NCBI GenBank assembly: GCA_020050355.1
Contig: JAGVKT010000036.1
Coordinates: 130,669 to 194,668, forward strand
DNA: 64,000 nucleotides
Direction: 5' to 3'
Source: Gammaproteobacteria bacterium
Lineage (GTDB): Bacteria; Pseudomonadota; Gammaproteobacteria; Francisellales; CACEW01
Notes under the pieces: generated by a model
What the model was told of the DNA's origin: nothing
What the model saw: the letters and a program-made list of their open reading frames with translations, nothing else
The model's database searches: none
In this document: piece after piece, positions 1 through 64,000 of the stretch
Position numbering within the stretch: position 1 is the stretch's first letter
How the letters are laid out: each line of letters opens with the position of its first letter
Made by a program: the position numbers and the translations under genes

Positions 1-9913: not shown

Positions 9914-11077
9914 TTAATGTTTTGCTGCAGCAACTACTTTTTTAGCAGCATCAGTAAAACCTTCAGCAGCAATAATATTAAGCCCGCTGTCTTGTAATTT
10001 TTTTCGACCTAAATCGGCATTAGTTCCTTCTAAACGAACAACCACAGGAATTTTTACACCTACTTCAGCGACCGCATCAATAATACCTTCAGCAATCATA
10101 TCGCAACGCACGATTCCACCAAAGATATTCACTAATACCGCCTTTACGGAAGGATCGGACAAAATTAATTTAAAAGCTTCGATCACACGCTCTTTATTAG
10201 CACCACCACCCACATCTAGGAAATTCGCAGGATTGCCACCATTGAGCTTAATAATATCCATAGTAGCCATCGCAAGGCCTGCACCATTAACCATACAACC
10301 AATATTGCCTTCAAGTGCAACATAGTTAATCTGATGGCGCTGCGCAATTTCTTCACGCTCATCTTCTTGGGAAGGATCACGCATCGCTTGTAGTTTTTGA
10401 TGACGATACAGCGCATTGTCATCAAGATTAATTTTAGCATCTAAACAATGCAAATTACCTTCTTTAGTAATAACAAGAGGATTAATTTCAAGAAGCGCAA
10501 AATCAAAATCCGTAAACATTTTTGCCAAGCCCATAAAAATTTTAGTAAATTGCCCAATTTGAATATCAGTTAATCCCAATTGAAAACCAAGCTCACGCGC
10601 TTGATAGGGCTGTGGACCTACCAAAGGATCAATAGTCGCTTTTAAAATTTTTTCAGGATGGGTCTTAGCAATTTCTTCAATTTCAACACCACCTTCAGTA
10701 GAAGCCATAAATACAATACGTCGTGAAGCACGATCAACTACAGCACCCAAATAAAGTTCTTTTGCAATATCAGTACAACTTTCAACTAAAATAGTATCAA
10801 TAGGCTGACCCTTAGCATCCGTCTGATAAGTAACCAAGCGTGATCCAAGCATTTTATTGACGAACTCTTTGATTTCATCTTTGGTTTTGAGAAGCTTAAC
10901 GCCACCTGCTTTACCTCTACCTCCTGCATGAACTTGCGCTTTAACGACCCACATCTGACCACCAATATCATCTGCGGCTTGAACAGCATCCGCAGCATTT
11001 TTTACCGCAACGCCCTTAGACACGGGCAAACCATATTCTTTGAATAACTGCTTTCCTTGATATTCATGTAAGTTCAT
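9914..11077 (-). CDS. sucC: Succinyl-CoA synthetase beta subunit
   Basis: [19 protein letters not shown] is the canonical SucC start. I moved the start to the ATG at 11077 (RBS AAGAGGAAT upstream). The track's 16-codon extension is probably not translated. Confidence 0.96.
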
Positions 11078-11158
11078 AATATTCCTCTTGATATATAATG
11101 GTTGAAGCGTTGCATACTTTAGCATACTCTAATAGCAATAGAAAAGGTTGAAAAATAT

Positions 11159-11956
11159 ATGAGAGTTATTACCTTCAATGCCAACGGCATTCGCTCAGCA
11201 ACTAAAAAAGGCTTTTTTGATTGGTTTTACCAACAAGATGCCGATGTCTTATGTATTCAAGAAACTAAAGCTCAAGAATATCAACTAGATGACGATCTAT
11301 TTTGTCATAATGAATATGAGCGCTATTTTTTTGATGCCGTAAAATTAGGCTATAGCGGCGTAGCCATTTACACCCGTTGCAAACCTGATCAAGTCATCAA
11401 AGGTTTAGGTTTTCCTCTATGTGACACAGAAGGACGTTATATAGAGGCGCAATATGGCGATGTAAGCATTATTTCTTTATATCTGCCTTCAGGCTCAAGT
11501 GGCGAAGAGCGACAAATACAAAAATTCAAATTTATGAAACTGTATCAAGAAATTTTAGAAAAACAAATTCATAACAAACGTCATTATATCATTTGTGGTG
11601 ATTTCAATATTATTCACAAAAAAATCGATATTAAAAATTGGGCCAGCAATCAAAAAAGCTCAGGATGTTTACCCGAAGAGCGAGCTTGGCTTGATTACTT
11701 ATTTGAAATGCTCGGCTGGGTAGATGCTTTTCGAATATTAAATCAAGAGCCCGATCAATATACATGGTTTTCTGAGCGCGCCAAAGCTTGGGACAAAAAC
11801 GTCGGATGGCGCATTGATTATCAAATGGTAAGTCCGGCGTTACGAAATTGTATAAAAGCAGTAAGCATTTATCGTCAACAAAAATTCTCTGACCATGCCC
11901 CGGTTATTGTAGATTATGATTTAACGTTAACAAAAGGAAACCAACCTTATGCATAA
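11159..11956 (+). CDS. xthA: Exodeoxyribonuclease III
   Basis: 265 aa. Contains MRVITFNANGIRS, VLCIQETK and the C-terminal SDHAPV motif of the ExoIII/AP endonuclease family. Confidence 0.92.
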   Translation: MRVITFNANGIRSATKKGFFDWFYQQDADVLCIQETKAQEYQLDDDLFCHNEYERYFFDAVKLGYSGVAIYTRCKPDQVIKGLGFPLCDTEGRYIEAQYGDVSIISLYLPSGSSGEERQIQKFKFMKLYQEILEKQIHNKRHYIICGDFNIIHKKIDIKNWASNQKSSGCLPEERAWLDYLFEMLGWVDAFRILNQEPDQYTWFSERAKAWDKNVGWRIDYQMVSPALRNCIKAVSIYRQQKFSDHAPVIVDYDLTLTKGNQPYA

Positions 11957-13025
11957 GGTTTTAACAATCGGAGGTGCAACCCTCGACACTATTATTTCCT
12001 ACGAAGACATGGAAACTTTGATTCATCAACGTAAAGGGGCTTCTCAATCTTATTTGCTACTAGAGGAGGGCAAAAAAATTGAAGTCACTCAACAAGAAGT
12101 AGTGAGTGGCGGCGGTGCTACCAATACCGCTGTAGCTTTTAAGCGTCAAGGTTATGAAGTAATCTTATTTTGTAAAATCGGTCGCGATCTATCAGGTCAA
12201 TTAGTCTTAAAAGAATTACAAGATTATGGCTTGAATACCCAATATATTTCTTATGATGAAAAAGTAGCAACTGCAACTTCTTTTATTGTACCCTCACTTA
12301 AAGGCGACCGCGCTGTTTTTGCTTATCGTGGTGCAAATGCTAATTTGCTGATGAAAGATTTAGCCCTCGAACATATTAAAGAGTGCCAATTCATTTATAT
12401 CACTTCTTTAAGCAAAGCTTCAGCAGAACAACTTCCACAAATCGTTACTGCTGCAAACAAAGCAAAGGTGCCCGTAGCTATTAATCCTGGAGTAAGCCAA
12501 TTACAAAAAGGTGCTGAAGAGCTCAAAAAAAGTTTGCCCGGAATTGATATTTTCATTCTCAATGAAGAAGAAGCAAAAACTTTTATGGTAGCCTTACATG
12601 GCGATAGTGAGATTGCAGAGCAAACAGGCGCTAAACGTCTAATCGACTCTAAAGTAAGTTTCACGCATGGATATTTTAATTTGCGCGAATTCTTTAAAAA
12701 AGTTTTAGATCGAGGACCAAGAGTGGTAGTGGTCACTAACGGTAGTGAAGGTGTTTATGTAGCCACACGTGAAAAACTTTATTTTCATAAAGCACCAAAA
12801 ATTAAAGTTATTAATACCTTAGGTGCAGGTGATGCCTTTGGCTCTGGCTTTACCGGAGCACTTTATAAAGGTCATGCAATTAGCGACGCCATACGTATGG
12901 GTGTGTTGAATAGTGCCTCAGTAATTCAATACTCTGGTGCAAAAAAAGGGCTACTCACAACCGAACAATTACACCAATGCCTTCAAGAAAGCGATGCTTC
13001 ATTGCTATCTGAATTAAACTGGTAG
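11949..13025 (+). CDS. PfkB-family carbohydrate/nucleoside kinase
   Basis: 358 aa. Has the N-terminal GG motif ([11 protein letters not shown]) and the C-terminal [12 protein letters not shown] signature. It overlaps xthA by 8 nt and is followed 5 nt later by nadB. Confidence 0.75.
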
Positions 13026-13030
13026 TTTTC

Positions 13031-14575
13031 ATGAAACATCATTTTGACGTGCTTATTATTGGTAGCGGTGCCGCAGGCTTGACCGCAGCGATATCCTTAG
13101 CAGAATCAGGAAAATCTATAGGTATCCTCTGTAAAGGCCCTTTATCTGAAGGCTCAACCTTATACGCACAAGGCGGTATAGCAGCAGTATGGGATCGCGA
13201 GGATACGCTAGAAGCCCATACTCGTGATACTTTGATTGCCGGCGCGGGTTTATGCGATATAGAAGCAGTTAAATTTACCGTAAAACACGGTCGTGCAGCA
13301 GTACAATGGCTAATTGATCGAGGCGTACAATTTACCCAAGAACAAACACCTGAGGGTGAGTGGCGCTATCATCTCAATCGCGAAGGCGGACATTCACATC
13401 GACGAATTATCCATTCGGATGATGAAACAGGCAAGAGCGTTTCTAAAACCTTAGTTGATCTAGTGCGCCAATTCAAAAACATTCATATCTTTGAAGAACA
13501 TTTAGCAATTGATCTAATCAAACTTGAAGGACGCTGTGTAGGCTGCTATGCGCTAGTAGAGGCAGGACATAAAATTTATACTTTCACTGCCAGCGCAACT
13601 ATTTTAGCAACCGGTGGTGCGAGCCGCGCTTATCTCTATAGTACTAACCCTGCGGTTTCTAGTGGTGATGGCATTGCCATGGGTGCACGTATTGGCTGCC
13701 GAGTGCGCGGCATGGAGTTTAATCAATTTCATCCAACATGCCTTTATCATCCTGAGGCACGCTCTTTTTTATTAACCGAAGCCTTACGCGGAGAGGGTGC
13801 ATATTTAATTTTACCTGATGGCACACGCTTTATGTCAAAATTTCATGAATTGGCAGAATTAGCGCCTCGAGATATTGTAGCACGCACCATTGACCATGAA
13901 ATGAAACGCTTAGGCTTAGACTGTGTCTATCTTGATATTTCACACAAACCCGCAGAGTTCATTAAACAGCATTTTCCAAATATATATGCACGTTTATTAG
14001 AATATGGTTTTGATCTCACCAAAGAACCAATACCTGTAGTTCCAGCAGCGCATTATACATGCGGCGGTATTATTGTTGATCAACGGGCACGCACAGACAT
14101 TCCAGGCTTATATGCAGCGGGCGAGGTAACTTCCACAGGTTTACACGGCGCTAATCGTATGGCCAGTAATTCTTTATTGGAATGTTTAGTTTATGCACGA
14201 GCAGCAGCGCAAGATATTCTGCAAAATCCATTCATACAGGTTGATTCTAAGCAAATTAAACCTTGGGATGAAAGTTGGGTTCATGATTCATCAGAAGAAA
14301 TTTTGGTCACACAAAACTGGGATGAAATTCGTCGCTTTATGTGGAATTACGTAGGTATTGTACGTTCTAACAAACGCTTGCAACGTGCTTTAGCACGAGT
14401 AAATTTACTAAAACATGAAATCCAAGAATATTATGCTCGTTTTAAGATCACGCGTAATTTATTAGAGTTACGCAATTTAATAGTAGTAGCCGAATTGATT
14501 GTAACTCAAGCGCTTGCACGGCAAGAAAGTATAGGCCTACATTACAATATCGATTACCCTCCAACAAAAAAATAA
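13031..14575 (+). CDS. nadB: L-aspartate oxidase
   Basis: 514 aa. Contains the FAD-binding [21 protein letters not shown], and HYTCGGI ... GLYAAGEV. Confidence 0.92.
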
Positions 14576-14577
14576 AG

Positions 14578-15408
14578 CTATTTTGCTGAAGCGATGATAT
14601 TGCGTGGTATACCAGCATAATCATCATAAGTACGTATATTATGATAACCCGCAACGGTCAATATATTTATTAATGCTTCCCGCTGGTCATATCCATGTTC
14701 TAAGAGCAGTAAACCTCTTGGCTTAAGATAATTTTTTGCTTGTTTGCTAATAAGCTCATAAGCTTCTAAACCCGTTATGCCGGCAACCAAAGCATGCCGG
14801 GGCTCAAAACGTAAATCACCTTGCAATAAATGCGGATCATCAGCTTGTAAATAAGGAGGATTACTAATCAACGCATCATAGTTTTTTTCAGGCAAAGCCT
14901 CACACCATAAACCTTCATAAAAATGCACTGAGGTTAATTGTAGTTTTTGAGCATTATCTCTAGCAATTTTTAAAGCAGCAAAACTATCATCTACCGCATC
15001 AATATGCCAATGAGGCCGCTCATGCGCCAGGCTTAAGGCAATTGCACCTGAGCCTGTTCCTAAATCAGCAACTTTACAAGGCGCAGTCGCCGACAAAAAT
15101 TCAAGCGTTAACTCTACTAAACGCTCAGTTTCAGGGCGAGGAATTAACACATGCTCATTAACTATTAAATCTACAGTCCAAAATCCACGCACATGTGTTA
15201 AATAGGCAATAGGAATTCCCTGAGCACGCTGACGAACAAGTTGAAAAAATTCTTCGGTTAAATTGAGCTGTTCATCTGCGTGTAAAAAAAGCCAAGCGCC
15301 ATTTTTCTTGGTAAGGGCCATAAGCAAATAAAGCGCATCAGTTTCTGGTGTGGAAGAATGCTGTGCAAGAATTTGCACTGCTTGCGTTAAAGCTTCTTTA
15401 ATTTGCAT
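14578..15408 (-). CDS. prmC: Release-factor glutamine N5-methyltransferase
   Basis: 276 aa. Contains the SAM motif DLGTGSGAIAL and the catalytic NPPY (ISNPPYL). Confidence 0.9.
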   Translation of the reverse strand: MQIKEALTQAVQILAQHSSTPETDALYLLMALTKKNGAWLFLHADEQLNLTEEFFQLVRQRAQGIPIAYLTHVRGFWTVDLIVNEHVLIPRPETERLVELTLEFLSATAPCKVADLGTGSGAIALSLAHERPHWHIDAVDDSFAALKIARDNAQKLQLTSVHFYEGLWCEALPEKNYDALISNPPYLQADDPHLLQGDLRFEPRHALVAGITGLEAYELISKQAKNYLKPRGLLLLEHGYDQREALINILTVAGYHNIRTYDDYAGIPRNIIASAK

Positions 15409-16190
15409 TACTGATTTTTTTCTTCGCCACGTAACGTTAAAACTTCATAGCCTTGTTCAGTAACTGCAATAGTGTGCTCCCACTGCGCAGACAAAGAACG
15501 ATCTTTAGTAACTGCCGTCCATTGATCAGGCAGGGTTTTTACGTGATGTGCTCCTGCATTTAACATGGGCTCAATTGTAAAGGTCATGCCTGCTTCTAAT
15601 ATCATGCCGGTACCAGGCTTGCCATAATGCATCACTTGAAGCTCTGGCTCATGAAAAATCGTACCAATACCATGTCCACAATATTCACGCACAACCGAAA
15701 ACCCCAAATTTTCTGCATAACTCTGAATCGCATAACCAATGTCACCCAAGCGCCGCCCAGGTTTAACAATACGTATCCCACGCCACAAAGCTTCATAGGT
15801 AGCAGCCACCAAGCGTTTTGCTAGCGTCGAAGTTTCACCACCCACGATAAACATTTTGCTCGTATCACCATGATAACCATCCTTAATTAAGGTCACATCA
15901 ATATTTAAGATATCACCTTTTTTTAATGGTTTATCATTGGGAATACCATGACATACAACGTGATTCACTGAAGTACAAATCGATTTTGGGAAGGGCGGAT
16001 TACCATAATTAAGCGGTGCAGGAATGGCCTTGAGTGTATTAACTGTATACTCATGACAAAGGTCATTTAATTGATTGGTAGTCACTCCCGGAACTACATG
16101 AGGTGTAATCATTTCTAATAATGTTGCTGCAAGATGTCCTGCAACACGCATTTTAGCAATTTCATCAGCATTTTTGATACGAACTTTCAT
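15408..16190 (-). CDS. map: Methionine aminopeptidase type I
   Basis: MKVRIKNADEIAKMRVAG ..., with the metal ligands context (GDILNIDVT, HGIG, FTIEP, WEHT). Start moved to the internal ATG at 16190, giving 260 aa. Confidence 0.93.
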   Translation of the reverse strand: MKVRIKNADEIAKMRVAGHLAATLLEMITPHVVPGVTTNQLNDLCHEYTVNTLKAIPAPLNYGNPPFPKSICTSVNHVVCHGIPNDKPLKKGDILNIDVTLIKDGYHGDTSKMFIVGGETSTLAKRLVAATYEALWRGIRIVKPGRRLGDIGYAIQSYAENLGFSVVREYCGHGIGTIFHEPELQVMHYGKPGTGMILEAGMTFTIEPMLNAGAHHVKTLPDQWTAVTKDRSLSAQWEHTIAVTEQGYEVLTLRGEEKNQ

Positions 16191-16259
16191 ATTTTTTATT
16201 CTCTGAAGGTGTGTTATTATCACAGATTTACTAGAAAGGCGCAAATAGTGCCCATACAC

Positions 16260-17510
16260 ATGAAGCAAAAAATTCGTATCGCCGTGGTAGATCCAATTAT
16301 TTCAAGCAGCTATTTCGCTACTGAGCTTAAAAAACATGATGTTGAAACTATTGCAATTTTCACCTTAAATTTAAATTTGCTCACTGATCATGAACGCGAG
16401 GCGCGCTTTCATCCAGAGCTCTTTGATCATACATTTTTTTTAAAAGATTACAAAAACCTCCAAGCTCTGGCTGAAGCGTTACGGCCTCTCAATATTGATT
16501 TTCTATGTTCCGGTTTTGAAGAGTCCGTCGCTTATACCGATCAATTAAATGCAATCTTACAGTTGCCCTATGCAAATGACCCGAAGACTTCCCATCACCG
16601 TTCTAACAAATATGAAATGCTCTCACAATTAAAAGCTTCAAATATTCCTACAGTAAAACAATTTAAAATAACGGGACATAAATGCACTGAAGAGGTTTTG
16701 CAAAATTTTAAAGATTGGCAGTTCCCCGCCATCATTAAGCCAAGTAATGGTTCTGGTTCGGCAGGCATAACCATTGTTAACAACATTGAAGATGTAAAAT
16801 TGTATCTGCAAAACGTACCCGCATACACTATCGGAAGAAAATTTGAAGAATTTTTAGTCCAAGAGCTACTAACAGGAACAGAATACGTAGTTGATACTTT
16901 AAGTATTCTAGGAAAACATCAGGTAATTAGCGTCTATCGCTATCATAAAATTTTGGTTGAGAGCAAACCCATTTATCGCTATGCAGAGATAGTACATCCA
17001 CAAACCGCTGAATATAAACTGGCTACAGACTACGCTGCTCAAGTCTTAACTGCTGTTGGTTTATTGAATGGCTTTGGGCACACGGAAATTTTTTTAACTC
17101 CGCAAGGTCCACGTTTAATAGAAGTTAACCCACGTATCGCTGGAGCATCCGGCCTGCCACATAAACTCACACAAGCTTTATTTAAAACTAATCAAATCGC
17201 CGCCCTTAGCTTTTTCTTAAAACATAAACAATTGGATATTAAAAATTATCTACCTCAAGGTTATGGTCGATTTTTATTAATTCAAAATTGGCAACCTAGA
17301 GTAATTGGTAATGTGGACATAGCCAAACTACAAAATCTATCCTCTTACAAAGAAATCCTAGTATTAAAGCCAGCAGGGACTTATCTCGAAAAACCCAAAG
17401 ATTTGGGGGATGTTGTATTATTAGTATTATTTATTAATCAAGATAAAGAGCAGTTAGAAAAAGACACCGCACAAGTTTTTATGTGGGAACAAGAACAAAT
17501 GCTTTTTTAA
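16260..17510 (+). CDS. ATP-grasp domain enzyme (carboxylate-amine ligase type)
   Basis: 416 aa from ATG 16260. FPAIIKPSNGSGSAGI (P-loop-like), EFLVQELLTGTEYVVD and GHTEIFLTPQGPRLIEVNPRIAG are typical ATP-grasp B/C-domain motifs. Confidence 0.7.
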   Translation: MKQKIRIAVVDPIISSSYFATELKKHDVETIAIFTLNLNLLTDHEREARFHPELFDHTFFLKDYKNLQALAEALRPLNIDFLCSGFEESVAYTDQLNAILQLPYANDPKTSHHRSNKYEMLSQLKASNIPTVKQFKITGHKCTEEVLQNFKDWQFPAIIKPSNGSGSAGITIVNNIEDVKLYLQNVPAYTIGRKFEEFLVQELLTGTEYVVDTLSILGKHQVISVYRYHKILVESKPIYRYAEIVHPQTAEYKLATDYAAQVLTAVGLLNGFGHTEIFLTPQGPRLIEVNPRIAGASGLPHKLTQALFKTNQIAALSFFLKHKQLDIKNYLPQGYGRFLLIQNWQPRVIGNVDIAKLQNLSSYKEILVLKPAGTYLEKPKDLGDVVLLVLFINQDKEQLEKDTAQVFMWEQEQMLF

Positions 17511-17515
17511 GAATT

Positions 17516-18406
17516 ATGAAAAAATATCTACCGAGCATACTTTATGTCATTATCACCGCAGCATCTGTATTATTAATTCACTTTGCCAATGCAAACATAG
17601 CTCCACTATGGCTCCTATTATTTAGCACCACACTTGCTACCATTTATTTTCACAGCGTTAACATCCACGCTTTAAAAAATATGTATCGCTTGGCATGGAT
17701 AGATAAATCACGCTGGTTGCTGGTCATGATCTTGGTTGCCTTAATATGGCTAACTACTTTTTATGGCTCAAGCATTAGCCCCAGTATTTTTATGGTACTT
17801 TATTTTTCTGTAGCTGCCTTTCTAGGACTAGTCACAACCATAAGGCAACAGCAAGAAAAAAAATACTCCTTATTGATCGTAGGCCTAGGAATGCTATTAA
17901 CAGTAAGTTTTATTATAGTAATCATGCTGAATCAGACATTCAAACTTGCCCCCAAAACAACATTACTCTTATTGATGTATGGAGTCATTGGTGGCGTTAC
18001 CAGTTTTTTATATATGCGGCAAAGTTACCTCTTTTCAAAAAAAACTACTCTTAAACCTACACAAATATTAGCCGTACGCTTTTGGCTACTCATCGGAATA
18101 TGCATACTTTTAGCTCCCATGCACGAAGTAAGACCTAGCTTACTAAATATATGGAACATAATTATAATTGTGATGGTCTCTATCATTTCTTTAATTTTAC
18201 CGCTTTATTTCAATCAGAAAGGGATTATCGAAGCAGGCCCAGAAATAAATGCAATTATTGGGGGCTATACTCCTGCATTAACATATCTTCTTGCAGTTAT
18301 TTGCATGTTACAGCCTTTTCATCTAGATTTATTCCTCCTTTACTGCTTAGTTGCTTTTTTTATTGGCTGGCCTTTTTTAAAAAAAATGCATTCAACTCAT
18401 AGATGA
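17516..18406 (+). CDS. Polytopic membrane protein (~10 TM), DMT/EamA-like permease by topology only
   Basis: 296 aa from ATG 17516. It starts 6 nt after the ATP-grasp stop. No diagnostic motif was recognised. Confidence 0.45.
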   Translation: MKKYLPSILYVIITAASVLLIHFANANIAPLWLLLFSTTLATIYFHSVNIHALKNMYRLAWIDKSRWLLVMILVALIWLTTFYGSSISPSIFMVLYFSVAAFLGLVTTIRQQQEKKYSLLIVGLGMLLTVSFIIVIMLNQTFKLAPKTTLLLLMYGVIGGVTSFLYMRQSYLFSKKTTLKPTQILAVRFWLLIGICILLAPMHEVRPSLLNIWNIIIIVMVSIISLILPLYFNQKGIIEAGPEINAIIGGYTPALTYLLAVICMLQPFHLDLFLLYCLVAFFIGWPFLKKMHSTHR

Positions 18407-18458
18407 CCAGAAAAACCCCTTGTGTTATCTTAGTGAAGTTTAAAGCTCTAGTACTCAA

Positions 18459-19553
18459 ATGAAAAAATTACAAAATTATTTTGCACGTGAAGTAATGCAC
18501 ACGATGTTGCTCATGATGCTCATATTCCTTGGCATTATGATTTGCATTGTTTTCATTCGTTATTTGTCTATGGCCGCATCAGGAGAAATGTCTCTTAAAA
18601 ATGCTATTGCCATGCTGGGCATTATCATGCCTAATTTTATTAATTTATTAATTCCCATTACTTTATTCCTTTCATTGATCATTACCATTAATCGACTTTT
18701 ATATGACAGCGAATTAGTAACTGCGTTTGCCTGTGGCGTAGGTTGGTTTGATTTAGTGAAATGGCTATATCTACCAGGGTTTTTACTTGCACTACTAAAT
18801 GTAATATTGAGTTTTTGGGTCGTACCCAAAATGGCTTACTATCAAGATAACCTTTTACAAATTTCTTCACAGAATGCCAGCATGGCAAGTTTTTTAGAAA
18901 CAGGGCGCTTTTTTTATACCGGTACCGACAATCAGGTCATCTACGTGGGCGCTGTTAATTTTAAAACTGGAGTATCACAACAAATATTTATTTATCGTAA
19001 AATCGGTAATGTGACCGAATTAATTCTTGCACCTCAAGGACAAATCACTGAGCAAGATAAATTATCCCAATTAACATTACTAAATGGCCATGAATACCAA
19101 GGCGTCCTTGGAACGCTAGCATATCAAATGGTACATTTTGGTAGTTTTAATTTATTGATGATACCCACTTACAACACCGATTATACTGACAAAAGCACCT
19201 TTCCTGTCCCTGACTTAATTAGAGACCATGGCCCAGGCAGTAAATTAGAATTAGAATGGCGCAGCTCAACGCCTTTAATGACCTTAGTCTTAACCGTATT
19301 AGGTGTAATGTTAAGCGATGTACGTCCACGCAAAAGCAAATATATTTATTTTTTAGCAGGGACAGCTATTTTCATTATTTACTTTAATGGCCTTTCAATC
19401 GCGCGCTCAATGGTCATTACGCATGCATTACCTATGCTTCCTGGGTTATATCTCGTCCATGGTATTTTTTTTGGAATAGCCTTATTTTTATTAGCAAAAC
19501 GAGAAGTTTTTTTTAGTTCTTTATTTACTTCAAAGCGACGAGAAATAAAATGA
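18459..19553 (+). CDS. lptF: LPS export ABC permease LptF
   Basis: 364 aa, YjgP/YjgQ-family architecture (3 TM, periplasmic beta-jellyroll, 3 TM). Overlaps lptG by 4 nt. Confidence 0.88.
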   Translation: MKKLQNYFAREVMHTMLLMMLIFLGIMICIVFIRYLSMAASGEMSLKNAIAMLGIIMPNFINLLIPITLFLSLIITINRLLYDSELVTAFACGVGWFDLVKWLYLPGFLLALLNVILSFWVVPKMAYYQDNLLQISSQNASMASFLETGRFFYTGTDNQVIYVGAVNFKTGVSQQIFIYRKIGNVTELILAPQGQITEQDKLSQLTLLNGHEYQGVLGTLAYQMVHFGSFNLLMIPTYNTDYTDKSTFPVPDLIRDHGPGSKLELEWRSSTPLMTLVLTVLGVMLSDVRPRKSKYIYFLAGTAIFIIYFNGLSIARSMVITHALPMLPGLYLVHGIFFGIALFLLAKREVFFSSLFTSKRREIK

Positions 19554-20614
19554 AAATTTTTTGGTATATCGCACGCCATGTTTTATTGACTATTGCTTTA
19601 GTTCTATTAGTTGTCGTTGCTATTGATTTTGCTTTTGCTGTAATCGCAGAAATTAAATCTATCGGCACGAACACTCAAAACTATTCTTGGAGAGATGCCA
19701 TTATTTATGTGCTATTGCGCTTACCCTCTGACATCTACCTTATTTTTCCCATCGCGGCTTTTTTAGGAAGCTTAATTAGCTTAATGATATTTTCATTGCG
19801 TAGTGAGCTAATAGTCATGCGCGCAGCAGGGGTATCTATTTTTCAACTCGCTCAGGCCTTACTATTAAGCACAGGGATATTATTAATTATTTATTATTCC
19901 CTGAGCTTATTTATTGCACCCTATACCCGTTACAAGGCGACCATTGAAGATAACATTTTTCAAAATAACCAAGACATCTTAATCTTAGCAAAACAAACTT
20001 GGCTAAGATCAGGCGACCATTTTTTATTACTAGGAACAGTATTACCTGATGGTAATATTCAAAATGTTACCGACTTTCAATTACATAACGGAGTCTTACA
20101 AACTATACGTCAAATAGAAGGGATTCACTTAAATACAGATAACACGTGGACCCTCCAACACATAGAGGTGACATCGCTTACAGATAAAGGTGCAAGCAAA
20201 ACTTACAATGATATCCTCACAGAGCCAAGCTTGATCGCACCAAAATTATTAGCAGTAATTACCATGCAACCGGATGAAATGGATATTGTGACCTTGCACC
20301 ATTACATCCAATATCGTAAGCAAAATAATTTAGATATCAAATCTTACGTCTTACAATTTTGGAATAGGATTTTTGAGCCCTTGATGTTGCCCATTATGAT
20401 TTTAATTGCCATTCCATTTGTTTTAGGCAGCCATCGCTCTAGAATTCACTTAAAAATTTTTATAGGCTTAGCATTAGGCTTTTCTTTTTATATTGTTGGA
20501 CAATTCTTTGGATCTTTGACCTTACTCACCGCACTACCAGCATTTTGGGGGGCTTTATTACCAGCCCTGATCTTTGGTAGTATTTTAGCAGTACTCCTAT
20601 GGATTTTATCCTAA
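19550..20614 (+). CDS. lptG: LPS export ABC permease LptG
   Basis: 354 aa and paralogous to the preceding ORF, giving the typical lptFG pair. Confidence 0.88.
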   Translation: MKIFWYIARHVLLTIALVLLVVVAIDFAFAVIAEIKSIGTNTQNYSWRDAIIYVLLRLPSDIYLIFPIAAFLGSLISLMIFSLRSELIVMRAAGVSIFQLAQALLLSTGILLIIYYSLSLFIAPYTRYKATIEDNIFQNNQDILILAKQTWLRSGDHFLLLGTVLPDGNIQNVTDFQLHNGVLQTIRQIEGIHLNTDNTWTLQHIEVTSLTDKGASKTYNDILTEPSLIAPKLLAVITMQPDEMDIVTLHHYIQYRKQNNLDIKSYVLQFWNRIFEPLMLPIMILIAIPFVLGSHRSRIHLKIFIGLALGFSFYIVGQFFGSLTLLTALPAFWGALLPALIFGSILAVLLWILS

Positions 20615-21966
20615 GAAATATCAACCAAAAGATTGCTATCGGGCTTCACTTGCAAATATTGATTCAGCTGTACAAGATCTTTTTCTGTGAGCGTACCTAC
20701 ATCAGTTTTTAGACTTAAAGTACTATCGACATATTGATTCATGGCTTGTATTAAATTAAACCGCGCCTGATAAAAAGTCTGTACAGCATTTAATACATCA
20801 ACAATAGTAGCAGCACCGACTTTATATTGAGCATTAAATTTTTTGAGACTGACAAGCGCAGAAATTTGCGATTGTTGATAAGCCCTTATTTGAGCAATGC
20901 TTGCTAAGACATTCAAATAATCTTGCGTAGTTTGATTTTGCGTTTGTCGATATAAATTAGTACTAGTATTTTCTTGAGCAACATATTGATCAGCTGCTTG
21001 CAGTGTTTGTGACATTAACTCGCCCCCTGAAAACACATTCCAAGAAAGCCCCAAAGATAAGGTCTTATCTAAAGTCTGCGCATTCGTAGAGAGAAGTGCC
21101 GGAACATTACTATTGTAATAATTTTTTACATAGGTAGCCTGCACAAATATTGTAGGAAGTTGATTACCAACGCTTGCATGAACATTTGCCAATGCAGCGC
21201 TTTCGGTATATTGCTGTGCAAGCAATAAAGGATTTTTTATTTCAGCAACTCTCACCCAATAATCTAGATTGGCCGGCATTGGAGCTGTAACTGGAAAAGC
21301 CTTGATCGGCGTTGCTAAATTTTTTTCTTCAACTCCTGTGAAAGTCCACAAATTTTCATTGGTGATGGCTAAATTATTTTTACTTTGCACCAATGTAGCA
21401 TAAGCACTATCTGCATTAGCACGTGCTTGTACCACATCAGTATAAGTAGTTAATCCTGCTGAAAATTTTTTCTGGGCTTCCTGCATCGTTTTTTGTAAAA
21501 AATTATACTGCGCTAGCGCCAAGGCTAGATCATATTCGGCGGCTAATACATTAAAATAAGCTTCGCTCACATCTAAAATAAATTGCTGTTGTTGACTTTG
21601 ATAAGTCGCCATGGCTGCTTTTTTATTGTAATTTCCAACAGCAAGATCCGCCAAAGCGGTGTAGTTAAATACAGGCTGGGTCAAGGTAAAACTATAATTT
21701 TTATTATTATAATTGGTATTAATGCCTTGTGTTTGAAAGTTATTAATATTGGTATTTACCGCTGCACTGACCTGAGGCAATAAATATCCTAAATTTATAG
21801 GTACAGCTTGACTAGTAGCTAAAGCAGTATTTAAATCTGTCGCGAGAATAGGGGAGTTAGTGAGTGCATCATGATAGACGCTTAACAAATCAGCTGCATC
21901 AACAACATTATAACCACCTAAAAATAAGCATAAAAATAGCTTACGGACAATATATTTTTTTTTCAT
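20611..21966 (-). CDS. tolC: TolC-family outer-membrane channel
   Basis: Signal peptide MKKKYIVRKLFLCLFLGG, then a duplicated alpha/beta OMF repeat (LLSVYHDALTNSP ..., YKVGAATIVDVLNA). The start is set at ATG 21966, 1 nt after the murF stop. Confidence 0.85.
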   Translation of the reverse strand: MKKKYIVRKLFLCLFLGGYNVVDAADLLSVYHDALTNSPILATDLNTALATSQAVPINLGYLLPQVSAAVNTNINNFQTQGINTNYNNKNYSFTLTQPVFNYTALADLAVGNYNKKAAMATYQSQQQQFILDVSEAYFNVLAAEYDLALALAQYNFLQKTMQEAQKKFSAGLTTYTDVVQARANADSAYATLVQSKNNLAITNENLWTFTGVEEKNLATPIKAFPVTAPMPANLDYWVRVAEIKNPLLLAQQYTESAALANVHASVGNQLPTIFVQATYVKNYYNSNVPALLSTNAQTLDKTLSLGLSWNVFSGGELMSQTLQAADQYVAQENTSTNLYRQTQNQTTQDYLNVLASIAQIRAYQQSQISALVSLKKFNAQYKVGAATIVDVLNAVQTFYQARFNLIQAMNQYVDSTLSLKTDVGTLTEKDLVQLNQYLQVKPDSNLLVDIS

Positions 21967-21967
21967 C

Positions 21968-23329
21968 TTATGCCTGGAAGTGTGCACGTATTTGCGCGAC
22001 TATATCGTGCATGTGGTTACTGCGAGACCCTTTTACCAAAATCAAGGTATCTTTTTGTGTTACCAAAGGTAAAAGTGCTGCAATAATTTTTTGCTTTTCT
22101 TTAAAATATTGTGCTTTAGGACAGCGCTTTAACGTATGATCTAATAACTTTTGATCACCATATAAGAAAATGGCATCAAGCGACATATTTGCCATTATCT
22201 CCCCCATTTTTTCATGATAATATTCTGCTTCCGCACCCATCTCAGTCATGTTTGACATCACAAAAACTTTAGCACCATTAAAAGTATTAAGTGCATCAAG
22301 AGCATTCTCAACAGATTTAAAACTGGCATTATAAGCATCATCAATAAGCATTGCGCCAGTAGGAAGGTAGTATAGCTGGAACCGACCCTGAACGTATTTT
22401 AATTTAGCCAAGCCCTGGGCAATCTCTGTTAATCCAGCACCCACGGCCATAGTTGCAGCAGCTGCCGCCAAGGCATTAGACACAATATGTCGCCCACCAA
22501 TAGGAATCGCAATTGCCTGTATACCCAAGGGTGTAAGAAGATCAAATTCACTACGTTGAAAGTCATAATGAATATGCGCAGCTTTGATCTCAGCTTGAGG
22601 ATTTAAACCAAAAGTGACTTTATGCTCCGTAGGAATTTTTTCCTGCCAAGAACTAGCCAAAGGTTCATCCAAATTAATAATCGCAATACCGGTATCAATT
22701 AAAGCAGTAAAAATATCCGATTTTTCCTTAGAAACTCCTGCTATAGATCCAAGTTTTTCAACATGCTGTGCATGAATATTGGTAATTAAAGCAACTGTGG
22801 GCTGCGTGATATGCGCAGCATAAGCAATCTCTCCTGGACTATTAGTGCCCATTTCAATGACTGCATATCGATGACTCTCATTAAGCTTAAGCAGAGTTAA
22901 CGGCACTCCAATTGCATTATTGAAATTTACTTCTGTTGCTAAAGTTGACCCACATTCGCTCAAGATACTAGCAATCATTTCTTTGGTGGTGGTTTTACCT
23001 GTAGTACCAGTAATTGCAATTATAGGTATGCTAAATTGTTGACGCCATGCTTGAGCCAAAGCCCCCAAACCCAATAAAGTATCTTTGACAATAATTTGGG
23101 GAATATTAATATCAACAGCATGATCAACCATTACAGCACAAGCACCTTTTTTTACGGCATCTGCAATAAAATCATGGCCATCACGCTGTGCACGCAATGC
23201 TATAAACAATTGGTGAGGCTTGATCGTACGGCTATCAATACTCACGCCAGTAAGAGCCAGATCTTCTCCTTGATAGGTCGCAGCAATTTTCATCGCTAAT
23301 TGTTTGAGCGTTAACATCGTCTTAATCAT
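21968..23329 (-). CDS. murF: UDP-MurNAc-tripeptide--D-Ala-D-Ala ligase
   Basis: 453 aa. Contains IAITGTTGKTTTKEM (Mur ligase P-loop) and LIDDAYNASFKS. Confidence 0.9.
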   Translation of the reverse strand: MIKTMLTLKQLAMKIAATYQGEDLALTGVSIDSRTIKPHQLFIALRAQRDGHDFIADAVKKGACAVMVDHAVDINIPQIIVKDTLLGLGALAQAWRQQFSIPIIAITGTTGKTTTKEMIASILSECGSTLATEVNFNNAIGVPLTLLKLNESHRYAVIEMGTNSPGEIAYAAHITQPTVALITNIHAQHVEKLGSIAGVSKEKSDIFTALIDTGIAIINLDEPLASSWQEKIPTEHKVTFGLNPQAEIKAAHIHYDFQRSEFDLLTPLGIQAIAIPIGGRHIVSNALAAAAATMAVGAGLTEIAQGLAKLKYVQGRFQLYYLPTGAMLIDDAYNASFKSVENALDALNTFNGAKVFVMSNMTEMGAEAEYYHEKMGEIMANMSLDAIFLYGDQKLLDHTLKRCPKAQYFKEKQKIIAALLPLVTQKDTLILVKGSRSNHMHDIVAQIRAHFQA

Positions 23330-23359
23330 TAGAAATGAGAACTGTCATTTTAACTAGTT

Positions 23360-24223
23360 TCAGGTCGATTTGCTACGCTGGATCTTAGAAAGAGGCACGC
23401 TAATTTCATTATCTGATACCTCTAGATGCCGTATATTTTTACACCACGCATAACCAAAAATAATTTCAAAAGTTGCAGGATAAGTTTTTTGATTTTTAAA
23501 TTTTTTATAACAATGACGCATTCCTTTAAAAATTTTCTTTGAAGTCATAGCCCGATGACGCAATTTAAGATAATTAGTTTCCCCAGTCTTTTGAAGCATA
23601 CGGAAGATTGCTGTTAAGCCATTAAAATCTTGAGTTAAATATTCCACATCCATAACTGGATCGGCAAACCCTGCTTTTAAAAGCGCATCGCCAATATCAT
23701 GCATATCAAAAAAATGATTAATATGAGGGTTAGGCGAAATTTCATAAAAAGCAGCCCTCAATTCACGCAAGGTATCAGGACCTAAGGTAGTAAATAATAA
23801 AGTTCCATCAACTTTTAATACACGTTGCGCCTCATAAATAGCCTGCCCTAAATGATCCATCCAATACCAACATAAATTAGAAACAATCAAATCAAAACTT
23901 TGTGAAGTAAAGGGCAACGCATGCGCATCGGCACAAATAAAAAACTGTTTATTAATAGTTCTTTTAGACTGCGCTAGCTGCAAACGCTGTTCAGCCAAAT
24001 CAAGATTAAAAATTTCTGCTTGAGGATAACGCTGTATTAATTCTGACCCAAGAGTACTGGAACCCGAACCAACATCCAGGATCCTTTTTGGTTTTATTTT
24101 AAGCGTATCTAAGCGCTCAAGAAGTATTAACTGTGTACTATGAGCGATTTTAGCGTGGGCTTTATAAGTTTTAGCAGTCCTATTAAAACCTTTTTTAAGT
24201 GCAGTGTAATCCAAAAATTGCAT
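23360..24223 (-). CDS. BioC-like SAM-dependent methyltransferase (second copy in the window)
   Basis: 287 aa. Shares FNRTAKTYKAHA, ILDVGSGS, LGPDTLRELRAAF and FEIIFGYAW with the operon-encoded BioC at 33114-33893 (LGPQTLCELRAAF, YEIIYG). Confidence 0.7.
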   Translation of the reverse strand: MQFLDYTALKKGFNRTAKTYKAHAKIAHSTQLILLERLDTLKIKPKRILDVGSGSSTLGSELIQRYPQAEIFNLDLAEQRLQLAQSKRTINKQFFICADAHALPFTSQSFDLIVSNLCWYWMDHLGQAIYEAQRVLKVDGTLLFTTLGPDTLRELRAAFYEISPNPHINHFFDMHDIGDALLKAGFADPVMDVEYLTQDFNGLTAIFRMLQKTGETNYLKLRHRAMTSKKIFKGMRHCYKKFKNQKTYPATFEIIFGYAWCKNIRHLEVSDNEISVPLSKIQRSKST

Positions 24224-24282
24224 GAATTTTATTCAATCAATGTTAGAATAAATCTTCATCATCATAAAGAGTTTAAAAAGCA

Positions 24283-24975
24283 ATGACAAGCTGGTGGTAT
24301 TCCACATGCAGCGTATGTTGCAAACGCACGCGAGATTTATTTTTTATTTGCAACGATTGTGTTCAGATGTTTGATCAAATTAATTTATCCAAAGCTTGCC
24401 TTCGTTGTAAAACTCCTTTACCAGCAGAAACCACCCAAGTATGCGGAGCTTGTCTTAAAACAACTTGGCATTTTGAACATTTAGAAATTCCATTTTATTA
24501 TAATGCTATGGCCCGATATTTATTGCACCGTTTAAAATTTTATCAATGCCTGCTGGTATTACCCCAACTTAGAAAATTATTAGTACAACATTTAGAAAAC
24601 TATTTTACGAGTGCCCACCCTGAAGTTATTATACCTATGCCCTTACATCGATGGCGAATCTTAAAGCGCGGCTTCAATCAAGCACATGAACTAGCCAAAG
24701 CTGTAGGATATGCTTATGACATCCCCATTAACTCCAAAATTGCGATAAAAATTAAACATACACGAGCACAAGCACAGCTACGTGCTGAAGATCGACATAA
24801 AAATATAAAGGCCAGCTTTAAAGTACACCTATCAAAACCATTATCACATGTCCTAATCATCGACGATGTATTCACTACGGGATCCACTGCTAATGCTTTA
24901 GCATACCAGCTCAAGAAAGCAGGAATAGGGCGCGTAGATGTAGTGACTTTATTTCGAGCTCTAAAATTATTTTAA
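24283..24975 (+). CDS. comF: ComF-family protein (phosphoribosyltransferase domain)
   Basis: 230 aa. Has N-terminal Cys pairs (CxxC x2) and the C-terminal PRTase motif VLIIDDVFTTGSTA. Confidence 0.82.
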   Translation: MTSWWYSTCSVCCKRTRDLFFICNDCVQMFDQINLSKACLRCKTPLPAETTQVCGACLKTTWHFEHLEIPFYYNAMARYLLHRLKFYQCLLVLPQLRKLLVQHLENYFTSAHPEVIIPMPLHRWRILKRGFNQAHELAKAVGYAYDIPINSKIAIKIKHTRAQAQLRAEDRHKNIKASFKVHLSKPLSHVLIIDDVFTTGSTANALAYQLKKAGIGRVDVVTLFRALKLF

Positions 24976-25124
24976 CTTACTGATTAAAAAATAATTTTTA
25001 TCATTGCAATAGGATTAATTTTTGGCCTGATAATATAGTGCGAATTAAATTGACAAAAATTAACAAAGATCTGAAAATACTTAATTAGATGCGTACATTA
25101 AACTTACATCAAAAGGAAAAAAAT

Positions 25125-25385
25125 ATGGCAACTAGAAAACCGAACCCTGCATTATTAAAACCAATGACGATTAGTCCAGAGCTTCAGGCCGTAGTAGGTA
25201 AAGGTCCAATGCCACGCTCAGAAGTGGTCAAGGCACTATGGGTTTATATTAAGAAAAATAATCTCCAAGATCCTAATGCAAAACGTAACATCATTGCTGA
25301 CGAAAATTTAAAGAAAGTTTTTGGTGGAAAAGCAAAGGTGGATATGTTTGAAATGACTAAGTTGGTATCAGCGCATCTTTCTTAA
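25125..25385 (+). CDS. SWIB/MDM2-domain protein
   Basis: 86 aa from ATG 25125 (RBS AAAGGAAA). LKPMTISPELQAVVGKGPMPRSEVVKALWVYIKKNNLQDP ... MFEMTKLVSAHL is a full SWIB fold signature. Confidence 0.85.
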   Translation: MATRKPNPALLKPMTISPELQAVVGKGPMPRSEVVKALWVYIKKNNLQDPNAKRNIIADENLKKVFGGKAKVDMFEMTKLVSAHLS

Positions 25386-25405
25386 TAGCGATACCAAACG
25401 CAAAA

Positions 25406-25525
25406 ATGCTCTTTGTAGCGGTAATCTTGATGGATATTAATCGGTATGGAGCTGATCTCTTTGTGCCGAGTTTTCCTCAATTGCAAAGTCATTTTAATTT
25501 ATCACCATTTTGGGTTGATGCTTAA
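25406..25525 (+). pseudogene. Remnant of the N-terminus of a Bcr/CflA-type MFS transporter
   Basis: The 39-codon frame MLFVAVILMDINRYGADLFVPSFPQLQSHFNLSPFWVDA* resembles the TM1/loop region of Bcr-type MFS pumps (D-x-Y/F-x-P-S/A-x-P ... S-x-x-x-V). It then hits a stop and no downstream continuation was seen. Confidence 0.35.
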
Positions 25526-25643
25526 ACAGCAAAAGTTTGAGCAAAGCCGCATACTTGATTTAACTAATTGCATTTTTAGCTTACTATTTTTTGTGAGTAA
25601 GAATTGTGATTTAATGGGTCTTCAATATTAAATTTTATTTCTT

Positions 25644-26390
25644 ATGTCGATAGATATTACGCGAGCTTCTTTAAAAAATCATCCGCTTTTTACTAGGCGA
25701 GAATTTATGCAAAGTTTTTTAACGACATTAAAAAATTTTGGTTTTACTTATTTTTGTTATCATCGCGTACTTGATGCACATCAAAGAATTATTTTGAGCA
25801 GCAAACCTGAGGTTTCAGAATTATTTATTAACAAAAAACTATATAAACTAGCCTTACATGCGTCGCCAGAATCTTATTCCAGCGGTATTTTTTTACATGA
25901 TTTTTTAAATACCCAAGAGATTAAGCATGCACTCAGCACTTTTAATCTTAATAGCGGGGTTATTTTAGTAAAAAAGCAAGTAAATTTTCTTGAGTTCTTT
26001 TTTTGGTATGCGCCTAAAAGTACTGTAGCGTTAAATCATTTTATCATTAATAATATTGATTTATTTGAGGCGTGGATACAAGAGTTTAGAGGGCGTGCAC
26101 AGCCTATACTAAAACAGTATCAAAAAAATCCTTTATTTTATCCGCGAGGCGTTGAGACTATTGGGTTAAATCAACCCCTAAAACAACGCCCGCATTTTGA
26201 ATATTTATTGAGCCCACGTGAGCGAGAAATTTTCTATCTTATTAAAATGGGTTTAAGCAGTAAAAAAATGGCGCTGCAATTAAATATTTCTAATCGAACA
26301 GTTGATAAACATATTGAAAATATGTTTGTTAAAACCAATTGTAATTCTCGGATTGAATTGCTTCAAAAAATTAATTTTATTATTTTATAA
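25644..26390 (+). CDS. LuxR-family transcriptional regulator (solo; the N-terminal domain may be autoinducer-binding-like)
   Basis: 248 aa. The C-terminal HTH reads LSPREREIFYLIKMGLSSKKMALQLNISNRTVDKHIENMFVKTNCNSRIELL. No luxI-type gene is in the window. Confidence 0.8.
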   Translation: MSIDITRASLKNHPLFTRREFMQSFLTTLKNFGFTYFCYHRVLDAHQRIILSSKPEVSELFINKKLYKLALHASPESYSSGIFLHDFLNTQEIKHALSTFNLNSGVILVKKQVNFLEFFFWYAPKSTVALNHFIINNIDLFEAWIQEFRGRAQPILKQYQKNPLFYPRGVETIGLNQPLKQRPHFEYLLSPREREIFYLIKMGLSSKKMALQLNISNRTVDKHIENMFVKTNCNSRIELLQKINFIIL

Positions 26391-26466
26391 TGGATCGCTG
26401 TGACTTTTGTGCTGTTTATAATTGGATTTAGTGTATAATATATTCAACTAAGGGAAGCTTTGACCG

Positions 26467-27714
26467 ATGTACATAGGATATAATTTAGGTGAAAAATTAA
26501 CCGTTGTCAGTGCTGGCAAGCTTAGGCCAGAATTTGCTGTTCCTGTGTCTGAGATAAAAGCATCGTTATTAAGTACTAAAACCAATTCTAAAATGGGTAC
26601 TTTCTTGATTCATTATATGGATACTGATACTGGCCCTAGTATTCATACAATTTGGGTGGCCATTTCTGGTTCGGGTAATAAGCATAAAAGTGATGAGTGT
26701 GCTAGAAGATTAACAAGGCTTTCTTATGCTCGTTTTGTGCCCTATGTGGTTGAAGGTGCTCTTCTTGAGACTAGCAAACCTTCAGGAGTGGATTTTATTT
26801 CTGCTCGTGAACAGCTTAATCGAGAGAACTTATTTAAGCGCTTTTTAATTTTTATTACTAATGCTTTTCAAGCGGATGGCTCATCTTATGATGCCACTGT
26901 TATTAAAGAAGTTTTTCATCTTAAGGAATGCTTAATAGACTCTGTACGTTTTATAAAAGCGTTTTTGCGGTCTGAAGCGTTTAAAGCAGAATACTTACGT
27001 TTTTTAACAAATCCAGCTGAAAAAGATTATTATCGTTTCTATCCTACGCCAGTACATTTTTTATTAATGCTTGCTTGGGAATGCTATCTTCTTGATCGTC
27101 ATGTTCAAGAATCCAAAAAAAGCTTTAGTGCTCATGGGGGATTTATAAAATTTATTGATACTGTGACTGGGTTTGAGGTTGACGATATAAATTACCGAAA
27201 GATGAAAACTTATATCCAAGCACTAGAGCTCGAGAGAGATGATCAACTTTACAAATCATTCGAAGCCTTATGGCAGCATATGAATCAGTTCAAGCTTGAG
27301 CAGTTAACTAGAAAAATGCAACATTGTGCTGAAACCAATCTCATCGAATACTTGCAAACAAAAGAAGGTCGAAAGATTTTAGGAAGGCCAGGTAAATTTT
27401 ATTTATTTAGTTCTATCATAGGTGATGACACAAATGAAATAGTACTTTTATGTGATAATTGTCGTTTATCTGTTTTACCAAAAATAAAAGAGTTAAATAT
27501 TGCTGCTGGGGATTCACCTAAAACAATGTATACCGCGCAGGTGCCTGTTATATCTGCATCTTTTCCGACCCTACCACTCGCTCTGCTTCCTGTTGAAGAG
27601 CTATGTGATCTAAGACCTCCGTTAAAACGTGATGAGCTTGCGACTGCTATGACGCTTTATGAAGTTTTATGTACTCATGCTGATGGAGAATCATTAATAG
27701 ATTACATGGCTTAA
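26467..27714 (+). CDS. Hypothetical protein, orphan (415 aa)
   Basis: A long ORF with codon usage like its neighbours and a TATAAT box upstream. No family was recognised. Contains HCAE (aa 286-289) and CDNC (aa 329-332). Confidence 0.6.
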   Translation: MYIGYNLGEKLTVVSAGKLRPEFAVPVSEIKASLLSTKTNSKMGTFLIHYMDTDTGPSIHTIWVAISGSGNKHKSDECARRLTRLSYARFVPYVVEGALLETSKPSGVDFISAREQLNRENLFKRFLIFITNAFQADGSSYDATVIKEVFHLKECLIDSVRFIKAFLRSEAFKAEYLRFLTNPAEKDYYRFYPTPVHFLLMLAWECYLLDRHVQESKKSFSAHGGFIKFIDTVTGFEVDDINYRKMKTYIQALELERDDQLYKSFEALWQHMNQFKLEQLTRKMQHCAETNLIEYLQTKEGRKILGRPGKFYLFSSIIGDDTNEIVLLCDNCRLSVLPKIKELNIAAGDSPKTMYTAQVPVISASFPTLPLALLPVEELCDLRPPLKRDELATAMTLYEVLCTHADGESLIDYMA

Positions 27715-27726
27715 GAATCAATAAAG

Positions 27727-27768
27727 CCGTCATCCTGATTTTTTCGCAGAAAAACATCAGGATAACGG
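27727..27768. other. Long imperfect hairpin immediately 3' of the orphan gene
   Basis: CCGTCATCCTGAT (27727-27739) pairs with ATCAGGATAACGG (27756-27768), 12/13 bp. An inner TTTT/AAAA extension is also present. There is no U-tract on either strand. Confidence 0.4.
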
Positions 27769-27858
27769 CAGTAGAGAGGGCGCAAAACTCGCAGTAAAAA
27801 ATTCGCGTTTTGAGCTGCGCTTGGTATATAATGCCCAAAAATTTATAGAGATGAGATT

Positions 27859-28950
27859 ATGGCAATTCGTTGTGGAATCGTGGGTTTGCCCAATGTAGGC
27901 AAGTCAACGTTGTTTAATGCGCTCACTAAAGCGCAGATTGCGGCGCAAAATTATCCGTTTTGTACGATAGAACCGAATGTCGGTATTGTTCCTGTACCTG
28001 ATCACCGCTTGCAAGAATTGGCACTTTTGGTGACGCCTGAGCGTGTTGTGCCTACAACTACTGAATTTGTTGATATTGCAGGCTTGGTGGCCGGAGCATC
28101 TAAAGGCGAAGGGCTGGGTAATAAATTTTTGGCTAATATTCGTGAGACCGATGCAATTTTGCATGTAGTTCGCTGCTTTGAGAATGATGATATTATTCAT
28201 GTTGCTAGTAAAATTGATCCTTTGGCTGATATAGAAACGATCAATACTGAGTTAATGCTCGCTGATTTAGAAACCATTGATAAAGTTATTTTACGTAATC
28301 AAAAATTGGCAAAAGGTGGGAATGCAGAAGCGCAGGTTGAAATTGCGCTTGCAGAAAAAATAAAGGCCTTATTGAATCAAGGTAAGAAAGCTTTAACTTT
28401 TGCGTGTACCCCAGAAGAACAAAAAATTATTAAAACTTTTCAGCTGATCACGGCTAAGCCAACTTTATATGTTGCTAATGTTCATGAAGATGGTTTCACT
28501 AATAATCCACACTTAACGGCAGTTGAGAGCCTTGCTACGCAAGAAAAATCTAAAGTTGTTGCTATTTGTGCTGCTATGGAATCTGAGCTCATTGATATGG
28601 ATGATCATGAAAAAATAAATTTCTTGAAAGAAATGGGCATGCCTGAGCCTGGCCTTAATCGCGTGATTCGTGAGAGTTATAACTTATTAGGTTTACAAAC
28701 TTATTTTACTGCGGGTGTAAAAGAAGTCAGAGCTTGGACAGTGAAGATTGGCGCTACTGCTCCTGAAGCAGCAGGTGTAATTCATACCGATTTTGAAAAA
28801 GGTTTTATCCGTGCTGAAGTTATTAGTTATGATGATTTTATTAAATACCAAGGTGAGCAAGGCGCTAAAGATGCCGGTAAATGGCGCTTAGAAGGTAAAG
28901 AATATATAGTCAAAGATGGCGATGTTATGCACTTCAGGTTTAATGTCTAA
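27859..28950 (+). CDS. ychF: Ribosome-binding ATPase YchF
   Basis: 363 aa. Contains [24 protein letters not shown] and the C-terminal TGS-like [10 protein letters not shown]. Confidence 0.95.
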
Positions 28951-30257
28951 CGCGCATTTAAAATAGCTGTGGTGGTGATTTGTTTCAGTTCAGTTAATAC
29001 TTCTGGTTCGATATTGAGTGGAGGCAGCCAATAGAGCGTATTTCCCAAGGGGCGCAAGAAAGCGCCGAGTTTGAGTGCTTCTTGAAATATTTTATGTCCA
29101 AAGCGGGGGATTTTTTTTGGGTTAATAAGATCTGCAGCTACAATGCTCCCGATATGCCGCACGTTTGTTAGTTGCTGCGTGGTTGTGGCTATTTCTAACA
29201 TTAAGTCTTTCATGAATGCAGCGTTATCTTGTATGCGTTGATAAATATTTTCTTCTTCAATGGTTTCCAGGCAGGCTAAAGCTACTGCGGCTCCTAAAGC
29301 ATTACCCGAATGTGTATGCGAGTAAAAAAAGGTTTTCCCTTGTTCATAATCATCATAAAATAATTCATAGATTTTAGTATTGGTAAGCGTCACGCTTAAA
29401 GGAATAAACCCTGAAGTTAAGCCCTTAGATAAACAGATGAAATCAGGCTCGATGCCAGCATGTTGGCATGCTAAGGGTAGGCCTGTGCGTCCAAGCCCTG
29501 TCATAATTTCATCAGCAATGAGATGTACATTATGAGCGTGTGTCCAGGCACGTAGGCGTTTTAAAAAATCTTGTGAATAAATCAACATGCCTGCAGATCC
29601 TTGTACAATCGGTTCTACCAAAAATGCTGTTAGCGTTGTTGCATGTTGATTTAGTTGTGCTTCTAGATCAGGCCATACTGCACTACAATCGTGCCATAAA
29701 GGATCATTCACATCACTTACATAAGGCACACCTTTTAAAAAAATCTGCGGTAATAACCCTGCTTCATAAGGCTTGCGAAACCTGCCTACATCACTCACAG
29801 ACAAGGCTAGACCTGTTTCACCATGATAAGCGTTTTCTAAGGCCATAAATTTGGATCGTTGTTTATCACCCAAAAGATAGCGGGCATGCAAACTCATTTT
29901 CATGGCGATTTCAACAGCACAGGAGCCGTCACTTGCAAAGGCCATGTGTTTGAGAGTTTTGGTCATGCTTGCTAATTTTTCGGATAATTTAATAATTGCT
30001 TCGTAGGTAGTATCTGCAAAGATGACATGCTGAAATTTTTCTACTTGTTCTAATAAAGCCGCTTTGAGTTTAGGATGTCCGTGCCCTAGAGCATGACACC
30101 ACCAACTTGAAAGTGCGTCAATTAATTTTTGGCCATTTTCTAATTCAATATAGGGGCCGTAAGCTTTTTTGATGACCAATAGTGGATAGGTTTCGTAGTC
30201 TTTCATTTGCGAGCATGGATTCCAAATATGCTGTAAACTACGCTGCACCAAATCCAT
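28947..30257 (-). CDS. bioA: Adenosylmethionine-8-amino-7-oxononanoate aminotransferase
   Basis: 436 aa class-III aminotransferase ([23 protein letters not shown]). It lies divergent from bioB. Confidence 0.9.
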
Positions 30258-30268
30258 TGTTTACCAAA

Positions 30269-30297
30269 TTGACAAAATAGTTGAAGATGACTATTCT
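30269..30297 (+). promoter_or_regulatory. Candidate sigma70 promoter of bioBFHCD
   Basis: TTGACA (30269-30274), 17 nt spacer, TATTCT (30292-30297). It lies 33 nt upstream of the bioB ATG. Confidence 0.4.
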
Positions 30298-30329
30298 ACC
30301 TACTAAATTTGGGTGCTACAAGGAATTAT

Positions 30330-31274
30330 ATGACTAACCTTCGCCATGATTGGACTCCTGAAGAAGTAAGCGCGCTTTATAAGCTGCCGTTTATTGAGCT
30401 TGTTTTTCAGGCACAAGTAGCACATCGTAAATATTTTTCAGCAGATAAAATGCAATTTGCCAGTTTATTGAATATCAAAACAGGTACTTGTCCAGAAGAT
30501 TGCAAATATTGTCCTCAATCAGGTTTTTATAATACTGGTTTAAAAAAAGAAAACCTAATGTGTATTGAAGATGTTATTAGTGAAGCTAAAGCTGCTAAAG
30601 CCCGTGGCGCACAACGTTTTTGTATGGGTGCTGCATGGCGCAACCCCCCGAAAAAAGATTTGCCTAAAGTAGTTGAAATGATTAAAGCAGTAAAAGCTTT
30701 GGGCCTAGAAACTTGCGTAACTTTAGGCATGTTAGATGAGCCGCAAACGCAGACGCTTAAAGAGGCAGGACTAGATTTTTATAATCACAACTTAGATACT
30801 TCTCCTGAATATTATAAAGAAATTATTAGCACGCGTACTTATCAAGACCGATTGGATACGCTAGAAAATGTGCGTAATGCGGGCATCAAAGTGTGTTGTG
30901 GTGGCATTTTAGGCTTGGGCGAAACACGTGAAGATCGTATTGGTTTGTTGATCAATCTTGCCAATCTTCCTGAGCACCCACAGAGTGTTCCGATTAATAA
31001 ACTCATTCCAATTCCGGGTACGCCTTTAGCGCATAATGCGCCCATTGATAATTTTGAGTTTGTTAGAACGATTGCTGTTGCCAAAATCATGATGCCCAGT
31101 TCTTTTATTCGTTTAAGCGCAGGTCGGCATGATATGAGTTATGAGTTGCAGACCTTATGCTTTCTTGCAGGGGTGAATTCTATATTTTTAGGTGATAAAT
31201 TATTAACCGCAGAAAATGCTAGTTTGGATCGAGATCAAGAATTGATGGCTACGCTCGGTATTAGTAGTATTTAA
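30330..31274 (+). CDS. bioB: Biotin synthase
   Basis: Radical-SAM motif [11 protein letters not shown]. Start set at ATG 30330 (RBS AAGGA); the track start is a TTG 7 codons upstream. Confidence 0.93.
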
Positions 31275-31275
31275 T

Positions 31276-32451
31276 ATGTTTGAGCAGGTTTTAGCAGATC
31301 GACTTCAAGAATATCAAGGTCAACAGCTCTACCGCCAGCGTACACTGCTTGGCAAGCCTGAGACGCATCATTTAAAAGTTCAACATCAAGATCAAGTTTT
31401 GCTTTCGTTTTGTAGTAATGATTATTTAGGTTTAGCACATCATCCTCAAGTGGTTGAGGCCTACAAACAAGCGGCTGAAGCTTATGGCGTTGGTAGTGGT
31501 GCTTCGCACTTAATCAGTGGTTATCATCAGCCTCATTATGATTTGGAGCAAGCTTTTGCTAAATTTTTGCGACGTGATCGTGCGCTGCTTTTTAACACTG
31601 GTTATATGGCGAACATAGGCGTTTTACAAGCCTTGAGTCGTGAGCAAGACGTAATTTATCAGGATAAATTAAATCATGCCTCTTTAATTGATGCAGGTTT
31701 ACTCGCAAAAGCAAAGATGCAACGTTATGCACATCGAGATTTTACACATTTAAAAAATTTATTAGCACGGCAAACGCAAGGACAAAAATTTATCGTGACC
31801 GACGGTGTTTTTAGTATGGGAGGAGATCTTGCACCATTACCTGAATTAATAGCGCTTGCTCAGGCAGAGCAAGCTTGTTTAATTGTGGATGATGCCCATG
31901 GGATAGGTATTTTAGGTTCTAGTGGCGGGGGAGTAGCGGAGCATTTTAATGTTACTCAAAGAGAGCTTCCGGTATTGATTTGCCCTTTAGGCAAGGCTTT
32001 TGGTTGTTTTGGTGCGGTTGTTGCTGGAAGTGATTTGATCATTGAAAGCCTAGTGCAATTTGCGCGAACTTATATTTACACTACGGCAATACCACCAGCT
32101 TTAGCATGTGCTGCTTTGGCGAGTTTAAAAATAATTAGTGCTGAATCAAAACGACGTGAGTATTTATATGCATTGATTGATTATTTTAAAAAAGCAGCAG
32201 TAGCGCAAGGAATAGCATTAGTAGAATCTACAACTCCTATTCAATCGTTAATTTTGGGATCTGCTACGAGAGCTATTAATTTGCAAAAATATTTGTATGC
32301 GCATGGATTTTTAACTTCTAATATTCGACCACCGACGGTGCCTACGAATACCTCGCGTTTGCGCATTACGTTAAGTTGTTTGCATACGCATGAGCATATA
32401 GATCAACTCTTAAAAGCGATTAGTAACGCTCTAAATTTGAATAAAATATAA
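31276..32451 (+). CDS. bioF: 8-amino-7-oxononanoate synthase
   Basis: 391 aa. Contains SNDYLGL, DDAHG and the PLP-lysine context LGKAFG. Confidence 0.9.
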   Translation: MFEQVLADRLQEYQGQQLYRQRTLLGKPETHHLKVQHQDQVLLSFCSNDYLGLAHHPQVVEAYKQAAEAYGVGSGASHLISGYHQPHYDLEQAFAKFLRRDRALLFNTGYMANIGVLQALSREQDVIYQDKLNHASLIDAGLLAKAKMQRYAHRDFTHLKNLLARQTQGQKFIVTDGVFSMGGDLAPLPELIALAQAEQACLIVDDAHGIGILGSSGGGVAEHFNVTQRELPVLICPLGKAFGCFGAVVAGSDLIIESLVQFARTYIYTTAIPPALACAALASLKIISAESKRREYLYALIDYFKKAAVAQGIALVESTTPIQSLILGSATRAINLQKYLYAHGFLTSNIRPPTVPTNTSRLRITLSCLHTHEHIDQLLKAISNALNLNKI

Positions 32452-32470
32452 ACTGTACACGAGAAGTACC

Positions 32471-33124
32471 ATGGTGCAAAATTTAGTCCTTTTTCCAGGC
32501 TGGGGGTTTGACGCTCAGGTAATGAAGCCTCTGGCAGAAAAATTAGCATTGCATTATTGCGTAAACATTGCAGATTTAGTAGCACCCATTAAAAAGCTTC
32601 AAGCACAGATTCCTCCAGATGCAATTTTGATGGGTTGGTCTTTGGGTGGATTATTTGCATTAAGGTTAGCAAAATTGATGCCGGTAAAAAAAATCATTTT
32701 AATTGCTAGTAATCCCTGCTTTATTGCCCAAGATTATTGGCCTGGAATAAAACCTGACCTTTTTCATGAATTCAAAAATATTTTAAATACAAATAGCGCT
32801 GAGGCTCTGAAAAAATTTGCTTACTTGCAGGTGCAGGGGATGCTTGATGAACGCAAAGCTTATAAAAAAATTATAACTTATCTAACACATAGGGTATCAG
32901 CGCAAGCATTGCTTACAATTTTAGCGGAAGATATGCGCGATGTTTTAAAGCAGCTTAAATGCCCTGTACAATTTATTTTAGGTGCAAAAGATGTTCTGGT
33001 TCCTAGTACGTTGGCTCAAGAGCTAGAGATTTTAAAACCTGAAGCAAAAATTTCAATGCTAGAATCAGCAGCGCATGCGTCTATTTTATTTAATATCGAT
33101 GAGATCGTGCATCATGTTATTTGA
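32471..33124 (+). CDS. bioH: Pimeloyl-ACP methyl ester esterase (alpha/beta hydrolase, short BioH-type)
   Basis: 217 aa. Has the nucleophile elbow GWSLGG and a C-terminal AAH. It sits between bioF and bioC. Confidence 0.72.
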   Translation: MVQNLVLFPGWGFDAQVMKPLAEKLALHYCVNIADLVAPIKKLQAQIPPDAILMGWSLGGLFALRLAKLMPVKKIILIASNPCFIAQDYWPGIKPDLFHEFKNILNTNSAEALKKFAYLQVQGMLDERKAYKKIITYLTHRVSAQALLTILAEDMRDVLKQLKCPVQFILGAKDVLVPSTLAQELEILKPEAKISMLESAAHASILFNIDEIVHHVI

Positions 33125-33893
33125 AAAGCAAAAAATTCAACAATGTTTTAATAAAGCTGCTGCTACTTATGATCAAGCGGCAACTTTACAGCATGATACA
33201 GGTAAGCAATTGTTAAATCATTTGGAGCAACTTTCTGGTATGCATGAGTTGATTTTAGATGTAGGTGCTGGAACAGGATATTGCACGCATCTTTTAGCCA
33301 AGCGTTATCCTGCAGCAACTATTATTGGGATAGATTTCGCACAAAAAATGCTTGAGACAGCGCAAAAGAATGCTTTACCATCTGAGCAGTATATCTATGC
33401 AGATTTTGATAATTTGCCATTGCAAAAAAATTCTATAGACCTTATCTATGCTAATTTTGCCTGGCAGTGGAGTTTAGATTTAAAACTAACGCTTGAAGCT
33501 GCTAAGTTAGTACTTAAAAAAAATGGATATATTATTTTTTCAAGTTTAGGCCCACAAACACTGTGTGAGCTTCGTGCAGCCTTCGCAAGCATCGATCAGC
33601 ATCAGCATCTTAATGAGTTTTTATCTATTGATGAGGTAAAACAAAATTTGTTAACGTGTGATTTTAAAATTCTCGATTTAAAGCAGGAGCTTCAAACATT
33701 GTCATTTAATGATATATTTGAGTTAATGCGTAATTTAAAAAAAGTAGGTGCTAATTATGTGTTTAATAAAGATATTGAACATTTAAGTACGCGTCACTAT
33801 TTTGAGCGTTTGGCACAAGCTTACGAATGCTTTAAAATTGATGATAAATTGCCGGCAAGCTATGAAATTATTTATGGTCTCGTTCAAAAATGA
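33114..33893 (+). CDS. bioC: Malonyl-ACP O-methyltransferase
   Basis: 259 aa from ATG 33114. Contains FNKAAATYDQAATLQ, LDVGAGTG and YEIIYG. Overlaps the bioH stop by 11 nt. Confidence 0.85.
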   Translation: MLFEKQKIQQCFNKAAATYDQAATLQHDTGKQLLNHLEQLSGMHELILDVGAGTGYCTHLLAKRYPAATIIGIDFAQKMLETAQKNALPSEQYIYADFDNLPLQKNSIDLIYANFAWQWSLDLKLTLEAAKLVLKKNGYIIFSSLGPQTLCELRAAFASIDQHQHLNEFLSIDEVKQNLLTCDFKILDLKQELQTLSFNDIFELMRNLKKVGANYVFNKDIEHLSTRHYFERLAQAYECFKIDDKLPASYEIIYGLVQK

Positions 33894-34573
33894 GTAAACG
33901 TTTTTTTATTACTGGAACAGATACTGGCATTGGTAAAACTTATGTAAGCTGTAAATTGTTAGAATATTTTAATGCACAGGGTTTAAGAACGATTGCGTTG
34001 AAACCTATAGCTTCCGGCGCTCACCTTGTGCCGAATCAAGGTTTACGTAATGAAGATGCCTTGGCTTTGCAGCAGCATGCATCAGTTTATTTACCTTATG
34101 AGCAGGTCAATCCTATTTGCTTTGAGCCTGCTGTTGCGCCGCATATCGCTGCAGCCCAGGTGGGTTATAAGTTAACCTTAAAAAATATCTTAGCATCTTG
34201 CCAGGCAACTTTAGAGATTCCTGCAGATATTTATCTTATCGAAGGGGCGGGCGGCTGGTATACGCCTATCCATGGATTGCAAACGTTTGCTGATTTTGCT
34301 GCGAAGTTAGCTGCTGAGGTGGTTTTAGTAGTGGGAATGCGTTTGGGATGTATTAATCACAGTTTACTAACGATTAAAGCAATTAAGAGCCAAGGTTGTC
34401 AGCTTAAAGGATGGATTGCGAATAGTTATGAAGAAGAAAGAATGCCGTTTTTTGAAGAGAATCTGCATACGCTTGAAGCGTATATCGATGCACCATTGCT
34501 TGGCACTTTAATGCATCAAGGGAGCTTTTTAGGCTCCCTTGATAGTCAATTAAAGCAATCAATTATTTATTAG
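33890..34573 (+). CDS. bioD: Dethiobiotin synthetase
   Basis: 227 aa. Contains FFITGTDTGIGKT and LIEGAGGW. Confidence 0.9.
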   Translation: MSKRFFITGTDTGIGKTYVSCKLLEYFNAQGLRTIALKPIASGAHLVPNQGLRNEDALALQQHASVYLPYEQVNPICFEPAVAPHIAAAQVGYKLTLKNILASCQATLEIPADIYLIEGAGGWYTPIHGLQTFADFAAKLAAEVVLVVGMRLGCINHSLLTIKAIKSQGCQLKGWIANSYEEERMPFFEENLHTLEAYIDAPLLGTLMHQGSFLGSLDSQLKQSIIY

Positions 34574-35484
34574 CGAAAATTAACAAACATTTCGGGTGTT
34601 GGTGGTGCAAAAGTGCTATTGGGATTATTAGCAAAAGAGAGTGATACACGGGGCATGGGCATAGGCGCATAGCTTCTGCCTTCCGCAATCGCTTGTGCTG
34701 CCGTCATTGTGTTTATAACATTAATATAAGCACGGGAATGCATAGCTGCAGAAGCTAGTAGATTATCGTAAGTTTGAGCAAATCTGCTATGGGTAGAAGT
34801 ATCAGCAACGCCACCAAACCTTGAAAAATCAACTGGCATATTTTTTCGTTGCAATAAGCGAATAACTTTTTCAAGAACACCTCTGATTTCTGAATTTTTT
34901 TCTGGAGGTGCTGTTGGCGTAGGTATAGCAGCAGCGCCTTGCGGTAAAGTACCTGCTTTTTGAGCCTGAGAGGTTAGAATTTGTTTGTGTTCATGAGTAC
35001 GCACTAAGTCTTGAAGACTTTCGAAATCCGTGTCTTTTATAATTTCGGAAGCAACCTCATCAATAAAGCGCAAGAAATTTTCTAGCTGGCTTGCAAGGTC
35101 TAAGTTTATAGTAGTTTTTTTGTCGGTCGATAGGCTTTGTAAAAACGAAGATAATTTTACAGCTAAATCTGCTTTGCCTTCTACGCTCATAAACAGTTTG
35201 AGCATATGAATAAAGTTTTCGAGAGCTTCTTTAAGTCTGCTATTAAGTTCATCATCTGCTGCTGCGGAATATTCAAAAAGTGATTCAACGTATTGTTGAT
35301 AAATCAAGGCTAATTCACGAAGTTCTTTATCTAAAAAAGCATTAACTTCAGCTAGACCGCCCGATCTAAAAGCAGACCAAAGTTTTGCAATTTGCTCGAC
35401 TGAGGTTGCTTGGCTTTGTTTAAGCTCTAACAAAAACTCATCTAAAACATCTTGCAGGCTAACGTAAGATAGTTTGTTGGGCAT
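34570..35484 (-). CDS. Hypothetical protein, orphan (304 aa, helical N-terminal part, Pro-rich linker)
   Basis: A long ORF with a good candidate promoter. No family was recognised. Confidence 0.55.
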   Translation of the reverse strand: MPNKLSYVSLQDVLDEFLLELKQSQATSVEQIAKLWSAFRSGGLAEVNAFLDKELRELALIYQQYVESLFEYSAAADDELNSRLKEALENFIHMLKLFMSVEGKADLAVKLSSFLQSLSTDKKTTINLDLASQLENFLRFIDEVASEIIKDTDFESLQDLVRTHEHKQILTSQAQKAGTLPQGAAAIPTPTAPPEKNSEIRGVLEKVIRLLQRKNMPVDFSRFGGVADTSTHSRFAQTYDNLLASAAMHSRAYINVINTMTAAQAIAEGRSYAPMPMPRVSLSFANNPNSTFAPPTPEMFVNFR

Positions 35485-35518
35485 AAAGTATCCTAAAATT
35501 AAGCTTTAATTTTTGTAA

Positions 35519-35547
35519 ATTCTATCGTAAAAATTTAAGAAAATCAA
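35519..35547 (-). promoter_or_regulatory. Candidate sigma70 promoter of the 304-aa orphan
   Basis: The minus strand reads TTGATT (35547-35542), 17 nt spacer, TAGAAT (35524-35519). It lies about 35 nt upstream of ATG 35484. Confidence 0.4.
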
Positions 35548-35706
35548 GTAAAGTTATAGCACTATTTTTCGATGTTTGGCTAAAACTTTTCAAGATGTTA
35601 ATTTGTTGATTTTTATAGATAAATTTTTAATAAACATAAAATATAATGGCTTTTAATGCAAAAAATCTATATTATGCCGAGCAAAATAATTGCGTGCTAA
35701 ATTTTT

Positions 35707-37599
35707 ATGATTCAATTTAATAATGTCGCTTTACAGTTAGGTGATAAATTTTTGTTTACTGATATTAGTTTTACGTTGCACGCTAAAGAAAAAATTGGTT
35801 TGATTGGTCAGAATGGCGCGGGCAAGTCGACTTTATTTGCGATGTTACAAGGAGTAATTCATCCGGATAAAGGCGAAGTGCAATTACCAAAAAATTTGCG
35901 CTTAGCAACAGTAAAGCAGGAAACACCTGCACTTCCTATGACTGCGATTGAATATGTTCTTGATGGTGATGGTATTTATAGACAGCAACAGAAAGAAATT
36001 GCACAAGCGGAGGTGAGTGAGGATATTCATGAGTTAGGGCGCTTGCATGAATGGATGGAGCATACTGGGTTCTATGCTAAACCGGCACAAGCAGCGGCAT
36101 TGCTGAATGGTTTAGGATTTAGCTTTGAAGAGCAAAGCAGGCCTGTAGCTGAGTTTTCAGGGGGATGGCGCATGCGTTTGAATCTTGCGCAAGCTTTAAT
36201 TGCGCCTTCTGATGTGTTGCTTCTTGACGAGCCTACCAATCACTTGGATCTTGAGGCTGTCCTTTGGTTAGAAGATTGGCTTAAAAATTATCCTGGTATT
36301 TTATTGATCATTTCTCATGATCGAGAGTTTCTTGATAATGTAGTTAAGTATATTTTGTGGTTGGAGCAAGGCGTAATTAAAAGGTTTTCTGGAAATTACT
36401 CAGAATTTGAAATTCAGCGCGCAACGCAATTGATGCAACAACAAGCCGCGCTTGAAAAACAGCAACGTGAGCGCGCGCATTTGCAAAGTTATATCGATCG
36501 TTTTCGTGCTCAGGCCACAAAAGCAAGGCAAGCTCAAAGTCGGATAAAAGCCTTAGAGCGCATGGGAGAAGTTTTGGCGATGCATCAAAGCTCACCTTTT
36601 CATTTTTCTTTTTCTGAAGTAATGCTCACCACTCGGGCGAATTTGTTGCAACTGATCGATGCAGATATTGGCTATGAAAACAAAACTATATTAGAGCAAG
36701 TACAATTTGCTATAGCATCGGGTGAACGCTTAGGGTTACTGGGTCCTAATGGTGCCGGCAAGTCGACTTTGATTAAAAGTTTAGCAGGTACCATTCCTTT
36801 ATTAAAAGGCGAGCGTAAAGTCAATCAGCATTTAAAATTAGGTTATTTTTCTCAACATCAATTAGATATTCTAGTAGAAAAAGAATCACCATTTTGGCAT
36901 TTTCGGGAGCTCAGTCCTCATGCTGCAGAGCCGACGTTACGTAAATTTTTGGGCCAGTTTAATTTTAGTGGTGATAATATTTTTAAGCCCATTAGTTATT
37001 TTTCTGGGGGAGAAAAAGCGCGTTTGGCCTTAGCTTTGATTATTTGGCAAAAGCCGAATTTGTTGCTTCTTGATGAACCTACTAATCATTTGGATATAGA
37101 GATGCGCCAAGCATTGATTTTAGCTTTGCAGGATTATACGGGCGCAGTGATTGTTATTTCTCATGATCGGCATTTAATTCGTGCAACTACGGATGTTCTT
37201 TATCTTGTTTATCAAGGTCGGGTAGAAGAGTTTAAAGGTAGTATTGATGATTATCCAGATTGGTGGAAAAAAGAACAAAAAAAACACATAACCCCAACAG
37301 CTGTCACTAAAAAAAATAATCGTAAAGAAGAACAGCGTGAACTTGCAGAGCAGCGCGCTCTAAAACAAAAATATATCAAAGCCTGTGAAAATTATGAAGC
37401 ATCATTAGGTCGCCTGCAAGAAAAGTTATCGATTTTAAGCGCTCAGTTACAAGCCCCAGATCTCTATGAGCCTGGCAATAAAAATAAGCTCACACAATTG
37501 TTAAAAGATCAAAAACAAATTCAACAAGAAATTCTTGTCACGGAAGAAGCATTATTACAAGTTATGAGTCAACTTGAAAAAGATTTTTTAGAGGATTAA
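35707..37599 (+). CDS. yheS: ABC-F family ATPase (YheS-like)
   Basis: 630 aa with two ABC domains (GQNGAGKST / GPNGAGKST). FSGGWRMRLNLAQAL and HLQSYIDRFRAQATKARQAQSRIKALERM are near-identical to E. coli YheS. Ends in a C-terminal coiled coil. Confidence 0.85.
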   Translation: MIQFNNVALQLGDKFLFTDISFTLHAKEKIGLIGQNGAGKSTLFAMLQGVIHPDKGEVQLPKNLRLATVKQETPALPMTAIEYVLDGDGIYRQQQKEIAQAEVSEDIHELGRLHEWMEHTGFYAKPAQAAALLNGLGFSFEEQSRPVAEFSGGWRMRLNLAQALIAPSDVLLLDEPTNHLDLEAVLWLEDWLKNYPGILLIISHDREFLDNVVKYILWLEQGVIKRFSGNYSEFEIQRATQLMQQQAALEKQQRERAHLQSYIDRFRAQATKARQAQSRIKALERMGEVLAMHQSSPFHFSFSEVMLTTRANLLQLIDADIGYENKTILEQVQFAIASGERLGLLGPNGAGKSTLIKSLAGTIPLLKGERKVNQHLKLGYFSQHQLDILVEKESPFWHFRELSPHAAEPTLRKFLGQFNFSGDNIFKPISYFSGGEKARLALALIIWQKPNLLLLDEPTNHLDIEMRQALILALQDYTGAVIVISHDRHLIRATTDVLYLVYQGRVEEFKGSIDDYPDWWKKEQKKHITPTAVTKKNNRKEEQRELAEQRALKQKYIKACENYEASLGRLQEKLSILSAQLQAPDLYEPGNKNKLTQLLKDQKQIQQEILVTEEALLQVMSQLEKDFLED

Positions 37600-37679
37600 A
37601 TTCGGCGTCTTTGATATAATGCACCCACTGCATTTTGTATATGAGCATAATTTTAAATGAGTGAAGGAATGTACGATTG

Positions 37680-38555
37680 ATGACAGCACAAATTCTAGAC
37701 GGTAAAGCTTTAGCAGAGCAGCTTAAAGGGACGTTAAAAAATAATGTCATAACACTCAAAAATAAAATAGGTCGTGTGCCTGGTATTGCGGTGGTCCTTG
37801 TGGGTGATGATCCTGCTTCGCAAGTTTATGTAAACAATAAATTGAAATGCGCTGAAATGATTGGTGTTAAGGCGTTCACTTATAAATTTAATGCCGATAT
37901 TTCTGAAACCGCTTTAGTAGCTCAAATTGATGCTCTTAATAAAGATTCTAATGTTGATGGTATTTTGGTGCAATTGCCTTTGCCGCAACATCTTCGTGCT
38001 GAGGTGGTTTTAACTAAGATATTAGCAAGTAAAGATATTGATGGTTTTCATGTAGAAAATATAGGCCGTTTAGCATTAAAACAAACAGGTTTGCATCCCT
38101 GTACGCCGAAAGGCATTATGACTTTATTAAAGCATTATGTCGGTGACATTAAAGGGATGAATGCAGTAGTTATTGGCGCGTCCAATATTGTAGGCCGTCC
38201 CATGGCATTGGAGCTTTTGAATGCACGCTGCACAGTGACGATTTGTCATCGTGCTACTAAAGATCTGGCAGATGAAACTCGACGCGCAGATTTAATCGTT
38301 GTTGCAGCCGGTGTGCCACATATTCTTAATGATGTCATGGTTAAACCAGGCGTTATTGTTGTTGACGTTGGCATTCACCGCCTTCCGGATGGCTCACTTA
38401 CGGGTGATGTTGATTTTAAAAAAGTAGCGCCTCTTGCTGCTTGGATTAGCCCAGTTCCAGGCGGCGTGGGCCCAATGACTGTGGTCACCTTAATGCAGAA
38501 TTTACTCTTGGCAACAGAAATGGCGCATCATGCGGAGTCTATTCATTCAACATGA
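37680..38555 (+). CDS. folD: Methylenetetrahydrofolate dehydrogenase/cyclohydrolase
   Basis: Contains MTAQILDGKALA, DGILVQLPLP and GASNIVGRPMA. The ATG at 37680 is preferred over the TTG at 37677. Confidence 0.93.
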   Translation: MTAQILDGKALAEQLKGTLKNNVITLKNKIGRVPGIAVVLVGDDPASQVYVNNKLKCAEMIGVKAFTYKFNADISETALVAQIDALNKDSNVDGILVQLPLPQHLRAEVVLTKILASKDIDGFHVENIGRLALKQTGLHPCTPKGIMTLLKHYVGDIKGMNAVVIGASNIVGRPMALELLNARCTVTICHRATKDLADETRRADLIVVAAGVPHILNDVMVKPGVIVVDVGIHRLPDGSLTGDVDFKKVAPLAAWISPVPGGVGPMTVVTLMQNLLLATEMAHHAESIHST

Positions 38556-39568
38556 AGTTAGCTGATTTTGATTATCAACTTCCTGAGCATCTTATTGCTC
38601 AATATCCACTATCCAAGCGTACTGATAGCCGTTTGTTAAAAGTAGATGTGTTCAAGCATGCATTGACGCATCATGTTTTTAAAGAATTGCCTGTACTGTT
38701 ACAACCTACGGATTTATTGGTTTTTAATGATACTAAAGTTCTGCCTGCGCGTTTATACGCACATAAACCTACCGGAGGTAAGGTTGAAATTTTATTGGAG
38801 CGAATTCTTAAGCCGGATGAAATACTCGCGCATTGTCGTGCGAGTAATTTAAAGCCAGGGCATGAACTAATCATCGATGCGCAAGTTAAATTTGAGGTTC
38901 TACAGCAAGAGCGCTTATATCATCTTAAATTGGTGAGTAATTTATCTTTGATGGAAGTACTAAATCGTTATGGACATATTCCTTTGCCTCCTTATGTAGA
39001 GCGTGCTGATCAGGACTTTGATAAAGAGCGTTATCAAACAATTTATGCAAATATTGCTGGATCCGCTGCAGCGCCTACTGCCGGATTACATTTTGATGAT
39101 GAGATTTTTGCTGCATTAGCAGCGCAAGGCATTGAGCATACTTTTGTAACTCTGCATGTGGGTGCTGGTACTTTTCAACCTGTTAAAACTGAAGATATCA
39201 GTAAACATATCATGCATACAGAAATTTATGAAATAAACGCAGAAGCTGCTCAAAAAATTAATGAAGCCAAACGTGCAGGGCGCCGAGTCATTGCTGTTGG
39301 CACGACCTCAGTACGTACACTAGAAACCGCAGCAGAAGGCGCGTATGTTAAGAAAGGGCAGAGCGTGACAAATATTTTTATTTATCCCGGCTATACCTTT
39401 AAAATAGTGGATGGCATGATTACTAATTTTCACTTACCCAGATCTTCTTTATTGATGCTCGTTGCTGCATTCGCAGGTTTGGATTTAATTAAATCAGTTT
39501 ATGAGTTAGCCATAAAAGAAAGTTATCGCTTTTTTAGTTATGGTGATGCGATGTTGTTATTGAGATGA
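38552..39568 (+). CDS. queA: S-adenosylmethionine:tRNA ribosyltransferase-isomerase
   Basis: 338 aa. Contains MKLADFDYQLPEHLIAQYP, GSAAAPTAGLHF and FFSYGDAML. Confidence 0.93.
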   Translation: MKLADFDYQLPEHLIAQYPLSKRTDSRLLKVDVFKHALTHHVFKELPVLLQPTDLLVFNDTKVLPARLYAHKPTGGKVEILLERILKPDEILAHCRASNLKPGHELIIDAQVKFEVLQQERLYHLKLVSNLSLMEVLNRYGHIPLPPYVERADQDFDKERYQTIYANIAGSAAAPTAGLHFDDEIFAALAAQGIEHTFVTLHVGAGTFQPVKTEDISKHIMHTEIYEINAEAAQKINEAKRAGRRVIAVGTTSVRTLETAAEGAYVKKGQSVTNIFIYPGYTFKIVDGMITNFHLPRSSLLMLVAAFAGLDLIKSVYELAIKESYRFFSYGDAMLLLR

Positions 39569-39569
39569 G

Positions 39570-40052
39570 TTATTTTTTCTTTTGCTTTTCTGGTAATACT
39601 GAAGAGTGGTGTTCAATAATAAGCCACTGATCATTTTCTTTTAAATACACAAAAGTAAAGCGGGCGGGCACTTCAATCGTATGGTGATGGGGTCCGAGAT
39701 AACTAAAAGTATAAAGTCCAGAATTAACTGCAACCGTATCATTAGCATAGACCCGTGGATGTTCTTGATCAAAAATAACCTGTAGTTGTGGTTTTGCGGT
39801 TAACTTCACAAAATAATTATAAAGATTTTGTGGCGTAGTGATCTCATTCACAAAGGTTGGGTAAAAATAAGCATTGTTATCATAAAGTGCTACAATTGCC
39901 TTGGGGTTGCGCGCATCAATTGCTTGTTGCCAATTCTCGCTGGCATTGAGCACATTTTGTTGTTCAGGCGTATACGCGGCTGTTGGTGTTACTGCAAAAA
40001 CAAAAGAGAAATTAGCAAAAAGACTGGCTGCTAATAATAATTTTTTAATCAT
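39570..40052 (-). CDS. Secreted NTF2-like (DUF4440/SnoaL-like) protein
   Basis: 160 aa. Signal peptide MIKKLLLAASLFANFSFVFA, then an alpha+beta cone-like pattern ending WLIIEHHSS. Its start overlaps the ribE stop (ATGA). Confidence 0.5.
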   Translation of the reverse strand: MIKKLLLAASLFANFSFVFAVTPTAAYTPEQQNVLNASENWQQAIDARNPKAIVALYDNNAYFYPTFVNEITTPQNLYNYFVKLTAKPQLQVIFDQEHPRVYANDTVAVNSGLYTFSYLGPHHHTIEVPARFTFVYLKENDQWLIIEHHSSVLPEKQKKK

Positions 40053-40645
40053 GATTGCTCCTGTTTGATAAAGTTTTTGAGATATTTTGCCAACATATCA
40101 ACTTCAAGATTAACAAATGTTCCTACCCGATAATATTGCGCGATAGTGGCCTGCAGTGTATGCGGAATCAAGGTCACTCGGAATATTGATGCTACGATAT
40201 CAATGATGGTGATGCTCATTCCGTCAATGGCGATAAAACCTTTATTGATCAAATAAGGTCGCAAATTTTCAGAGAAACGAATGCTGACCAACCAGGCACT
40301 GTCCTCAAGAGTAATATCAACAATCTCACCCAAGGCATCAACATGCCCTTGCAATAAATGGCCGCCAATACGTTGTTGTAAAGTCATGGCGCGTTCAAGA
40401 TTAACTAAAGAGTTTTCTGTGAGCATGCTAAAATTAGTACAGCGTAAAGTTTCGGCAACGACTTCAACGTAAAATCCTTCTGAATTGAATTCAGTCACTG
40501 TTAGACAAGTACCATTGATGGCAATGCTATCACCTATTTTAAGATCGCTTAATACGGTTACACAACCAACAAAAATTTTTAATCCCATTAAAGTTTTAAC
40601 CAAGGCTTTAATGACACCAATCTCTTCAACTATGCCAGTAAACAT
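40049..40645 (-). CDS. ribE: Riboflavin synthase (alpha chain)
   Basis: 198 aa. MFTGIVEEIG ... GDSIAINGTCLTV, with the duplicated barrel (IDGMSITI). Confidence 0.9.
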   Translation of the reverse strand: MFTGIVEEIGVIKALVKTLMGLKIFVGCVTVLSDLKIGDSIAINGTCLTVTEFNSEGFYVEVVAETLRCTNFSMLTENSLVNLERAMTLQQRIGGHLLQGHVDALGEIVDITLEDSAWLVSIRFSENLRPYLINKGFIAIDGMSITIIDIVASIFRVTLIPHTLQATIAQYYRVGTFVNLEVDMLAKYLKNFIKQEQS

Positions 40646-40656
40646 AAAAAGTCCTA

Positions 40657-41706
40657 CTATAAATAAGATTTAATTTTAATATCAGTACCAAGAGTTTTGC
40701 TATTTAAAGGTTTTAATGAAATTTTTTGAGGTAAATTTCCAATGAACCAAGGCGTGAGATAGCAGGTAATTTCTTGTACTACTTTAAGGCTAAAGAATTC
40801 TTGTAATGTAGCTCTACCTCCTTCTACTAACAAACTTATAATTTCACGTTGACCTAATAAATTCAACAACGCTATGAGATCAATTTTGTTATTGTGCAAG
40901 GGTAGAGGAATAATTTCTGTGGTTGTAGTGCTAAATTTTTTTTGAGCGCTTTTAAAAAATTCTTCAGCACATACTAGCCACGTTTTATCGGGCAATGCGC
41001 CATTGAAAAGTTTGAGTGTTGCATCTAAATCAGCTTGCGTGTTTAAAACGATGCGTTGCGGTTGACGAGCGATAGGGGCGATGTAACGTACAGTCAATGA
41101 TGGATTATCAAGGCGTGCAGTATGGCTTCCGATTAAAATTGCTTGTGAGGTTTGTCTCAATTCATGCGCATCTTGTTGACTTAAGGAGTTTGAGAGTTGC
41201 CGTTCATTTGTGTCAGGTGTTGCTATTTGTCCATCTAAAGACATCGCCCATTTTGCGATCACATAAGGTTTGCGTGTAGTAATGAAATGAAAAAATGCAC
41301 GATTTAAATGTAGTGCTTCTTCAGCTAATATGCCCAGTGTTACTTCAATGTTCGCAGCTTGTAATGTGGCAATTCCTTGACCTGAAACTAAAGGATTGGG
41401 ATCTTCTATTGCAATGATTACCTTTTTAATGCCTGCTTTTATGATGGCGTCTACGCAAGGAGGGGTGCGGCCATGATGACAGCATGGTTCTAAGTTGGTA
41501 TAAAGGCTAGCACCATGGGCTTGAGTACCTGCTGCTGTTAATGCATGGATTTCTGCATGAGGCTCACCTGAGCACTCATGAAAGCCTTGTCCTACGATCA
41601 TATTATCTTTTACTATTACGCATCCGACCATAGGATTAGGCAGGCTGAGATAACGCCCTTGGTATGCTAATTCTAAACATAAGCGCATATAGCCAATATC
41701 AGACAT
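40657..41706 (-). CDS. ribD: Bifunctional diaminohydroxyphosphoribosylaminopyrimidine deaminase / 5-amino-6-(5-phosphoribosylamino)uracil reductase
   Basis: 349 aa. Deaminase motif HAEIHAL ... PCCHHGRTPPC, then a reductase domain. Confidence 0.92.
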   Translation of the reverse strand: MSDIGYMRLCLELAYQGRYLSLPNPMVGCVIVKDNMIVGQGFHECSGEPHAEIHALTAAGTQAHGASLYTNLEPCCHHGRTPPCVDAIIKAGIKKVIIAIEDPNPLVSGQGIATLQAANIEVTLGILAEEALHLNRAFFHFITTRKPYVIAKWAMSLDGQIATPDTNERQLSNSLSQQDAHELRQTSQAILIGSHTARLDNPSLTVRYIAPIARQPQRIVLNTQADLDATLKLFNGALPDKTWLVCAEEFFKSAQKKFSTTTTEIIPLPLHNNKIDLIALLNLLGQREIISLLVEGGRATLQEFFSLKVVQEITCYLTPWFIGNLPQKISLKPLNSKTLGTDIKIKSYL

Positions 41707-42313
41707 GATGCAACTTCCTATAATTAACTAAGTCACGAATGGTTCCAATTTTTAATTGATGTTTTTTAGCAATTTTTACTAAGTCATCACGACGAGCCAT
41801 GGTGCCATCAGCATTAAGAATTTCAATTAGTACTGCGACTGGATAAAAGCCTGCAAGCCTCACAAAGTCAACAGCTGCTTCTGTGTGTCCTGGACGAGTT
41901 AAAACGCCACCTTCCTTAGCTACAATAGGAAATATATGCCCTGGAGAAACAATATCATTAACGGTTGCCTCTGCCTTTGAAGCAGTTAAAATCGTATGCG
42001 CGCGCTCAAAAGCTGAAATTCCGGTAGTTACACCATGACTGGCTTCGATAGACCAAGAAAAATTACACGGAAAAGCGCGTTCACCACGTACTGGCATTAA
42101 AGGAAGTTCTAAACGTTTTGCGTGTGCAGGTGTTATCGGCATGCATAATAAACCACGACCGTGTTGTAAAACAAAATTAATTTTTTGTGGTGTTACTTTT
42201 TCCGCTGCCATAAAGAAATCACCTTCATTTTCGCGATTTTCATCATCCATTACGATAATAATTTCACCGGCTTTGATTGCGGCGATTAGTTCTTCTGTAG
42301 TATTACTTTGCAT
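41699..42313 (-). CDS. ribB: 3,4-dihydroxy-2-butanone-4-phosphate synthase (monofunctional, no GTP cyclohydrolase II domain)
   Basis: 204 aa. Contains [11 protein letters not shown], and HTEAAVD. Confidence 0.9.
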
Positions 42314-43271
42314 GAACTTTCCTTTTCATAAATAAACTTGCTACTATTGAAATAGCCAAGATGCTCACAATTATTGTCAGTGAAAGAAGAGGGGAGACAT
42401 GCCACCAAGGCTCAATCAGCAGCTTAACACCAATTAAAGTTAAAATAAGTGCAAGACCATAGTGCAAGCCTTGAAAACGCTCTAAAAAATCTCTTAGAAG
42501 AAAATATAAAGCACGTAGCCCCATTACTGCAAACATATTAGAACTGAAAACAAGAAAAGGATCAGTGGTAATTGCTAAGATCGCTGGAATGCTATCTGTA
42601 GCAAAGATAATGTCGGCAAGCTCTATTAAAATAACAACTATAAATAATGGTGTTACATACCATAATAATTTTTTTTTCACGAAAAAAAGATCACCACAAA
42701 AATTTGGAGTTACACGTAAATGTTTACTCAGAAATTTGACCACTGGATGTTCGATGACGCTGGGGGTTTTTTCATGCCCATGGTGAGTCCAGAACATCTT
42801 AATTCCAGTTATTAATAAAAATACTCCAAATAGATAGAGCAGCCAGGAAAATTTTTGTACTAAATGACTTCCTAAGACGATAATAAATGCTCGGAGAAAA
42901 ACTGCTCCTAAAACCCCGTAAGTCAGTACGCGTCGTTGATAACCTAGAGGCACTTTAAAATGCTGAAAAATTAACAAGAAGACAAAAATATTATCTAGTG
43001 CTAAAGACTTTTCAATTAAATAACCCGAAAGAAAATTTGCCACAACTATATTTGCTAATCGAAGATCAAACTTATATTTGGTGTAAAGCCATAATAATAA
43101 AGCAAAAATAAAAGCTAAAACGATCCAGGCTAAAGACCAGGTTAAAGCCTCTTTAGCGGGCATCCTCATGCCACGATTAGCACCTAGTACAAATAAATCA
43201 AAGGCGATCATCGCGAGTATAAAAATTAAAAAACCTAGCCACATCCACCAGGCATCAATAATTGGGATCAC
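42303..43271 (-). CDS. TerC-family integral membrane protein
   Basis: 322 aa with about 9 TM segments. SLALDNIFVF and the second DSIPAI motif are typical of TerC/Alx. GTG start with AAAGGA upstream. Overlaps the ribB start by 11 nt. Confidence 0.85.
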   Translation of the reverse strand: MIPIIDAWWMWLGFLIFILAMIAFDLFVLGANRGMRMPAKEALTWSLAWIVLAFIFALLLWLYTKYKFDLRLANIVVANFLSGYLIEKSLALDNIFVFLLIFQHFKVPLGYQRRVLTYGVLGAVFLRAFIIVLGSHLVQKFSWLLYLFGVFLLITGIKMFWTHHGHEKTPSVIEHPVVKFLSKHLRVTPNFCGDLFFVKKKLLWYVTPLFIVVILIELADIIFATDSIPAILAITTDPFLVFSSNMFAVMGLRALYFLLRDFLERFQGLHYGLALILTLIGVKLLIEPWWHVSPLLSLTIIVSILAISIVASLFMKRKVHAK

Positions 43272-43435
43272 AACCCATCCTTTCTTTAAAATTCCAGATA
43301 GTTTAGCAGTCTTAGCCAGATTTTGCCTAGTACCCTATAATTATGCTTATTTAAGGAAATCATTTGTCTCCTACTTGCGTGATTGGCAAAGGCCAATTAT
43401 GATAAAAAATTCTTAATATTCGAGCGATCTTGTTT

Positions 43436-43525
43436 ATGGATTTTTTGTATGTTTTAGGCGCGTTTATTTCTGTAACTTTGTTAGGTTATCTTCTTTTCGT
43501 TCTCATTAAACCGGAAAAATTTTAA
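43436..43525 (+). CDS. KdpF-like 29-aa hydrophobic peptide (below the track's length cut-off)
   Basis: MDFLYVLGAFISVTLLGYLLFVLIKPEKF has the same length as E. coli KdpF (MSAGVITGVLLVFLLLGYLVYALINAEAF) and the same C-terminal pattern (LLGYL..x.LI...F). Its stop lies 11 nt before the sugar-porter ATG. No obvious SD. Confidence 0.55.
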   Translation: MDFLYVLGAFISVTLLGYLLFVLIKPEKF

Positions 43526-43536
43526 GGAACATCATT

Positions 43537-44907
43537 ATGGCTTATGCTAAAGAAAAAGGATTTGTTTATATTGTTGGTATTACTGCTGCGCTTGCAGGAT
43601 TGCTTTTTGGCTTAGATACCGGAATCATTTCAGGGGCTTTGCCATTTATTAAATTGACTTTTAATCTTACGGTGGATGAAAGTGAGGCAATCGTCACTGC
43701 AGCGTTGATTGGTGCGATATTGGGAACTATTTTAAGTGGTTTTATTACTCGTAGATTTGGGCGGCATTTTGCCATTTGGATGAGTGCTTTTATATTTTGT
43801 ATTGGTGCTTTATTGTGTGCTTTATCTGTTAATTTACCCATGTTAGTTATTTCAAGAGTTATTTTGGGTATTGCAATAGGGCTTACTTCTTTTACTGCAC
43901 CATTATATTTATCAGAAATATCTCCTAAACACTTGCGTGGTGGAATGATTGCTACTTTTCAGCTGATGATTACGGTAGGGATCTTAGTTTCTTATGTTGC
44001 GGATACTTTGCTGACGCCATCAGGCTCCTGGCGGTGGATGTTTGGAGTTACTTTTTTTCCTGCTTTTGTATTGTTTTTAGCAGTATTGATTTTGCCTAAA
44101 TCGCCGCGTTGGTTGGTATTGGTTGGTAAAAAAGAAGAAGCGCGTATTGTCCTTGGTAAAGTGCGTAATCCTGATGAAATCAATGCCGAGCTTGCTGAGA
44201 TTGAGAGTACTATTAATAAAAATCATTCTCTCAAAGAAGTATTACAAAGTAGAACTTTTTTAAAAGTATTGTTTCTTGGAATTATCTTACAAGCAATTCA
44301 GCAGTTTTCGGGGATTAATACGGTAATTTATTATGCGCCAAGCATATTTAAACTTGCAGGTTTTGCTACGTCTATACAACAGATGTGGGCTACTGTGCTT
44401 GTAGGTACTGTCAACATGCTCACTACTATTATTGCGATTATGTATGTCGATAAATGGGGCAGAAAGCCTATTCTTTATTTTGGCTTATGTACCACTACCA
44501 TTAGTTTAGGGTTATTGGGTTATCTTTTTCACTTGGGGATTGGCTCGGTCGTGAGTCAGTATTTGGCTGTTGCTTTAGTGCTTTCATTTATTTTTGGCTT
44601 TGCAGTCAGTTTGGGTCCAATTATGTGGATTCTTTGTGCTGAGATATTTCCGCTCAAAGGACGTGATGTAGGCGTTGGTGTTACGACAGCAACGAACTGG
44701 GTTTGTAATGCCATCATTGGGGGCACCTTTTTAAGTTTAATTACGGATTTTGGCCCTGCGAGTACTTTTGGTTTATTTTCTTTAATAGGTTTACTGAGCC
44801 TGTTGTTTGTTATCGGTTTTGTTCCTGAAACCAAAGACGTTTCGCTCGAGCGCATTGAAGCCAATTTATTGGCGCATAAAAAATTGCGTGATTTGGGTGC
44901 TTATTAA
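43537..44907 (+). CDS. MFS sugar porter family transporter
   Basis: 456 aa. Sugar-transport signatures present: GRRFGRH, PKSPRWL, PETKDVSLE. Confidence 0.88.
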   Translation: MAYAKEKGFVYIVGITAALAGLLFGLDTGIISGALPFIKLTFNLTVDESEAIVTAALIGAILGTILSGFITRRFGRHFAIWMSAFIFCIGALLCALSVNLPMLVISRVILGIAIGLTSFTAPLYLSEISPKHLRGGMIATFQLMITVGILVSYVADTLLTPSGSWRWMFGVTFFPAFVLFLAVLILPKSPRWLVLVGKKEEARIVLGKVRNPDEINAELAEIESTINKNHSLKEVLQSRTFLKVLFLGIILQAIQQFSGINTVIYYAPSIFKLAGFATSIQQMWATVLVGTVNMLTTIIAIMYVDKWGRKPILYFGLCTTTISLGLLGYLFHLGIGSVVSQYLAVALVLSFIFGFAVSLGPIMWILCAEIFPLKGRDVGVGVTTATNWVCNAIIGGTFLSLITDFGPASTFGLFSLIGLLSLLFVIGFVPETKDVSLERIEANLLAHKKLRDLGAY

Positions 44908-44925
44908 CCTATTGCTTTTGATCTT

Positions 44926-47900
44926 TCAGGTTGTGGGGTGGTAAGTATACCTGAAAGGTGACACCCCACCGTCAGCGTCAGAGGCTGCTATAGAGCCTCC
45001 TCTTGTCACTGCCGCAAGGAAAGCATCAGCAAGATCTGCTCTAGGAGTTCCTCCTCCAAGCCCACTACTGACACTGCTAATAGCGGATGGTAAGTTGGGT
45101 AATAAACCACTATACATACTGCCTAAGGGACTAGAAGCTGGAATAACAGCACCGGATATAGGATTATTGCCATTAGAAACAGGTTCAAATCCTCTTGGTG
45201 TACTGCCAGTAGTGTGAACTTGAACTGTTTCAAAATCATCCTCTGCTGCACCATAAGCATCATTTCTTATTAGTGAATCGCTAGCGTCAACCATACCTAT
45301 TAAAGGATTTGTTCTTTGAAAAAAACCAGCTTGTATGAAAATATATAAGCTTACACCTAAAGCGGCCACTGCTGTGCTTCCAAAGGTTAACATTAATATT
45401 AAGAATGGTAATACAATATTTGCATATGTATTTCTTTCTGCCGAACCTGGAGTAGCTGCATCCAATCTAGTTTTATAAATACTAAAGGCTGTTGTTGCAC
45501 CTCCGGTGAGCAAGCATAGTATAGTATTTAAAGAGAAAAAATATTTACCGTAAGGTGAATTGTATCTCATTGCTATTGCAAGAGATTCTTTTAGGATAAA
45601 AAAACTTCTGTTACGATAGAGTGTGCTTACTACTGCAGCAATGCCTAGCAAGCCACAAACCACATAAAAAGCCACTATAAGACCATATTTAAATGGTGGA
45701 TCGCCTGGCTCAGTAATTACAAAATAAGGGACATAACCCAAACCTGCTAAAATGGCTAGAATCAATATTGATAAAAAAACAGATTGCGTTCTCTCTTGGC
45801 AACGTTCTTTAGCACTATAATATCTACGTAAGCGATTCCAAGCAGCGGCTTCGTATATGCGTGCATAATGGCGATAGGTATTTCTATCTAAGGCGGGCCC
45901 ACTACCAATAAGATATTCATCCCAAAATTTATTAGCATCGGCATTATGTCTTGCAAGGTAAGCACATAAGACGAATGCTTGTTGTTTAGGAGTAAGCAAT
46001 GATGCCAAATGGGGAGTTATAGCTTCTGCCAAATGATCAACCAACTGTCCCTGTGCACCACAAAAAGGTAGGTCTGATATTGTTCTTGCTTTGGGTTTGT
46101 AGTTTTCATAAAGCACTTTTCTTATTGAGCTTGGAAGTCCTAAAATATTTGGAATTTTTGGTTCGAGTGTGCGTGTAATAACGTATCTACCTGCGCTTTC
46201 TTCCATATTGAATAATCTCATCAATAGGCCAATTTTTTCAGCAGATGCTAAAGATGTTCCTGTAGTTTTCTTATAACTTTCTTCAGCATTTTTTCTGTGT
46301 TCTTGCGTTGAAATTAAAGGCAAATCCAAAAGTATTTCTAAGATTTTTGATAAGCAAACCATTAATCTCGGATTTGCCAACAAACATGTTATGCTATCGT
46401 CAGAGCTTTGCGCTGGAAGCGCCGTTTCAATCGGTGAAAACGGAGACCACTTTCCATCAAGTAAAATCTTTAAATAAGTTTTTCTGAGGTTTTTTCGTTC
46501 TGTTGAAAAAATATTCTCTGGAAATAAAAAATGACTTACTACAAAAAATTTTAAACGAGCTAAAATATTTTCTTTGGTTTTTTTATTTAAAATATAGATG
46601 GTGTTTTGTTCTGGTAATAAATAAGTTTTAAGCAGCGTAGATAAAGGCCACAAAATCGTGGATTTAAAAACTTCATTTTGAACAAGATTCAAAAAATTTA
46701 CTAAAATAAAAAACAATCTTGGATAATAAGGGTCATCTTCTAATTTTTCTGAAGAAAACAATGGAGAAGTGTGATCTTCAGTAGGAAATGATCTGAAAAT
46801 ATTTCCATCCTCAAAATGTGCTGCTGCGTTTCCGCCTTCTATTAATATTTGTGTGAGGATGCTTGTACGATAATCCTCAGAGGTATTGATAATAAAAGCA
46901 CAAAAATTTTTAAATTTATCTGCTGTAATGAATTTCATCATATTTGAGATGGATGGTAATGGTGGAATAGATAAAATGCTATTAACAGGTGGAACGGAGC
47001 GTACTCGGCTCGCCCCTGCGCCAGCTCCAGCTCCAGCAAACACTGGAGAAAATGTGCTACTGGCTTCTCGATAAGGAAGTAACAAGCGTACATCTATTCG
47101 CAGCTCATTGGCAGGATTTGTGTCTGTGCCTGGCAGAGGAGAGGCAGTTATTCTATCGCCCATGGTTTTTTGCGCTAATTCTAAAAATGCACCTAAAGAT
47201 GTTTTTTCAGAGGCTTGTGAATACCATTCTTCTGGAGCTTCTAAATATGGGTTTATGCCGTCAATAATTGTTGATGAACTTTGTAGATGTATAAGCGCGG
47301 CCTCTAAAGCAATTAAACTACAAGGGCCATCGATGTGAATATAATTTTTTAAAAATGTGCTAACATTTTTTTGGGTTCTTGGTGTATACCAACCTAATAA
47401 CTTACCTAATATAGATGCGGTTCGTTTATCGGTAAAATTTGGAAGGGCGCTATTTATTAAAAGGTCATCAGTTTCAGTTGAGTGATCATCGGTTGGCGGA
47501 GAAATAGAGCAAAGTAGCAAGGCTTCAAATAATCTCGCTACAAATAAAGAATGAGGGGCTGAAATTCTTTCAAAGCTGGGGATCCAGTAAGCATGAGCTT
47601 TTGTTAGAAAGGCTTCAATTTTTAGCTGTCTGTCAGTGAGTCCTTCATCTAATAAAAAAGTATATTTGTGTACTTGATCGTCATAGTACGCACCGGAAGC
47701 GAGAAAGAGAGCATCAATAAAGTTCACTGCTGCAACATAATCAAAATCCTGCCCTGTTTTAGCGCAAATTTTATTTATTAACACAGCAACTCTTCTAGAA
47801 AAAGCTTCTGTAACAGATGCTGTATTCAATTTCCAAAAAATAAATAAACATGAAAGGCTGGTTACGTAATTAACGAATGCTGGGAATATTTTTTTGGGCA

Positions 47901-48123
47901 AACTTTGTTTACTAGTGTCTATTGTAGTAGTAAAAAAACTCAACCATTCATCAGTTATAGCTGCTGTAGGACTTATAAATGTAAATTTTTTCTCGATTTC
48001 TAGCCATAAGCGTCGTAAAGAAGTTTCATCAAGCTCTAAACTACTTTGCAAACTAAGGTAGGCTCTAAGGGTTGTTTGTAAGTCTTGATAAGAGGTAGCA
48101 GAAAAACGTTGAACAGCAAGCAT
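44926..48123 (-). CDS. Large orphan protein (1065 aa): soluble helical N-terminal ~770 aa, a cluster of ~5 TM helices, and a Gly/Ser/Pro-rich tail
   Basis: An uninterrupted 3.2 kb ORF. TM segments include VFLSILILAILAGLGYVPYFVI, GLIVAFYVVCGLLGIAAVVSTLY and ANIVLPFLILMLTFGSTAVAALGVSLYIFI. No family was recognised. Confidence 0.7.
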   Translation of the reverse strand: MLAVQRFSATSYQDLQTTLRAYLSLQSSLELDETSLRRLWLEIEKKFTFISPTAAITDEWLSFFTTTIDTSKQSLPKKIFPAFVNYVTSLSCLFIFWKLNTASVTEAFSRRVAVLINKICAKTGQDFDYVAAVNFIDALFLASGAYYDDQVHKYTFLLDEGLTDRQLKIEAFLTKAHAYWIPSFERISAPHSLFVARLFEALLLCSISPPTDDHSTETDDLLINSALPNFTDKRTASILGKLLGWYTPRTQKNVSTFLKNYIHIDGPCSLIALEAALIHLQSSSTIIDGINPYLEAPEEWYSQASEKTSLGAFLELAQKTMGDRITASPLPGTDTNPANELRIDVRLLLPYREASSTFSPVFAGAGAGAGASRVRSVPPVNSILSIPPLPSISNMMKFITADKFKNFCAFIINTSEDYRTSILTQILIEGGNAAAHFEDGNIFRSFPTEDHTSPLFSSEKLEDDPYYPRLFFILVNFLNLVQNEVFKSTILWPLSTLLKTYLLPEQNTIYILNKKTKENILARLKFFVVSHFLFPENIFSTERKNLRKTYLKILLDGKWSPFSPIETALPAQSSDDSITCLLANPRLMVCLSKILEILLDLPLISTQEHRKNAEESYKKTTGTSLASAEKIGLLMRLFNMEESAGRYVITRTLEPKIPNILGLPSSIRKVLYENYKPKARTISDLPFCGAQGQLVDHLAEAITPHLASLLTPKQQAFVLCAYLARHNADANKFWDEYLIGSGPALDRNTYRHYARIYEAAAWNRLRRYYSAKERCQERTQSVFLSILILAILAGLGYVPYFVITEPGDPPFKYGLIVAFYVVCGLLGIAAVVSTLYRNRSFFILKESLAIAMRYNSPYGKYFFSLNTILCLLTGGATTAFSIYKTRLDAATPGSAERNTYANIVLPFLILMLTFGSTAVAALGVSLYIFIQAGFFQRTNPLIGMVDASDSLIRNDAYGAAEDDFETVQVHTTGSTPRGFEPVSNGNNPISGAVIPASSPLGSMYSGLLPNLPSAISSVSSGLGGGTPRADLADAFLAAVTRGGSIAASDADGGVSPFRYTYHPTT

Positions 48124-48226
48124 AGCAATTAATATATTAGTTAAAACGACAACAATATAGCATGATTGAAAAAAAATTATTGTTCAAACATTGATTGTAC
48201 TGTTCAAATAAGGTTCTAAAATAAAT

Positions 48227-48270
48227 CTGCCAGGCTAGCTTCTTACGAAGGCAATACCTGGCAGGTTTTT
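48227..48270 (-). terminator. Hairpin downstream of the small peptide gene, with U-tracts on both strands
   Basis: CTGCCAGG (48227-48234) pairs with CCTGGCAG (48257-48264), with an inner CTTC/GAAG stem. It is flanked by ATTTATTTT on the minus strand and GTTTTTATT on the plus strand. Confidence 0.5.
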
Positions 48271-48309
48271 ATTCCTATTTTTGTTTAGGAATTGGAGATT
48301 CTTCAGGTT

Positions 48310-48438
48310 TTAGCAGGCGCCTGGAGCACAATTAATGGCTACTGTCTGTTGTTCAGCAGGATAAGCTTGAACAATGTTAGCACTAATTGTAAACGCCAAG
48401 GCGGAGTAGACCATAAGAAGAAGTAGGAGTTTTTTCAT
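48310..48438 (-). CDS. Small secreted peptide precursor (42 aa; predicted mature 17-mer YPAEQQTVAINCAPGAC)
   Basis: Hand-translated: MKKLLLLLMVYSALAFTISANIVQA/YPAEQQTVAINCAPGAC*. A GGAGA RBS lies 6-7 nt upstream. It has a consensus-like promoter and a downstream hairpin. It is below the track's size cut-off. Confidence 0.6.
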   Translation of the reverse strand: MKKLLLLLMVYSALAFTISANIVQAYPAEQQTVAINCAPGAC

Positions 48439-48469
48439 TTTTATTCTCCACTCACCTTCCTACATTTTT

Positions 48470-48498
48470 AGTATATTCTTATGCTCTAGGAATGTCAA
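48470..48498 (-). promoter_or_regulatory. Candidate sigma70 promoter of the small peptide gene
   Basis: The minus strand reads TTGACA (48498-48493), 17 nt spacer, TATACT (48475-48470). Confidence 0.5.
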
Positions 48499-48726
48499 GA
48501 AAATGACCATAAAAAAGGCTGAACTAAGGCCTTAAAATTTGAGAATTATTAATGAGTTAAATTGAAACTAAAAGATCATGAAAAAGACCATATTTTTGTT
48601 CTTAAAATATACTGAATATACTCATGCTTCAAAACACTGGAATTTTAACAAATAGTTTTGTTGGCTAATAAATCTTCTTTGATTTGCAATAGACCAGCTA
48701 TTTCTCACCTAAATGAGTATATGAGG

Positions 48727-49569
48727 TTAAAAATGCTTAAAAAAATCAGTGCTGCTGATAATCATGATTAAGAAAATTATGATTAAAAAAGCCACATAAA
48801 GCCGCGCTTGGCGTTTATCATTCATGTGCTTTAATAATTTTTGACCGATGACAGCACCTAAAAAAGAACCTAATTGGATTAATACAAAAGCCGGGAAGTT
48901 AATGTAGCCCCATGAGTAAGGGGGCATCATAGCTTTATTCTCTAATCCATCCATGATATAGCCGATGCTGCCAATTAAAGCCAAAATGGGCATTACCGCC
49001 ACTGTAAAAGCTGTCGCATTTTTCATGGGTAATTTAAAATGTCTAAGGTAGGGCACCAATACGATATTGCCACCAATACCAATTAAAATACTTAAATTAC
49101 CTACAAAAAATCCCATGCATCCTTTATTCCACCATGAAGGTTCTTTAAAGTCATGTAATTGATAGGGAGTGTCAAAATCTTTTTTGATCAGTGCATAGAT
49201 AATGATCAAGGCTAAGAAAAAAACAAATAAGTCATTTAAGATCACGCCGGATAAACGATGAGCAAGGAGCACCCCAGAAAAGCCGCCTATCACTACAAAA
49301 GGTATGAATTTACCGACCAGCGCCCATAATACTTTTCCAGCTTTATTTTGCTTATAAAGTACGTTTAAGGTGCTGGTCATAATGGTGATTAAAGAAGTTG
49401 CTATGGCTATTTTCATTGCTAGATCTTGGTTATAACCCTGATGCAAAAAAAATATAAAAACGAAAGGTACAATAATTAACCCTCCACCAATTCCAAAGAG
49501 CATGGAGAGCATGCCAACAAAAATTCCAATACAAAAAAAATAAGGGGTGATAAAAAATAAGGAAGTCAT
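48727..49569 (-). CDS. TauE/SafE-family anion exporter (DUF81)
   Basis: 280 aa with 8 TM segments and the repeated GIGGG motif (FGIGGGLIIVP / IGIGGNIVLVP). Confidence 0.85.
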   Translation of the reverse strand: MTSLFFITPYFFCIGIFVGMLSMLFGIGGGLIIVPFVFIFFLHQGYNQDLAMKIAIATSLITIMTSTLNVLYKQNKAGKVLWALVGKFIPFVVIGGFSGVLLAHRLSGVILNDLFVFFLALIIIYALIKKDFDTPYQLHDFKEPSWWNKGCMGFFVGNLSILIGIGGNIVLVPYLRHFKLPMKNATAFTVAVMPILALIGSIGYIMDGLENKAMMPPYSWGYINFPAFVLIQLGSFLGAVIGQKLLKHMNDKRQARLYVAFLIIIFLIMIISSTDFFKHF

Positions 49570-49629
49570 ATTGGTTGCTGAGTGTTGTTAGTTAGCAATC
49601 AATAATAGGGAAAGCGTGCAGTTTTGTCA

Positions 49630-49851
49630 TTAAGAAAATAGGTGAGGGTGATTTTTACGAATAACGTTTGCTAAGTCTATATCGATCATACCGATTTTTT
49701 CCATGTGATCAATATAAGATTTTACTTCATTATTAGCGATAATTTCTAATTCATTTTCGTAACGCACCAACATCGATCCTGTTGGATCTTCATTGGGAGC
49801 CACAATTTCACGAATTGGTTTTGAATGATCATGGGATTGATATATTTTCAT
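49630..49851 (-). CDS. Hypothetical small protein (73 aa)
   Basis: ORF only. It is acidic and soluble, and no motif was recognised. Confidence 0.35.
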   Translation of the reverse strand: MKIYQSHDHSKPIREIVAPNEDPTGSMLVRYENELEIIANNEVKSYIDHMEKIGMIDIDLANVIRKNHPHLFS

Positions 49852-50051
49852 CAGTAAAAATAGATGCTATAAAATATATTTTCATTTTACCACACTATTA
49901 AAAAAATTAATATACATGCACTCATTTTCACTAGTGTTTTGAGCTTGCATCTCCAATTAGAAAAGTTATAACATGAATCCAATTTCAATCTTGATGTTAA
50001 GTATATATTCATCATATTTGAAGTATGATAGGTATAGTAAAGGAGTTTGTT

Positions 50052-50363
50052 ATGAAAAAAATTTTGTCTCTTTTGGTAGTGGGGATATATTTAGGAACCG
50101 CAGCTTGCAGCACAACGACCACAAGCAATGGTACTTCAGCATATATAAATAATAGCGCACTGACTGCTAAAGTAAAAACAGCGCTTTTTAATGCACATGG
50201 CTTATCTTCAAGACATATTTCTGTGAACAGCAATAATGGTGCTGTTGCGCTTAGTGGCTCTGTGCCATCTTATGCACAGTCTAGTTTAGCACAACAAACA
50301 GCGGCTAAGGTCAATGGGGTGAGTAGCGTTGAGAATAATCTAGTAATTGATCCTGATTATTAA
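50052..50363 (+). CDS. BON-domain lipoprotein (OsmY-like)
   Basis: Start at ATG 50052 (RBS AAAGGAG). Lipobox LGTAAC. BON pattern: LTAKVKTALFNAHGLSSRHISVNSNNGAVALSGSVPS ... VSSVENNLVI. Confidence 0.8.
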   Translation: MKKILSLLVVGIYLGTAACSTTTTSNGTSAYINNSALTAKVKTALFNAHGLSSRHISVNSNNGAVALSGSVPSYAQSSLAQQTAAKVNGVSSVENNLVIDPDY

Positions 50364-50365
50364 AT

Positions 50366-51028
50366 TTAAGTGCTTTTTCTAGTAACAATATTATGAGCAA
50401 TAACAGCGCTAGGATAAGCAATTATTAACGCAAATATAATTTTAAAAGACATAGAGACGCTCATCATTATAAGGATTTTGTTAAAAGGAACTTTACCTAC
50501 AAAAGTAAATAAATATACCAAAATAACATAGGCAATTTCTCCTGAAAGCGTTGAGATAATGCTTCGGATAATAAAAAAACGTCCATGATAGAGGTTTTTT
50601 AATTTGTTCATTAAATTGATATTTAAAATAGCGCCGATGATTAGGGCAAAAACATTGCTTACAAAAATACGCGGAAGTTCAGCTAAAATTATTTTGTAGC
50701 TATTTGCAGTTAATATTATATCTGAGGGCGAAGGAAGATGACTCATAAGTGCCAAACCGCCATCAGAAAAAAATTCTGCTCCGAGCGCTACAAAAATGAG
50801 TCGCAGCGCTACGTGCCGACCATAAGCTTCAGTGACGATATCACTGATGGCATAAGTCAGTGGAAAAACAAATAAAGAAGCGGAGGCTACTAAGCCAGAA
50901 AAATTTATTAATTTGTAAGTAACAATATCAGCCATAATAATGGCGGTAACATAAAATATTCCTAAGTAGAGTAATGGCAAATAAAAATAAATGGGATCTT
51001 CTTTTAAGGTAAAAGGTTTTTCTACCAT
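50366..51028 (-). CDS. yhhQ: Queuosine-precursor transporter (YhhQ/VUT, DUF165 family)
   Basis: 220 aa from ATG 51028. FPLTYAISDIVTEAYGRHVA matches the VUT-family signature (FP..f...D...E.YG). Confidence 0.78.
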   Translation of the reverse strand: MVEKPFTLKEDPIYFYLPLLYLGIFYVTAIIMADIVTYKLINFSGLVASASLFVFPLTYAISDIVTEAYGRHVALRLIFVALGAEFFSDGGLALMSHLPSPSDIILTANSYKIILAELPRIFVSNVFALIIGAILNINLMNKLKNLYHGRFFIIRSIISTLSGEIAYVILVYLFTFVGKVPFNKILIMMSVSMSFKIIFALIIAYPSAVIAHNIVTRKST

Positions 51029-51032
51029 TGAA

Positions 51033-51431
51033 TTATTCCAGCATGATACAAACTGCATTGAAAGCATTTAAAGCATAGGCAATAGCTCTTGGAGGAATTT
51101 GCTCAGGTTCAATGCCAGGGCCTAAGATAGCTGTGCCGATGGGCTTCATAAATTCTAGTTGTAAATTAATGATGGCCTGAATTACTGCTTGTCCCATAAC
51201 TAAGCCATGTTGAGTTTCGCCTTTTTCGATAATGCCCAAAACCACTACAGCATCGATTTCTTTTTGGAGTAAAAGTCGTTTGATTGCCAAGGGCTTTTCC
51301 ATCGACCCAGGGACTGGAACTTCTGTGGCAATTTTTATTTTTTTTGTGAGCGCAGCAGCACGAACAGCTTCAAGCATTTGCAAAGCATAGTCTTGATGGT
51401 ACGTGCCGTAAATGATTGCAATATTTTTCAT
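51033..51431 (-). CDS. Lumazine-synthase (DMRL synthase) family protein, short and divergent
   Basis: 132 aa. It aligns by eye to E. coli lumazine synthase: VPVPGSMEKPLAIKRLL..EIDAVVVLGIIEKGETQHG vs VWVPGAYELPLAAGALA..KYDAVVALGTVIRGGTAHF. The N-terminal RFN segment is not conserved. Confidence 0.55.
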   Translation of the reverse strand: MKNIAIIYGTYHQDYALQMLEAVRAAALTKKIKIATEVPVPGSMEKPLAIKRLLLQKEIDAVVVLGIIEKGETQHGLVMGQAVIQAIINLQLEFMKPIGTAILGPGIEPEQIPPRAIAYALNAFNAVCIMLE

Positions 51432-51770
51432 CGAATGGGCTTTAAGTTTATTTAAAATAAATAGATGATAGCAGAATTTTTAATTTGACCAAAGCTTTAG
51501 GCTAGAATTTACAGGAATTACTTTTACCCCGGCAACTAGTGCTGACAAGGCTGATTTGAAACTGCTGAGAGATGAAAATAGTAGCATAAATCTGGATTTT
51601 TAAATTATGATCCGGTGTTTAACTTAAAAAAACCAGATTTATCTACTTGCTTCAGAGAGAGACGTCTTATTTTTTTCTAACTCCACAATAACACGAAGGG
51701 TAGTGTTTGCTAATTTTTTTTGCAAAGATATTTGCAGAATCAACAAGTTAACTTATAAATCACTTTATTA

Positions 51771-51798
51771 ACTTCGTATAATATATATTATGTTAAAT
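51771..51798 (+). other. dif: Candidate dif site (XerC/XerD chromosome dimer resolution site)
   Basis: ACTTCGTATAA-TATATA-TTATGTTAAAT compared with E. coli dif GGTGCGCATAA-TGTATA-TTATGTTAAAT. XerD arm 11/11, spacer 5/6, XerC arm 7/11. It lies in the largest non-coding gap of the window. Confidence 0.7.
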
Positions 51799-52221
51799 TA
51801 TTATGGATATTTTGCCCTTTTTCTTGTATCCACCCCGCTTATTTTGCATTAACAAACATTAAAGATTTATTGCTTCGTATAATAAAATTTTTTTTCTGCG
51901 GTTATTAATTTTCGATAAATACCAATAAAATCAACATGTTATGTAAGTTACTAAAATATAAGAGTAGCACCCTACTTTTTGAATTAATGTCGTTTATTAT
52001 TTCTCATTTTGACTTAAGCTAGAGTGACTATTATGATGGAACAGATCTAATTAAAAGATCATGCTTTTAGAATAATAAGAAAAAATTAAAAAGCATAAAA
52101 ACAACAAAAATATGAAAACGTGAGGACTCTCTTTTGTAAAGTAGTGAAGTAAAATATAAAGAGCTTGTTTTGTTAAAAAAACAAAAAAATATCGTGCAAA
52201 ACAAACTCTCTTAAATAAACT

Positions 52222-52263
52222 AAAAATCTCTTTGTTGGTAGTTTTAACAAAGAGATTTTTTTT
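52222..52263. terminator. Bidirectional rho-independent terminator 3' of pyrD
   Basis: AAAAATCTCTTTGTT (52222-52236), 9 nt loop, AACAAAGAGATTTTT (52246-52260). This is a perfect 15 bp stem with T-runs on both strands. Confidence 0.75.
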
Positions 52264-52275
52264 AAGCAAAAAAAA

Positions 52276-53307
52276 TTAGCTGGCGTTTGGTAAACGATTA
52301 AGGCATCGCCTGATAAGATCAGGACCTTGATAAATTAATCCCGTATATAATTGAACTAATTGGGCTCCTGCAGCAAATTTTTGTAACATTACCTCTGGAC
52401 TCATTACTCCTCCTGATGCGATGAGTGGAATTTGTCCTTTTAATTCTTTAGAAAATAATTGTAAAACTTCGGTGCTGCGATAACGTAAGGGATAGCCGCT
52501 TAAGCCCCCCACTTCTTGGCTTTGTTTATAAGCCGCAATTTCTGTGCGTGCGGTAGTGGTATTAGTTGCGATGATGCCATCGACCTTTAAGCGGAAAAAA
52601 GTATCTGCTAATGTTATGATTTCGCTTTCTGTTAAATCAGGTGCTATTTTTACGACTAAAGGTACTTTTTTTTGGCATGCTTGTATTAATTTATTTTGCT
52701 CTTGTTTTAGAGTTTTTAAGAGTTGTTCCAAAAACTCTCCATGTTGTAAATTTCTTAAGCCTAAAGTGTTGGGTGATGAAATATTAATTACAATATAATC
52801 AGCATGGGCATAAGCTTTTTTAAAGCAAAGTAAATAATCGTTTGTAGCATCTTCAAGTGGTGTTGATGCGTTTTTGCCGATGTTAATGCCTAAGATACCT
52901 CTATATTTTGAGAGCTTTACTCGCTCAAGCAGATAATCAATGCCTTTATTATTAAATCCCATGCGATTAATTAAGGCTTCTGCAGCTGGAATTCTAAATA
53001 AGCGTGGTTTAGGATTTCCGTTTTGTGGCAAGGGTGTGGTTGTGCCGACTTCAATAAAGCCAAATCCCAGGGATGCTAAGGCATCAATATAATCCCCATT
53101 TTTATCTAAGCCTGCTGCTAAACCTATAGGATTTTTAAATTTTAATCCCATGTATTTGCATTCCAACCCTGTTATATTGCGCACTTTTTTGTAAAAAAAC
53201 TGCCCTACCCCAAAATTATGCAAAGCCTTTAAGGAAGCCAGGGCTAAACGGTGTGAAACTTCGGGATCAAGTCTGAAAGCTAAGGATTTAAATAAAGTAT
53301 AATTCAT
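52276..53307 (-). CDS. pyrD: Dihydroorotate dehydrogenase (quinone), class 2
   Basis: 343 aa. Contains FKNPIGLAAGLDKNG, GFIEVGTTTP, NISSPNT and GGLSG. Confidence 0.93.
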   Translation of the reverse strand: MNYTLFKSLAFRLDPEVSHRLALASLKALHNFGVGQFFYKKVRNITGLECKYMGLKFKNPIGLAAGLDKNGDYIDALASLGFGFIEVGTTTPLPQNGNPKPRLFRIPAAEALINRMGFNNKGIDYLLERVKLSKYRGILGINIGKNASTPLEDATNDYLLCFKKAYAHADYIVINISSPNTLGLRNLQHGEFLEQLLKTLKQEQNKLIQACQKKVPLVVKIAPDLTESEIITLADTFFRLKVDGIIATNTTTARTEIAAYKQSQEVGGLSGYPLRYRSTEVLQLFSKELKGQIPLIASGGVMSPEVMLQKFAAGAQLVQLYTGLIYQGPDLIRRCLNRLPNAS

Positions 53308-53433
53308 CGTTAACCTTATAATTTAATTTTAATTGATAAAAATATTTTTTGATAATATTATGTGCTGGTTTTATTAATTACATATATCTTTTTTGAGTAT
53401 ATGGATTTTATTAACAATGTAAGGAAACATTAA

Positions 53434-54054
53434 ATGAAAAAGATCATAATTGCAACCACACTTGCTATAGGCTGCGCTTCAGCTTTTGCTGTCACCGCTC
53501 AATCAGGTATATATGTAGGTGGTTTAGGCGGTTGGTCATTTGCTGATAGCCCAACAACTGGACAAATGGTAGCAACCAGCAAAGATAACCATAACTATAC
53601 TTTAGGTGGTACAGTTGGTTACAACTATGCTATTAATCAAAACTGGTTAACAGGTTTTGAAGTAAGCTATTTGAATTTTGGAGAAACCAAATATAACGCA
53701 TCTTATGGTAACACCAATTTAAAAAATTACGGTGTTCAATTAATGGCTACTGGCACTTATCTCATGGCTAACGGCTTTAACGTTTTTGCTAAAGCTGGTG
53801 CTATAGATCAAACCATGACTTCTAGCAATAATATGTATGCGCTCAATAGCAACAATGGTAATACCAAAATTACTAAATGGTTGCCTGCAGCTGCGGCTGG
53901 TGTTGGTTATATGCCAACTCAAAACCTCAATATTGCATTACAATATGAGCGTACTTTTGGTACCAATTGGGATAACAATAATTTAAGTGCTACCCCAAAA
54001 CCAATGACCCAAAATGCAGTAACTTTAGGCGTTACTTATACTTTCCCATTGTAA
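53434..54054 (+). CDS. Outer-membrane beta-barrel protein (OMP_b-brl/opacity-like), paralogue 1
   Basis: 206 aa. Signal peptide MKKIIIATTLAIGCASAFA, alternating amphipathic strands, and the C-terminal VTLGVTYTFPL. Confidence 0.8.
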   Translation: MKKIIIATTLAIGCASAFAVTAQSGIYVGGLGGWSFADSPTTGQMVATSKDNHNYTLGGTVGYNYAINQNWLTGFEVSYLNFGETKYNASYGNTNLKNYGVQLMATGTYLMANGFNVFAKAGAIDQTMTSSNNMYALNSNNGNTKITKWLPAAAAGVGYMPTQNLNIALQYERTFGTNWDNNNLSATPKPMTQNAVTLGVTYTFPL

Positions 54055-54080
54055 ATTTTGCGAAAGTTATAAAGTCTATA

Positions 54081-54107
54081 AAAAACCCAGGTCTCCTGGG
54101 TTTTTTT
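54081..54107 (+). terminator. Rho-independent terminator
   Basis: AAAAACCCAGG-TCT-CCTGGGTTTTTTT. Confidence 0.8.
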
Positions 54108-54289
54108 ATGCCCTAATGCTTAGTGTGTAAGCAAATCTGGCTTTAAGAAAACATTAAATTACCTAAAATTCCTTTTATATTGAAAATTTTTCAATATTGT
54201 TTGCAAACCTTTTGAATCGCTAAAGAATAGCTTTGAGAAAAGTGTTGTTAATATGCATTGAAGTTTAATAAAAAAAATTTCCCCGGTGC

Positions 54290-54318
54290 TTGCAATTGAT
54301 TTTTTTATCAGGTACTAT
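54290..54318 (+). promoter_or_regulatory. Candidate sigma70 promoter of the second OMP gene
   Basis: TTGCAA (54290-54295), 17 nt spacer, TACTAT (54313-54318). Confidence 0.4.
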
Positions 54319-54382
54319 GACCACGTTTCATCAATAAGTAAGCTAAAGTTTTAATGTCCTCAACTACATGGAGAAATAAGCA

Positions 54383-55021
54383 ATGAAAAAACTTCTAATC
54401 GCTAGTGCAATTACACTCGCATTATCTTCAACCTCTGCTTTTGCAGTAAGTCAACAATCAGGTGTATATGGCACCGTGTTAGGGGGCTGGTCATTTGCTT
54501 CAGCGCCAAATGCAACGAATGCAGGGTCAACGAGTACTTCTAATAAAAATTATACCTGGGGTGGTAATTTAGGATATCAATATGCTTTTAATCAAAATTG
54601 GGCGGCAGCGCTTGAAATAGGTTATGTAAGCTTTGGAAAAACTGAATATAACGGTACTAACTCTGGTAAAATTCAAAATACTGGCGCGCAAGCAATGCTA
54701 GTAGGCTCCTATATGATGAACAATGGTTTTAATGGTTTTGTAAAAGCAGGTGGTATGAATGCATACAGTAAAGCAAGTCCGTTTCCTGGTGGACCAAGCG
54801 TTGCTTTGAATAATGGAAACACACAGATAGCAAAATGGATTCCTGTTGTAGCTGCTGGTGTTGGTTATATGCCAATGCAAAATTTAAACGTAGCATTGCA
54901 ATATGAACACACTTTTGGTTCTAACTGGAATGTTGCTGGCTCAAACGACAACCTCAGCAAGCCAATGACCCAAAATGCAGTGACTTTAAACCTGACTTAT
55001 CTTATTCCTTTAAGTTTCTAA
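54383..55021 (+). CDS. Outer-membrane beta-barrel protein, paralogue 2
   Basis: 212 aa and collinear with the upstream paralogue (GGWSFA, NYT.GG..GY.YA.NQNW, AAGVGYMP.QNLN.ALQYE.TFG.NW, PMTQNAVTL). Confidence 0.8.
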   Translation: MKKLLIASAITLALSSTSAFAVSQQSGVYGTVLGGWSFASAPNATNAGSTSTSNKNYTWGGNLGYQYAFNQNWAAALEIGYVSFGKTEYNGTNSGKIQNTGAQAMLVGSYMMNNGFNGFVKAGGMNAYSKASPFPGGPSVALNNGNTQIAKWIPVVAAGVGYMPMQNLNVALQYEHTFGSNWNVAGSNDNLSKPMTQNAVTLNLTYLIPLSF

Positions 55022-55036
55022 TATAAGAAGGTTAAC

Positions 55037-55067
55037 AAAAAAACCCGGGCTTGCTCGGGTTTTTTTA
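55037..55067 (+). terminator. Rho-independent terminator
   Basis: AAAAAAACCCGGGC-TTG-CTCGGGTTTTTTT. Confidence 0.8.
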
Positions 55068-55165
55068 TACACCCATTCCACTTCAAAAGATAGTTATATG
55101 CTAATTAATTTGCTTATTATAGAGACTGAACTTATAATAATCAAAGGTTTCGCAAAGAAATTATT

Positions 55166-55426
55166 ATGCTCTCTGAAAATTTTACCAGTCAGCGCCTCCG
55201 TTGGGCATGTCGCCGTGGCATGTTAGAGCTAGATCTCTTATTAGAAGCTTACCTGCTTGAATGTTATGATCAGGCTTCTATTGCTGAAAAAAAGAATTTT
55301 ATCAAATTACTTGAGTGCAGTGATCAGGATTTATTTGATTGGTTTATGAAAAAAGATTTGCCAATTGAGCCTGAGATTGCAGATATGGTTGCTATTATTT
55401 TGCAGCATGCTCATGCAAAAATTTGA
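55166..55426 (+). CDS. sdhE: FAD assembly factor SdhE (YgfY/CptB family)
   Basis: 86 aa. RLRWACRRGMLELDLLL carries the conserved RGxxE motif. Confidence 0.9.
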   Translation: MLSENFTSQRLRWACRRGMLELDLLLEAYLLECYDQASIAEKKNFIKLLECSDQDLFDWFMKKDLPIEPEIADMVAIILQHAHAKI

Positions 55427-55823
55427 AATCTACTTACCTAAAAATTTAGTAAATTTTCAAATTATTATTTTCATTAGCGCCCTACTCGCTTTTTTATTGT
55501 GGAAGGCATCTATTTTTTATCGTGTTAGTGCAATTGCTTTATTTTCAGTAATCAGCGGGGTGTATTATTATTTTTATTTTAAAAGAAATTACTTAAAAAA
55601 ATATCCTTTTGTATTATTTCTTAAGCAAGGGAATTGGTATTTAAATAGTGAACAAGTAAGCGTTCAAAGGACCAGTATCTTAACAACGTATTATGCGCTA
55701 ATACATTTAAAAAATGTAACTAAAAGTTATTATTTTCTGGTTACGCCTTCTAGTTTTGGGAAGCAAGAGGAAAGTTATTATCAGCTTATTCGCCATTTAA
55801 GAATACATCAAGCGTCTTTTTAA
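55413..55823 (+). CDS. ygfX: YgfX/CptA-like inner-membrane protein (DUF1434)
   Basis: About 136 aa from ATG 55413 (or 55407). It has two N-terminal TM helices and then a soluble tail. It overlaps the sdhE stop, as in the E. coli sdhE-ygfX operon. The start choice is uncertain. Confidence 0.55.
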   Translation: MQKFEIYLPKNLVNFQIIIFISALLAFLLWKASIFYRVSAIALFSVISGVYYYFYFKRNYLKKYPFVLFLKQGNWYLNSEQVSVQRTSILTTYYALIHLKNVTKSYYFLVTPSSFGKQEESYYQLIRHLRIHQASF

Positions 55824-56712
55824 GGTTATAAGCTAAGTCTTTATCAAGAAGTAATTTTAATGGTTTACGCTTTCCTTCTAAATAAAGCCACCATTGATCT
55901 TTTTTTAATTCATCTTTTTTAATTCGATGATAACTACCATCGGTTAAACTATTTTTGGAAATGCCGTTTTTCTGCGCCCGAAAGCCTTGTAATAAGCCGC
56001 GGAAATTGCCCACAAAGTCTTGCTCTTGAAAAATTCTCAGTGCCTCAGCAGCGCGTTTAGGATGTTCTTGTTCTAATTGTCTCAGCTCATGAAGTGTACG
56101 TAAATCTGTAATTTTGCCGCTTTGTAATAGATCGCGGATGGCATCGCTTCCCTCAAGTAATCCCAAACGCATAGATACCCAGGCAGAATCACGTCCTAAT
56201 TCTTTAGCAATTTGTTTTTTGCTTAACCCCATTTCTTCAATTAAACGATCAATAGCATGGGCCTCTTCTAAAGGAGGAACTTGCTCTCGTTGATCATTTT
56301 CTAATAACTGCAAAATTAACGTATTTGCATCTTCTTCTTCACGAATGATGCAAGGTAATACGGTTAGGCCCGCAATTTTTGCAGCATGGTAGCGCCGCTC
56401 ACCTACGATGATTTGATAGGCGCCTTGCTTATTTCGAGGTTTGACGATGAGAGGTTGTAACACGCCCTTTTCTCGAATGCTGTCAGCAAGGTTTTCTAGG
56501 TTAATAAATTGTTTGCGCGGTTGTTGAGGGTCAGGATTTAATAAAACAAGCGGCAGGTCAAAAAGTTTACCGTTGGCAACTGCAACTTCATTCATGGCTT
56601 TGAGCCTTAAGCTCATCAGCTCATCTTTTTTTTCCAAGCCAATCTGTTCAACTTCTTGACTGAATTCACTGGTGCGACGGCGATTGTGTAGTAGTACTTT
56701 TTTTAAAGTCAT
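55786..56712 (-). CDS. parB: ParB/Spo0J-family partition protein
   Basis: 308 aa. Contains the ParB N-terminal box IVGERRYHAAKIAG and the HTH GLSKKQIAKELGRDSAWVSMRL. Confidence 0.85.
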   Translation of the reverse strand: MTLKKVLLHNRRRTSEFSQEVEQIGLEKKDELMSLRLKAMNEVAVANGKLFDLPLVLLNPDPQQPRKQFINLENLADSIREKGVLQPLIVKPRNKQGAYQIIVGERRYHAAKIAGLTVLPCIIREEEDANTLILQLLENDQREQVPPLEEAHAIDRLIEEMGLSKKQIAKELGRDSAWVSMRLGLLEGSDAIRDLLQSGKITDLRTLHELRQLEQEHPKRAAEALRIFQEQDFVGNFRGLLQGFRAQKNGISKNSLTDGSYHRIKKDELKKDQWWLYLEGKRKPLKLLLDKDLAYNLKKTLDVFLNGE

Positions 56713-56716
56713 ATTT

Positions 56717-57373
56717 TTAAGTAGAAGCTGTGCCTGCTTCTGCAGGAACTACATGAAAGAACTCGACCACCTCTTTAGCGAACTTACGTGTTTGTACGTG
56801 TGGTTCGCTTTCACCGGCGTAGTCTCCAATATACAGGCCAGCGGCCTCAGCCTCAACAAACTTTACACTTTGGGGAATACTTGTATCAAAAGCGTTGCCA
56901 TCTTCATAAAGTACATTGAGTAAACTTTTGGTCATACTGGTGTTTCGAATCACTCGGTTCGCAAGTAAGCGATAGGGGCGATTAGCTGTCATTGCCAGAT
57001 CTTTAGCTTCGAGTAATCCAGATAAATCCATGCCGCTAGGTGCCGCTGGAATAATAACTAAATCTGCTAAAAGAGCAGCTTTTAATGCGGCAGTTTGAAA
57101 ATTAGGCGGTGTATCAATAACCAAGAAATCACATTGTTTTTTGAGCTCCGCTACTTGCTCGCGAGCATTTTTTTCATCTACTTGATAAGCAATGTCATGA
57201 GATTTTTCGTTTTTAATAAACCAAGACCAAGCGTCCGGCTTGTCTTTGTCCATATCGGCAATAATTACTTTATAGCCTAATTCTTGTAGGGCTCCTGCAA
57301 GATTAACAGAGGTTGTAGTCTTGCCTGATCCGCCTTTTTGTTGAAGTAAAGCAATAGTTCTAGCGCTGCACAT
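56717..57373 (-). CDS. parA: ParA-family ATPase, small (218 aa) type-Ib-like
   Basis: Deviant Walker A: IALLQQKGGSGKTTTSVNLA. Walker B: FLVIDTPP. It lies 4 nt upstream of parB. Confidence 0.85.
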   Translation of the reverse strand: MCSARTIALLQQKGGSGKTTTSVNLAGALQELGYKVIIADMDKDKPDAWSWFIKNEKSHDIAYQVDEKNAREQVAELKKQCDFLVIDTPPNFQTAALKAALLADLVIIPAAPSGMDLSGLLEAKDLAMTANRPYRLLANRVIRNTSMTKSLLNVLYEDGNAFDTSIPQSVKFVEAEAAGLYIGDYAGESEPHVQTRKFAKEVVEFFHVVPAEAGTAST

Positions 57374-57459
57374 AGTTCTTACCTTCGGCTTTTAAAAAAT
57401 GAGATTTTTAGTTTGTTTATTGAAACATGCGGTACATTTATGGTCAAGATCGTCATCCC

Positions 57460-58191
57460 TTACAGCCTAAAGGATGTTCCAAGATAAACCTGTTTTACCT
57501 GTTCATTATTTAGAATGGCTTGTGCATTACCTTCCGCAATAATTTCTCCCGCGTTTACGATGTAGGCGCGATCACAAATGTCTAGGGTTTCGCGTACATT
57601 ATGATCAGTAATAACAATGCCAATTTTTTTTCTTTTTAAATGGTCTATAGTGCTCTTAATATCACTAACTGAAATTGGATCAATACCCGCAAAAGGCTCG
57701 TCTAACAATATAAATTTTGGAGCTGCTGCTAAAGAGCGTGCAATTTCAAGGCGTCGACGTTCTCCGCCTGATAAACTCATTCCTAAATTTTTACGAATGT
57801 GTTGTATGTGGAAATCATTTAGTAGAAATTCTAGTCGTTGATAGCGTTCATCTTCCGATAAATCTTGCAATTCTAAAATTGCCATGATGTTGTCTTCAGT
57901 TGATAATTTGCGGAATACAGAATTTTCCTGGGGTAAATAACCAATGCCTAAGCGTGCTCGACGATGCATAGGTAAATGAGTAAGATTTTCATGACCTAAA
58001 AAAATTTCTCCTCGGTTAGGAGAAATTAAACCTACCATCATATAAAAAGCAGTGGTTTTGCCTGCGCCATTAGGTCCTAATAAACCAACGACCTCTCCTG
58101 CGTTTACTTTAATAGAAACATCTTTCACCACCCACCGTGCTTTATAGCGTTTAGCAAGATGACGCGCTTCTAAAAAAGTTTCATTCTGCAT
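57460..58191 (-). CDS. lptB: LPS export ABC transporter ATPase
   Basis: 243 aa. Contains [25 protein letters not shown] and [11 protein letters not shown]. Confidence 0.95.
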
Positions 58192-58193
58192 AT

Positions 58194-64000: not shown

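Follow-up and report, generated by a model that had tools for sequence, protein, structure and literature searches.

Small proteins of the bacterial envelope are known to tune much larger membrane proteins, as exemplified by the action of MgrB on PhoQ and by KdpF, CydX, and MgtR. In the Firmicutes, the Phr-Rap and PapR-PlcR systems pair Sec-exported pre-pro peptides with dedicated helical receptors, which are soluble TPR proteins that bind the re-imported peptide. In Gram-negative bacteria, peptide communication and the control of membrane proteins by small proteins are little charted. Large proteins with transmembrane (TM) segments are also found among the Legionella TMD-effectors, e.g., SidF and LegC3, for which a predicted N-in/C-in topology, periplasmic loops of <30 residues, and a C-terminal tail in the cytoplasm are reported (PMC11602083). 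One or two TM segments are present in 81% of the predicted Legionella TMD-effectors, which is a tendency and not an absolute criterion (PMC11602083).

In this study, we analyzed a 1065-aa protein, here called P0001, encoded in a 64-kb stretch of gammaproteobacterial DNA (the window). Its gene follows a short gene for a putatively exported peptide, and the pair shares some features with each of the systems above and departs from all of them in others.

Results

The original prediction, made from the DNA alone, described the gene for P0001 as the largest complete one in the window and as an orphan. The first description holds, as the open reading frame begins at an ATG and codes for 1065 aa compared with 630 aa for the runner-up, whereas the second is too strict. 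When 1.84 billion representatives were scanned in full with HMMER, a sole colinear homologue emerged, P0002 (849 aa, 25% identity), whose contig, L008, is unrelated to that of the window. The P0002 sequence traces to run ERR3200794. The two proteins share the same start position and are colinear over their entire length, and a composition-preserving shuffle test gave z-scores of 8.2, 17.8, and 22.5 for three regions. Moreover, the GC3 of the gene (0.24) and its RSCU correlation (0.71) fall within the span of the values of the adjacent genes. The colinear start and length, the shuffle scores, and the neighbor-like codon usage establish that this is a genuine gene. Full-length colinearity, the motifs TEPxxDPxxKY and ERxTxxxIVLP, and an upstream gene for a CxPGxC peptide are common to both proteins, which on these features constitute a new family, defined here, with two members among ~15 billion predicted proteins. 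P0001 is a singleton at 90% identity, but because housekeeping genes of the same genome are likewise singletons at that level, its rarity points to sparse sampling.

Because the large gene lies directly downstream of a gene for a putative disulfide-loop peptide in both known cases, the two genes appear to make up a two-gene module. The window and the P0002 locus have these two genes in common, and every other neighbor is different. In the window, the pair sits in a lineage-specific segment (Table 1) at the site of an FtsJ-like methyltransferase gene that is kept in four related genomes; no remnant of the methyltransferase was found within the 3.8 kb, and the module is island-like. A mobile-element signature was also considered and rejected, as no meaningful direct or inverted repeats flank the segment. 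The closest relatives of the neighboring genes come from Thiotrichales/Francisella-labelled and Gammaproteobacteria MAGs, the nearest genome being that of an uncultured Thiotrichales MAG. The remaining content of the window is housekeeping and biosynthetic, with no secretion-system gene inside. The P0002 contig also encodes proteins of 879 and 850 aa that lack a Pfam match, as well as a Fic protein. Examined as possible paralogues, the 879-aa and 850-aa proteins proved to have no relation to the P0001/P0002 family; the 850-aa protein matched 'ELDET' at its N-terminus by chance only.

In the upstream gene, nt 48379-48438 code for a Sec-type signal peptide of 20 residues, after which comes a putative exported peptide of 22 residues. 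Its counterpart on L008 (39 codons, 3665-3784) shares this design and lies ahead of the P0002 gene on the same strand, with a spacing to the large gene of 126 nt compared with 186 nt in the window. Translated in six frames, the window contains the pattern C.PG.C-stop exactly once, and the fetched loci together likewise contain it once, in each case at this position. Both peptides begin with MKK, contain a hydrophobic core, and carry an I/T-S-A site at residue 20. Their predicted mature parts share little except CxPGxC and are anionic and free of K and R, with net charges of -1 and -4. Searches of the small peptides against Pfam (E<=10) and NCBIfam (E<=1) gave only signal-peptide-level noise and no family. 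The expression signals are also alike at the two loci: on L008, a TTGACA -35 box is followed at 16 nt by a TAAAAT -10 box, a GGAG-type SD sequence is present too, and the terminator-like element consists of CCCAC-loop-GUGGG and U6. The ATG of the large gene in the window has no SD.

Table 1. Positions of the features in the window (nt), with the evidence or remarks for each
Feature	Position	Strand	Evidence or remark
Lineage-specific segment, 3.8 kb	44908-48726	.	between MFS sugar-transporter gene and TauE gene
Large gene, P0001	44926-48123	-	1065 aa; founder of two-member family with P0002
Gly/Ser/Ala/Pro-rich acidic tail, residues 936-1065	44929-45318	-	predicted disordered and cytoplasmic; largely missing from P0002
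Four TM helices in two hairpins, residues 782-935	45319-45780	-	hydropathy; z 22.5
TM4, residues 902-935	45319-45420	-	hydropathy; single long helix
TM3, residues 861-882	45478-45543	-	hydropathy
TM2, residues 814-834	45622-45684	-	hydropathy
Conserved outer loop TEPGDPPFKY	45685-45711	-	predicted TM1-TM2 loop; motif TEPxxDPxxKY
TM1, residues 782-804	45712-45780	-	hydropathy
Central cytoplasmic region, residues 396-775	45799-46938	-	predicted helical; z 17.8
Ser/Ala/Pro/Gly linker, residues 361-395	46939-47043	-	holds (Ala-Gly)4 run; P0002 lacks it
(Ala-Gly)4 run AGAGAGAGA, residues 363-371	47011-47037	-	sequence
N-terminal cytoplasmic region, residues 1-360	47044-48123	-	predicted helical; homologous to P0002 1-310; z 8.2
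Candidate extended -10, TGcTATATT	48154-48162	-	31 nt upstream of ATG of large gene; read by eye, unscored by promoter scan
Terminator-like element	48218-48264	-	9-bp G+C-rich stem-loop, then AUUUAUUUU; z -4.6; between peptide gene and large gene
Peptide gene, 42 codons	48310-48438	-	encodes MKKLLLLLMVYSALAFTISA, then NIVQAYPAEQQTVAINCAPGAC and stop; missing from public protein collection
CxPGxC loop before stop	48313-48330	-	sequence
SD GGAG of peptide gene	48446-48449	-	sequence
Sigma-70 promoter of peptide gene, TTGACA-17-TATACT	48470-48498	-	near-consensus, 11/12

With regard to the membrane region, the original prediction of roughly five closely spaced TM helices was right about the place, but four helices are counted. 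The counterpart of TM4 in P0002 consists of 27 residues followed by KK, which is insufficient for a hairpin. TM1, TM2, and TM4 have mean Kyte-Doolittle values of 2.2-2.6, typical of resident inner-membrane proteins, and K/R residues gather on the predicted cytoplasmic face. Hydropathy together with the positive-inside prediction gives a predicted N-in/C-in topology, in which the outer loops would comprise 9 residues (TM1-TM2) and ~19 residues (TM3-TM4). Invariant polar residues in these predicted loops are T804, E805, P806, D808, P809, K812, and Y813 in the first and E896, R897, and T899 in the second, where the sequence ERNTYANIVLP leads into TM4. Conservation between P0001 and P0002 is strongest in the TM region, which aligns nearly without gaps and has the highest of the three shuffle scores.

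The two soluble regions that precede it also contain positions conserved with P0002, namely C120, DAL137-139, and H177 in the N-terminal region and FC408, VNFLN475-479, LFPE533-536, CLxANP580-585, DLP600-602, and QQA714-716 in the central region. A CX5R phosphatase motif was considered for CLLANPR at residues 580-586 and rejected, as it is not kept in P0002, which reads CLYANPN. AlphaFold2 models of the full-length protein (pLDDT 33) and of residues 396-775 (pLDDT 37) were both unusable as structures. The earlier description of a long, helical, soluble N-terminal part appears essentially right, with the DSSP assignments of these low-confidence models as the sole basis for helicity. As both models failed, the function of P0001 stays inferred. 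The tail is Gly/Ser/Pro-rich as described, with Ala to be added (S 13, G 12, A 12, P 8, and T 8%). The (Ala-Gly)4 run is likewise present, but the proposal that its microsatellite could vary in length is unlikely to apply: with 2.8 perfect copies of a 6-mer (47021-47037) and a TRF score of 34, where 50 is the usual threshold, the DNA repeat is so short and impure that neither phase nor length variation is expected. The remainder of the run has other codons, which makes the run a poor candidate for such variation. The Ala-Gly linker and the tail are both lineage-specific.

The claim that P0001 has no recognizable domain is borne out. The whole protein had zero matches in Pfam or NCBIfam (E<=0.01), its sub-regions gave a best value of E = 0.14 against Pfam at a cutoff of E<=10, none being significant, and PADLOC, PHROGs, and PDB sequences and profiles yielded no credible match; homology to a characterized family was thus looked for in curated databases and found to be absent. 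A tblastn search against plasmids and phages returned nothing, and a word-indexed search of 5.8 billion proteins with P0001 alone or with the P0001/P0002 alignment returned the query only. The same search with a TM-only alignment gave zero matches and missed the query itself, hence it is uninformative. Genome, metagenome (scanned twice), and viral contig collections contained no homologue beyond P0002. Internal duplication in P0001 was sought with hhalign among six sub-regions, and nothing was detected.

Discussion

On balance, we tentatively favor a reading in which the exported peptide acts on P0001 as its partner in the inner membrane. P0001 would be anchored there by its four TM helices in the N-in/C-in orientation, with ~780 helical residues and a disordered tail in the cytoplasm. 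The peptide gene would be transcribed from its near-consensus promoter and translated from its strong SD, and the signal peptide would probably direct the product through Sec and be cleaved after residue 20. A peptide of ~22 residues would be released, whose C-terminal CxPGxC could close as a disulfide loop in the periplasm. Because of the intergenic terminator and the lack of an SD at the large gene, synthesis of this peptide would exceed that of the large protein. From the periplasm, the peptide might then act on the outer loops, which are short and conserved, and such contact would modulate the activity of the cytoplasmic domain. This reading draws on the conserved pairing of the two genes, the common design and expression signals of the peptide genes, the strong conservation of the TM region with its invariant polar loop residues, the hydrophobicity of TM1, TM2, and TM4, and the fact that the two loci have no other genes in common.

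Several observations speak against a partnership between the peptide and P0001. Two examples are too few for co-variation; the outer loops are very short; and the cytoplasmic region has no recognizable output or enzymatic domain. With a terminator between them, the two genes could be functionally independent neighbors. In addition, the mature peptides share little, and the architecture would also suit a translocated membrane effector. The most far-reaching version of the partnership would be a new Gram-negative peptide system, in which a Sec-exported, disulfide-cyclized peptide with a variable tail and a CxPGxC ring is sensed in the periplasm by a dedicated four-TM protein with a novel cytoplasmic signaling or enzymatic output of 650-780 residues, the whole being a horizontally mobile pair unrelated to two-component, RNPP, and Agr systems; we consider this version unlikely.

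The main rival, which we regard as somewhat doubtful, is that P0001 is a translocated TM effector, similar to SidF and loosely to the chlamydial Inc proteins. After an inner-membrane stage, it would be injected, e.g., by a Dot/Icm-type T4BSS, into the membrane of a host vacuole or organelle, with its N-terminal domain and tail facing the host cytosol, and the adjacent peptide gene would be unrelated or accessory to it. This would suit a large, lineage-restricted, domain-less, and predicted helical protein acquired as an island, and the predicted N-in/C-in topology, periplasmic loops of <30 residues, and disordered cytoplasmic C-terminus fit the Legionella TMD-effectors (PMC11602083). The P0002 contig, with its 879-aa, 850-aa, and Fic proteins, looks effector-rich, and the Thiotrichales/Francisella-labelled MAGs nearest to the window belong to lineages that include intracellular bacteria. 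To this extent, the analogy with vacuole- or inclusion-membrane proteins drawn in the original prediction keeps some plausibility, as the predicted topology, short loops, and tail match the SidF type. However, a simple anchored effector leaves the conserved upstream gene for an exported peptide unexplained, and the TM region and outer-loop motifs are the most conserved parts of the protein, yet pure anchors drift. The four TM segments exceed the one or two of most predicted Legionella TMD-effectors, and their hydrophobicity is high. Furthermore, the C-terminal tail, which is the expected signal carrier, is not conserved in P0002, and no secretion-system gene is present in the 64-kb window.

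A quite improbable alternative is a competition or defense module, in which either a bacteriocin-like exported peptide is paired with a large protective protein, or a small protein keeps an abortive-infection or toxin protein in check. In the toxin version, the C-terminal four-TM domain would permeabilize membranes in the manner of VasX and the colicins or of four-TM defense effectors. A two-gene accessory island that has taken another gene's place at a conserved site in the chromosome would be in keeping with such a module, as would a small gene that, judged by its signals, is strongly and independently expressed like immunity or structural bacteriocin genes. The two hydrophobic helical hairpins at the end of a large soluble protein point the same way, given that pore-forming toxins employ such hairpins. 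Nevertheless, anionic mature peptides without K or R are unlike membrane-active bacteriocins, an immunity protein of 1065 aa would be without precedent, and the small gene precedes the putative toxin gene rather than following it. No match was obtained in PADLOC or Pfam, VasX and colicin domains included. Neither locus offers the T6SS or immunity context of these toxins: VgrG, PAAR, adaptor, and phage genes are absent nearby, and no immunity-like TM gene is adjacent.

It is very improbable that the small open reading frame is a regulatory leader, i.e., an attenuator or a SecM/VemP-like monitoring substrate that governs read-through of the terminator. Both loci do have the order of small open reading frame, hairpin with U tract, and large gene, and the conserved Pro-Gly-containing motif directly before the stop codon resembles those carried by arrest peptides. 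The geometry is wrong, however, and we have dropped this explanation. The gap between stop codon and terminator stem (45 nt in the window and 23 nt on L008) lies outside the footprint of a terminating ribosome, and no alternative anti-terminator pairing is evident. Sec could not pull on the signal peptide, because a chain of 39-42 residues is still mostly within the ribosome tunnel at termination, and the conserved signal-peptidase-type site and Cys pair favor an exported product.

Finally, that the large open reading frame is an unexpressed or non-functional remnant, whether a chance frame or a decaying acquired gene, is scarcely credible: the start codon without SD and the singleton status at 90% identity would suit it, but an open frame of 3.2 kb does not arise by chance in DNA of 37% G+C, and colinearity with a 25%-identical homologue from a shared start, together with host-typical codon usage, argues against decay.

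If the peptide does act on P0001, the locus would be a compact, transferable two-gene system with new membrane and cytoplasmic domains; if P0001 is an effector, it would represent host-membrane-targeting effectors in a thinly sampled Thiotrichales/Francisella-like lineage. Because the family is extremely rare, its wider significance stays limited until further members come to light. The 1065-aa "orphan" makes sense only alongside a 42-codon gene that the public protein collection lacks, and this lesson extends to other large orphans.

Comparison with known systems

Similar to Legionella SidF and LegC3, P0001 is large and lineage-restricted and has an extended soluble N-terminal part ahead of TM hairpins at the C-terminus, and its predicted N-in/C-in topology with outer loops of <30 aa conforms to what is described for TMD-effectors, whereas its four TM segments depart from their low-TM tendency. 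No similarity to Legionella effectors was found in Pfam, NCBIfam, PDB sequences, or the 1.84-billion-protein scan. In contrast to those effectors, the outer loops of P0001 and the partner peptide gene are conserved and the C-terminal tail is not. Effectors of the Legionella T4BSS are further marked by a C-terminal secretion signal of ~30 aa, IcmSW dependence, and a T4BSS in the genome. The bilobed units of the chlamydial Inc proteins (two TM helices and a short loop) have their like in P0001, which contains two such units (gaps of 9 and ~19 residues between TM1/TM2 and TM3/TM4). However, Inc proteins belong to chlamydial hosts and combine a T3SS signal with an N-proximal hydrophobic domain, whereas the host here is gammaproteobacterial by its gene neighbors and the hydrophobic domain begins only at residue 782 of 1065. 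The sole chlamydial-family match in the Pfam sub-region search, DUF5421, was at chance level (E = 0.31).

In principle, the proposed pairing resembles the small-protein and peptide systems. Neither peptide matched MgrB or another small-protein family in Pfam or NCBIfam, and their hydrophobic segment resembles a cleavable signal peptide (17 residues, I/T-S-A site) and not a stable anchor; the large partner is also not a histidine kinase, a transporter, or another known type. Nevertheless, they share with the small envelope proteins a length of <50 residues, an MKK start with a hydrophobic segment, a short putative periplasmic part with a Cys pair as in MgrB, and a gene position beside that of a large inner-membrane protein. 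Likewise, P0001 carries no TPR or RNPP signature in Pfam and, unlike the Phr-Rap and PapR-PlcR receptors, is predicted to be membrane-embedded, in a Gram-negative host. What the locus has in common with those systems is a precursor of ~40 residues in which a Sec signal is followed by a variable pro-region and then by a short conserved element at the C-terminus, encoded beside a large, predicted helical protein.

Results

The locus is a two-gene module, very rare and acquired horizontally, in which a gene for a putatively exported peptide ending in CxPGxC precedes that of P0001, a large protein with four transmembrane (TM) helices and new cytoplasmic domains. At 1065 aa, the large ORF is indeed the largest gene of the window, the runner-up having 630 aa. 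In DNA of ~37% G+C, a chance origin of so long an open frame is excluded. The ORF is ordinary in its G+C by codon position (0.44/0.43/0.24) and in how its RSCU correlates with that of the pooled neighbours (0.71; clearly real neighbouring genes, 0.65-0.93). By comparison, a 272-aa GTG-start ORF at 438-1256 (+) has r = 0.34 and no Pfam match, and may be foreign or not a real gene.

Coordinates of the module, its parts and related features
Feature	Position	Strand	Description
Large ORF (P0001)	44926-48123	-	ATG start, 1065 residues
TM1	residues 782-804	-	Kyte-Doolittle
TM2	residues 814-834	-	Kyte-Doolittle
TM3	residues 861-882	-	Kyte-Doolittle
TM4	residues 902-935	-	Kyte-Doolittle
(Ala-Gly)4 run	residues 363-371, nt 47011-47037	-	in P0001
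Small ORF, window	48310-48438	-	MKKLLLLLMVYSALAFTISANIVQAYPAEQQTVAINCAPGAC, stop; 42 codons
Small ORF, L008	3665-3784	+	MKKFIMLLLLTSVGFGITSAFSDNQDPTDPVSVCVPGDC, stop; 39 codons
Two large proteins and Fic-domain protein, L009 (ERR3200794_119498)	857-3496, 16218-18770, 19008-20150

As the original prediction held, P0001 has no recognisable domain: Pfam and NCBIfam gave no match, sub-regions searched against Pfam at E<=10 reached only E = 0.14, and PADLOC, PHROGs, a PDB sequence profile and tblastn against plasmids and phages returned nothing. Its supposed orphan status is true only in a looser sense. Word-indexed searching of 5.8 billion proteins retrieved the query alone. When 1.84 billion cluster representatives were scanned exhaustively with phmmer, a single distant relative emerged, P0002 (849 aa, E = 8.6e-12, 25% identity); further searches found no third family member. 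PyrD, TauE and the MFS transporter of the same genome are likewise singletons at 90% identity, so that P0001 owes some of its orphan status to the lineage having been sampled just once. A second window protein without a known domain is encoded by a 415-aa ORF (26467-27714, +; no Pfam or NCBIfam match), which adjoins a LuxR-type regulator gene (25644-26390).

P0001 and P0002 are colinear from a common start position through to TM4, and their N-terminal, central and TM regions are all significant against composition-preserving shuffles (z = 8.2, 17.8 and 22.5, respectively). The TM block aligns nearly gap-free, with its invariant polar residues in the predicted outer loops (TEPxxDPxxKY and ERxTxxxIVLP). 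The Ala-Gly linker (residues 361-395) and most of the tail lack a counterpart in P0002 and are lineage-specific embellishments. The C-terminal TM cluster is present as predicted (nt 45319-45780), but with four helices by Kyte-Doolittle rather than about five. The hydrophobic stretch of TM4, 33 residues in P0001, is one helix, as its P0002 counterpart (27 residues, then KK) is too short for a hairpin. Lys/Arg residues cluster before TM1 (six) and between TM2 and TM3 (five), and the positive-inside rule therefore predicts an N-in/C-in topology. The tail (residues 936-1065, S/G/A/P/T-rich, in keeping with the Gly/Ser/Pro-rich tail described originally) and the N-terminal 780 residues would then be cytoplasmic, and only two short loops are predicted to face outwards, one of 9 residues (TEPGDPPFKY) and one of ~19. 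The (Ala-Gly)4 run, proposed as a variable microsatellite, does exist, but its DNA contains only 2.8 perfect GCTGGA units (TRF score 34) and the remaining codons differ, so length variation is unlikely. Two AlphaFold2 runs, each on an alignment of two sequences only, gave pLDDT values of 33 and 37, and "predominantly helical" is all they support.

Besides the large gene, the sole feature common to the window and the P0002 locus (L008/L009, a 20.4-kb assembled contig of 39.5% G+C) is a tiny same-strand ORF just upstream. Both peptides have an MKK start, followed by a hydrophobic core and, at residue 20, an I/T-S-A site, together forming a predicted Sec-type signal peptide. At the C-terminus, each has the motif C-x-P-G-x-C-stop. 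Translating the 64-kb window in six frames gave a single instance of this motif, as did all fetched loci taken together, and each instance lies in the small ORF. The window peptide gene has the best promoter-like site of the 5-kb region scanned (TTGACA-17-TATACT, 11/12 matches) and a GGAG Shine-Dalgarno (SD) sequence 7 nt from the ATG; its counterpart has TTGACA-16-TAAAAT and GGGAG. In both loci a stem-loop and then a U tract separate the two genes, and the SD of the large gene is weak or absent. These signals therefore point to an abundant peptide and little large protein by design. A collection of 15 billion proteins lacks the product of the window ORF, which was thus reported by none of the gene callers behind that collection and appears unannotated in the source record; the 39-codon counterpart was called. 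Downstream of TauE, a short hairpin with a T run (AAGGC-cttagttca-GCCTT-TTTTTAT, 48515-48545, -) immediately precedes the -35 box of the peptide gene. This hairpin probably serves as terminator of TauE, and the inserted segment has its edge here.

The module is surrounded by chromosomal housekeeping and biosynthesis genes (riboflavin genes, TerC, MFS sugar porter, TauE, PyrD, SucC, NadB, MurF, BioA, Pyk and ParB). The closest available genome, an uncultured Thiotrichales MAG with an 86% identical transporter and synteny on both sides, has no module between transporter and TauE, and carries there a gene for a 298-aa FtsJ-like methyltransferase. The transporter-methyltransferase adjacency also occurs in three more distant gammaproteobacterial MAGs and is therefore ancestral; the window lineage swapped ~0.9 kb for a 3.8-kb two-gene segment (44908-48726), with no methyltransferase remnant left in it and no repeats flanking it. 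Its codon usage points to an old acquisition or to a donor of similar composition. In the Thiotrichales MAG, two TauE-family genes (8489-9268 and 12248-13087, both -) flank the transporter region, and an extra 133-aa ORF (9335-9736, no Pfam match) is absent from the window, so the neighbourhood is generally variable.

Elsewhere in the window, cumulative GC skew has a minimum at ~24-26 kb and rises thereafter, a switch resembling that at an origin or terminus; parB is located at 55786-56712 (-), and no DnaA-box cluster was found (18 one-mismatch sites observed, 17 expected). Two small proteins of OmpA-like or OMP beta-barrel type (206 and 212 aa) are encoded in tandem at 53434-54054 and 54383-55021 (both +). 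The first part of a queuosine-precursor transporter gene (50366-51067) overlaps with a 132-aa lumazine-synthase-like ORF (51033-51431, -), which lies apart from the riboflavin gene cluster (40049-42313).

Discussion

The best-supported reading, which we hold tentatively, is that the peptide and the large protein form a functional pair. The two loci establish the pairing of the genes, the conservation of the loops and, as far as signals in the DNA indicate, the asymmetry of expression. We infer that the small peptide would be exported and cleaved, that oxidation would close a disulfide ring of six residues, and that in this form the peptide would target the conserved loops on the outer face of P0001, its resident inner-membrane partner, with whatever output that may have.

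That P0001 is a translocated transmembrane effector seems rather unlikely, and the original analogy with vacuole or inclusion-membrane proteins survives as a live but secondary hypothesis. Legionella TMD-effectors are reported to have N-in/C-in topology, short periplasmic loops and a cytoplasmic C-terminal tail (PMC11602083), all of which the predicted layout of P0001 fits. The P0002 contig, which suggests a host-associated bacterium, also has an effector-rich look, with a Fic protein and two proteins of 879 and 850 aa without Pfam match. The former has an N-terminal Ala/Gly-rich stretch and the latter a coiled-coil-like segment; neither is related to P0001 or P0002. An effector role leaves several features unexplained: the presence of a conserved peptide gene, the conservation of the outer loops, the number of TM segments (four) and the lack of conservation in the tail. 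Competition or defence would suit the island-like acquisition, but is improbable: the peptides are anionic, the order of the genes speaks against it, and searches gave no PADLOC, VasX or colicin signal. The small ORF is very unlikely to encode a leader or arrest peptide, for which the geometry is wrong, and a non-functional large ORF, contradicted by its full-length homologue, deserves almost no credence.

For the proposed peptide-protein pair, family and pairing are both new, with only two members so far. Small envelope proteins of the MgrB type modulate large membrane proteins, and Sec-exported pre-pro-peptides with dedicated receptors exist. Family tests for both comparisons were negative, and it is by analogy, with no claim of membership, that we liken the module to MgrB-type proteins acting on large membrane proteins and to pre-pro-peptides with their receptors.

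Follow-up and report, generated by a model that had tools for sequence, protein, structure and literature searches.

Does the gap between a TauE exporter gene and a 1065-aa orphan reading frame house a real gene, and if so, what kind of peptide does it encode? A sequence-only reading of this stretch of gammaproteobacterial DNA (64,000 nucleotides, hereafter the window) had proposed a self-contained minus-strand gene for a 42-aa secreted peptide, possibly a signal or a toxin. We find that the gap holds a probable real small gene, whose product is best read from its sequence as a lineage-specific small envelope peptide. Our preferred explanation in its full form, i.e., a genuine, independently transcribed, lineage-specific small gene missing from public annotation, is one that we put forward tentatively.

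The transcription unit in its intergenic gap

Read directly, the minus strand between 48218 and 48498 forms a complete small transcription unit, with a promoter, a Shine-Dalgarno (SD) sequence, an open reading frame (ORF), and a terminator. The promoter (48470-48498) is of the sigma-70 type, with 11 of 12 positions matched: a -35 TTGACA box (48498-48493), a 17-nt spacer, and a -10 TATACT box (48475-48470). From its position, transcription is predicted to start near 48463-48461, which would leave a leader of about 25 nt before the ATG at 48438. The ribosome-binding site, GGAG (48449-48446), lies 7 nt 5' of this ATG, which is the sole possible start because the relevant nearest upstream in-frame codon is a TAG stop. 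The ORF (48310-48438) spans 42 codons, encodes MKKLLLLLMVYSALAFTISANIVQAYPAEQQTVAINCAPGAC, and ends at a TAA stop (48312-48310). In the 3' untranslated region, a small AU-rich hairpin (UUCCUAA...UAGGAA, 48271-48292; -6.4 kcal/mol, z = -4.8) precedes an intrinsic terminator (48218-48264), in which a 9-bp GC-rich stem (48264-48227) closes a branched 22-nt loop and is followed by AUUUAUUUU. The folding energy of the terminator is -21.1 kcal/mol (z = -5.4), and a simple consensus scanner missed its hairpin because the loop is long and branched. It corresponds to repeat I1 and carries T-tracts on both strands; given the A-tract on its 5' side, it looks bidirectional. Hence, the promoter, ribosome-binding site, ATG, stop, and U-tract hairpin listed by the sequence-only reading are each found where it had placed them.

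The unit lies in an intergenic gap of 603 nt, and the flanks are also those described earlier, i.e., TauE on one side and the 1065-aa orphan on the other. The upstream neighbour is a TauE/TSUP permease gene (PF01925, E = 4e-44), and the orphan ORF (44926-48123) starts 186 nt downstream, on the same strand. Scanned against Pfam, the flanking genes comprise TauE, a 73-aa ORF without assigned family, BON, Vut_1, and the orphan, which belongs to no Pfam family. The orphan has no homologue besides itself and no PDB relative; it is predicted to contain two transmembrane hairpins (residues 786-832 and 903-935) and a disordered tail, and its AlphaFold model is uninformative (pLDDT 37). Across the window and all fetched loci, the gap showed no second copy, repeat, or mobile element, the GC profile around the locus revealed no compositional island, and the peptide has no second copy within the window. 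Nothing ties the peptide to TauE, and its sole tie to the orphan is their co-occurrence.

How far could such signals arise by chance? First-order Markov simulations of the 64-kb window gave about 2.6 promoter matches of at least 11/12 positions per window, and 2 were observed; the promoter alone is thus not beyond chance. TTGACA-17-TATACT is the only 11/12 match within 43000-52500 (9.5 kb), and what makes it notable is its placement about 25 nt before an SD-ATG pair within a 603-nt intergenic gap. Codon usage was scored by a log-likelihood trained on the 49 long ORFs of the window. At 0.158 bit/codon, the peptide ORF stands in the top 3% of the 174 ORFs of 35-55 codons and at the 33rd percentile when set against real-gene slices of 42 codons. 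Of 319 small ORFs, 10 (about 3%) satisfy a crude n/h/c rule for a signal peptide, the peptide ORF being the cleanest of them. The joint occurrence of all these signals by chance is unlikely, and a real expression unit is the most economical reading of their combination in an otherwise empty gap. The earlier proposal of a small gene that is self-contained and expressible and encodes a Sec-type N-terminus is consistent with the promoter, the SD, the codon usage, the terminator, and the emptiness of the gap, and to this extent it probably holds.

Gene order in relatives and database searches

Orthologues of TauE (60-63% identity) led us to four syntenic contigs (L001, L002, L003, and L088), among which L003, labelled as an uncultured Thiotrichales MAG, is the closest database relative. 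These contigs share with the window an MFS sugar transporter (86-88% identity), which in the window was identified by orthology. All four share one gene order: the 73-aa ORF, TauE, a convergent FtsJ-like methyltransferase gene, the MFS transporter, and a 29-aa KdpF-like ORF, followed by TerC, ribB, ribD, ribE, and a SnoaL-like gene. In these relatives there is no intergenic space after TauE, because the FtsJ gene overlaps the TauE stop. The site of this FtsJ-like gene is occupied in the window by the peptide gene and the 1065-aa orphan, the latter being likewise absent from the four relatives. We found no trace of an FtsJ remnant in the window or beneath the peptide gene, and the fetched flanks of the relatives contain no small ORF with a signal peptide and a C-terminal Cys pair. 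Since the four syntenic relatives carry the FtsJ-like gene instead, the locus is lineage-specific and, judged by gene order, reads as a lineage-specific replacement. The orphan is lineage-specific together with the peptide gene, and a functional link between the two is one that we can only infer from this.

The sequence-only reading had named conservation of the reading frame in relatives as a test of its proposal. No such conservation was observed, as the four relatives miss the whole locus. A locus that is missing altogether, with no decayed copy, shows lineage restriction and not loss of function. As a positive control, the 29-aa KdpF-like ORF (43436-43525) is conserved at 62-65% in the syntenic relatives, and it is likewise missing from the protein collection; annotation does therefore miss real small genes in this genome. 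The exact peptide sequence is absent from the collection of 15 billion proteins, in which the neighbouring 73-aa ORF of the same 198-kb contig is present. This indicates that the peptide gene is unannotated in the source records.

Homology searches returned no relative of the peptide. A word-indexed search of 5.8 billion clustered proteins gave no match, and exhaustive phmmer against 1.84 billion representatives gave only P0122, a spurious repetitive protein that we rejected as a homologue. Pfam, NCBIfam, and PADLOC yielded no match; matches to PHROGs (E = 0.04-0.09) were non-significant and spanned the signal peptide only. Uncalled homologues were sought in raw DNA with a degenerate pattern for N-C-A-P-G-A-C-stop. 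Viral contigs contained no match to this pattern, and the five matches in metagenome contigs were attributed to chance, as they lie out of context, in DNA of 53-73% GC, and without a signal peptide. A literature search for the string 'CAPGAC' found nothing. The suggestion of a signalling or toxin peptide thus gained no backing from family matches or from homologues in the databases searched.

Export signal, transcript structure, and competing explanations

The signal peptide was judged only by its n/h/c anatomy. Residues 1-25 (48364-48438, minus strand) form a predicted Sec-type signal, with an MKK start, an h-region of 15 hydrophobic residues from L4 to I18, and a c-region SANIVQA; the whole hydrophobic stretch covers residues 4-23. 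Cleavage is predicted at VQA|YP, where by rule V at -3, A at -1, and Tyr at +1 are those expected for Sec export and signal peptidase I. It would leave a mature part of residues 26-42 (48313-48363), YPAEQQTVAINCAPGAC, with Cys37 and Cys42. We favour cleavage after residue 25 because Val at -3 and Ala at -1 fit signal peptidase I. An uncleaved N-in/C-out membrane peptide is a real alternative, since the signal peptide of TimP stays uncleaved, and cleavage of a shorter signal, at another AXA motif (ALA|F, behind residue 15), is a further real alternative on sequence grounds. The calculated masses are 1732.755 Da for the oxidised 17-mer (monoisotopic; [M+2H]2+ 867.385), 2777.315 Da for the 27-mer that the alternative site would give, and 4465.328 Da for the uncleaved 42-mer. 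No lipobox ([LVI][ASTVI][GAS]C) stands at the end of the h-region, the first Cys being residue 37. The AINC of the peptide has Asn at -1 and lies beyond the polar region, which is not the arrangement of a bacterial (entericidin-like) lipoprotein.

The product had also been called secreted. Genes for LptA, LptC, OmpA-like barrels, and a Kdo hydroxylase lie in the window, from which we conclude that the cell is diderm. Sec export would then end in the periplasm or the inner membrane and not in the medium, so that the word does not suit this host.

The predicted transcript of about 245 nt is strongly structured, an observation that adds to the picture given by the sequence-only reading. It folds at -72.5 kcal/mol (z = -4.9, none of 200 shuffles being equally stable) and contains three discrete hairpins plus the terminator. 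In the 5' hairpin (48413-48463; -13.5 kcal/mol), the purine-rich leader, including the SD GGAG, pairs with the CTN Leu codons 4-8, so that GGAG faces CUCC and the AUG falls within an A-rich loop of 16 nt. We compared the native sequence with 400 synonymous recodings. In the 5' region the native fold beats 99.7% of them (z = -3.4; 0.3% equally stable), and over the full transcript it beats 99.5% (0.5% equally stable). Moreover, all five Leu codons 4-8 are CTN, vs 38% in the genes of the window (P = 0.008). From the recoding test and this CTN bias, codon choice appears tuned to occlude the SD. Small membrane proteins under tight restraint and type I toxins typically show such codon-dependent occlusion. 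A long imperfect hairpin lies further in the coding region (48318-48403; -30.7 kcal/mol, z = -3.5, 0/200 shuffles as stable), where the codons for TISANIVQA pair with those for AEQQTVAINC; against synonymous recodings of the ORF alone, its gain in stability is only marginal (z = -1.75). This structure cuts both ways: it fits a translated gene under RNA-level control as well as a noncoding small RNA (sRNA), and it keeps alive both the noncoding reading and a TimP-like or type I toxin-like one.

In our preferred explanation, i.e., a small envelope peptide gene, the near-consensus sigma-70 promoter would drive an mRNA of about 245 nt ending at the intrinsic terminator. Translation would start at ATG 48438, at a low rate damped by the 5' hairpin that pairs the SD with the Leu codons. 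The 42-aa product would be directed to the Sec translocon by its MKK start and hydrophobic segment, and signal peptidase I would most likely cut after VQA25, freeing the 17-residue mature part into the periplasm. There, oxidation of Cys37 and Cys42 could close a ring of six residues about a Pro-Gly turn. Without cleavage, as in TimP, the product would be an N-in/C-out inner-membrane peptide whose Cys pair faces the periplasm. Cleaved or not, it would be a small protein located in the envelope, and its gene may have arrived, or arisen, together with the adjacent 1065-aa orphan. What the analysis shows directly is the set of sequence signals, the gene-like codon usage, the RNA structure, the lack of homologues, and the replaced locus; any role in the cell, and with it transcription, translation, export, cleavage, and closure of the disulfide, we infer from the sequence.

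Besides the signals described above, this explanation is favoured by the 603-nt gap being otherwise unexplained and by the dependence of the hairpin on synonymous codons, which makes sense only if the frame is translated and the RNA fold is under selection at the same time. Other observations weaken it. The peptide has no homologue in the searches run, and the locus is entirely missing from the syntenic relatives. The GGAG, the Lys codons, and the poly-Leu run could all follow from a purine/pyrimidine hairpin whose loop is rich in A, and the whole transcript is structured like an sRNA (z = -4.9). Finally, a free 17-mer may not last in the periplasm, and neither an exporter nor a modifying enzyme is encoded next to the peptide gene.

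The competitor that survives best, unlikely as we consider it, is a structured noncoding sRNA of about 245 nt, in which the 42-codon frame would be incidental, and GGAG and KK-LLLLL would be nothing else than hairpin arms and an A-rich loop. The stability of the whole transcript against shuffles and synonymous recodings, its three discrete hairpins plus terminator, and the lack of homologues of the encoded peptide would all suit such an RNA. The two classes can also look alike, RyfA having long been annotated as an sRNA (PMC7667032). However, by our own estimate only about 4% of frames in DNA of 34% GC would stay open over 42 codons, the codon usage is gene-like (top 3%), and hairpins alone do not account for a signal peptide complete in its n/h/c regions and V-x-A site. 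Nor does the locus resemble a known RNA: Rfam gave no gathering-threshold match in the window except one tRNA, and at E <= 10 the region 47900-48800 gave chance-level matches only, none of them to RyfA (RF00126). No convincing target complementarity was found either. A 16-nt antisense match to the gene of an outer-membrane protein (OMP) at 53737-53752 was tried as the target of a trans-acting sRNA and rejected, as 10% of random segments have such a match.

Rather unlikely, in our view, is a translated ORF without selected function, young or decaying, left as a by-product of the rearrangement that replaced FtsJ. The locus is indeed found in this genome only, and singleton ORFs are often short-lived. 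A possible origin would be a partial duplication that copied the 5' end of a gene for a secreted protein, namely the SnoaL/DUF4440 gene located 8 kb away. Aligned from residue 1, the peptide shares 36% identity over 33 aa with the N-terminus of the ORF at 39570-40052 (E = 0.024 without composition correction, which is suggestive and not significant). The AYPAEQQTV of its mature N-terminus resembles the AYTPEQQNV of SnoaL/DUF4440, a periplasmic protein whose orthologues conserve Y-x-x-[ED]-QQ-x-V right after the signal peptide. On the other hand, the similarity consists mostly of generic signal-peptide residues, the DNA shared with the SnoaL gene amounts to one 10-nt run (CTGAACAACA), and this gene could not have supplied a promoter, since it overlaps the ribE stop and has none of its own. 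The gap contains no remnant of the rest of the SnoaL gene or of FtsJ. Moreover, a near-perfect promoter, tuned codons in the 5' hairpin, and a strong terminator argue for maintenance over decay. We rejected the identification of the peptide as a truncated SnoaL/DUF4440 paralogue, as the N-terminal likeness is not significant, and retain it as an origin of low confidence.

A type I toxin of the TimP or Hok kind we regard as improbable. Its N-terminus would stay in the inner membrane and damage or modulate it, and translation would be blocked by the SD-sequestering fold together with an antisense or divergent small RNA, for which a plus-strand RNA starting at about 48145 is the candidate. The architecture is that of TimP, which has 38 aa, a predicted Sec signal sequence, and a structured mRNA of about 300 nt (PMC7667032). 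With 42 aa the peptide lies below the 60 aa of type I toxins, it is hydrophobic, and its SD is predicted to be sequestered in the mRNA in a fold that codon choice favours. The plus strand between 48145 and 48276 folds with z = -3.0, such an RNA could end at the terminator owing to the T-tracts on both strands, and a lineage-specific location is typical of type I systems. However, the sole plus-strand promoter candidate (48109-48138) matches 9/12 positions, a level at which 30 matches were found vs 35 expected. Neither RyfA nor any toxin or antitoxin RNA family was matched, and there is no second copy in the window. Cleavage, favoured by Val at -3 and Ala at -1, would cut off the membrane anchor, and the C-terminal part of the peptide is polar and slightly acidic, not basic.

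We consider quite improbable the more elaborate idea of a disulfide-cyclised, Sec-exported 17-residue peptide whose Cys-Ala-Pro-Gly-Ala-Cys ring would make it a diffusible signal or toxin, and which may work with the orphan as its receptor, target, or partner. Very improbable is a SecM- or VemP-like leader or attenuator, in which translation or export of the ORF would decide on read-through of the terminator into the 1065-aa orphan. In its favour, the orphan is a predicted membrane protein on the same strand, 186 nt downstream, no minus-strand sigma-70 match of at least 9/12 lies between the terminator and its ATG, and by our own sequence reading CCAGGC at the 3' end of the ORF could pair with GCCUGG in the 3' arm of the terminator. 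Against it, this anti-terminator would be only 6 bp long and lie under the ribosome as it terminates, no arrest motif is recognisable, and the orphan could have a promoter of its own in an extended -10 (TGcTATATT), read from the sequence at about 48150-48142 on the minus strand.

Comparison with known systems

If the preferred small-gene explanation is right, the peptide gene is one more gene for a small signal-peptide-bearing protein of the kind that genome annotation drops systematically, here in a poorly sampled gammaproteobacterial lineage. Having no homologues, it settles no open question by itself. It could serve as a test case for the translational control of a small envelope peptide, as it combines a strong promoter with a codon-dependent, SD-occluding fold, and also as it is co-located with a large orphan membrane protein.

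We tested the features that define bufferins, lipoproteins, class IIa bacteriocins, and the heat-stable enterotoxin STa, and none of these identities was retained. Bufferins (BufA/DUF2282 RiPP precursors) resemble the peptide in that a small precursor containing Cys carries a Sec signal peptide, and differ from it in that the peptide has no PF10048 match and is much shorter. No MNIO/DUF692 (MbnB) or HvfC gene is present among the Pfam-scanned ORFs that adjoin the peptide gene or among those scanned elsewhere in the window. As a separate observation, a bufferin cluster lies beside the syntenic TauE locus in the relative L090. To our knowledge, STa is the one well-studied Sec-exported, disulfide-bonded peptide of about 18 residues that leaves the Gram-negative cell. 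It is oxidised by DsbA, and its precursor has a pro-region and six cysteines forming three disulfides, whereas our peptide has two Cys, no pro-region, no Pfam match, and no six-Cys core.

Six-residue CX4C rings are known from oxytocin and vasopressin and from the N-terminal ring of class IIa pediocin-like bacteriocins. The ring predicted here would have the same size, and its mid-ring Pro-Gly would favour a tight turn. These known rings are N-terminal or internal, whereas that of the peptide would be at the extreme C-terminus. Unlike class IIa bacteriocins and microcins, the peptide has no YGNGV box and no double-glycine leader, and no ABC exporter gene is adjacent to it.

MgrB and Hok are proteins of about 40-50 aa with an MKK-type start, one hydrophobic helix, and a short periplasmic tail containing two important cysteines. 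The single helix and the periplasmic Cys pair predicted for the peptide recall this design. It shares no homology with them (Pfam, NCBIfam), a good signal-peptidase site follows its hydrophobic segment, and neither a PhoQ-type sensor kinase nor a Sok-like antisense partner is found near its gene.

By analogy, the closest working counterpart of the peptide gene would be TimP/ryfA. TimP, from Salmonella and other enterobacteria, is a 38-aa protein with a predicted Sec signal sequence, encoded by a structured mRNA of about 300 nt that was once taken for an sRNA (PMC7667032). Its signal peptide escapes cleavage, and the TimP authors put this down to a Leu at -3 (PMC7667032). Its translation is limited by mRNA structure (PMC7667032; see also PMC11228461 and PMC13000454). 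The two share no sequence or RNA-family similarity, RF00126 not being matched, the peptide has Val where TimP has Leu at -3, and no partner sRNA like TimR, the repressor of TimP, can be identified. Moreover, TimP is conserved across enterobacteria, whereas the peptide ORF is a singleton. We file the peptide as such, i.e., as a singleton 'unannotated small Sec-targeted protein' that is outside every named family. What it would have in common with TimP is the design, in which a stand-alone structured transcript with its own promoter and terminator encodes about 40 aa headed by a Sec signal sequence, and both were overlooked by annotation.

Small proteins beside the TauE and MFS transporter genes

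Upstream of the TauE/TSUP permease gene lies a 73-aa ORF (49630-49851, minus strand), which is kept at 66-70% in all four of the syntenic relatives recovered through TauE and which is always the partner of the TauE of this locus. Its product is a conserved small protein without assigned function, no family having been found for it in Pfam, NCBIfam or PADLOC. In a separate relative contig, L090 (Logan SRR28211852), the syntenic His_Phos_2-TauE genes are located directly downstream of a RiPP cluster of the bufferin type (2918-4733 of that contig), composed of BufA1 (PF10048), an MNIO enzyme (MbnB_TglH_ChrH) and HvfC_N; the ORFs scanned in the window showed no cluster of this type.

We also identified a 29-aa KdpF-like ORF (43436-43525, plus strand), which matches TIGR02115 with 32.5 bits, above the cut-off of 26.85, and whose immediate downstream neighbour is an MFS sugar transporter gene. 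The syntenic relatives keep this ORF at 62-65%, and its exact sequence was not found in the collection of 15 billion proteins. Since no kdpABC genes are present near it, the MFS transporter appears to be partnered by a KdpF-type small membrane protein.

Resemblances of the 42-aa peptide gene to other loci, and a stretch of low GC

The peptide mRNA is antisense to the coding region of an OmpA-like gene (53434-54054) over an exact match of 16 nt (48329-48344 versus 53737-53752). This match is probably due to chance, because equally long ones occur in about 10% of random 603-nt window segments. Between a 132-aa ORF (51033-51431) and a DHO_dh-like ORF (52276-53307), a stretch of about 840 nt (51432-52275) is devoid of any convincing ORF, containing only tiny ones of 25-72 aa, and its GC content is very low (0.25-0.29 versus about 0.35 in the surroundings).

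At the protein level, YPAEQQTVA, in the mature end of the peptide, is similar to a Y-T-x-[ED]-QQ-x-V-L motif of a periplasmic protein of the SnoaL_3/DUF4440 type, whose gene (39570-40052, minus strand) closes the rib operon. This motif is conserved near the signal peptide end in the window copy, where it directly follows the signal peptide, and in those of two relatives (L001, 14694-15323; L002, 9481-10074).

The 1065-aa orphan ORF

The 1065-aa ORF (44926-48123, minus strand), for which we found no homologue among 5.8 billion proteins, takes the place occupied in four relatives by an FtsJ-like methyltransferase gene. Its AlphaFold model, with a pLDDT of 37, is uninformative. The product is predicted to be all-alpha, with two TM hairpins (residues 786-832 and 903-935) and a Gly/Ser-rich, disordered tail, and by this predicted make-up it resembles an effector or inclusion-membrane protein.

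Follow-up and report, generated by a model that had tools for sequence, protein, structure and literature searches.

A probable chromosomal dif site at the center of converging KOPS-type motifs, away from the GC-skew sign change, in an AT-rich gammaproteobacterium

The locus described here raises the question of whether a 28-bp element in an AT-rich gap is the place where a poorly known bacterium resolves its chromosome dimers, and whether the surrounding DNA spans the replication terminus. The dif site is the well-known location at which XerC and XerD separate chromosomes that have been joined during replication. The window, meaning the whole stretch of 64 kb that was analyzed, contains one such element, at 51771-51798. 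We consider it very probable (about 0.9) that this element is the chromosomal dif of an XerC/XerD-type dimer-resolution system in an AT-rich gammaproteobacterium. The original prediction had put forward the same identity, which is now strongly supported by the identity of the sequence, including exact sites elsewhere, by the conservation of its place and orientation in related genomes, and by the convergence of KOPS-type motifs on it. Binding of XerC and XerD, activation by FtsK, and recombination at the site would be expected by analogy with the E. coli paradigm. Under that established mechanism, XerC would occupy ACTTCGTATAA and XerD would occupy TTATGTTAAAT. FtsK, guided by GGGNAGGG-type motifs that face dif from both sides, would arrive at the closing septum and, once at dif, would activate XerD. 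XerC and XerD would then swap strands at the edges of the TATATA spacer, turning a chromosome dimer into monomers. This would be an ordinary and well-known kind of feature, another canonical dif site, and it leaves the current understanding of such sites unchanged; its main uses are in annotation and in orienting the replichores of the assembly.

Sequence and Setting of the Site

The site has the 11 + 6 + 11 architecture of dif, with partial dyad symmetry around the 6-bp center. The inner ATAA/TTAT bases are symmetric and the outer arms are asymmetric, and 8 of the 28 positions differ between the site and its own reverse complement. Both the conserved inner half of the XerC arm and the C-G at its positions 5-6 are present, as known dif sites have them, and the XerD arm, which is the best-conserved part of dif, is complete (11/11). 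Compared with the dif of E. coli K12 (GGTGCGCATAATGTATATTATGTTAAAT, PMC2731167 Table 1), 23 of 28 positions are identical, and the five mismatches comprise four in the XerC arm and one in the spacer. The sequence thereby confirms what had been predicted for it, namely a 23/28 match with a perfect XerD arm, a 6-bp spacer, and the inner half of the XerC arm. Agreement was higher with the published dif of Francisella tularensis (26/28) and with those of Acinetobacter ADP1, Hahella, and Haemophilus (25/28).

The gap that holds the site was likewise as predicted, long, AT-rich, and non-coding. It measures 844 bp and has 26.9% G+C, against an average of 37.5% for the window, which is the intergenic, low-G+C setting expected of dif. 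The window has one complete copy, as has every related locus that carries the site. No second site was found in the window at up to three mismatches (0 expected in shuffles), and a separate scan of the window at up to eight mismatches gave no further dif-like site. The genes xerC, xerD, and ftsK are not encoded within the 64 kb, nor is any tyrosine recombinase. The features of the window are collected in Table 1.

Table 1. Coordinates of the site and of other features in the 64-kb window.
Feature	Position	Strand	Remarks
28-bp dif site (XerC arm, 6-bp central region, XerD arm), probable	51771..51798	+	ACTTCGTATAATATATATTATGTTAAAT, that is ACTTCGTATAA-TATATA-TTATGTTAAAT
Putative XerC-binding arm ACTTCGTATAA	51771..51781	+	7/11 vs. 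E. coli, 9/11 vs. F. tularensis
6-bp central region TATATA	51782..51787	+	Predicted place of strand exchange; same as the centers of F. tularensis and Hahella chejuensis (PMC2731167 Table 1)
Putative XerD-binding arm TTATGTTAAAT	51788..51798	+	11/11 vs. E. coli dif; same in all relatives
DMRL-synthase-like (ribH-like) gene	51033-51431	-	One border of the dif gap
pyrD	52276-53307	-	Other border of the dif gap
Isolated copy of XerC-arm half, 12 bases, CTTCGTATAATA	51873..51884	+	101 bp downstream of dif; XerD arm missing
Clade-specific, nearly invariant non-coding block	51574..51700	+	XerC side; long hairpin (about 51580-51647), then CTTGCTTCAGAGAGAGACG and a T-run
Conserved sigma-70-like promoter TTGACT-17-TATGAT	52009-52037	+	Faces the terminator hairpin of pyrD
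Bidirectional pyrD terminator hairpin	52222-52260		Feature of the gap
Exact KOPS-type octamer GGGTAGGG	53203..53210	-	Points toward dif; counted in the 20/21 convergence
Exact KOPS-type octamer GGGCAGGG	61770..61777	-	Points toward dif
Exact KOPS-type octamer GGGAAGGG	15988..15995	+	Points toward dif; outside the inverted segment
Short ParA (218 aa) and KorB-domain ParB (IncC/KorB-like pair)	55786-57373	-	Directly downstream of lptB, 4 kb from dif
Left breakpoint of the apparent ~38.7-kb inversion carrying dif	24976..25124		GC3 skew flip and synteny break
Right breakpoint of the apparent inversion	beyond 63784		At or past the window edge; homology to relative L129 ends at 63784
N-terminal 1484 aa of a giant TPS/FHA-like exoprotein	1-4453	-	DUF5649 repeats; runs off the left window edge; plus-strand ORFs listed there are spurious
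SWIB/MDM2 protein	25125-25385	+	Eukaryote-like/host-associated flavor
1065-aa orphan without a Pfam domain	44926-48123	-	

Occurrence of the Site in Other Species

The 26-mer core of the site, TTCGTATAATATATATTATGTTAAAT, was scanned for exactly across one genome per species (596 Gb). It was recovered in the loci of at least 119 other species, with one match each and nearly all of them in Gammaproteobacteria, where chance would give about 0.02 matches in 596 Gb. Among the matches listed were SAR86, Methylophaga, Thiomicrorhabdus, Halomonadaceae, Acinetobacter, Psychrobacter, Pasteurellaceae, Neisseria, and others, and their flanks were unrelated. An identical 26-mer amid unrelated flanks is what strong selection on a protein-binding site produces, as has been described for dif (PMC2731167). 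The full 28-mer, including the outer AC dinucleotide of the XerC arm, was present in 17 of the at least 119 genomes listed. A scan of 2.9 million viral contigs gave 0 matches to the 26-mer.

Two metagenome-assembled genomes carried the 26-mer on two contigs each. In one of them (L005/L056), the left flank was common to both contigs and one contig stopped right at the site; in the other (L024/L103), both flanks were shared and the contigs look like duplicates. It seems that dif is a point where assemblies break or are duplicated, perhaps because of strain variation or of elements integrated there.

Among characterized sites, the dif of Francisella tularensis SchuS4, CATTCGTATAATATATATTATGTTAAAT (Carnoy & Roten 2009, PMC2731167 Table 1), is like the present site in its TATATA center and its whole XerD arm, and it is also intergenic, AT-rich, and far from the peak of cumulative GC skew (44.6 kb; PMC2731167). 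It differs in the two outer bases of the XerC arm (AC here, CA there), and Francisella (Thiotrichales) belongs to a different lineage from the present bacterium. With the dif/XerC-XerD/FtsK-KOPS system of E. coli, the site has in common the 11 + 6 + 11 layout, the perfect XerD arm, the ATAA of the inner XerC arm, and the converging GGGNAGGG motifs; unlike the E. coli case, it has the five mismatches, and no skew inflection lies near it in the window.

Conservation in Related Genomes

Relatives were found through homologues of PyrD and ParA, which led to seven loci from six distinct genomes (L120, L133, L121, L091/L122, L129, and L130). Their PyrD proteins are 62-65% identical in amino acids to that of the window, and at the DNA level they are 64-86% identical to the window and among themselves. 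The next-best PyrD after the genome's own is only 65-66% identical, which indicates that the lineage is poorly sampled.

The site was present at 27-28 of 28 positions in all six distinct relatives, downstream of pyrD and in unchanged orientation. Over the seven distinct genomes (the window and these six), 27 of the 28 columns within dif are invariant, compared with 4 of 28 in the 28 nt to the left and 10 of 28 in the 28 nt to the right. The sole variable column is position 2 of the XerC arm (C/T). In another relative, L132, no dif was found within the 2 kb downstream of pyrD, where the contig ends.

Gene order on the pyrD side is shared (pyk-pgk-kdsC-lptCAB-parAB-cptA-sdhE-omp-pyrD), and tauE, a sugar porter gene, and TerC are syntenic on the other side. 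A variable gene cassette starts 250-340 bp from the XerC arm among the relatives. Small OmpA-like beta-barrel paralogues next to pyrD (53434-55021, plus strand, in the window) occur in zero to three copies per genome, and in L129 and L130 one OmpA-like copy lies between pyrD and dif.

Convergence of KOPS-Type Motifs

The original prediction had pointed to a single minus-strand octamer directed toward the site, and GGGTAGGG is indeed present there (53203-53210). For a wider count, the window block at 25.1-63.8 kb was pooled with the six distinct relatives (7 genomes). Exact GGGNAGGG motifs numbered 7 on the plus and 0 on the minus strand on the XerC side, and 1 and 13, respectively, on the XerD side, giving 20 of 21 toward the site (Fisher 6.9e-5). 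With one mismatch allowed, the XerC side had 55/25 (+/-) and the XerD side 19/100.

These pooled counts are confounded by composition, as control permutations of the KOPS motif were polarized too. Because the pooled signal is partly compositional, the test was limited to segments in which G-rich words were balanced or oppositely biased. In these neutral and opposite-skew strata, 51 relaxed motifs pointed toward the site and 22 away, with 45.6% expected (p = 2.4e-5), and exact motifs were 9/0 toward/away (p = 8.5e-4). The strand bias of the octamers was found to hold against base skew, and it is not a coding-strand effect. The best KOPS change point in the window fell at 53027-53203, about 1.3 kb from dif and within the resolution set by motif spacing. 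De novo strand-skewed 7-mers showed no flip at dif in a test of little power.

The convergence is the signature expected of an FtsK target, and the center of KOPS polarity is at dif. The position of dif and of the FtsK/KOPS polarity center is in this way fixed for an otherwise uncharacterized gammaproteobacterial lineage.

GC Skew and an Apparent Inversion

The site is the center of KOPS polarity, but it is not a sign change of GC skew. Per-gene GC3 skew (third-codon positions, in the sense of the plus strand) was negative for every gene between 4.6 and 25.0 kb, at about -0.03 to -0.48. Between 25.6 and 64 kb it was positive for nearly every gene regardless of the coding strand, with no change at dif. 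No terminus-type (+ to -) change was found within -51.8 kb/+12.2 kb of dif, i.e., anywhere in the window. The lone sign change, at about 25.0 kb, is of origin-type polarity (about -0.3 to +0.3).

The proposal that the window spans the terminus was accordingly upheld in part: the KOPS/dif center lies inside it, but the skew inflection is not at the site, and the lone switch is an inversion breakpoint. A skew extreme near the site, which had also been anticipated, did not appear within the window. GC3 skew keeps one sign across dif, in the window as in every relative, so that the site is not at the skew inflection, a point against the dif reading.

Two other readings of the skew were considered and rejected. 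A replication origin at 25 kb would have to exist with no DnaA-box cluster and no origin-type genes, at a switch that coincides with a synteny breakpoint. A terminus-type switch at 2-4 kb, drawn from ORFs 438-1646, disappeared once these ORFs were recognized as spurious; the region is a minus-strand TPS exoprotein gene, and its overall skew is negative.

Judged from gene order and skew, a ~38.7-kb segment carrying dif is inverted in the present genome relative to all relatives, and recently so. In the relatives, bioC(-), comF(+), tRNA-Gln(+), and prs(+) are adjacent (L129 181-2027), whereas in the window comF ends at 24975 and the other strand carries prs and tRNA-Gln, at 62682-63739. A search for inverted repeats at the ends of the segment found none, and the apparent inversion may instead be an assembly error. 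When it is undone, skew becomes uniformly negative over the whole window, which places the skew-defined fork-meeting point outside the window. KOPS convergence is preserved because the inversion contains dif together with both of its flanks. The inversion, as read here, would therefore flip the skew while preserving the convergence.

In the relatives, too, the skew runs through dif without a change of sign over at least 10 kb in each direction, and which sign it has differs between genomes. Coding-strand GC3 skew of pyrD, parA, parB, and lptB was negative in the window and L121, positive in L120, L122, L130, L132, and L133, and near zero in L129. These differences in sign show that replication crosses the conserved dif block in opposite directions within the clade. 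They fit, and do not prove, a terminus-proximal block with a fork-meeting point that wanders from side to side. In published cases, dif is between 146 bp and about 200 kb away from the maximum of cumulative GC skew (median 7 kb; PMC2731167), so that an inflection away from the site does not overturn the assignment of dif.

In each genome, KOPS polarity was seen to be uncoupled from skew on one side of dif. The locus offers a clean example of such uncoupling around dif.

Alternative Explanations

A Xer-type site belonging to an integrated mobile element or plasmid, in the form of an IMEX att site or of a multimer-resolution site linked to parAB, is a very unlikely alternative to the chromosome's own dif, although several features of the locus recall one. 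An IncC/KorB-like ParA/ParB pair lies 4 kb away, the cassette that starts 250-340 bp from the XerC arm differs among relatives, an extra XerC-arm half-site occurs 101 bp from dif, and a conserved non-coding block stands on the XerC side, where cer and psi hold their accessory sequences. Against this, synteny around the site (parAB, pyrD, lptCAB, pgk, and pyk to one side; tauE, the sugar porter, and TerC to the other) persists in relatives at about 35% protein divergence, which marks the locus as ancestral chromosome. The gene content of the window is of the housekeeping kind (murF, tolC, lptFG, bioABFCD, ychF, folD, queA, rib genes, sucCD, nadB, lptCAB, kdsC, pgk, pyk, prs, and tRNA-Gln) and likewise identifies it as chromosomal DNA, and it is in such DNA that the KOPS-type motifs converge on the site. 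A megablast search of the 3-kb dif region against PLSDB gave no near match, and the absence of the 26-mer from the viral contigs also speaks against a mobile origin.

The par genes themselves were present in every relative examined. ParA identity is 95-97% in the dif-carrying relatives, against about 65% for PyrD, and no plasmid ParB is more than 35% identical to the ParB of the window. As far as these comparisons indicate, parAB is an old chromosomal gene pair of the clade and not a recent plasmid acquisition. The "plasmid-type" par cassette that had been taken to fit a terminus thus proved to be a conserved chromosomal pair. The pair would be a partition system near dif instead of in the usual origin-proximal position. 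In E. coli, the place downstream of lptB that parAB occupies in the window is that of rpoN.

The site resembles plasmid cer and psi in its XerC/XerD core and in having DNA on the XerC side that could correspond to their accessory sequences, here a conserved block 110-200 nt out. It differs in being chromosomal, in its 6-bp spacer, and in a KOPS convergence that implies FtsK dependence. Sites of the cer/psi type are found on plasmids and have about 180-200 bp of accessory DNA next to the XerC arm, whereas the replicon here is chromosomal housekeeping DNA. The att sites of IMEX (CTXphi, TLC, and the gonococcal genetic island) provide a parallel for variable genes near the XerC arm and for an extra XerC-arm half-site. 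Such elements are bounded by two sites, but no second complete or hybrid site flanks any element here, there being one complete site per locus, and the conserved block parts dif from the variable genes. The half-site CTTCGTATAATA was considered as an IMEX footprint and rejected: it stands on the XerD side of dif, which is the wrong one, with nothing enclosed in the 101 bp between, and it is confined to the present genome, the relatives showing unrelated AT-rich sequence at that place.

Still less probable is a single-recombinase system, XerL as in Legionellales or one like XerH/XerS, in place of XerC with XerD. Its attraction lies in Legionella-like features of the clade, which include the SWIB protein, Fic, a bacterial Top1B, and a large orphan protein. 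In the relatives L120, L132, and L133, Fic, bacterial Top1B, a histidine acid phosphatase, and a 1611-aa NACHT/HEAT/OTU protein lie beside the dif block, and this gene repertoire suggests an intracellular or amoeba-associated lineage. The XerL/dif system of Legionellales (Nicholson et al. 2022, PMC9765430) is comparable in that its site is intergenic, AT-rich, about 30 bp long, and tens of kb from the skew inflection, and the bacteria have a similar-looking gene repertoire. The Legionella site, however, consists of perfectly symmetric 10-bp arms without homology to the XerC/XerD motifs and is served by a single recombinase (PMC9765430), whereas the present site is asymmetric, its two different arms match the XerC and XerD consensus, and identical sites occur in XerCD-bearing taxa. 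The lineage would thus use a canonical XerC/XerD-type site, not an XerL-type site as in Legionellales.

A chance lookalike without function, which an AT-rich gap could supply since such DNA readily yields partial palindromes, is refuted by the comparative data and has a negligible probability: in a window of this composition, the 15 conserved core bases (ATAA-N6-TTATGTTAAAT) would be expected 0.002 times, at least 119 other genomes contain the 26-mer without a mismatch, the relatives keep the site invariant as its flanks decay, and KOPS-type motifs converge on it.

Conserved Non-Coding Features of the Gap

In all eight loci (the window and 7 related loci), the non-coding block on the XerC side of dif keeps a distance of 110-119 nt to the XerC arm. 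It is present as a single copy in each of these eight, and in none of the other 126 loci. Its hairpin has a 15-bp lower stem and a predicted fold of -25.9 kcal/mol (z = -2.5), with compensatory changes at 3 of 32 predicted pairs, and CTTGCTTCAGAGAGAGACG is a polypurine run. A search of the dif gap against Rfam at a permissive E-value threshold gave chance-level matches only, with no family for the hairpin block, and two metagenome scans gave 0 matches to the block. It might be tied to dif, either as an accessory or architectural modulator of Xer or as a dif-linked non-coding RNA, and might form with ParAB a terminus-organizing module in this lineage, where the KOPS center and the skew-defined fork-meeting point are persistently uncoupled, a possibility that we regard as unlikely.

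On the other side of the site, the promoter and the pyrD terminator hairpin (Table 1) suggest that the interval from dif to pyrD may encode a small RNA of about 220 nt (52009-52265, plus strand). The longest ORF noticed in this region has 5 codons.
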